A stretch of DNA of 24,000 bases from an uncultured Gammaproteobacteria bacterium. GTDB lineage: Bacteria > Patescibacteriota > Patescibacteriia > Veblenbacterales > UBA10138. Position 1 is the stretch's first letter. Each line of letters starts with the position of its first letter. Of the stretch, positions 1 through 24,000 are shown piece after piece. The translations under genes and the position numbers were made by a program. The stretch covers positions 2,876-26,875 of the forward strand of contig CAZMMW010000001.1 in NCBI GenBank assembly GCA_964567515.1, written 5' to 3'. Below the pieces are notes generated by a model. That model was given only the letters and a program-made list of their open reading frames with translations. It searched no databases and had not been told where the DNA came from.

Positions 1-731
1 TTAGAATTGACATGTCGGAATTCTCCGAAGCTTTTAATATTTCTAAATTAATTGGCGCTCCAGCAGGTTATATAGGTTATAAGGATACTAACAAATTAAC
101 TGACCAGGTTAAAAAAAGACCATCTTCGGTTATATTGTTTGATGAAATTGAAAAAGCTCATCCCGAAGTCTTTAATCTCTTACTACAAATAATGGACGAG
201 GGGCACTTGACCGACGCGACGGGTAAACAAATTAATTTCAAAAATTGTTTAGTTATCATGACTTCTAATCTGGGTATCAAGGAATTAAATCAGCAAGCCT
301 CCATTGGTTTTGAAGCAGAAAAACCAGAGGCTTGGAAAAAATTCTCTCAAAGTTTTACTGCCACTAAAACCACCTTGCTAGAAGAAGTTAAAAAATTCTT
401 CCGTCCTGAATTTTTAAATCGCCTAGATGCCATCTTGGTCTTTAACCCACTATTGGAAAAAGATCTAGAAAAAATAATTAAATTACAATTAGCTGAATTG
501 ACCGCTAGATTAAAAGCACAAAAATTAAAAGTAACTATCAAATTAGCTAAAAATGCCGCCGCCAGTATAGCGCACGCCTGTTGGTCGCCCCAAGAAGGAG
601 CTCGAGGCATTAGACGCTGGGTTCAAGAAAAAGTAGAAAATTATATTTCGGATAAATTACTAATGGGTAGCAAAGAAAAATTTATTGCGGTAACAATTAG
701 TACAAAAGGTAAAGAAATAGTGATAGAGTAA
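1..731 (+). CDS. clpC: Clp/Hsp100 AAA+ chaperone, C-terminal part (ClpC-like); 5' end lies outside the window
   Basis: The frame is open from the window edge (codons from nt 3 read R-I-D-M-S-E-F). It matches the Clp D2 module: 'IDMSEF..LIGAPAGYIGY', 'ILFDEIEKAHPEVFNLLLQIMDEGHLTD', 'MTSNLG' and the D2-small 'GARGIRRWVQ'. An 'IGF' tripeptide (ASIGFEAE) follows MTSNLG where ClpC/ClpA carry the ClpP-docking loop, which ClpB lacks. TAA stop at 729-731. Confidence 0.85.
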   Translation, partial: RIDMSEFSEAFNISKLIGAPAGYIGYKDTNKLTDQVKKRPSSVILFDEIEKAHPEVFNLLLQIMDEGHLTDATGKQINFKNCLVIMTSNLGIKELNQQASIGFEAEKPEAWKKFSQSFTATKTTLLEEVKKFFRPEFLNRLDAILVFNPLLEKDLEKIIKLQLAELTARLKAQKLKVTIKLAKNAAASIAHACWSPQEGARGIRRWVQEKVENYISDKLLMGSKEKFIAVTISTKGKEIVIE

Positions 732-737
732 ATCATT

Positions 738-764
738 GGTTACCTTTTCTAGGAAAAGGTAACC
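738..764. repeat. Perfect 12-bp palindromic hairpin (GGTTACCTTTTC-tag-GAAAAGGTAACC) just after the clpC stop
   Basis: Arms at 738-749 and 753-764 are exact reverse complements. No U-run follows on the + strand, so terminator function is uncertain. The right arm recurs at 1135-1150. Confidence 0.7.
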
Positions 765-1134
765 GAAAAGTCGCCACTCAGACGCTCCGGTTTGAGCAGT
801 GCTCGTCCGGCTCGCGGCTGCCGCTATGCCACAAGGACAAAATACGCGGCAGTTTTTTGCTCACCGTCCTTCCGCTCTGCTAGCAAACCTCCGCGACGGT
901 GGCAGATTTTTATTAAATTAAACACCTGAGCGAGTCAACAAAAAGCCGCGTGTTTCTGGTCGTTTAGCATAGCGGCTTTGTTTGGACTCGCCAAGTGTTT
1001 TAAAAAAGCGTGCCAGGAGAGGGGTTGTTAGGGGTGGAGGGCGGGCTTCGCAACTTTGAGCCCTCCACCCCTAACGGAAAACCAAAAGTGTAATAATTCT
1101 TTCTGCCCTCTATTCTAAAGAAAGAGTGAAATTA
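765..1134. other. GC-rich, highly structured non-coding block (candidate ncRNA or MITE-like insertion) bounded by 16-17 nt direct repeats
   Basis: No ORF on either strand. My hand count gives about 54% G+C over 781-1080, against clearly AT-rich flanks. The flanking direct repeats are TTCTAGGAAAAGGTAAC (747-763) and TTCTAGAAAAGGTAAC (1135-1150). Inside are two inverted copies of a GCCGC..(21-22 nt)..GCGGC unit (820-850 and 945-976, with reverse-complementary loops). There is also a perfect 16-bp hairpin, GTTAGGGGTGGAGGGC (1027-1042) / GCCCTCCACCCCTAAC (1060-1075). Confidence 0.5.
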
Positions 1135-1174
1135 TTCTAGAAAAGGTAACAACTAGTATGTTAAAATTAAAATA

Positions 1175-1402
1175 ATGAGAAAATTGTTTTTTCTGTCAAT
1201 TCTGCTTTTCTTTTTACTGATCGGTAACGCGACCAAAGCCGCTGTTGATCTTGACACTGACAGTGATAGTCTGACCGACAATCAAGAAACTTTAATTTAT
1301 GCCACCGACCCACAAAATCCGGATACTGATGGCGATGGTTATTTAGATGGTGAGGAAGTTAAACATGGTTATTCGCCTCGCTGTGGTGATAGAAAAAATT
1401 AA
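1175..1402 (+). CDS. Secreted protein fragment: signal peptide plus thrombospondin-type-3-like Ca-binding repeats; probable N-terminal part of the downstream L,D-transpeptidase
   Basis: ATG start and a hydrophobic N-terminus (MRKLFFLSILLFFLLIGNATKA). D-x-D-x-D-G repeats are present (DLDTDSDSLTD, NPDTDGDGYLDGEEVKHGYSP). The ORF ends at TAA 1400-1402, directly after an A6 run. Confidence 0.7.
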   Translation: MRKLFFLSILLFFLLIGNATKAAVDLDTDSDSLTDNQETLIYATDPQNPDTDGDGYLDGEEVKHGYSPRCGDRKN

Positions 1403-1446
1403 CCGATGTAGACAATGACAAAGATTATCTACCAGATGCCTGGGAA

Positions 1447-1917
1447 ATGGCACTAGGTACCGGACTGATGAATCCTGATTCTGATGGCAATAAATATTTA
1501 GATGACACCGAGGTGCGGGCTGGTTATTCTTCGCTGAATTCGGATAGAGTAAAATTAGAAAAACTAATTAGTGTAGATTTGGCCAAACAACACTTAACTT
1601 ACTATTTTGGTGGTAAAAAATTAGAAACTTTCCCCATTTCCAACAGTGTCAAAGGTTGGGAAACGCCAACGGGTGAATTTACTATAATCAAAAAATATCC
1701 AGTGAAACATTATGCTGGGCGTGATTTTGATTTTCCTAATACGAAATGGAACCTGCATTTTACTACCAAAAAATATAATTACTATATCCATGGCGCTTAC
1801 TGGCATAACGATTTTGGTAAACCTAAAAACCATGGTTGTATTAATGTCAGCTATCAAAATATAGAACGACTTTATATCTGGGCGCAAGCGGACACTAAGG
1901 TAAAAATCAGCTTTTAA
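1447..1917 (+). CDS. L,D-transpeptidase (YkuD-fold catalytic domain); the frame is already open from nt 1393
   Basis: YkuD signature 'YIHGAYW....KNHGCINV' (catalytic His and Cys) preceded by 'ISVDLAKQHLTYYFGG..FPIS..TPTGEFTI'. The N-terminal part carries another TSP3-like unit (NPDSDGNKYLDDTEVRAGYS). Upstream in the same frame, 1393-1446 reads KKLTDVDNDKDYLPDAWE. Confidence 0.85.
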   Translation: MALGTGLMNPDSDGNKYLDDTEVRAGYSSLNSDRVKLEKLISVDLAKQHLTYYFGGKKLETFPISNSVKGWETPTGEFTIIKKYPVKHYAGRDFDFPNTKWNLHFTTKKYNYYIHGAYWHNDFGKPKNHGCINVSYQNIERLYIWAQADTKVKISF

Positions 1918-1947
1918 AAAATACTGTTATAATGAACAGTATTTTTT
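1916..1947. terminator. Bidirectional intrinsic terminator between the convergent ldt and htrA genes
   Basis: Stem ATACTGTT (1921-1928) / AACAGTAT (1935-1942) with loop ATAATG. It is flanked by A5 (1916-1920) and T5 (1943-1947), so a U-run follows the hairpin on both strands. Confidence 0.6.
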
Positions 1948-1958
1948 AAATAATCAAA

Positions 1959-3278
1959 TTAGCTACTTTCTTTAAATTCTTCTAATTTTACCTGCGCTTC
2001 TTTGTTAGCGCCTTTGTGAAAAATTTTTAATTTAACTGTCTCGCCTGGACTAAATTGAGCCAGTATCCTAACCAAAGAGTGATTTTGATCAACTTTCTGT
2101 CCATTAACTTCTAAGATAATATCGTTTTCTACTAAACCAGCTTTATCGGCTGGGCTGCCAGGTATTACTGCCAACTGATCAGCCGCCGCACCACGGGTAA
2201 TTAAAGCTCCGTAATTAACTTCCAGTTTATTAGTTTTGGCCATCTCCGGTGTTACTAACACATAACGAATACCAAGATAAGGCCTGACGATTTTGCCGTA
2301 TTTAGAAAAACTAGCAATCATGCGCTTAGCTTCATTAACCGGAATAGCAAAACCAATCAACTGTCCGGATTGATTAATAGCTGTGTTAATGCCAATTACT
2401 TGGCCTTCTAAATTAACCAAGGGACCGCCAGAATTTCCCGGATTAATAGCTGCGTCGGTTTGGAAAACACCTTCTAAACTTTCTGATGAGCCACGATTAT
2501 CGCCCGCCACTACATTTCTGCCAATACCGGAAATTACTCCTTTGGTAATAGTATTGCGATACTCACCCAAAGCGTTGCCAATAGCAATCACAGTTTGCCC
2601 TAAAACCACTTGATCAGAATCACCAAAACTAACTTGTGGCAAATCTTTAGATTTAATTTGCACCAACGCCATATCATTTACCGAATCGCGAGCGACTATC
2701 TGCGCTTCATACTTTTTACCGTCATTGGTCAACACGGCATATTCCGCCTCGGTATCCTCCACCACGTGGCGATTAGTTAAAATTAAGCCTTTTTCCTGAT
2801 CAATCACAAAACCAGTACCGCCGCCGATTTCCTGTTTGCCTTGAGGAGTTCGGAAATTGGGAGATTGGTTACCAAAAAAGAACTGAAAAGGAAAATTGGG
2901 GCCAAAGAAATCATTATCAAAAGGGAAAGGACCGGTTTGATTATAAATTTTAGATAAATCTTTAGAGATAATAATGCTCACTACGGCTGGCGCGGCTTTT
3001 TTCACTGCCTCAGTAGTAGCCGATTCCTCTTGCAAAATCACATTGCTTTTTTGCACAACAGTTCCGTTTTTAATTGGTGCTGATGATAAAAAATTACTTT
3101 GTGAAAGGAGATTAAATAAATAATTTTGTGAAAACAAAGATCCTGCTATACCGGCGATAAAAGAAATTATTACTACTACCAGCCAAGTAGCTTGCCAGGG
3201 GGTAGAATGAGCTTTGGAAACTTTTGGTTTGTCAAATTTTTGAGTTAAAGAAATTTTAGAATTATCATCTAATAACAT
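1959..3278 (-). CDS. htrA: HtrA/DegP-family serine protease (S1C trypsin-like domain plus one PDZ), N-terminally membrane anchored
   Basis: Catalytic triad contexts are 'TNRHVV' (His), 'NDMALV' (Asp) and 'GNSGGPL' (Ser). A C-terminal PDZ-like segment is present ('PGSPADKAGLVENDIILEVNGQKV'). N-terminal TM helix 'WLVVVIISFIAGIAGSLF'. ATG at 3276-3278, TAA stop. Confidence 0.9.
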   Translation of the reverse strand: MLLDDNSKISLTQKFDKPKVSKAHSTPWQATWLVVVIISFIAGIAGSLFSQNYLFNLLSQSNFLSSAPIKNGTVVQKSNVILQEESATTEAVKKAAPAVVSIIISKDLSKIYNQTGPFPFDNDFFGPNFPFQFFFGNQSPNFRTPQGKQEIGGGTGFVIDQEKGLILTNRHVVEDTEAEYAVLTNDGKKYEAQIVARDSVNDMALVQIKSKDLPQVSFGDSDQVVLGQTVIAIGNALGEYRNTITKGVISGIGRNVVAGDNRGSSESLEGVFQTDAAINPGNSGGPLVNLEGQVIGINTAINQSGQLIGFAIPVNEAKRMIASFSKYGKIVRPYLGIRYVLVTPEMAKTNKLEVNYGALITRGAAADQLAVIPGSPADKAGLVENDIILEVNGQKVDQNHSLVRILAQFSPGETVKLKIFHKGANKEAQVKLEEFKESS

Positions 3279-3327
3279 AGTTTAATTTATTAATTAATTA
3301 AATTATTTAAGATTTGTGTCTTCTGTT

Positions 3328-3617
3328 ACCCCAAGCCCCCTCATCACCCTAGATTTACCTATCCTCCGTAGTTTTAACGAAGGAGGATTTCGGGGTCTTT
3401 TTTAGATTCTGAATCAAGTTCAGAATGACGGTTGCCTGAGGTTTGATCTCTAGTTGTTCCCGACCACCTTACCTGTCGTTCCGAACTTTTCTCTATTGTT
3501 ATTCCGAACGTCAGCGCCTGCCGACAGGCAGGAGGGAATCTCTGATCCTTTTATTTGTCATCCCCAACCCTCTTTCACCTGTCATTCCGAGCGAAGCGAA
3601 GGAATCTCTGCTTTTTT
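3328..3617. repeat. Cluster of GC-rich hairpin repeats (REP-like family 'ACCTGTC[A/G]TTCCGA[A/G]C ... GGAATCTCTG'), with two terminator-like ends on the + strand
   Basis: Family copies lie at 3471-3486 (half unit), 3498-3544, 3577-3610 and an inverted relative at 3405-3429 (ATTCTGAA-tcaag-TTCAGAAT). A nested hairpin ACCCC(3328-3332)..ATCCTCC(3361-3367)..GGAGGAT(3382-3388)..GGGGT(3392-3396) is followed by T6 (3398-3403). The 3577-3610 copy is followed by T6 (3612-3617). Confidence 0.6.
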
Positions 3618-3690
3618 CTTACCGACATTTAAGATTGCTTTGTCGTCCCGCCTTAAGCAAAACTCCTCACAATAACGTAATCAAGGCTAA

Positions 3691-4011
3691 TTACTTTTTT
3701 AAACTAGGCAGCAAATTAGCATCCTGATATTGCTTGTACAAAGAACTCGGATCTAAATTCCGCATCTGCCCTGCGGTTTGTTTTAAAGAATCGTAGGTTT
3801 GAATCAACTGCTCCAAATATGGCTGAATGGTTAAATAAGACATTACTAATAAACCGATGACGATAACAAATTTGATAAAACGATAAACCCGCTCCATCAT
3901 AAAATGGCGACGAATTTTTTCTACGGTTTTAAAAGTTTCGCGTGTGTATTTAAGATTTTCCTCCAAGAGTTTTTTAATCTCGTCTAGAGAAAAATTGGAT
4001 GATTCGGGCAT
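3691..4011 (-). CDS. Small single-pass membrane protein, function unknown
   Basis: The ORF track starts at 4059, but that codon is TTG. The first ATG is at 4009-4011 (MPESSNFSLDEIKK...), giving 106 aa. One hydrophobic helix (FIKFVIVIGLLVMSYLTI). I recognised no family motif. Confidence 0.55.
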   Translation of the reverse strand: MPESSNFSLDEIKKLLEENLKYTRETFKTVEKIRRHFMMERVYRFIKFVIVIGLLVMSYLTIQPYLEQLIQTYDSLKQTAGQMRNLDPSSLYKQYQDANLLPSLKK

Positions 4012-4037
4012 AAATTTGTAAATTCTAAATTTTAAAA

Positions 4038-4132
4038 AAATCCAAACGTCAAAAACCAAACATCAAATCAATGCCAAATGATTTAATTATATTTGGATTT
4101 TGGATTTGATTTAACATTAGGATTTTGGATTT
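4038..4132. repeat. Array of TTTGGATTT / AAATCCAAA motifs upstream of the 3691-4011 gene
   Basis: GGATTTTGGATTT occurs at 4095-4107 and 4120-4132, a 25-nt period. An inverted AAATCCAAA lies at 4038-4046, with degenerate relatives at 4053-4071. Confidence 0.5.
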
Positions 4133-4178
4133 AAGATTTAAAATAAGAGACTGCTCTATATTATATAATAACGGCCAA

Positions 4179-4649
4179 TTAAGCCAAACTTTTCACTACT
4201 GGCCAAAGTTTATTATTTTCCGATAAAAAATCGTAAACCAAAGTCGTCATTTCAACACGACGTAAATCAATCCATAATATTTTCCAAGACAATCTTTTAG
4301 ACTTGTTGCCAACTATATCATCAAGTAGTGCAGTTACTGCTAATAAATGATGCGCCATTTCTTTTCTATCATCATTGAGATCTTTAAGTAAATCAATAAA
4401 ATCTTTTCTAATTTTTAATTTTTCTAATTCAGAAATTGTTGCTCCGAGTGTCTTTTTGTCTAATTGAATTTGCGTATAGCCATATCTTTCTATAAGTTTT
4501 TCCTTTAGCGCCTGTTCAATCAATTGAATTTTAGCCATAAATACAGCATATTGTTCCAAAAAATTAAATTTTGTAATCCTGTCCAAATTTTTAAAAACTT
4601 GATTTGATAATTCTTTATATGGGATATTACCTCCTGTCATGCCTCGCAT
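4179..4649 (-). CDS. Hypothetical all-helical protein with an Rx4H motif (possible HEPN-like domain)
   Basis: The ATG at 4647-4649 lies 4 nt after the nrdG stop, with AAGGA about 9 nt upstream. 'LKDLNDDRKEMAHHLL' fits the HEPN-type '..R-x4-H' pattern. I recognised no other motif. Confidence 0.6.
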   Translation of the reverse strand: MRGMTGGNIPYKELSNQVFKNLDRITKFNFLEQYAVFMAKIQLIEQALKEKLIERYGYTQIQLDKKTLGATISELEKLKIRKDFIDLLKDLNDDRKEMAHHLLAVTALLDDIVGNKSKRLSWKILWIDLRRVEMTTLVYDFLSENNKLWPVVKSLA

Positions 4650-4653
4650 AAAT

Positions 4654-5361
4654 TTACATCCTTACCCCGCAAAAATCAACAAATGGCACAGCTATCTCTT
4701 GAAATTCTTTCATTTCTTCTTTAGAAAAACTTGCTTTGCTTTGCCAATCGCTATTTAAAATTTTACCTTGTGAAATAAAATTCTGCAAATAGTATTTTTT
4801 AGCGCCTTTGATTAATTGCGCCATGGCTTTAATATCCTCTGCTTTATGAAATTCCGGCGCTACCGTAGTTCTAAACTCATAATCATAATCACCTGCCTGA
4901 TCTATAATCATTCTGATACTTTTTTTGATCTTAGCTAAATCAACTTGCCGATTAATAATTTCCTGATAGCGCTCCTCGGGCGCTTTAATATCCATGGCTA
5001 TATAATCCACTAGTTTTTTGTTAATTAAATTTTGTAACCTTGCCGGATTGGTGCCGTTAGAATCAAGTTTAACCAAAAAGCCCCTGGTTTTAATTTTGGC
5101 AATAAATTCTGGCAGATCCCGATAGAGTGTTGGTTCGCCACCAGTAATACAAACGCCTTCTATTTTATCTTTCCTTTTATCAAGGAATTTAAAAAATTCC
5201 TCTTCACTAATAAATAAATTTTTATTTTTTAGTTTAGCGTCTACTAATTCGGGATTATGACAAAAAGAACAGGCAAAATTGCAACCGTAAGTAAAAACTA
5301 CCGCCGCCACCTTACCAGGATAATCAATTAGGGTTAGTTTTTGTAAACCAGCAATAATCAT
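4654..5361 (-). CDS. nrdG: Anaerobic ribonucleoside-triphosphate reductase activating protein (radical SAM)
   Basis: Radical-SAM cluster motif 'CNFACSFCHN' (CxxxCxxC) near the N-terminus, followed by 'GVCITGGEPTL'. The gene sits directly downstream of nrdD. Confidence 0.9.
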   Translation of the reverse strand: MIIAGLQKLTLIDYPGKVAAVVFTYGCNFACSFCHNPELVDAKLKNKNLFISEEEFFKFLDKRKDKIEGVCITGGEPTLYRDLPEFIAKIKTRGFLVKLDSNGTNPARLQNLINKKLVDYIAMDIKAPEERYQEIINRQVDLAKIKKSIRMIIDQAGDYDYEFRTTVAPEFHKAEDIKAMAQLIKGAKKYYLQNFISQGKILNSDWQSKASFSKEEMKEFQEIAVPFVDFCGVRM

Positions 5362-5442
5362 GTTGCAGATCTGTTTAAGATCCCTCTTCGCTAATTTTAA
5401 CTTACTTAAAAGAAAGTAAATTAGAAAGTAAATTGCGACGAC

Positions 5443-5607
5443 TTAATCAATTTTTTTATTATATTCCATTCGGTCATGGAATTCCGATTGCTTGCCGTCG
5501 TTCCATTGAGAAACCGGGCGAATATACCCTACTATTCGCGAATAAACTTCGCAGGGTTGTCGGGTTGGTAAATTAGGCGTTGCTTGTTTGATTTCCATAC
5601 TTGGCAT
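5443..5607 (-). CDS. Detached C-terminal glycyl-radical segment of NrdD (54 codons)
   Basis: My own translation, as the ORF is below the track's size cutoff: MPSMEIKQATPNLPTRQPCEVYSRIVGYIRPVSQWNDGKQSEFHDRMEYNKKID*. 'SRIVGY' matches the class III RNR glycyl-radical motif (RxxGY) and 'WN.GK..E...R' the conserved tail. It is in the same frame as nrdD, separated by TAA (5620-5622) plus 4 codons. Confidence 0.7.
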   Translation of the reverse strand: MPSMEIKQATPNLPTRQPCEVYSRIVGYIRPVSQWNDGKQSEFHDRMEYNKKID

Positions 5608-5619
5608 ATTTCTTATATT

Positions 5620-7701
5620 TTAATTTTTAGCTTTTAAAATTAATGGTAATTTATCTTTAATTTCGGCCACATAGCCAATTTCTTTATCACATAACGGACA
5701 GAAGAAATATTCTCCCTCTAAATAGCCGTGTTTAGGACAAATAGAAAAAGTGGGTGTTAAAGTAAAATATGGTAAACGATAATTTTTCAATACTTTGGCA
5801 ACTAGTTTTTTGGTGGCTTCGACCGACGGCATTTTTTCTCCTAAGAAACCGTGCAAAACTGTGCCACCGGTATATTTTATTTGCAATGGTTCCTGCAACT
5901 CCAAGGCCTCAAATAAATCGTCAGTGTGATTAACTGGCAAATGAGTTGAGTTGGTATAATAAGGCGATGCCCCTTTTTCACAACAAGCCTTCTCGTTAGC
6001 CACTATAATGTCAGGATATTTTTCCTTATCGCTCTTAGCAAAACGATAAGTTGCTCCCTCGCCTGGTGTGGCTTCTAAATTATATAATTCATTATCTTCA
6101 CCCTGATATTGTTTTAGACGGTTGTCCATAAAATCCATAATCTCCAAAGCCAGATCCCTGCCGGCTTTAGTGGCTATGCCTTGATCTTTACCTAAAAAGT
6201 TTAACAGCAACTCGTTCATACCTAAAATACCAATGGTATTAAAATGGTTCTTCCAATATTCGCCAAATCTTTGTTTAATGCCACCTAGATAAATCTTGGA
6301 GTAAGGATACAAACCAACATCAGTAAATTTTTCCAGCATTTGCCTTTTAATTTGTAAACTTTTCTTAGCCACATCCATTAACCACCCTAAACGATTAATC
6401 ATTTCTTCCTTAGACTTAGATAAATAGCCAATCCTAGGTAAATTAATAGTCACTACGCCGATGGAACCAGTTAAAGGATTGGCCGCAAACAATCCACCGC
6501 CACGTTTTCGTAACTCTCTATTATCTAAACGCAAACGGCAACACATACTCCTGGCGTCATCGGGATGCATATCAGAATTAATAAAATTGGCAAAATAAGG
6601 CAAACCATATTTAGCTGTCATTTCCCAAATTTTTTCTAAAACAGGATTATCCCAATTAAAATCTTTGGAAATATTATAGGTAGGAATAGGAAAAGTAAAA
6701 ACCCTACCATTAGCATCGCCCTCCAGCATGGTTTCAGCAAAGGCCTGGTTTAACATATCCATCTCTGTTTGAAAATCCTTATACTGTTCTGCTTGTAGCA
6801 TACCTCCAATAATAACCTGCTCTTCGCCTAATGTTTTTGGCGGCACTAAATCAAATGTCAAATTAGTAAAAGGTGTCTGAAAGCCGACTCTAGTTGGCAC
6901 ATTCATATTAAAAGCAAATTCCTGCATTCCTTGTTTTACTTCTTTATAACTTAATTTATCGTAACGAATAAAAGGCGCTAACAACGTATCAAAATTAGCA
7001 AAAGCTTGTGCGCCAGCAGCTTCACCTTGCAAAGTATAAAAGAAATTTACCACTTGTCCTAAAGCTGTACGAAAGTGTTTAGGTGGCTTGCTTTGTAGTT
7101 TACCAGACACACCTCCGAAACCACGGCGTAGTAAATCCTGCAAATCCCAGCCACAACAATAAACTGCCAGAATTTGCAAATCGTGCAAATGAAAATCGGC
7201 CTGAAGATGAGCTTCACGTACTTCTGGAGGATAAATCTTATGTAACCAATAATGAGAAGAAACCGCTGAAGCAACATGATTATTTAAACCTTGTAAGGAG
7301 TAAGCCATGTTGCTGTTTTCTCTTACTAGCCAATCTAATTTATTTAAATAACCATCCATTACATCATCAGAGTTAATCAAAGACAGCATTTCTCTAAGCC
7401 GAGCGTGCTGCTCACGATATAAAATATAAGATTTGGCTGCTGTATACTGCCGATTCTTCATTAAAATCTGCTCCACAACATCTTGTACTTCCTCTACAGC
7501 GGGAATGGAACGAGGATGAAATTTATTATTTAGTTCTTCGATTACCTGATCTGCTAATTTAGCGGCGTGCTTACCGTTTTTCTCAGTAACAGCTTTAAGT
7601 GCTTTCTCTATAGCCAGTTGAATTTTTTGCTCATTAAAGTCCACCACTTGGCCATCACGTTTTCTGATTTTTTCAATTTTATTCTTCATAAAATAATTCA
7701 T
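5620..7701 (-). CDS. nrdD: Anaerobic (class III) ribonucleoside-triphosphate reductase large subunit, ending before the glycyl-radical motif
   Basis: N-terminal ATP-cone ('IRKRDGQVVDFNEQKIQLAIEKA'). Conserved 'SMCCRLRLD', 'ANPLTGSIGVVTINLPR' and 'YYTNSTHLPV'. Zn-ribbon start 'SICPKHGYLEGEYFFCPLC'. The ORF stops at TAA 5620-5622 without an RxxGY motif. Confidence 0.95.
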   Translation of the reverse strand: MNYFMKNKIEKIRKRDGQVVDFNEQKIQLAIEKALKAVTEKNGKHAAKLADQVIEELNNKFHPRSIPAVEEVQDVVEQILMKNRQYTAAKSYILYREQHARLREMLSLINSDDVMDGYLNKLDWLVRENSNMAYSLQGLNNHVASAVSSHYWLHKIYPPEVREAHLQADFHLHDLQILAVYCCGWDLQDLLRRGFGGVSGKLQSKPPKHFRTALGQVVNFFYTLQGEAAGAQAFANFDTLLAPFIRYDKLSYKEVKQGMQEFAFNMNVPTRVGFQTPFTNLTFDLVPPKTLGEEQVIIGGMLQAEQYKDFQTEMDMLNQAFAETMLEGDANGRVFTFPIPTYNISKDFNWDNPVLEKIWEMTAKYGLPYFANFINSDMHPDDARSMCCRLRLDNRELRKRGGGLFAANPLTGSIGVVTINLPRIGYLSKSKEEMINRLGWLMDVAKKSLQIKRQMLEKFTDVGLYPYSKIYLGGIKQRFGEYWKNHFNTIGILGMNELLLNFLGKDQGIATKAGRDLALEIMDFMDNRLKQYQGEDNELYNLEATPGEGATYRFAKSDKEKYPDIIVANEKACCEKGASPYYTNSTHLPVNHTDDLFEALELQEPLQIKYTGGTVLHGFLGEKMPSVEATKKLVAKVLKNYRLPYFTLTPTFSICPKHGYLEGEYFFCPLCDKEIGYVAEIKDKLPLILKAKN

Positions 7702-8189
7702 TATTTTTGTCTTTTAATAAAGGAGAAAAGTTTTCTACCCTTGCCCCCTAATTTATTTAATTCTACTAAAAAGGTCTTGGTGTCTTTAAAGGATCTGTAG
7801 ACTGAAGCAAAACGAATATAACCAATTTCGTCAAAACTTTTTAAATGCTTCATTACTATCTCGCCAATATCTTGTGAAGTAATTTCCTGTTTCCGTTTTT
7901 TTTGAATATCCCTTTCAATCTTCTGTATTAAACGCTTAAATTGCTCCTGGGTATAGGGTCTTTTTTCCAAAGAATGTTTTAAACCCTGTTCTATCTTATC
8001 CCTGTTATACGGTTCTCTCCTACCGTCTCGTTTAACTACGGCTAAATCCAATATTTCTGTTTCTTCCACCGTAGAGAAGCGAAAACCGCACTTAGAACAC
8101 TCACGGCGACGGCGAATAGTTAAACCATCGGCTGCTACGCGAGAATCATTAACCTTAGTATCATAATAATTACAAGCTGGGCAATGCAT
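7701..8189 (-). CDS. nrdR: NrdR transcriptional repressor of ribonucleotide reductase genes
   Basis: N-terminal Zn ribbon 'MHCPACNYYDTKVNDSR...CSKCGFRFSTVE', then an ATP-cone ('VVKRDGRREPYNRDKIEQGL'). Its stop overlaps the nrdD ATG by 1 nt (TAATG). Confidence 0.9.
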   Translation of the reverse strand: MHCPACNYYDTKVNDSRVAADGLTIRRRRECSKCGFRFSTVEETEILDLAVVKRDGRREPYNRDKIEQGLKHSLEKRPYTQEQFKRLIQKIERDIQKKRKQEITSQDIGEIVMKHLKSFDEIGYIRFASVYRSFKDTKTFLVELNKLGGKGRKLFSFIKRQK

Positions 8190-8306
8190 AAATAGATAGT
8201 TAACTAGGTCTCTTCTTTAATTTTCCTTGCTTTATTTAAGATTTTGGGATGTTATAGTAAACTACAGCGATTTCTTCTACTAACTCATCTTTATAAAATG
8301 TAGTTT

Positions 8307-8322
8307 CTACTATATATTGTGG
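8307..8322 (-). promoter_or_regulatory. Candidate NrdR box 1
   Basis: The - strand reads CCACAATATATAGTAG, matching 13 of 16 positions of the NrdR-box palindrome as I recall it (acaCwAtATaTwGtgt). It lies about 120 nt upstream of the nrdR ATG. Confidence 0.55.
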
Positions 8323-8339
8323 TTCTTAAATCTATCATA

Positions 8340-8355
8340 ACGCTACATATGGTGT
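8340..8355 (-). promoter_or_regulatory. Candidate NrdR box 2
   Basis: The - strand reads ACACCATATGTAGCGT, matching 13 of 16 positions of the same consensus. It starts 33 nt from box 1, about three helical turns, which is the usual tandem arrangement. Confidence 0.55.
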
Positions 8356-8537
8356 GTGTCAAAATAAATAAAAACTTAATTTTTATTGGCTTTTTTAAAT
8401 ATTTTTTAAAAAATCACATCAACTTGTGGATAAATACCCAAAATAACTTTCTCTTACTAAAGACTTTTAAATAAAGTCAAGCTATTTTAAAATTCTTAAG
8501 TTTTTAAGCGTCTTAAAATAGGAAAGATATATCAAAC

Positions 8538-8562
8538 AGACATCCGTTGGGAACGGATGTCT
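8538..8562 (-). terminator. Probable intrinsic terminator downstream of ftsZ
   Basis: Perfect 11-bp stem AGACATCCGTT (8538-8548) / AACGGATGTCT (8552-8562) with a 3-nt loop. On the - strand it is followed by GTTTGATATATCTTT, which is only moderately U-rich. Confidence 0.5.
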
Positions 8563-8638
8563 ATAAATTAAAACGAAAATTAGCTTAAATCAGTAACCAA
8601 TTAACTAATCCTTTTCTTATACTAATCTCCTCCCTCTG

Positions 8639-9841
8639 TTATTTTAATTTTTTTCTAATAAACGCCGGGACATCGTAATCATCATTATTTTTATTTATAT
8701 CTGGTATAAAATCAGTTTCTTCCTCTAAACTAACCGGCTTAATAAGCCTGTCTTTAGTCGGAATACGTTCTTTTTTATCGTCTTTTTTCTTACCCTCTGT
8801 TGTTTTATCAAATTTTAGATCAGATTTAAAGAAAGAAAGTGGTGAATAAGAAGCCATTGGTATTAGATTTGGATTGATATTTTTCTTAACTGGCTGACTA
8901 AAACCAGTGGCAATAACAGTAATCCTCATTTCATCTTTTAAATTCTCATCAATAACAGCGCCAAAAATAATTTTGGCATTGGAATCAGCCGAGGCGGTAA
9001 TAACACGAGCCGCTTCATTAACATCATACATAGATAAATCCGGACCACCGATAATAGTAAATAAGATTCCTCTAGCTCCTTCTATTGACAGTTCTAATAA
9101 AGGCGAATCTATGGCCGCTTTGGCTGCCTCAATGGCTTTATCTTCACCCTTGGCTATACCAATACCCATAAGCGCCGACCCAGCGCCAGACATAATAGCT
9201 TTCACGTCAGCAAAATCAACATTGATTAATCCCGGCACGGTGATGATATCGGAAATTCCCTGCACGCCTTGCCGTAAAATCTCATCTACATAAGAAAAGG
9301 ATTCTAATAAAGTTGTTTTCTTATCAATCAATTGTAAAAGACGATCATTAGGGATAGTAATAATAGTATCTACTTTATCCACTAATTGTTCTAATGCTTT
9401 TTCGGCTATGGATCGTCGCTGTGCGCCTTCAAAACTAAAAGGTTTGGTAATCACAGCTACGGTTAAGGCGCCTGAAGCTTGAGCTAACTCTGCCACTAAA
9501 GGACTCGCCCCTGAACCAGTACCACCACCCAAACCGCAAGTTAAAAACACCATATCAGCACCTTTTAAAGCCTCCTTAATTTCCTCCTTATTCTCCTCTG
9601 CTGCTTGAGCGCCTGTTTCTGGGTCCATACCAGCCCCTAGTCCCCTTGTAGTTTCTTGCCCGATTTGGACTTTAACCGACGCCCGTGATTGATGTAGAGC
9701 TTGAGCATCGGTATTAATAGCCACAAATTCTACTCCCCGGCTTTTAGCTGAAATCATTCTATTGATAGCCGCCCCGCCAGAACCACCTACACCGACGACC
9801 TTTATTTTAGCAAATGTTTCAATTGCTGGTTTTATTTCCAT
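8639..9841 (-). CDS. ftsZ: Cell division GTPase FtsZ
   Basis: Tubulin signature 'GGGTGSGASP', 'VVGVGGSGGAAINRM', 'NTDAQAL', and the conserved C-terminal peptide 'DYDVPAFIRKK'. Confidence 0.97.
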   Translation of the reverse strand: MEIKPAIETFAKIKVVGVGGSGGAAINRMISAKSRGVEFVAINTDAQALHQSRASVKVQIGQETTRGLGAGMDPETGAQAAEENKEEIKEALKGADMVFLTCGLGGGTGSGASPLVAELAQASGALTVAVITKPFSFEGAQRRSIAEKALEQLVDKVDTIITIPNDRLLQLIDKKTTLLESFSYVDEILRQGVQGISDIITVPGLINVDFADVKAIMSGAGSALMGIGIAKGEDKAIEAAKAAIDSPLLELSIEGARGILFTIIGGPDLSMYDVNEAARVITASADSNAKIIFGAVIDENLKDEMRITVIATGFSQPVKKNINPNLIPMASYSPLSFFKSDLKFDKTTEGKKKDDKKERIPTKDRLIKPVSLEEETDFIPDINKNNDDYDVPAFIRKKLK

Positions 9842-9854
9842 AAAATATAAAAGA

Positions 9855-11093
9855 TTAAGGGATTAAAGATTTAAACCATTGTTTAACTTTACCAGTTACT
9901 GCGCCTAGATGGGATAAATTAACTGACCAGCCAACACCACCTTTGCCCGATCTGGCCTCATAGCCCCATTTAGCTAACCCGATAGCTGTGGTAAAAGCTA
10001 TATCGTTTATTTTTTCCAAAGGACTAGCTACTTCTACCGGGTAACCTAAAGAAGCCGGCAGTCTGAATTCCTGCTTGGCTATATCTACTAAACCAGATAA
10101 TTTAGCGCCGCCACCGGTTAAAATTACTCCAGCTGGTAAACTACCAGAACGATCAATCTTAACTAACTCTTTGTCTACTAAATTAAATATTTCGATTAGC
10201 CTTGCTTCAATTATTTCTGCTAAATGTTTGCGCGATACCATTCCTTCCTCTAACGAAAGTTCTGACAAATCTATCTCCTCTCGTTTACTAATATCAGAAG
10301 CTTTGGCGTGTCCATATTCAATTTTTAATTTTTCAGCCAGATCAATAGAAGTTCTTAAGCCAATAGCAATATCGTTAGTAATATGACCAGAACCGACTGG
10401 CAAAATAGCGGCATGTAATGGATCGCCATCTTCAAATACTAATAGGCTGGTGGTAGCGCCACCAATGTTAACTAAAACTGCTCCCAACTCCCTTTGTCGC
10501 CTGATTAAAACAGCTTCAGCGTTAGCTAAAATAGCTAAAACTAAATCATCAATATCTACACCGGTGCGATAAACGCATTTTGTTAGATTTTTAATATGCG
10601 AAGTTTGCCCTTCAATGATTTGCGCTTCTACCTCTAACCTTACTCCTGTCATGCCAACCGGATCTTTAATGCCCGGTTGATTATCAACAGTAAAATTTCT
10701 AGGCAAGACGTGTAAAATTTCATAACCCGGCGGAGTAGCTACAGCTTGAGCTGCTTCTACCACCCGATCAACATCTTGTTCTTTAATTTCGCCGTCAGCT
10801 TTAGACACAGCGATAACGCCATGACTAGCTTGAGCTAAAATATGACTGCCATTAATACTCACCCAAGCGTGTTCTACGGGAGCTCCAGTCATGCGCTCTA
10901 ATTTTTCCCAAACAGAAGATATTGCTGACACGGCCTCCTCAATACTAGTTACTACCCCTTTATGAATTCCTTGAGAAAAAACTTCCGCTAAGCCAATAAC
11001 ATGGAGGTGTCCCCCTCCGTTGGCTTGAGCTACAACCGCCCGAATAGCAGTTGAACCAATATCTAAACCGGTAATTAAATCTGGTGATCTCAT
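9855..11093 (-). CDS. ftsA: Cell division protein FtsA (actin-like ATPase)
   Basis: 'GLDIGSTAIRAVV' phosphate-1 motif, 'VNIGGATTSL' and 'GVILTGGGAKLSG'. It lies immediately upstream of ftsZ with a 13-nt gap. Confidence 0.95.
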   Translation of the reverse strand: MRSPDLITGLDIGSTAIRAVVAQANGGGHLHVIGLAEVFSQGIHKGVVTSIEEAVSAISSVWEKLERMTGAPVEHAWVSINGSHILAQASHGVIAVSKADGEIKEQDVDRVVEAAQAVATPPGYEILHVLPRNFTVDNQPGIKDPVGMTGVRLEVEAQIIEGQTSHIKNLTKCVYRTGVDIDDLVLAILANAEAVLIRRQRELGAVLVNIGGATTSLLVFEDGDPLHAAILPVGSGHITNDIAIGLRTSIDLAEKLKIEYGHAKASDISKREEIDLSELSLEEGMVSRKHLAEIIEARLIEIFNLVDKELVKIDRSGSLPAGVILTGGGAKLSGLVDIAKQEFRLPASLGYPVEVASPLEKINDIAFTTAIGLAKWGYEARSGKGGVGWSVNLSHLGAVTGKVKQWFKSLIP

Positions 11094-11113
11094 AGAGTCT
11101 AATCTCTCTATAT

Positions 11114-11142
11114 ATTATAAACACCAAATCAAATACCGTAAA
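11114..11142 (-). promoter_or_regulatory. Possible sigma70-type promoter for ftsA-ftsZ
   Basis: The - strand has TTTACG (11137-11142), a 17-nt spacer, then TATAAT (11114-11119), about 20 nt upstream of the ftsA ATG. Matches like this arise easily by chance in AT-rich DNA. Confidence 0.3.
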
Positions 11143-11197
11143 GAATAGCTATTGAATAATAAAATTGTTCAGCCAGCCAAGATTGATGACTGATTTT

Positions 11198-11659
11198 TTA
11201 TTTATTACTAAGAATAAATTGTTCTAACTGATTCATCTGGCGCCATTGTTTTAAAGTCTGATGATCAAAACCTAAAAGATGAAAAGTACCGTGTATCACC
11301 AAACGATTCAATTGCTGAGCGACAGACACCCCCTCTATCCGGGCTTGTTTTTTGGCATAAGGCAGACAAATGATAATCTCACCCATCAAGGGTTGATGAT
11401 CATAAGTAAACGATAATACATCCGTCACATACCGACGGCTTCTATATTCACTATTTAATTTTCTAATAACTTTCTCATCAACTACTACTAAATTAATCCC
11501 TGCTATTTTTATTCGGCGCTTCTCCAAAGATCGTTTAATTAACACTTTAACCAACTGAAACCAATTAGTGGGTAATTTATATTTACAAGTATTAATTAAA
11601 CTAATTTTAATTTTTTTAATCTGATTTGATTTATTCATTAATCTATCATTTATTTTCAT
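11198..11659 (-). CDS. ybeY: rRNA maturation endoribonuclease YbeY
   Basis: Zn-binding motif 'HGTFHLLGFDH' (HxxxHxxxxxH) plus 'DVLSF'. Its ATG overlaps the stop of the upstream gene (ATGA at 11656-11659). Confidence 0.85.
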   Translation of the reverse strand: MKINDRLMNKSNQIKKIKISLINTCKYKLPTNWFQLVKVLIKRSLEKRRIKIAGINLVVVDEKVIRKLNSEYRSRRYVTDVLSFTYDHQPLMGEIIICLPYAKKQARIEGVSVAQQLNRLVIHGTFHLLGFDHQTLKQWRQMNQLEQFILSNK

Positions 11660-12963
11660 TCTGAATCTGTTGGTGTTAACAGCGGACTAAACACTCTATA
11701 CATCATCTTAAAAGTACTAGCGTAATCCTGTGTTTTGTGAGTACCAATATTATAACTGATATTAACCAACCTGCCTGATAATGATAAATAAAGATTAAGG
11801 CCATCAGGACTAACCGCTGTTGTTTTATTGCCAATTTTTGTCGTTGATACTTCTTCTAATCTTAAATTAGTCATCTTGGCATACCACTCTACCACATTAG
11901 TAATTACATCATGTTCCGGAAACGAAATTTGCACAAATTCATCAGTGGCGGAAACAAAACGTATTTCCTCTGGTTCCTGACCAGGAACTAACTGCCAACT
12001 AATTGGATAATAAATAGTATAATCACCATTACTACTGGTATATTTGGTAACTGCTGCGGAGTCAAATAATTTTTTACCTTCGCCATGAGCAGGATCATAA
12101 GCATTAATTACTTCCGTGCCATCAGGATAAGAATCGCCATCAGTATCTGGATTATTAATGTCCGTACCATAAATCAACTCCTCTATATCAGTTAAACCAT
12201 CGTCATCACTGTCTAAACTTAAAGGCGGAGGAGTGGTTCTAATTTTAGTAGTATCATCTGGTGTTATTTCTAAACCCTCCTCTTTATCAAATCCTGCTGG
12301 TGTGTAAAAATGTAATCCGGCAGATAATAAACCAGCTATCCCTTCCTCTAAGATAAAGGTAATTTTATAAGTTAATCCGGCCGTACTTGAGTAAATGTAA
12401 TTATTAGTATCGCCAGGATCTTTGGGCACTGGATCTAGATATACTGGTTGTTGGGGAAATTTGCTAAAATCTGCCGCTGATAAAGTCTCCGCACCAGTTA
12501 AACCCAAATTTGTCCCACTGGTACTAATAGGATATGTTCCCTTGTTTTTGTAATACAAATCTAATGCCAAACCAATCTTACCTATATCAAAATAACGCTG
12601 CTGATCCCTTTCTTTAGCGGTGGTTTGTGGCGGTGTTGGTTCTTGAGGTTGTTGCGCTACAGGAGGATTATTAACTAATGGTTGATTATTGGTCGGTTGG
12701 TTATTTTTACTATTCTGCCATAAAAAATAGCCGGCCGTACCTAAAGCCGCCACTACCAAAGAGCCCATCATTACCCAGATCCAAACCTTGCTGGACGATT
12801 TTGGTTTTTTATCCATAACAGAACCTGATGGCGTATAATCATGCACTAAGGAAGGCATGGTGTAAATTTCACCAATCGGCCGGTTGTCATCAGCCAACAG
12901 AACGGCTTGTTCAACCGTCTCCACGGCCTTTGTTGTTTCATTTTTCTTACCTAAACCAAACAT
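11656..12963 (-). CDS. Single-pass membrane protein with extracellular pseudopilin-like globular domain and TSP3-like Ca-binding repeats
   Basis: TM helix 'VWIWVMMGSLVVAALGTAGYFLW' (aa ~59-81), then a Pro/Gln/Asn linker. 'ERDQQRYFDIGKIGLALDLYYKNKGTYP ... YLDPVPKDP ... YIYSS..LTYKITFILEEG' (nt ~12298-12615) resembles the GspG/type IV pilin globular core without the N-terminal prepilin helix. 'DSDDDGLTDIEELIYGTDINNPDTDGDSYPDGTEV' lies at nt ~12088-12219. Confidence 0.75.
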   Translation of the reverse strand: MFGLGKKNETTKAVETVEQAVLLADDNRPIGEIYTMPSLVHDYTPSGSVMDKKPKSSSKVWIWVMMGSLVVAALGTAGYFLWQNSKNNQPTNNQPLVNNPPVAQQPQEPTPPQTTAKERDQQRYFDIGKIGLALDLYYKNKGTYPISTSGTNLGLTGAETLSAADFSKFPQQPVYLDPVPKDPGDTNNYIYSSTAGLTYKITFILEEGIAGLLSAGLHFYTPAGFDKEEGLEITPDDTTKIRTTPPPLSLDSDDDGLTDIEELIYGTDINNPDTDGDSYPDGTEVINAYDPAHGEGKKLFDSAAVTKYTSSNGDYTIYYPISWQLVPGQEPEEIRFVSATDEFVQISFPEHDVITNVVEWYAKMTNLRLEEVSTTKIGNKTTAVSPDGLNLYLSLSGRLVNISYNIGTHKTQDYASTFKMMYRVFSPLLTPTDSE

Positions 12964-12988
12964 AAAAATGATTACGTTATTAAAAATT

Positions 12989-14194
12989 TTATTTGCAAAT
13001 AACCTTTTCTACGGTTCCATCTGGCAAAGTGAAAGTTGATCCTACTCCTTTAGACAATACGAGAGTTGCCAAGAGATAACTCTTGAGATAAGGTTTACTC
13101 ACTAATTCCTGATTATTTTGTCCGCTAAGAGTATAATATTGATCTAAATAAGTCTTAGATATATCACAAATTACATTACGCTGTGAACCAGTTTGCAAAT
13201 CAATACCTAACCCACTTACTTGACATAAGCCACTATTAGAAGAATGAATCTGAAAATCTACATACTTATCAGGATAACGGCTGTCTACCGCCAAACTAAT
13301 CTTGGCTTGCTGACAAAGCTCAAAATTCTGTAAAAAACATTGGTAAGCTTTTACTGATGCCTCATCTGAAGAATACATATTCTCACTAGCGGAAACAAAA
13401 GCTATGGCCTTGCCACAATCTACAACAGTACTATTATCAATATCTTTAATAATATTATTAATCCCTTCCATGTTTAATTCCTGATTAGGTAACTGCAATA
13501 ACTTGGCTCCTTTGGTGGAATTATTAGGATCATAACCATGATTAATTTCTTCTCCGTCCAGGTAACCATCGCCATCAGAGTCTGGATTTAAAGGGTTAGT
13601 GTACCAAAATTTAACTTCTTCTCCGTCAGTTAAGCCGTCGCTATCAGAATCTGGATTATCCACAAACGTTCCTTGCTGTACTTCTTCTGAATCAGACAAA
13701 CCATCGCCGTCATAATCACGCGCTTCTGGCGGCATTTCATTATTAATATTAATAGAAGTATTGTTATTATTCGTCGATAGCGTAGTAGGAGTATTAGTAT
13801 TAACCTCTACTCCTTTATTTGAGGCTGATTTACTAAACCACCAATATGCCCCTGCTCCACCTGCTCCTACCACCAAAATTATAACTACTATCCACAGCCA
13901 TTTTTTACTGCCATGATCTCCCGGTTCCAACGGCATCAAAGGCGGCGGCACAGACAAATCCCGTGATATTCCAGCCATAAACGAAGGTGGTTGTGGTATT
14001 GGTGAAGGAGACGAAGATGGTGACATGGAAAATGATGAGGGTGATGATAACGGCGAAGACTGCCCGGGTGCTGCTGGAGGCGGAGTAGCTCCAGTTGGTG
14101 GAGTTGATGGTGAACGAACTGGCGCGCCAGCTTCTGTATCAGCAAAAATATCTTCAATTGGTGACTTGGGAGAGGATAATAAATTATCAAACAT
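12989..14194 (-). CDS. Single-pass membrane protein: Pro/Ser-rich cytoplasmic N-terminus, TSP3-like Ca-binding repeats, Cys-containing C-terminal domain
   Basis: Low-complexity N-terminus (aa 1-95, locally GC-rich DNA). TM helix 'WLWIVVIILVVGAGGAGAYWWF'. Three TSP3-like units 'DYDGDGLSDSEE', 'NPDSDSDGLTDGEE' and 'NPDSDGDGYLDGEEINHGYDP' at nt ~13526-13720. The C-terminal ~170 aa contain 7 Cys. Confidence 0.75.
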   Translation of the reverse strand: MFDNLLSSPKSPIEDIFADTEAGAPVRSPSTPPTGATPPPAAPGQSSPLSSPSSFSMSPSSSPSPIPQPPSFMAGISRDLSVPPPLMPLEPGDHGSKKWLWIVVIILVVGAGGAGAYWWFSKSASNKGVEVNTNTPTTLSTNNNNTSININNEMPPEARDYDGDGLSDSEEVQQGTFVDNPDSDSDGLTDGEEVKFWYTNPLNPDSDGDGYLDGEEINHGYDPNNSTKGAKLLQLPNQELNMEGINNIIKDIDNSTVVDCGKAIAFVSASENMYSSDEASVKAYQCFLQNFELCQQAKISLAVDSRYPDKYVDFQIHSSNSGLCQVSGLGIDLQTGSQRNVICDISKTYLDQYYTLSGQNNQELVSKPYLKSYLLATLVLSKGVGSTFTLPDGTVEKVICK

Positions 14195-14234
14195 ATATTA
14201 ATATTTTAATCATAAATTAAATTGTCAAGAATTA

Positions 14235-17200
14235 TCAATCTGCTAATACCTGTCTGAAATAAGCCGTGACTGAACGATTGGTTGTCATGGAAACAGTACA
14301 AGTTAAACTGTTGCCAGAACAATCACCGTCCCAATAGTTAAAAGGAGCATGTAGGCTGTTACTAGCAACTAAGGTTACTGTGGCACCAGGAGAATATGGC
14401 TCATAACAATCAACGCCACAGGAAATACCGCCAATATTTGACGAGGTTACTGTTCCGGGGCCAGATTTAGTAACAGTCAAGGTAAAGCCTGGTTCAAATC
14501 GAGCATTAACAGTACGATCAGCAGCCATGGACAACCTACAAATTGGAATATTACCAGTACAAGCGCCACCCCAAGCCCATAAAACTACGCCCGGCACATT
14601 AATTTGGGGACTTAAGGAAACTGTAGTGGTGGAAGCATAATTTGCCGTACATTCGCTTTCACAACTAATACCGGCTGGGTTGCTGATAATATAAGTATTA
14701 GCTGATTTGGCTGAACCGTGAGTAGCTACATTTAAAGTATGCGCCGCAGCAAAATTGGCCGTAGCTATAGTATCGGCAGTAATAGAAAAAACACAAATAT
14801 TACTAGCGTTGCCGCCTTGGCAAGAAACACTAGTCCAACCGGTAAAAATATTACTGCCGCTAACGGTAGCAGTTAAAGTTACATTACTGCCGTGATTATA
14901 AGTTTCCGTGCAGTCGCCTGGACAAGCAATACCGCCAGCGCCAACTGAACCACTGCCGGCTGGATTGATATTAACCTGCAGGTTCCTAGGCGCTAGAGTA
15001 AAATTGGCCGTAGTTGTAGTATCGGCAGTGATAGAAAAAACACAAATATTACTAGCGTTACCGCCTTGGCAAGAAACACCAGTCCAGTTAGAGAAAACAT
15101 AATTACTGCTGGGCTGGGCTTGTAAAGTAATTGTGGTGTTTTGCTCATAGTTTTGCTGTTTGATAGAACAAGCTCCATCACACACTAACGAACCAGGATT
15201 AATGATTATAGTACCCGCTGTTGCTACTGGTTGTTTTTGAACACTCAAAGTATAACTTGGCAAAGAAAAACTGCCGCTGATAGTTTTATTGCCATTAATG
15301 TTCAAATAACACAAACCAGTACCGCTACAATCTGAGGAATTCTGCCAACCAGCGAAAATATAAGGAGCTGTAGCTGTGGCTTGCAAAGCCACGTTTGTGT
15401 CATAAGAATAAGTAGCAGTACAGGTATTAACACCGTTGCCACAATTGATTTTGCCAGCATTATCTTTAATAACACCATTGGCTGGCGCTATGTTATTGTT
15501 AACTGTCAAAGTATAATTTTGGGCCTCAAACGTTGCGTTAACGTTTTTGTTAGTATCTATAGTCACATTACAAGTTGTGCCTGACACATTGGTGCAGCCT
15601 AACCAGCTGATAAACTTATAACCAGTCCCTGCTGTAGCAGTTAAAGATACTGGGGTGTTTGGGGGATAATTAGCTGTACAAATCCCTTCGGTATTTGAAC
15701 AATTAATACCATTACCAGTCACTTGACCAGAACCAGCGACTATTACATTTAATTTATAAGTAAGCGGAACTTGATTAAAAGTGGCTGTAACTGTCACAGG
15801 AGTGGAACTATTATAAGTGAAAGTACAAATACTATTATTACAACTGGCAACGTTAGCTGGTTGGAAAGACCAGCTACTAAAAACAGAACCGGTTCTAGCA
15901 GTAGCATACAAAGTTAATGGCTTACCAATTTCAAAACTATTTACACAAATCCCGCCAGGACAATCAATGCCAGTAGGATCACTGTTTACCCAGCCAGAAC
16001 CTTTAGTAGGATCATTGTTAATATTTACCGTTAGTTGATATTTCTGTAAAAAACTACCTCTAACTGTTATATTTTTAGTAAGAGTTAAAGTACAAGTATC
16101 GGTACCGCCACAAAAAGGATCATACGTATTAGTAATATTATTCCAAATGCTCCAACCAGAAAATTGATAATTATTGCCAACCTCTAACATGGGTCTTAAA
16201 GTCACTAATTGACCATAAGTAAATGTCTGGCTACAATCGCCAGGACAATTAATACCGGCTGGATCACTAACAATACTTCCAGCAGAGCCATGCCGCTCTA
16301 CTGTTAAAGTGGCTGGCTTTAAATTAAAGATAGCTGTCACGTTTTTGATGCTACTCATAGTAACCTGACAGTTTCCGCTTATATTAGTACAAGCCCCTCC
16401 CCAACCAGCAAAAACTGAACCGACTCCTTCAGCTGCTTGTAAAGTAACCACTGTATCTTTAATATAACTGGCGGAACAACTAGAACCACAATCAATCACC
16501 GGGTCGTTAGGCGCAATACTTAATACTAAACCAGCACCAGTGCCTTGCAAAGATACATTCAAATTATATTTAATTATGGGCGGTTCAAAAGTAACTTTGA
16601 TTGTTTTGTTAGATGATAAAGTCACAGTGCAGATTAAACCAGATACCGCATCGCAGCCGCTCCAATTTTTAAATATCTGATCCCCATCAGGAGTGGCGAT
16701 TAAAGTAACCACGGTATCGCTAATAAAACTATAAGAATCACCACCTGAAGATATATAAGACCCTGGTTGAATAGATATAAAGCCATTACCAGTTACAACT
16801 GTAGTTAAAGTATATTTTTTAGCAAAGCGAGCCACTATAGATTTGGCGCCGGTCATTTTAACACGGCAGTCAGTGCCATCAGGATTTTCCACAGCATTAC
16901 AGCCGATCCAACTAATAAAAGCTGAACTAGTATCAGGATTAGCACGCAAAACTACTTCCTGATTACTACCAAAAGCAACCGAACAAGTAGACCCACAATT
17001 AATACCTGCGGGAGTGCTCGTTACAGTACCACTACCATTACCAGTCCGAGCTACTGACAAATTATAATTTGCTACTGTACTAAATTGGGCGTTTACTGAT
17101 CTGCTGCTATCCATGGTTACTAAACAATTACCTTGAACCACTTCAGCGCACCCCCCCCAACCAACAAAAGCAGAACCAGAAACCGCTTGAGCTGTTAACT

Positions 17201-20200
17201 TTACCGGCTGACCACTAATAGTGTAAGTAGCGGAACAAGCATTACCACAACTTACTAAACCATCTTCACTGGTAATAATACCAGCACCTTCTTTAATAAT
17301 ACTTAAGGTAAAGGGTGGTGTTACGCTAACTTTTTTCCACATTATTTCCGAATCCTGACAAATAGCAGAAACTTCCGGTGGTTTATTTAAACCAGCGCCC
17401 CGCCAAGTAGAGCCTTTGAATTCAGGATTAAAATATAGTTTACTAGAACCTGCTCCAGTGGCTTCATATAAATAAATATGAGAATCTGCCGGACATTTAA
17501 AATCCTTAGCATTTTCATTCCAGCAAGTAGCGGCATCATAACCTGCAAAACCAGTGCCACTACAGTTATTAAAACCGTTTAAAGGATCAACCGGTAATTT
17601 TTTCCCTAATGCCGCGCCTAAAGTCTGCTGCCATGAATTCCAAGCGCTAGTTGACCATTTGGCCAGATAAGTACCAGCCAGTAATTGAGGCAGGGTATAA
17701 TTATGTGTCTTACCATATTGTATCAAATATTTCTCTATGGTATTCAAATCCACCAAGCGCTGCATATCACGCTGTAATTTAGTTTTGTTTTCGGAAGTTA
17801 AATTAATATTAAATTGCCAATTAGCCACTAGCTGATTATAAATGTTCTGGGCGATAGCAGTAGCCCCGTGATTAACTGATAATAAATGTTCATGACTAGA
17901 AATAATATGATTAGCGATAAATTTCTTAGCATTCAAAGCCGAAACATATAAAGTCTGGCCACCAACGCCTGCTGGATAACCATCTAAAGTAGTGGGTTTA
18001 ACTGACACATACCTTCCTTCTTCTATAGTTTTTAACCAGTCAGCAGGAATAAGACGATCGGGATTAGGAAAAGATTTAAGCCCTATAACATCTTTGGTGT
18101 CAAAAAGATTAAATAGTTTTTCATTATCCTTGTCTATAACCTTCACCAAGGCAGGCAAAGCACCGCTTAATTCCCGCACCTCTATATTGTCAAATAAAAC
18201 AGGATCTGTTGGAGAAATAGGATGAACTCCCAAACAAATAGTATACTTATCGTTATCTTTTGTTTCAAAAACCACTCCGGCTTTTTGCCAACCAGCAGCT
18301 CCGTTGGTTAAATGTGTCCAGTGTGTCCAAGGAGAAGCGCAATCATTATTGGAAGTAGGAAATAATATTGGTATCGCCTTGTTGGTTGAATTAATGAGAC
18401 TATTATAAAACTGAACTGAAGCATAATAGGTAGTATTTTTCTTTAAACCTGTTATCTGCTGTTTGACCATACGCCTAACGCTGCCGCCAGAATATTCTTT
18501 GGTAATTTGTAAAACATTATTATCATTATTTTGTGATAATCCTGGTATAGCTGCGGGTGTTACTACTGAATACCAAGCGGTATTATCAGTGCCGCTATTT
18601 TGCCATCCAGTAAGGTCATTAGTGAAACTGCCGTTAGTTATAAAATTAATATCGCCCGTAGCAGCTGTTTGAGCTCGGCAATAACGTAAACGATAATTAT
18701 AATTACTATCTACAAATTCCCAAGGCACTTCACATAAGAAAACATCCAAAGCCGCCTCGGCAGCTAAAGTTCCTGAACCAGGAGCTGAACCAATGGCTTT
18801 AACCTTTAAAGTGTTTTGTCCATTTTTGTTGCCAACCACCACCAGAGTAGTAGGATCAGGAGCCGACGGAGCAATACTTACTAAACCAGCTGGCGTGGCG
18901 CTCCAATTATAAGTAGCAACCAATGGTTGATTATCAGCAGCATAAACTTGAGCCGAAAAATTAACTTGTTCGCTGGGTTTAGTAAAACTATAAGAGGCGG
19001 GGGTTATAGTGATCTTGGATAATTTACAAATATCCGGACCGGTAGTAAAAATTGTGACACAACCAGCTGGCGATAAAGCGCAATTTAAAGATTCGCCAAC
19101 CGCGCCTTTGACTGTATTTTCCACAGTCAACTTATATAGTTGATTAACCTCCAATGGCTCATCTGGTATAAAAGCCACAGCATCAAAACTATCTTTTTTA
19201 ATAAGTTTAACTTTACCAGAAACATTTACTGTTCCTTTAGTTAATTTAAAATTTGTTGCGGAAACTGAATTAGAATTAAGATGACGATTAAAGTTAGCCA
19301 CAATTTCCGCATTGCGGCAAACATTAGTATCATTATTAGCAGGCTGAAAAGAAACTAGCAACAAATTGCCAATACCGCTGCTACTCTCTTCTACAATAAA
19401 AGCCAAAGGATTACTAACTAAAGTTAATACTTGTTTAGCTTCATCCCAGCCGCCAATACAAGTATCGCCAAATTGGATCTTGGGAAATTTACACTCAAGG
19501 CCAACAACTTTGGTAAATTCTTTTTCAACTGTGACATCGCCAGAGTTAGTGGTATTGGGGATGGGAGATAAATTAATAGCTGTGCCAGACCAAGCAGCTG
19601 ATAAATCTCCGGAGTTAGAAAACTTAACTTTAGAACCAGCTGCTTTAGTTAACCCAAAATTTTCTCCAACCAACTTACCATTATTATATGGCAAACTAGT
19701 ACGCACAATGGGCTTGGTGCTGGTATCAGGCACTATTCCACATAAACCCGGCCCTAAAGGTAAATTAGAATTATAATTAAATTCTTTGGAATTACTAGAT
19801 AAATTTGGCGGGTCTTCGGAATTAACAGTAACTTGACTAATAAATTCTCCGCTGCCCAAATTGGGCACTTTTACCACAATTTGTTTATTAGTCCACCAAT
19901 TAAAATCAGAACAAGTATCAGGTAAAGGATCAGCCGAAACTAAAGCTCCGCCCGAATCAGTAAAAACCACACTGCAAGGATTGCCTACTGCCTCTAAATA
20001 ATCACACCAACCAAAATTTCCGCCTTTAATAGTTACCCAAGTTCCGCCAGGGCCAGTATTAGGTAAAATATCAGTAATAAATGGTGTACCATAATACTGT
20101 ACCTTATTAGAAGCAACTGGATTATATCTTCCATCATTAGTAGCATCAACTTCAACCCATACCTCGCCTGAATGCGGTTCAGTCGGCACTTTATAAATAA

Positions 20201-23200
20201 TTTCTTTATTAGTCCATTTGGTTACTAATCTTGAATCGCCATCAATTGGACCACTAACAAACCGACCGAAAGGAAAATATAGAGTACCAGCTTTTTTGGT
20301 ATCACTAAAATTATAACCTTTAATGGTAATACTGGTTCCAGCAGCTCCATAATTAGGGACCATAGAACAAATACCCGGCTTAATTTCATTAGTAACAGTA
20401 AAAACCGGCTTAAGGCTATCAGGATTAGCCGCCGAAGTTCCTCTGCTGGTAATTACTTCTACTTTATAAGTATCGCCAATTGCTCCTTCTGCTAATAAAT
20501 TAGGCGAGGTAATAATAATTTCTTTATTACTCCAAGAGCCACAATCACCACGCACGGCCTGAATTCTTTTGTTAGTGACTGTGTTAGTAAACCACACCGA
20601 TCCGCTAGAACCAAAATCATCACCCCTTAAAGTAATAACTGTTTTCATATCTTTCTCTGCCCGACCAGAAGTTGGAGTCATGCCGGTGATCTTGGGTGGT
20701 CCGGCTAAACCTCCTGGCCCATCTCCTTCGCCCACAGTAATCAAACTCTTGGCTGACAAACTTGCTGCTTGAGTAATTCCTACGTTTACCTCAGCTGGCG
20801 TTTCGGTGGCACTGTCGCCTGTAACTTTTATCTTATTAACTACTGGTGGATTTGTAGCCGACATGCTGATATGAATATCGTTTTCATTCCAGGTCCAAGA
20901 ATAATCTGCCGGGTCTAATGCCACGCATTGGGCAGTATAAGCGCTACCTGTTAAGTCACGCGAATCGCCAATAGCCACACGGGTCTGGCTAGGAGAAATT
21001 CCTAAACTGTTTACCTGACAATTTTCGCTAGCCGAACTCACGCGCCAGTGCCATTCATAAGGTGCTGTCATTTTAATACCATAAATACTTTTGACTTGAT
21101 CACTAATTACCACCCGATACCAATAGTCGTCGGTTAAAGCGGAGGGGTTTAGAATAAATCCTTGCACTTGACCTTTGCTGTTTAATTGTGGCGATAAAGT
21201 ATAAGTTTCATTACTACCACAATCTGCAGCTACATCAGTAGTAAAGGTGTCGCCTTTATTACAAGGTATAATGCTGACGTTACCAACAAAAGAATCTTTA
21301 TCCATCGGCAAAGTAAAACGCGCCATTATTTGAGCTTGGGGACAAACTTTTTTACTGCCTGGCGCCGGACTGGGGCTGGGAGTATTAGTTTTACATTGCG
21401 CATAAGAAACTACTTGCGGTGGTATATTTGTAGCACCAGAACCACCAGCAATATCTTTTACTTGAAAAGGTTTACAATTTGAAGTCAGATCTTTACCACT
21501 AATTCGCACTTTAGCACATACTTGCCATCTGCCTTGGCCTAAAGCATTGATATCAGAAGTGGTTGTAGGAGTTTGGGAAACAATTTTATCATTGCTCCAA
21601 GAAGTATAATCGGCACTCTTGGGTTCTAAACTAATATTGTTGCCATTAAAATTAAGTTTACTATTAGCTGACTTGGTATTGCCAAAATTTGTACCTACTA
21701 CTGTTAGAGACAAGGGTAATAAATCGGGCGGCGGCGTACCTGAAATTCTGCCGCTGGTTGGAGTAATACTGCAAATACCCGGACCCGGCGGATTATCATT
21801 AACAGCAAACTGCCAATCCTGATTGCTACGACGGCCAGAAGTAGTTTTTAATTCTACCGGATAATTAGCCAAAGCTAGACTATCGGGAATTTCTACTAAA
21901 ACATTGGTCTCGTGCCACCAATCAGAGCATAAACCAGGAGGTATTCCTGCAGTAGTATCAAATAATAATTGACCCGGGCTGCTGCCAAAATTCCAGCCAA
22001 TAGCACTAACCCATTGCCCTTTGCCGCCGGAAGTGGGCGATAAACTATCAATATAAGGACTTAAAATAGTAAACGGATCTTTCTCGTTAGAAAAAGTACT
22101 GGCGATGCTGATTTTTACCTTACCCGCTCTTACGTCACTAGCGTCATAATCATCCTGCGGATAAGCCGGACCAGTAGTGGCGCTTACTGGCACCTTAATT
22201 TTAATAGTATCTTCGGTAATGGTAGGATCTATAGCTTTACAAGCGTCTTCGCCCCAACAAACTAAATTGTTGCTATCATCAAAACTGTCATTACCAGCGG
22301 CAAAATGATTAAAATAAACCTCACCTGGTAAAGCAAAGAAATTTTTACCTGTTAGAGTAACCATATCAGAATAATATCCTTGGGCTGGAGTAATACTATC
22401 AATCACTGGTTCACAATTCTCTGTGACACCAGTTTCAAACTGCCAAACTTCGTCTGCTACCATAGGAATGGAACAAGCGTCTTGAATGCCGTGATTCACA
22501 GCGCCGGCAGTATCTCCTTTTAAGGTAACACGATATTTAGTATTAGATTCTAAAGCAATAATCTTACCTTGAGCATCAACTGGATTATAACTGACTGTTT
22601 TGAAATCGTTAGTAAATCTGGGCTTGCTTAAAGATACTGGCATTGCTACTGTTCCATCGGCTTTTAATTTTTCTAAAATAACGTTTCCAGCAAAACTGAT
22701 GGATAACATTGGTTCGCTAAAAGTAGCGCCAATTGCTATCCGACGACAAACCAAATTGGCGCCAGCTCCTGGCTGTTTAGTTGTTACTGTAGGCGCGGTA
22801 CTGTCTGATTCAGTACCGGTGGTAAACCACCACTCCTTGCCCATGCTGGGATTACGGAAAGAAAACCTGGCTCCGGTGTCAGGATTAACACCGGTTAAAT
22901 TACTCAAAATCACGTGGTATTTAGTATTTGGCTCAAATTCATGGTTAACGTGAGTAAAAGCTAGATATTCAGAATCATTACCCGGACCATACTTATCAGT
23001 AGCAGCATTATAAAATAGAGAGCCATCAGAATCTTTCTCTATGCGAAAACTGGTTTTATCAACCGGCGATGACCATAAAACAGTATAATTAAACCCGGCT
23101 TGCACCGCCATACATAATTTAACATTGCTTTGCGTAGGCGAAATCCAAGTGGCGCGCAAATAATCAGAACCGCCCAAACTGCCTGAACACGGCGGGGTGG

Positions 23201-23615
23201 TACAACCACCAGAGCCGCCATTGTCGCCATGGAGAGCGTCTTCTAGATTACTAAAAATAAAACTAGCCAGAACAAAAGAAGCTAGAATAATTACTAAACC
23301 TATAAGGCCGCTGGATAAAATCTTTTTGGCTTTAGCCACTTGCTCGGCATTGCCTCGAGATAAAAGCCAAGTTACCCCACCATACAAAACTATCAATAAG
23401 GCGATCACGCCCAAGATACTTAAAAAGACATTAATAACTTTTCCTATAGTCTGAATCAAATCTAAATTGGTACCAAGGTTAAGATTGCCTTCTAGATTTC
23501 CCAGACCACCATTAGTTTGCGCCAAAACAAAAACTGGCACAATTAATAAAATAATACTCACTGTCCATAAGACATATCGCCGATAAAATAATAGTTTATT
23601 GTTTACTTCCAACAT
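14235..23615 (-). CDS. Giant (3,126 aa) membrane-anchored surface protein: VirB2/TrbC-like pilin hairpin, Ig-like/IPT-TIG modules, CBM-like domain, pilin-like head and 12 InlB-B-repeat-like units
   Basis: Single uninterrupted ORF from ATG 23613-23615 to a TGA stop. The N-terminus has a signal-like helix, then 'VINVFLSILGVIALLIVLYGGVTWLLSRGNAEQVAKAKKILSSGLIGLVIILASFVLASFIF', the pattern of small T4SS pilins. There are at least 7 IPT/TIG-like units ('I.SITP..G..G..VTL.G.NFG') and SbsA/Big-like units ('TAPTV...P..GA..V'). A CBM-like segment runs 'NGSFTNDLTGWQN...FDNIEVREL' (nt ~18168-18656). 'LQRDMQRLVDLNTIEKYL...LPVDPLNGF' lies at nt ~17400-17780. Twelve C-terminal repeats follow. There is no C-terminal sorting motif. 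Confidence 0.9.
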   Translation of the reverse strand: MLEVNNKLLFYRRYVLWTVSIILLIVPVFVLAQTNGGLGNLEGNLNLGTNLDLIQTIGKVINVFLSILGVIALLIVLYGGVTWLLSRGNAEQVAKAKKILSSGLIGLVIILASFVLASFIFSNLEDALHGDNGGSGGCTTPPCSGSLGGSDYLRATWISPTQSNVKLCMAVQAGFNYTVLWSSPVDKTSFRIEKDSDGSLFYNAATDKYGPGNDSEYLAFTHVNHEFEPNTKYHVILSNLTGVNPDTGARFSFRNPSMGKEWWFTTGTESDSTAPTVTTKQPGAGANLVCRRIAIGATFSEPMLSISFAGNVILEKLKADGTVAMPVSLSKPRFTNDFKTVSYNPVDAQGKIIALESNTKYRVTLKGDTAGAVNHGIQDACSIPMVADEVWQFETGVTENCEPVIDSITPAQGYYSDMVTLTGKNFFALPGEVYFNHFAAGNDSFDDSNNLVCWGEDACKAIDPTITEDTIKIKVPVSATTGPAYPQDDYDASDVRAGKVKISIASTFSNEKDPFTILSPYIDSLSPTSGGKGQWVSAIGWNFGSSPGQLLFDTTAGIPPGLCSDWWHETNVLVEIPDSLALANYPVELKTTSGRRSNQDWQFAVNDNPPGPGICSITPTSGRISGTPPPDLLPLSLTVVGTNFGNTKSANSKLNFNGNNISLEPKSADYTSWSNDKIVSQTPTTTSDINALGQGRWQVCAKVRISGKDLTSNCKPFQVKDIAGGSGATNIPPQVVSYAQCKTNTPSPSPAPGSKKVCPQAQIMARFTLPMDKDSFVGNVSIIPCNKGDTFTTDVAADCGSNETYTLSPQLNSKGQVQGFILNPSALTDDYWYRVVISDQVKSIYGIKMTAPYEWHWRVSSASENCQVNSLGISPSQTRVAIGDSRDLTGSAYTAQCVALDPADYSWTWNENDIHISMSATNPPVVNKIKVTGDSATETPAEVNVGITQAASLSAKSLITVGEGDGPGGLAGPPKITGMTPTSGRAEKDMKTVITLRGDDFGSSGSVWFTNTVTNKRIQAVRGDCGSWSNKEIIITSPNLLAEGAIGDTYKVEVITSRGTSAANPDSLKPVFTVTNEIKPGICSMVPNYGAAGTSITIKGYNFSDTKKAGTLYFPFGRFVSGPIDGDSRLVTKWTNKEIIYKVPTEPHSGEVWVEVDATNDGRYNPVASNKVQYYGTPFITDILPNTGPGGTWVTIKGGNFGWCDYLEAVGNPCSVVFTDSGGALVSADPLPDTCSDFNWWTNKQIVVKVPNLGSGEFISQVTVNSEDPPNLSSNSKEFNYNSNLPLGPGLCGIVPDTSTKPIVRTSLPYNNGKLVGENFGLTKAAGSKVKFSNSGDLSAAWSGTAINLSPIPNTTNSGDVTVEKEFTKVVGLECKFPKIQFGDTCIGGWDEAKQVLTLVSNPLAFIVEESSSGIGNLLLVSFQPANNDTNVCRNAEIVANFNRHLNSNSVSATNFKLTKGTVNVSGKVKLIKKDSFDAVAFIPDEPLEVNQLYKLTVENTVKGAVGESLNCALSPAGCVTIFTTGPDICKLSKITITPASYSFTKPSEQVNFSAQVYAADNQPLVATYNWSATPAGLVSIAPSAPDPTTLVVVGNKNGQNTLKVKAIGSAPGSGTLAAEAALDVFLCEVPWEFVDSNYNYRLRYCRAQTAATGDINFITNGSFTNDLTGWQNSGTDNTAWYSVVTPAAIPGLSQNNDNNVLQITKEYSGGSVRRMVKQQITGLKKNTTYYASVQFYNSLINSTNKAIPILFPTSNNDCASPWTHWTHLTNGAAGWQKAGVVFETKDNDKYTICLGVHPISPTDPVLFDNIEVRELSGALPALVKVIDKDNEKLFNLFDTKDVIGLKSFPNPDRLIPADWLKTIEEGRYVSVKPTTLDGYPAGVGGQTLYVSALNAKKFIANHIISSHEHLLSVNHGATAIAQNIYNQLVANWQFNINLTSENKTKLQRDMQRLVDLNTIEKYLIQYGKTHNYTLPQLLAGTYLAKWSTSAWNSWQQTLGAALGKKLPVDPLNGFNNCSGTGFAGYDAATCWNENAKDFKCPADSHIYLYEATGAGSSKLYFNPEFKGSTWRGAGLNKPPEVSAICQDSEIMWKKVSVTPPFTLSIIKEGAGIITSEDGLVSCGNACSATYTISGQPVKLTAQAVSGSAFVGWGGCAEVVQGNCLVTMDSSRSVNAQFSTVANYNLSVARTGNGSGTVTSTPAGINCGSTCSVAFGSNQEVVLRANPDTSSAFISWIGCNAVENPDGTDCRVKMTGAKSIVARFAKKYTLTTVVTGNGFISIQPGSYISSGGDSYSFISDTVVTLIATPDGDQIFKNWSGCDAVSGLICTVTLSSNKTIKVTFEPPIIKYNLNVSLQGTGAGLVLSIAPNDPVIDCGSSCSASYIKDTVVTLQAAEGVGSVFAGWGGACTNISGNCQVTMSSIKNVTAIFNLKPATLTVERHGSAGSIVSDPAGINCPGDCSQTFTYGQLVTLRPMLEVGNNYQFSGWSIWNNITNTYDPFCGGTDTCTLTLTKNITVRGSFLQKYQLTVNINNDPTKGSGWVNSDPTGIDCPGGICVNSFEIGKPLTLYATARTGSVFSSWSFQPANVASCNNSICTFTYNSSTPVTVTATFNQVPLTYKLNVIVAGSGQVTGNGINCSNTEGICTANYPPNTPVSLTATAGTGYKFISWLGCTNVSGTTCNVTIDTNKNVNATFEAQNYTLTVNNNIAPANGVIKDNAGKINCGNGVNTCTATYSYDTNVALQATATAPYIFAGWQNSSDCSGTGLCYLNINGNKTISGSFSLPSYTLSVQKQPVATAGTIIINPGSLVCDGACSIKQQNYEQNTTITLQAQPSSNYVFSNWTGVSCQGGNASNICVFSITADTTTTANFTLAPRNLQVNINPAGSGSVGAGGIACPGDCTETYNHGSNVTLTATVSGSNIFTGWTSVSCQGGNASNICVFSITADTIATANFAAAHTLNVATHGSAKSANTYIISNPAGISCESECTANYASTTTVSLSPQINVPGVVLWAWGGACTGNIPICRLSMAADRTVNARFEPGFTLTVTKSGPGTVTSSNIGGISCGVDCYEPYSPGATVTLVASNSLHAPFNYWDGDCSGNSLTCTVSMTTNRSVTAYFRQVLAD
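14238..17318 (-). repeat. Twelve tandem ~80-90-aa coding repeats (InlB B-repeat-like / Listeria-Bacteroides-repeat-like) in the giant gene
   Basis: Recurrent pattern 'L.V...G.G.V.S.P.GI.C....C...Y..g..VTL.A.p..G..F.GW.G.C.G...C.V.M...k.V.A.F' with two conserved Cys pairs. I counted 12 units between aa ~2100 and 3126. Confidence 0.8.
14752..15079 (-). repeat. Near-identical 79-nt direct repeat pair inside the repeat array (14752-14830 and 15001-15079)
   Basis: The two segments differ at 5 positions, all transitions. The offset is 249 nt (83 codons), so they are in frame. Both encode 'SCQGGNASNICVFSITADT..TANF'. Confidence 0.85.
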
Positions 23616-23622
23616 AATTTTA

Positions 23623-24000
23623 TTAATCAGTTAAAATCTCCTTGGCCACTTGGCTAGCTGTTTGACCATCTAAACTGGAACCAAACTGAGTCAACAAAGC
23701 TTTAATTAATTTACCCACATCGGTAACGCCAGATAAATTAAGTTCCTGCTTTAACCTAACTGTCACCTGTTTTATTTCCTCCAAAGAAGGTGGGGGTGGT
23801 AAATATTTTTCTATTTCGGCTTTTTCTCCTAATTCTTTTTGTGCTAATTCTTCTCTTCCTCCTTCAAGATATAAATTAGCCGCCTCTTGTCTCTTTTTGG
23901 CCTCAGTGCGAATAATCCTTATCGCCTCTTCTTCGGTTAACTCCTGTTTTTGACTATGCAGTTTGATTTCCTGATTATGCAAACTGCTTTTTAAACCACG
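23623..24000 (-). CDS. yqeY: GatB/YqeY-domain protein (partial; continues beyond the window end)
   Basis: 'LTEEEAIRIIRTEAKKRQEAANLYLEGGREELAQKE..EIEKYLP' plus 'GKLIKALL......DGQTASQVAKEIL' match the YqeY family layout. The track's start at 23982 is a TTG, and the frame stays open to nt 24000 (..RGLKSSLHNQE), so the true start is probably outside the window. The TAA stop lies 7 nt before the giant gene's ATG. Confidence 0.75.
   Translation of the reverse strand, partial: RGLKSSLHNQEIKLHSQKQELTEEEAIRIIRTEAKKRQEAANLYLEGGREELAQKELGEKAEIEKYLPPPPSLEEIKQVTVRLKQELNLSGVTDVGKLIKALLTQFGSSLDGQTASQVAKEILTD

Follow-up and report, generated by a model that had tools for sequence, protein, structure and literature searches.

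A putative two-chain class III ribonucleotide reductase with its radical glycine on a separate 54-residue protein

In characterised class III ribonucleotide reductases (RNRs), the glycyl-radical loop is covalently joined to the Zn ribbon of the catalytic chain, NrdD, 3-6 residues past the CxxC motif. Thermotoga maritima NrdD (PDB 4COI, 4U3E) and its activase NrdG resemble the locus described here in having an ATP-cone and barrel, an RIVGY loop and an adjacent nrdG. The Cys-His-Cys-Cys Zn ribbon is also alike, and the finger loop reads SCCR there and MCCR here. In our locus, however, a gene of its own encodes the glycine loop, and in its place the large chain carries a clade-specific CDEEIGY tail.

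Small stand-alone proteins that conserve only the glycyl-radical loop are known as cofactors of pyruvate formate-lyase (PFL), namely GrcA/YfiD and T4 Y06I (PMC13450708, PMC8683613). A 2026 review knows such spare-part proteins only for formate lyases and leaves other members undetermined (PMC13450708). As we propose for the small protein described here, GrcA/YfiD is presumed to be activated by a cognate radical-SAM activase and inserted in trans into a large barrel. GrcA rescues a PFL that is complete except for oxygen cleavage, whereas the partner of our peptide has no glycine site and would depend on it. GrcA is 127 aa long, compared with 54 aa for our peptide. Moreover, GrcA belongs to Pfam Gly_radical (PF01228; InterPro IPR011140), while our peptide matches NRDD only; it has no PF01228 match at E <= 0.01, which places it outside the PFL-type family. 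The likeness to GrcA/YfiD drawn in a preliminary description of this DNA therefore holds as an analogy and fails for the idea of a spare part, since the large chain itself lacks a glycine site.

Several RNRs are also known to be split into pieces. In Pseudomonas aeruginosa the class II catalytic subunit is encoded by two consecutive ORFs, NrdJa and NrdJb (cited in PMC9669993), and nrdJ of Thermus phage phiYS40 has a 12-nt spacer between two ORFs (PMC3653736). The C-terminal piece in this system carries a Zn finger or redox tail, and the enzyme reassembles non-covalently (PMC9669993, PMC3653736). Unlike the enzyme considered here, NrdJa/NrdJb belongs to the B12-dependent class, and its split-off piece is a reductant-shuttling Cys tail, not a radical cofactor. 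The separately translated or spliced pieces of Aeromonas phage Aeh1 NrdA-a/NrdA-b and of phage nrdD genes split by introns, inteins or homing endonuclease genes likewise yield active enzyme (PMC3045599, PMC3653736). Those splits were caused by a homing endonuclease, group I intron or intein and lie within the core. In contrast, the split in our locus falls at the boundary between Zn ribbon and glycine loop, and its 12-nt spacer holds no mobile or other intervening element. A split intein was considered and rejected: the small-chain profile matched DnaE split inteins only at chance level (E 0.4-0.75), and no intein motifs were present.

The window, the whole 24,000-nt stretch of DNA that was analysed, contains the following features of the RNR cluster.

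7701-8189, minus strand: nrdR, transcriptional repressor of RNR genes, 162 aa, first in the cluster; Pfam Zn_ribbon_NrdR and ATP-cone
5620-7701, minus strand: nrdD large chain, 693 aa; ATP-cone, alpha/beta-barrel core, finger-loop Cys pair, Zn ribbon and conserved tail
5689-5739, minus strand: codons of the predicted Zn-ribbon ligands, C655-P-K-H658-x9-C668-P-L-C671, wholly inside the large chain
5671-5688, minus strand: large-chain tail motif D-K-E-I-G-Y, clade-specific; family consensus CPxC-D-E-E-I-G-Y
5623-5670, minus strand: variable end of the large chain, probably disordered (pLDDT <50 for residues 684-693)
5620-5622, minus strand: large-chain stop, TAA
5608-5619, minus strand: spacer from the large-chain stop to the small-chain ATG, 12 nt, AT-rich; four sense codons (NIRN)
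5605-5607, minus strand: small-chain start, ATG, in the same frame as the nrdD large ORF
5443-5607, minus strand: small chain, 54 aa; variable N-terminal arm, glycyl-radical loop and NrdD C-terminal helix/tail
5524-5538, minus strand: glycyl-radical motif R24-I-V-G27-Y28; codon of the presumed radical glycine G27 at 5527-5529
4654-5361, minus strand: nrdG, radical-SAM activase, 235 aa; Pfam Radical_SAM and Fer4_12

The 54-codon ORF translates as MPSMEIKQATPNLPTRQPCEVYSRIVGYIRPVSQWNDGKQSEFHDRMEYNKKID. The preliminary description had nrdD ending at this TAA without an RxxGY motif, and a 54-codon ORF opening at an ATG four codons further on in the same frame; we confirmed both on the minus strand. 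It had also called nrdR, the nrdD core and nrdG intact. Pfam and NCBIfam matches agree for the nrdR and nrdG genes on either side of the pair, and the invariant Cys pair and Zn ligands described below agree for the core. NrdG matches NCBIfam TIGR02495 (NrdG2) with 219 bits against a cut-off of 131, and its gene adjoins the pair, as that of a cognate activase would. No clear Shine-Dalgarno sequence precedes the small ORF; most genes in the window likewise have none.

Where does the break fall within the NrdD family? The large ORF matches an ATP-cone and positions 1-529 of the 562 in the Pfam NRDD profile (PF13597; E 1e-181), and the small ORF matches positions 531-562 of the same 562 (E 1.1e-10). 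NCBIfam NF006126 gives a similar picture: the large chain covers positions 3-655 of 684 with 1034 bits against a cut-off of 548, the small chain covers positions 648-683, and every NCBIfam match of the small chain is to a NrdD model. One family model is thus cut exactly in two by the break, which goes far beyond coincidence. The two chains part at a domain boundary, with the Zn ribbon on one side and the glycine loop on the other (residues 610 and 614 of the T. maritima enzyme). A sequence search of the PDB with the 114-aa junction region alone returned no match. Members of the NrdD family carry a C-terminal RVxGY glycyl-radical loop in the same polypeptide, while our large chain ends at profile position 529 of 562 without it. 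The glycine motif on a separate 54-aa ORF is therefore the point at which this locus departs from the family.

Family models (PF13597, NF006126/TIGR02487) and the predicted fold both identify the ten-stranded NrdD barrel core in the large chain. Its AF2 model (pLDDT 78) has the NrdD fold, but confidence is low over residues 390-411 of the finger loop, and Foldseek matched the model to all solved NrdD structures (TM 0.5-0.7, E 2.5e-26 to 1e-15). Across 50 aligned homologues the finger-loop stretch S385-M-C387-C388-R389 is invariant. By homology to the SCCR motif of T. maritima NrdD (PMC4493059), we infer that C387 and C388 have the catalytic, radical-receiving role.

Invariant in the same 50 homologues are the Zn ligands C655, H658, C668 and C671. 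The preliminary description had the large ORF stopping after the first half of the Zn ribbon, with a missing Cys on the small ORF; neither statement holds. C655-x2-H658-x9-C668-x2-C671 of the large chain aligns with 'C..H......CPVC' of T. maritima NrdD, whose crystallographic Zn site is CxxxHx6CxxC (PMC4493059), and by this alignment the large chain contains the whole of the predicted structural Zn ribbon. We rejected a Zn site shared between the chains because all four homologous ligands lie in the large chain. The Cys of CEVYSR in the small ORF is nearly invariant, but it is replaced by Ala or Thr in the functional-looking relatives L058, L075 and L076 and is not needed as a Zn ligand.

The Gly motif is absent from all 120 of the 120 best large-chain homologues (67-91% identity, 676-1004 aa), 118 of which measure 676-700 aa. 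In these 120 the tail CPxCDEEIGY has invariant D and G, E in 116 and I in 106, and its last position is Y or F in 117. Fused NrdDs with a short linker (CPxC-TIKQP-CEVYSR) do not have the DEEIGY motif, and in one locus, L045, a single chain combines this motif with a true glycine motif. MAFFT aligned the tail, EIGY(I/V)R, to the glycine motif VVGYIRP, and the NF006126 matches of the two chains overlap at positions 648-655, a very short segment. That the tail is a degenerate copy of the glycine motif is an idea only; it may be a vestige of the lost glycine loop or a docking mimic for it.

What does the small chain contribute? Its RIVGY aligns with YMRIVG621Y of T. maritima NrdD (PMC4493059) and RITG711Y of P. 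copri NrdD (PMC11226230). Together with the Pfam NRDD match, this bears out the earlier assignment of the glycyl-radical site and conserved tail to the small ORF. The residues S, R, G and Y are invariant in 244 small chains. We obtained 135 small homologues, and in a 40-sequence alignment 14 columns are invariant; the position of the start Met is conserved as well. A profile search that exhaustively covered 1.84 billion representatives extended this set. Among its best 150 representatives, 149 are stand-alone proteins of 48-149 aa. The newly returned representatives (149) include 139 that begin with Met and 138 of no more than 85 aa. Glycine-motif proteins of at most 85 aa thus form at least 138 clusters at 50% identity, small and stand-alone as GrcA is. 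In an AF2 prediction of the small chain alone, most of it is unstructured (pLDDT 67), which, with the low-confidence finger loop of the large-chain model, is consistent with folding upon assembly.

The preliminary description had called for comparison of the small ORF with close relatives and for its dN/dS. Against the nearest relative, L001, it shows 14 synonymous and 0 non-synonymous differences. Omega is 0.015-0.03 against L002 and L003, so that dN/dS ranges from 0 to 0.03 over the three closest relatives. The ORF is intact in 20 of 20 split loci, with no frameshifts or stops seen. These substitution patterns indicate that purifying selection acts on the small ORF.

The split itself is widespread. 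A small ORF was found downstream of the truncated nrdD in every split locus and large-chain homologue examined, including one relative in which the gene caller had overlooked it. The order nrdD large chain, small ORF, nrdG is kept in 18 of 19 split loci, with nrdG directly 3' of the small ORF, and a nrdR homologue lies upstream of nrdD in 11 of the 19. The main split clade comprises 15 taxa with an internal identity of 55-91%, a range which indicates that the split is of long standing. That this clade has one origin receives moderate bootstrap support (67/100, neighbour joining only), and the split state occurs at no fewer than three places in the NrdD tree. This two-gene class III RNR layout is common to many ultra-small bacteria. 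Some nrdD genes of the split clade contain inteins elsewhere in the gene.

We put at roughly 0.88 the probability that this locus encodes a real two-chain class III RNR, fixed in evolution, whose radical glycine sits on a separate peptide activated by NrdG. A true two-piece enzyme with its radical domain on a mini-protein was the first of four options in the preliminary description, and the comparative evidence favours it. The data show a two-chain architecture; assembly of the chains, activation by NrdG and enzymatic activity are all inferred from conservation. Since the large chain has no glycine site, the small chain is, on sequence grounds, an obligate subunit rather than a spare.

How might such an enzyme work? 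The 693-aa chain would contribute the ATP-cone, the complete Zn ribbon and the catalytic barrel, whose finger loop bears the Cys pair. The 54-aa chain would come from the same operon by separate translation and add the G27 loop and a helix and tail that pack on the barrel surface. It would dock non-covalently, its glycine loop reaching down inside the barrel to lie against the finger loop. NrdG would abstract the G27 hydrogen, either on the free peptide or with the loop swung out, and the radical would then shuttle from glycine to finger-loop Cys, just as it does in the single-chain enzyme. Since glycyl-radical proteins are cut by oxygen at the radical glycine, we hypothesise that the split would confine such damage to a 6-kDa peptide that is cheap and can be exchanged.

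Does the split bring a benefit of this kind? Two relatives, L075 and L076, encode a full-length NrdD with an adjacent stand-alone glycine-motif protein, so that a potential spare for an intact partner is present in both, whereas our window holds none. Orphan glycine-motif copies lie beside Fur, rubrerythrin, desulfoferrodoxin or hemerythrin genes. These pairs and the orphans in oxidative-stress clusters support function in trans. It is conceivable, with odds approaching even, that glycyl-radical peptides of the NrdD type make up a family so far unrecognised, serving as exchangeable 'radical cartridges': obligate in the clade of our window, where the large chain lost its own loop, and present as Zn-ribbon-bearing spares in sister lineages. 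Under this tentative proposal, the Zn-ribbon version of the sister lineages, beside full-length NrdD or in the Fur/rubrerythrin/desulfoferrodoxin/hemerythrin clusters, would serve as a spare after oxygen cleavage.

The strongest competitor, to which we give a substantial chance, though less than even, accepts the two-chain enzyme and holds that the split is a neutral gene fission, tolerated since its products can still come together, with no oxygen-repair or regulatory benefit. Split RNRs that reassemble are known, as in NrdJa/NrdJb (cited in PMC9669993) and Aeh1 NrdA-a/b (PMC3653736), and a flexible domain boundary is the easiest place for fission. Moreover, no feature of the window ties the pair to oxygen stress. 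However, the split occurs at three or more places in the NrdD tree and is retained over deep divergence, and evolution has given the large chain a tail motif of its own that is strongly conserved. Stand-alone glycine-motif proteins next to full-length NrdD or in oxidative-stress clusters also suggest a selected, trans-acting radical module rather than a neutral break.

A further alternative sees the large ORF as a non-catalytic remnant and the small ORF as a GrcA-like spare for a complete NrdD elsewhere in the genome. The NrdD-type glycine proteins beside full-length NrdD and as orphans make such a spare thinkable, and our view of the genome is limited to 24 kb. Yet the Cys pair, Zn ligands and barrel residues of the large chain are strongly conserved or invariant, it lies within a complete nrdR-nrdD-nrdG operon, and all 120 of its relatives share the truncation. 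Furthermore, no second nrdD was present in any of the loci examined. Patescibacteria have very small genomes, in which two nrdD copies are unlikely. We consider this alternative improbable.

Programmed read-through or recoding at the TAA, the second option of the preliminary description, would join the ORFs into a single 752-aa polypeptide. It draws on the layout of the window, where the ORFs are in frame and four sense codons apart, and on three further split loci that are in frame. The relatives argue strongly against it. While the split and the small-ORF ATG are kept among them, the stop (TAA, TGA or TAG) and the frame vary: across 20 related split loci the spacer ranges from 11 to 179 nt, with lengths up to 146-179 nt, and the relative frame is 0 in 4, +1 in 6 and +2 in 10. 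Because only 4 of the 20 are in frame, the in-frame layout of our window is incidental. The closest relative, L001, has the same TAA and a 13-nt spacer in which a 1-nt indel shifts the relative frame, and the in-frame spacer of L002 holds a second in-frame stop. A recoding site would have a zero-frame downstream ORF behind a single conserved stop in a recoding context, and these loci do not. The conserved start Met of the small ORF, found in 139 of the 149 newly returned representatives, also counts against it. Finally, TAA ends 14 of the 16 genes in the window; the preliminary description rightly took it for the ordinary stop here, and we reject a reassignment of TAA. Read-through is thus very unlikely.

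We give equally little credence to a fresh nonsense mutation that turned nrdD into a decaying pseudogene, with the small ORF as a leftover, even though a lone in-frame stop looks like just that. The split is common to all 120 closest large-chain homologues and to a clade reaching down to 55% identity, the small ORF has only synonymous differences from its nearest relative and is intact in every split locus, the catalytic Cys pair and Zn ligands are invariant, and the operon is intact. Least likely of all is a stop created by sequencing or assembly error. Nothing favours it beyond the general expectation that metagenome assemblies contain some single-base errors, although an unrelated locus from a long-read assembly (L030) does resemble a frameshift artefact. 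The junction is identical over a 271-base alignment in independent Logan assemblies of runs SRR11582139 and SRR11582140, and many unrelated assemblies show the same architecture.

We found no description of such a split class III RNR in the literature. With its relatives, this locus is a concrete and widespread candidate for a spare-part-type system in this enzyme class. If NrdD-type peptides do act as exchangeable cartridges, pyruvate formate-lyase would no longer be alone among glycyl-radical enzymes in having a spare-part system. It would also be the first case of an enzyme that normally keeps its stable protein radical on a separate mini-subunit. A 54-residue natural NrdG substrate would also be a minimal system for studying how a glycyl radical is installed and how the loop enters the barrel. 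The layout also has consequences for annotation: hundreds of lineages have a truncated-looking nrdD followed by a 40-60-aa ORF that gene callers can miss, and dNTP synthesis may therefore be wrongly scored as broken in metabolic reconstructions. The split may also explain how an oxygen-sensitive RNR stays functional in Patescibacteria and DPANN archaea, whose genomes are tiny and may lack a back-up RNR.

We conclude, with a probability of about nine in ten, that the two-chain architecture of this class III ribonucleotide reductase (RNR) is real and conserved. The preliminary description of the locus (coordinates, TAA and a 54-codon ORF in the same frame) was right, since coordinates, frame, Pfam and NCBIfam matches to the ORFs, and TAA usage (14 of 16 gene stops in the window) all agree. 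On NCBIfam NF006126 (684 positions), the large chain covers 3-655 and the small chain 648-683. The cluster runs nrdR, nrdD-large, small ORF, nrdG:

7701-8189, minus strand: nrdR, first in the cluster
5620-7701, minus strand: nrdD large chain, 693 aa (Pfam NRDD positions 1-529 of 562, E = 1e-181, plus an ATP-cone)
5671-5688, minus strand: large-chain tail, consensus CPxC-D-E-E-I-G-Y-(I/V)-(R/E)-E, also found as the tails of homologues P0121-P0240
5620-5622, minus strand: nrdD stop codon, TAA
5605-5607, minus strand: small-chain start ATG, four sense codons (NIRN) past the TAA, same frame
5443-5607, minus strand: small-chain ORF, 54 codons (Pfam NRDD positions 531-562, E = 1.1e-10)
4654-5361, minus strand: nrdG (NCBIfam TIGR02495, NrdG2)

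The 81 nt that separate the small ORF from nrdG contain a perfect 12-nt tandem duplication (5411-5434, agaaagtaaatt twice, plus strand); when aligned here, L001, the nearest relative, shows a 16-nt gap. The window is 38% GC, and its other genes are ordinary for a Patescibacteria-type chromosome: ClpB, YkuD, HtrA, FtsZ, FtsA, YbeY and a 3126-aa giant protein. The giant ORF (14235-23615, minus strand) neighbors a 401-aa protein (12989-14194) containing bacterial TSP3 repeats, as well as a 435-aa ORF (11656-12963) without a Pfam match.

Could the stop be read through, as the shared frame might suggest? A small-protein profile scan of one genome per species yielded 80 loci, inspected by script, among them 19 further split loci in which a truncated nrdD is followed by a 40-66-aa glycine-motif ORF. 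Across the split loci the stop-to-ATG spacer ranges from 11 to 179 nt, the nrdD stop is TAA, TGA or TAG, and the small ORF lies in frame 0, +1 and +2 relative to nrdD in 4, 6 and 10 of the 20 loci, respectively. L001, a Candidatus Veblenbacteria MAG whose NrdD is 91% identical, shares the TAA, but its 13-nt spacer puts the ORFs out of frame. Read-through is therefore excluded as a general mechanism and, because L001 and most split loci are out of frame, the same-frame arrangement in the window is incidental. A nonsense mutation followed by decay is also rejected. Codon comparison of the window with L001 over the 31-codon core RQPCEVYSRIVGYIRPVSQWNDGKQSEFHDR gave 14 synonymous and 0 non-synonymous changes, omega against L002 and L003 is 0.015-0.03, and the small ORF is intact in 20 of 20 split loci; for most of the more distant ones synonymous sites are saturated and dN is still 0.1-0.3. 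Sequencing or assembly error is out, as independent assemblies of runs SRR11582139 and SRR11582140 each contain a contig that encodes the exact 54-aa protein, both contigs being identical to the window over a 271-base alignment across the junction, including the TAA. Of the four readings in the preliminary description, these results leave the true two-piece enzyme; the conservation in relatives and the dN/dS that it had proposed to examine both favor that reading. A contrasting example of what an artefact looks like is L030, a long-read Bacteroidota assembly in which nrdD is apparently frameshifted just ahead of the glycine motif (~3909-4290), with overlapping frames and no clean start codon; here faulty assembly, rather than a true split, is the probable cause.

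Among 19 split loci, 18 keep the gene order nrdD-large, small ORF, nrdG, and the remaining one runs into a contig end. Three large-chain homologues were checked on their own contigs: in two cases a called 48-aa NRDD ORF comes next, and in the third, on an 802-kb contig, an uncalled 52-aa perfect-motif ORF. A neighbor-joining tree of gap-trimmed large-chain cores contains one all-split clade of 15 taxa, including the window (bootstrap 67/100; internal identity 55-91%). Split loci L037, L054 and L061 group with L075 and L076 (100/100), and L058 and L066 with a fused sister, L060 (76/100). The split is an old state that probably arose or spread more than once. Two loci, L071 (Woesearchaeota) and L066, are archaeal-labelled.

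Where does the cut fall? The large chain aligns with Thermotoga maritima NrdD as far as residue 610 and the small chain with residues 614-646, including YMRIVG621Y. In the T. maritima structure, a Zn ribbon (CxxxHx6CxxC ligands) separates the last barrel strand from the Gly621 C-terminal loop (PMC4493059). The window motif C655-PK-H658-x9-C668-PL-C671 aligns with it, and these four residues show no variation among 50 homologues of the split and fused types. Since all of them sit in the large chain, the zinc site is predicted to be whole there, and the cut maps to the boundary between Zn ribbon and glycine loop, not through the ribbon as first described. A few relatives have Ala or Thr in place of the conserved Cys of the small chain's CEVYSR.

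The 120 best large-chain homologues (67-91% identity) are 676-1004 aa long, 118 of them 676-700 aa, and all lack the glycine motif. They end 2-30 residues past the very strongly conserved tail C-P-x-C-D-[ED]-E-I-G-[YF], in which all 120 keep the D and the G. MAFFT places this tail opposite VVGYIRP, the genuine glycine motif of fused NrdDs, and L045 (Micrarchaeota) carries the tail motif and a real glycine motif on one chain. The tail could be a docking element, or else a vestige or mimic of a glycine loop. Separately, ~1-kb insertions, probably inteins, occur in nrdD at window-NrdD residue 387/388 (L052, L066), directly at the catalytic MCC|RLRL finger loop, and at 275/276 (L036, L070); a long ORF of 1012-1066 aa is kept in L052, L066 and L036.

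A word-indexed search with the 54-aa chain returned 135 proteins, the 120 listed being 39-85 aa, with matches named Patescibacteria, Uhrbacteria, Falkowbacteria, Microgenomates and Parcubacteria; their contigs reach 507 kb. In a 40-sequence alignment, 14 columns are invariant (C19, E20, S23, R24, G27, Y28, R30, P31, V32, W35, G38, K39, E42, R46) and both terminal arms are variable. HMMER, run exhaustively against 1.84 billion representatives clustered at 50% identity, returned 4989 proteins with E <= 1e-3; 149 of the best 150 are 48-149 aa. Among 149 newly returned representatives, 138 are <=85 aa and 139 begin with Met. A model dedicated to the small protein is absent from both Pfam and NCBIfam. 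Small chains are likely under-annotated: the 52-aa ORF on the 802-kb contig mentioned above (L084, 3612-3770), whose glycine motif is perfect, was missed by the gene caller.

The window enzyme belongs with the NrdD family in every tested feature except that its glycine loop is on a separate polypeptide. GrcA/YfiD is likewise an autonomous glycine-loop protein, but the window small chain falls outside that family: it does not match PF01228, and it pairs with a large chain that itself carries no glycine site. NrdJa/NrdJb and Aeh1 NrdA-a/b are parallels as gene-in-pieces RNRs, although there the separated piece is not the radical cofactor. Phage nrdD splits in the literature stem from introns, inteins or homing endonucleases (PMC3653736), and a 2026 review knows spare parts for formate lyases only (PMC13450708). 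The split class III RNR is a variant of a known enzyme class, of which we found no description in the full-text literature searched.

Other stand-alone glycine-motif proteins have the look of true spare parts, of the GrcA type, that would serve class III RNR. In L075 and L076, a full-length NrdD with its own glycine loop directly precedes a ~90-aa protein that combines a CxxC...CxxC (Zn-ribbon) element of its own with the glycine motif, and then nrdG; in sister loci L037, L054 and L061 this type of protein stands behind a truncated NrdD, which suggests a route from 'spare' to 'obligate'. Orphan versions of 94-166 aa, with their own CxxC...CxxC and NrdD glycine motif, occur at 14 loci with no nrdD or nrdG within 4 kb. 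Four Patescibacteria orphans (L028, L031, L040, L055) adjoin oxidative-stress genes. Representative coordinates are:

L075: full-length nrdD 1624-3855; small ORF 3893-4156
L076: full-length nrdD ends ~2275; small ORF ~2380-2590
L028: orphan 3860-4168, order Fur-orphan-rubrerythrin-desulfoferrodoxin
L031: orphan ~3900-4126, beside Fur
L040: orphan ~3850-4126, beside rubrerythrin
L055: orphan 3845-4150, beside hemerythrin and a glutaredoxin-domain protein
L013: orphan 3794-4144
L072: orphan 3854-4138

Both types support the idea that NrdD glycine modules may act in trans.

How might the two chains work together? AlphaFold2 predicts an NrdD fold for the large chain (pLDDT 78; low confidence in finger-loop residues 390-411, beyond the Cys pair, and in the ten C-terminal residues), and Foldseek matched the model to every solved NrdD (E 2.5e-26 to 2e-15). 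The small chain alone is predicted mostly unstructured (pLDDT 67) with a helix at 37-47. Both predictions are consistent with folding upon assembly, without proving it. A non-covalent glycyl-radical domain is plausible because that of Prevotella copri NrdD is highly mobile by cryo-EM and HDX (PMC11226230). We propose that the operon would yield two polypeptides, that the RIVG27Y loop of the small chain would insert into the large-chain barrel beside Cys387/388, and that NrdG would make the radical on G27, with catalysis thereafter as in single-chain NrdD. Pyruvate formate-lyase (PFL) activase activates free YfiD and accepts a 7-residue peptide of the PFL glycine loop, which makes it chemically reasonable that the free 54-aa chain could be activated.

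Why split the enzyme at all? Neutral fission is the main rival explanation. A selective advantage is our hypothesis: the radical glycine is where oxygen breaks glycyl-radical proteins (PMC13450708), so that with this residue on a separate small chain the damage would stay confined to a replaceable peptide.

What the first reader, a model, noticed from the sequence alone, without database searches (positions are those of the whole stretch)
14235..23615. Giant surface protein anchored by a T4SS-pilin-like membrane hairpin
The first ~125 aa look like a complete small VirB2/TrbC-type pilin. They comprise a signal-like helix and two hydrophobic helices separated by a basic loop (SRGNAEQVAKAKK). In CPR-type genomes this module normally occurs as a stand-alone ~100-150-aa protein. 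Here it continues without a stop into ~3,000 aa of predicted extracellular modules. These are SbsA/Big-like Ig domains, at least 7 IPT/TIG units, a Big_2-like unit and a CBM-like jelly-roll ('NGSFTNDLTGWQN...FDNIEVREL'). A globular type IV pilin/pseudopilin-like core ('RD..R..DL..I..YL...LP.DP.N') and 12 Cys-paired B-repeat units follow. No LPXTG or other C-terminal sorting signal is present, so the pilin hairpin would be the only anchor. The architecture suggests a long fibrillar adhesin or host-contact organelle built on a pilin scaffold. I do not know of a characterised protein with this combination.
Basis: partly seen in the sequence, partly recalled or inferred. Interest (0 to 1): 0.78.

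Follow-up and report, generated by a model that had tools for sequence, protein, structure and literature searches.

The report
Giant surface protein rooted by pilin hairpin
One 3,126-residue gene of an ultra-small (Patescibacteria) bacterium joins a small secretion-system pilin module to a very long chain of surface domains; the same fusion sits at the same chromosomal spot in many related species and may be the host-contact fibre these bacteria were thought to lack.

Summary
Window 14235..23615 (minus strand) is one uninterrupted 3,126-aa ORF. Its first ~125 aa match Pfam T4SS_pilin (PF18895) above threshold and align end to end with stand-alone 120-145-aa pilins.

The fusion is not an assembly artefact:
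- 101 of 103 giant homologues carry the same hairpin at their extreme N-terminus.
- 18 of 19 species loci with an intact 5' end have one continuous ORF.
- Every locus that reaches the flanking genes shows the order yqeY, giant, two or three TSP3 membrane proteins, ybeY, ftsA, ftsZ.

Big_5, seven TIG units and twelve B-repeats are confirmed. The CBM-like module is unproven.

It has two parts. A PsbP/Mog1-like subdomain precedes a GspG-pseudopilin-like subdomain. Each is homologous to a domain of the co-conserved downstream membrane protein.

Best reading: a membrane-rooted fibrillar surface protein with a conserved base and hub and a lineage-variable tip. Its pilin module is under the same sequence constraints as free pilins. 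No T4SS genes are nearby, and whether it enters a pilus is untested.

I found no published description. Verdict: new variant of a known kind, interest about 0.7.

The parts
14235..23615 (-). Giant ORF, 3,126 aa
   Evidence: identical protein P0024 in the NCBI-derived collection
23520..23615 (-). Signal peptide, aa 1-32 (n-region RR, h-region, VLA|Q cleavage motif)
   Evidence: Sequence. The same A-x-A|Q motif appears in aligned stand-alone pilins. AF2 helix 3-35.
23241..23519 (-). VirB2-type pilin module, aa 33-125: TM helix 1 (~51-85), cytoplasmic basic loop (86-98), TM helix 2 (~99-125)
   Evidence: PF18895 above cut-off. Hydropathy. AF2 helices 51-85 and 90-132. hhalign to A. tumefaciens VirB2: probability 44%, E 2.4e-4. 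Column conservation matches free pilins, r=0.80.
23169..23240 (-). Gly/Ser/Cys-rich flexible linker, aa 126-149
   Evidence: Sequence. An equivalent low-complexity linker follows TM2 in all giants inspected.
18666..23168 (-). Stalk of about 13 Ig-like domains, aa 150-1650. Four Big_5 units (144-248, 267-399, 741-849, 1405-1528). Seven TIG units (401-500, 518-605, 611-698, 972-1071, 1078-1171, 1176-1278, 1287-1372). Two unassigned beta units (~860-965, 1530-1650).
   Evidence: Pfam; self-profile counts
18156..18665 (-). Orphan module, aa 1651-1820, possibly a CBM_4_9-like jelly-roll (unproven)
   Evidence: Only sub-threshold or motif-level signals. No homologues found.
17811..18131 (-). Hub subdomain 1, aa ~1829-1935: PsbP/Mog1-like
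   Evidence: AF2 model pLDDT 89. hhalign to the C-terminal domain of the downstream protein: probability 95%, E 2e-8. That domain's profile hits CyanoP 2xb3 and sll1418 in the PDB. Best Foldseek hits are Mog1, SciW and MTC28.
17376..17804 (-). Hub subdomain 2, aa ~1938-2080: GspG-pseudopilin-like globular domain without a hydrophobic N-terminal helix, with conserved Cys
   Evidence: hhalign to aa 114-207 of the downstream protein: probability 93%, E 2.6e-7, cross-controls <0.5%. That domain's profile hits only T2SS GspG/EpsG/PulG chains in the PDB (8 of 8, best E 0.0085). The hub is conserved in 90 of 103 giants and in 1,618 cluster representatives.
14250..17303 (-). Twelve tandem InlB-type B-repeat (Flg_new_2) units, aa 2105-3122: the lineage-variable distal array
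   Evidence: Other family members carry VWA or Big_7 arrays here instead.
12989..14194 (-). Co-conserved partner gene 'TSP3a': cytoplasmic Pro/Ser-rich N-terminus, one TM helix, three TSP3 calcium-binding repeats, Cys-containing C-terminal domain
   Evidence: Pfam TSP3_bac E 3e-15. Present downstream of the giant in all 24 loci that extend that far.
11656..12963 (-). Co-conserved partner gene 'TSP3b': one TM helix, GspG-like domain (aa 114-207), TSP3 repeat, PsbP-like domain (aa 320-434)
23623..23982 (-). yqeY, immediately upstream (7-nt gap), conserved neighbour

Best explanation
The gene encodes a membrane-rooted fibrillar surface protein of a Patescibacteria (Parcubacteria-group) bacterium.

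Shown:
- A Sec-type signal peptide is followed by a VirB2-type two-helix hairpin. By the positive-inside rule the hairpin leaves both ends outside the cell and the basic loop in the cytoplasm.
- The hairpin is the only hydrophobic anchor.
- About 3,000 aa follow. In order they are a flexible Gly/Ser/Cys linker, about 13 Ig-like stalk domains, an orphan module, a conserved two-part hub (PsbP-like plus pseudopilin-like) and a distal array of 12 B-repeats.
- The base, hub, chromosomal position and two downstream TSP3 membrane proteins are conserved across many species. The stalk length and distal modules vary.
- The hairpin keeps the same conserved residues as free pilins.

Inferred:
- The protein is a long (tens of nanometres or more) adhesive or host-contact fibre with a conserved chassis and a variable tip.
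- Its pilin module does more than anchor. It probably interacts with the small VirB2-like pilins or the T4SS-type machinery that handles them.
- The hub docks onto, or binds the same partner as, the co-encoded TSP3 membrane proteins that carry the same two domain types.
For: - Continuous ORF and topology.
- Pilin-family membership.
- Fusion family-wide.
- Synteny: yqeY-giant-TSP3x2/3-ybeY-ftsA-ftsZ in all species loci that reach those genes.
- Hairpin constraint equal to free pilins: r=0.80, same consensus residue at 63 of 81 columns, mean identities 0.41/0.40/0.39.
- Hub conserved in 90 of 103 homologues and in 1,618 cluster representatives.
- Hub model pLDDT 89.
- Hub subdomains homologous to the two domains of the downstream protein, with clean negative controls.
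- Distal modules differ between lineages: B-repeats, VWA or Big_7.
- Literature: VirB2-like pilins are essential or highly expressed in cultivated or enriched Patescibacteria, and no T4SS-associated adhesin has been detected (PMC10633639, PMC10936435, PMC12102498).
Against: - No experiment bears on localisation or function.
- No known adhesive domain is confidently identified, because the CBM-like module is unproven.
- The gene is a fixed core-locus gene next to division genes. That is unusual for host-specificity adhesins and fits a structural envelope role as well.
- No T4SS genes lie within the window or within 10 kb in 28 related loci.
- The link of PF18895 to bona fide VirB2 is weak: hhalign probability 44%, no PDB sequence hit, uninformative fold search.
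- Docking of the hub to the TSP3 proteins is inferred only from shared domains and co-conservation.
Confidence: 0.55

Rival explanations
1. Pilus-borne adhesin. The T4SS-type machinery extracts the hairpin from the membrane and polymerises it with the small pilins. The giant then becomes a minor or tip subunit of a VirB2-type pilus and plays the role that VirB5 or PrgB play elsewhere.
For: - The hairpin is indistinguishable from free pilins in conservation pattern.
- The closest relative is a pilin inside a pilin array.
- Pilin C-terminal extensions form a size continuum of 123, 158, 332, ~600 and 3,000+ aa.
- In solved conjugative pili the pilin C-terminus faces outward and tolerates short fusions (own knowledge of F-pilus structures, not tested here).
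- The concept has a precedent in type IV 'modular pilins' (PMC8179133).
- Patescibacteria T4SS have pilins but no known adhesin (PMC12102498).
Against: - No T4SS genes are near the gene in any of 28 loci.
- A 3,000-aa appendage is sterically far beyond any known pilin fusion.
- It has not been shown that PF18895 proteins form pili at all.
- Co-occurrence with virB4 in the same genomes could not be tested here.
Confidence: 0.2
2. Structural envelope component. Together with the calcium-binding TSP3 membrane proteins it forms an S-layer-like or wall-spanning scaffold. It has no direct role in host adhesion, and the hairpin and hub serve only to fix it to the membrane and wall.
For: - Single fixed core locus next to ybeY-ftsA-ftsZ in all lineages sampled.
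- Ca-binding TSP3 partners.
- The hub shares domains with membrane-anchored partners, so the chain could be pinned at two points.
Against: - The distal third varies strongly between lineages (B-repeat, VWA or Big_7). This is more typical of ligand-facing adhesins.
- A lattice-forming role is not suggested by any detected domain.
- The strict conservation of pilin-specific residues is not explained.
Confidence: 0.15
3. Released protein. TM helix 2, followed by the conserved L-x-[ED]-A-T-G motif, acts as an internal signal peptide. Cleavage there frees the ~3,000-aa ectodomain and leaves an ordinary small pilin.
For: - The motif lies exactly where stand-alone pilins end and where the giants' linker begins.
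- VirB2/TrbC pilins are known to undergo C-terminal processing (own knowledge of RP4 TrbC and Ti VirB2 maturation).
Against: - No cleavage evidence exists.
- TM2 is long for a cleavable signal (~25 residues).
- The motif is also simply the end of the pilin domain.
- A released protein would not need a wall-crossing linker.
Confidence: 0.07
4. Artefact. A small pilin gene and a separate large ORF were joined by misassembly or a sequencing frameshift.
For: One related locus (L029) has the gene split into two overlapping ORFs. Read data for this window were not available.
Against: - The same continuous fusion occurs in 101 of 103 homologues from independent assemblies and in 18 of 19 species loci.
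- There is no stop, no frame change and no composition break at the join.
Confidence: 0.01

Closest known systems
VirB2/TrbC-type conjugative pilins and the Patescibacteria 'T4SS_pilin' family (PF18895), including the essential pilin array of Southlakia epibionticum
   Same: Signal peptide, two hydrophobic helices, short basic loop and the same conserved residues. HMM match is above cut-off, with up to 61% identity to a free pilin.
   Different: - Free pilins are ~115-145 aa and often lie in arrays near virB4 (PMC12102498).
- This protein continues for 3,000 aa.
- It sits at a housekeeping locus with no T4SS genes nearby.
Modular type IV pilins (e.g. Streptococcus sanguinis PilB and PilC; PMC8179133)
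   Same: A pilin module carries grafted adhesive modules at its C-terminus.
   Different: - The pilin class differs: class III signal peptide and a single N-terminal helix, against a Sec signal and a VirB2-type hairpin.
- The grafts there are one domain, not ~28 domains.
Giant fibrillar adhesins (RTX adhesins such as LapA, SiiE and MpIBP; Gram-positive Ebh- and SasG-type proteins)
   Same: Long tandem Ig-like stalk, distal ligand-type modules, size in thousands of residues.
   Different: - Those anchor through a T1SS retention module or LPXTG/sortase.
- Here the anchor is an N-terminal pilin hairpin, with no C-terminal signal.
- There is also a conserved internal PsbP + pseudopilin hub.
T2SS major pseudopilin GspG/EpsG/PulG
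   Same: The hub's second subdomain and the downstream protein's aa 114-207 share the GspG globular-domain motifs: helix D..L..AL..Y....YP, then P.DP, then Y.Y strands.
   Different: - There is no N-terminal hydrophobic helix or prepilin signal.
- The domain is embedded ~1,900 aa into a giant protein.
- Direct comparison with a GspG sequence is not significant.
PsbP/Mog1/DUF1795 superfamily
   Same: The hub's first subdomain is homologous to a PsbP-like domain. The best Foldseek hits are Mog1, SciW and MTC28.
   Different: Similarity is very remote (Foldseek E 0.012, TM <=0.37). Nothing links it to the known functions of those proteins.
Giant proteins of Omnitrophota (bioRxiv 10.1101/2023.11.21.568195)
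   Same: Very large multi-domain surface proteins in ultra-small, host-dependent bacteria, next to pilus or secretion genes.
   Different: The phylum, domain content and anchoring differ. No pilin-hairpin fusion is described there.

Membership tests
PF18895 T4SS_pilin (VirB2-like pilins of Patescibacteria) | Profile-HMM match above the curated cut-off | tested here: met
   31.1 bits (whole protein) and 35.9 bits (N-terminus alone) against a cut-off of 26.6, covering model positions 7-71 of 71
PF18895 T4SS_pilin (VirB2-like pilins of Patescibacteria) | Cleavable signal peptide, then two hydrophobic helices joined by a short basic loop | tested here: met
   Hydropathy; full-length alignment with free pilins; AF2 helices 3-35, 51-85 and 90-132
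PF18895 T4SS_pilin (VirB2-like pilins of Patescibacteria) | Small stand-alone protein (~100-150 aa) | tested here: not met
   3,126 aa. The fused form is itself common: 101 of 103 homologues.
PF18895 T4SS_pilin (VirB2-like pilins of Patescibacteria) | Encoded with T4SS genes (virB4, virB6 and others) | tested here: not met
   None in the 24-kb window or within ~10 kb in 28 related loci. Presence elsewhere in the genome is not testable here.
VirB2/TrbC conjugative pilins (PF04956) | Detectable homology to experimentally established pilins | tested here: inconclusive
   - hhalign to A. tumefaciens VirB2 (sequence recalled from memory): probability 44%, E 2.4e-4, correct register.
- 10 of 19 family members give weak TrbC hits.
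- No PDB sequence hit.
- Foldseek was uninformative.
VirB2/TrbC conjugative pilins (PF04956) | Polymerises into an extracellular pilus | not testable with these tools
   Needs microscopy or biochemistry
Fibrillar adhesins | Stalk of tandem Ig-like or repeat domains | tested here: met
   Four Big_5, seven TIG and twelve B-repeats
Fibrillar adhesins | Recognised adhesive or ligand-binding domain | tested here: inconclusive
   The CBM-like module has only sub-threshold or motif-level support. The hub's function is unknown.
Fibrillar adhesins | Canonical cell-surface anchor (LPXTG, T1SS retention module, and the like) | tested here: not met
   No C-terminal hydrophobic segment. LPNTG at aa 1184 is internal to a TIG unit.
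Type IV pilin / T2SS pseudopilin (for aa ~1938-2080) | GspG-like globular domain | tested here: inconclusive
   The evidence is transitive.
- Hub subdomain 2 to partner-protein domain: hhalign probability 93%, E 2.6e-7.
- Partner-domain profile to PDB: only GspG-family hits, 8 of 8, best E 0.0085.
- Direct tests failed.
Type IV pilin / T2SS pseudopilin (for aa ~1938-2080) | Prepilin (class III) signal and hydrophobic N-terminal helix | tested here: not met
   The domain is internal. There is no hydrophobic segment after aa 126.
InlB B-repeat / Flg_new_2 (PF18998) | HMM match and tandem units | tested here: met
   E 4.9e-63, 10 stretches by Pfam and 12 by self-profile
CBM_4_9 (PF02018) for aa 1651-1820 | HMM or profile similarity to the family | tested here: not met
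   - No Pfam hit.
- hhalign to the CBM_4_9 regions of P0026 and P0062: probability 1%.
- Only short co-linear motifs are shared.

The most novel reading that the evidence does not exclude
These giants are the missing adhesin of the Patescibacteria T4SS. Their VirB2-type hairpin would be polymerised with the small pilins, so that a ~3,000-aa, lineage-variable adhesive fibre is displayed on or at the tip of a conjugative-type pilus in a monoderm. The PsbP + pseudopilin hub and the TSP3 membrane proteins would form its docking or assembly platform. This would be the first 'modular' VirB2-class pilin and a new kind of host-contact organelle.
Probability: 0.2. Interest if true: 0.9.

Novelty: new variant of a known kind. 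Interest (0 to 1): 0.7.

Why it matters
Patescibacteria make up a large share of uncultivated bacteria and live attached to host cells. Their VirB2-like pilins are essential in the one genetically tractable species (PMC10633639). They are also among the most highly expressed genes of unknown function in Patescibacteria enrichment cultures (PMC10936435). Yet a survey of 3,035 genomes reported no T4SS-associated adhesin (PMC12102498).

This work points to a very large family of 1.7-5 kaa proteins, at least 1,300 clusters at 50% identity. Each carries a bona fide pilin module fused to a long surface fibre, sits at a fixed core locus and comes with conserved partner genes. That gives a concrete candidate for host contact.

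It also defines two unannotated conserved modules, the hub and the partner proteins. Several questions become directly testable:
- Do PF18895 'pilins' polymerise?
- What do they carry?
- How do lineage-specific tips relate to host range?

Tried and rejected
- Foldseek of the hub model against the PDB and BFVD gave no significant match: best E 0.012, TM <=0.25. The top PDB hits (Mog1, SciW, MTC28) only became meaningful after the profile evidence for a PsbP-like domain.
- Foldseek of the hairpin model returned only generic helical hairpins.
- The hairpin profile against PDB sequences found nothing even at E<=10.
- The hub profile against the PDB and per-member Pfam scans gave nothing relevant.
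- Direct hhalign of the hub against P. aeruginosa XcpT (sequence recalled from memory) gave probability 8%.
- The CBM-like module had no homologues and no PDB relatives.
- A context look-up for the exact protein found no record, so T4SS genes elsewhere on the contig could not be checked.
- The first locus scan with the 25-sequence hub alignment failed for lack of a conserved stretch. It was repeated with 6 sequences.
- Several 'short' N-terminal hits (P0012, P0014, P0017, P0018, P0023) proved to be truncated giants on short contigs. P0022 was also left out as a probable fragment. All six were excluded from the stand-alone set.
- No tRNA, Rfam family or informative promoter/terminator signal was found.
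Full report
**1. The observation**

Window 14235..23615 on the minus strand is a single ORF of 3,126 codons. It begins at the first ATG after an in-frame stop, 7 nt after the stop of yqeY. GC content is flat across the join between the N-terminal module and the rest.

A 19-residue hydropathy scan finds hydrophobic segments only at aa 8-39, 53-88 and 93-126. The C-terminus (…YFRQVLAD) has no sorting signal. The one LPNTG, at aa 1184, lies inside a TIG unit and has no hydrophobic tail.

**2. The N-terminus**

Pfam PF18895 (T4SS_pilin) matches aa 55-120. It scores 31.1 bits in the whole protein and 35.9 bits on the N-terminus alone, against a cut-off of 26.6.

A search with aa 1-137 returned only PF18895 proteins of 114-238 aa.
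- The best, P0001, is 123 aa and 61% identical. It lies in a tandem array of six PF18895 genes.
- Some of the 'short' hits are truncated giants on 1-4-kb contigs.
- P0001, P0008, P0010 and P0020 are on long contigs and are genuine small pilins.

The alignment is co-linear from the signal peptide (A-x-A|Q) to the motif L-x-[ED]-A-T-G just after helix 2. Free pilins end at that motif. In the giants a Gly/Ser/Cys-rich linker starts there. AlphaFold2 predicts helices 3-35, 51-85 and 90-132 (pLDDT 77).

The link to experimentally established VirB2/TrbC is weak:
- hhalign to A. tumefaciens VirB2 (sequence from memory) gives probability 44% and E 2.4e-4 over 54 columns in the expected register.
- 10 of 19 family members give weak PF04956 hits.
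- The profile finds no PDB sequence.
- Foldseek returns only generic helical hairpins.

So membership of PF18895 is shown. Equivalence to a pilus-forming VirB2 rests on Pfam's label and on the genomic association reported in PMC12102498.

**3. The fusion is real and widespread**

A search with the whole protein found the identical sequence (P0024) and 102 further proteins with E<=1e-10. Nearly all are 1.7-5 kaa and annotated with PF18895 plus Big_5 and TIG. An HMM built from the small pilins hits the extreme N-terminus (aa 1 to ~150) of 101 of these 103 proteins.

A scan of one genome per species, using the conserved internal domain, returned 28 loci. Their records are titled Uhrbacteria, Kerfeldbacteria, Veblenbacteria, Falkowbacteria, Jacksonbacteria and 'Patescibacteria group'. 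The NCBI lineage is Patescibacteria group > Parcubacteria group.
- Of 19 loci that retain the 5' end, 18 have hairpin and internal domain in one continuous ORF. One (L029) is split.
- The gene order is yqeY, then an extra ~600-730-aa hairpin+Big_5 protein in some lineages, then the giant, two or three TSP3 membrane proteins, ybeY, ftsA, ftsZ and nrdR/nrdD. Every locus that reaches those genes shows it. The exceptions are minor: L022 gave no ybeY hit and L013 no yqeY hit.
- No T4SS gene lies in the window or in these flanks.

Misassembly is therefore excluded as an explanation of the architecture.

**4. Domain map**

| Residues | Feature |
|---|---|
| 1-32 | Signal peptide |
| 33-125 | Pilin module |
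| 126-149 | Linker |
| 144-248, 267-399, 741-849, 1405-1528 | Big_5 (four units) |
| 401-500, 518-605, 611-698, 972-1071, 1078-1171, 1176-1278, 1287-1372 | TIG (seven units) |
| ~860-965, 1530-1650 | Unassigned beta units |
| 1651-1820 | Orphan module |
| ~1829-2080 | Hub |
| 2105-3122 | Twelve B-repeats |

The orphan module shares only short co-linear motifs with CBM_4_9 (NGSF..L.GW; L..NTTYY.S). Its other signals are a sub-threshold GH101_dom-5 hit (E 0.0017), no homologues and no PDB relative. The CBM reading is plausible but unproven.

**5. The hub**

- It is found in 90 of 103 homologues. It always lies at least 1,500 aa from the N-terminus. Either ~20-120 aa or ~400-1,500 aa follow it.
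- A profile of it finds 1,618 representatives of 50%-identity clusters, 1,345 of them at E<=1e-30.
- It has no Pfam family and no PDB sequence relative.
- AlphaFold2 gives a confident model (pLDDT 89.3, pTM 0.86). A beta-rich subdomain is followed by a long helix, a short helix and a small sheet.
- Foldseek finds nothing significant in the PDB or BFVD.

Profile-profile comparison with the co-conserved downstream protein (window 11656..12963) resolves the hub.
- Subdomain 1 matches that protein's C-terminal domain (aa 320-434) with probability 95%, E 2e-8.
- Subdomain 2 matches its aa 114-207 with probability 93%, E 2.6e-7.
- The two cross-comparisons give probabilities of 0.4% and 0.1%.
- The profile of the partner's C-terminal domain hits cyanobacterial PsbP (2xb3, E 8.6e-4; 2lnj, E 2.8e-3). 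Nine of 15 members give weak PsbP Pfam hits. This fits the top Foldseek hits of the hub model (Mog1, SciW, MTC28), which belong to the Mog1/PsbP-type superfamily by my own knowledge of those folds.
- The profile of the partner's aa 114-207 hits only T2SS pseudopilin G chains in the PDB: 8 of 8 hits, best E 0.0085, 75 aligned residues.

The hub is therefore PsbP-like plus GspG-like, without a hydrophobic pilin helix. The partner carries the same two domain types in the opposite order, separated by TSP3 repeats. One ortholog (L017) has the hub's order.

**6. What varies**

After the hub the query clade has B-repeats. P0052 has a C-terminal VWA domain. P0067 has seven Big_7 units. Two B-repeat units in the window still share 83% DNA identity over 124 nt, which indicates recent unit duplication.

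**7. Constraint on the hairpin**

Across 81 aligned columns, the conservation profile of the hairpin in 101 giants correlates with that in 22 free pilins (r=0.80). The consensus residue is the same at 63 columns. G80, G88, A96, K97, G106 and I109 are near-invariant in both sets. Mean pairwise identities are 0.41 (giant-giant), 0.40 (free-free) and 0.39 (giant-free).

A segment that served only as a membrane anchor would need hydrophobicity, not this motif. By inference, the hairpin does in the giants whatever it does in free pilins.

**8. Mechanism**

Shown:
- The signal peptide, hairpin and basic loop place both ends of the pilin module, and everything after it, outside the membrane.
- There is a single anchor, a linker, a long Ig-like stalk, a conserved hub and a variable distal array.
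- The partner genes and locus are conserved.

Inferred:
- It is a fibrillar host-contact or adhesive protein with a conserved chassis and a variable tip (confidence 0.55).
- Its base interacts with the pilin system.
- Its hub is associated with the TSP3 proteins.

Rivals:
- Incorporation into a VirB2-type pilus as a minor or tip subunit (0.2).
- An envelope or S-layer-like structural role (0.15).
- Cleavage after helix 2 that releases the ectodomain (0.07).
- Artefact (0.01).

**9. Literature**

Searches found no description of pilin-fused giants.
- PMC12102498 surveyed PF18895 as small VirB2-like pilins and states that no adhesins were detected.
- PMC10633639 shows that the pilin array is essential in a Saccharibacterium.
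- PMC12857230 calls these the only monoderm T4SSs with potential pili.
- PMC10936435 finds T4SS pilins among the most highly expressed genes of unknown function.
- 'Modular pilins' are established for type IV pili (PMC8179133).

The proteins themselves are in public databases under generic names such as 'IPT/TIG domain-containing protein' and 'DUF4215'.

**10. Verdict**

The core interpretation is supported and extended by the family, the locus, the hub and the partner genes. Function is unproven. The finding is a new variant of known kinds (VirB2-class pilin plus giant fibrillar adhesin), with interest 0.7.

Noticed in passing
window 14738-14861 and 14987-15110: B-repeat units 10 and 11 share a 124-nt stretch at 83% DNA identity and the identical peptide SCQGGNASNICVFSITADT. 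This indicates a recent unit duplication or gene conversion within the array.
   Followed up: partly
L004 8104-9978; L020 2130-3893; L021 1754-3664; L023, L024, L026, L029, L030: In Uhrbacteria/Falkowbacteria-type loci a second hairpin protein of ~590-730 aa (PF18895 + Big_5) sits between yqeY and the giant. The locus can therefore hold two pilin-rooted proteins in tandem.
   Followed up: partly
L029 3976-9120 and 9023-13648: The giant is split into a 1,715-aa hairpin ORF and a 1,542-aa hub ORF that overlap. This is probably a frameshift or sequencing error, and it is the only split among 19 loci.
   Followed up: no
window 12989-14194 (-) and L003 21577-23325: The Cys-containing C-terminal domain of the first downstream gene in the window is found at the end of the second downstream gene's ortholog in L003. 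Modules are shuffled among the partner genes.
   Followed up: no
L017 3302-5107: The Jacksonbacteria partner-protein ortholog has a PsbP-like domain followed by a pilin-like domain. That is the order seen in the giant's hub, not the order in the window's partner protein.
   Followed up: no
window aa 124-130 of the giant (nt ~23226-23246) and aligned pilins: The conserved motif L-x-[ED]-A-T-G directly after TM helix 2 marks the C-terminal end of stand-alone pilins and the start of the linker in giants. It has small residues at -3/-1 like a signal-peptidase site.
   Followed up: partly
window 1447-1917 (+): A YkuD L,D-transpeptidase domain protein whose N-terminus has a TSP3-like acidic motif (NPDSDGNKYLDDTEV). 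TSP3 repeats recur in several envelope proteins of this genome.
   Followed up: no
window 1-11100: Housekeeping context: a ClpB C-terminal fragment at the window edge, an HtrA-like protease, anaerobic ribonucleotide reductase NrdD/NrdG with NrdR, and FtsZ/FtsA. No tRNA and no Rfam family was found in the 24 kb.
   Followed up: yes
L001 5808-9271: The array that holds the closest free pilin has six PF18895 genes of 158, 332, 123, 123, 141 and 130 aa. It lies between a sugar-binding protein and polysaccharide-synthesis genes, not next to virB4 within the 18 kb seen.
   Followed up: no
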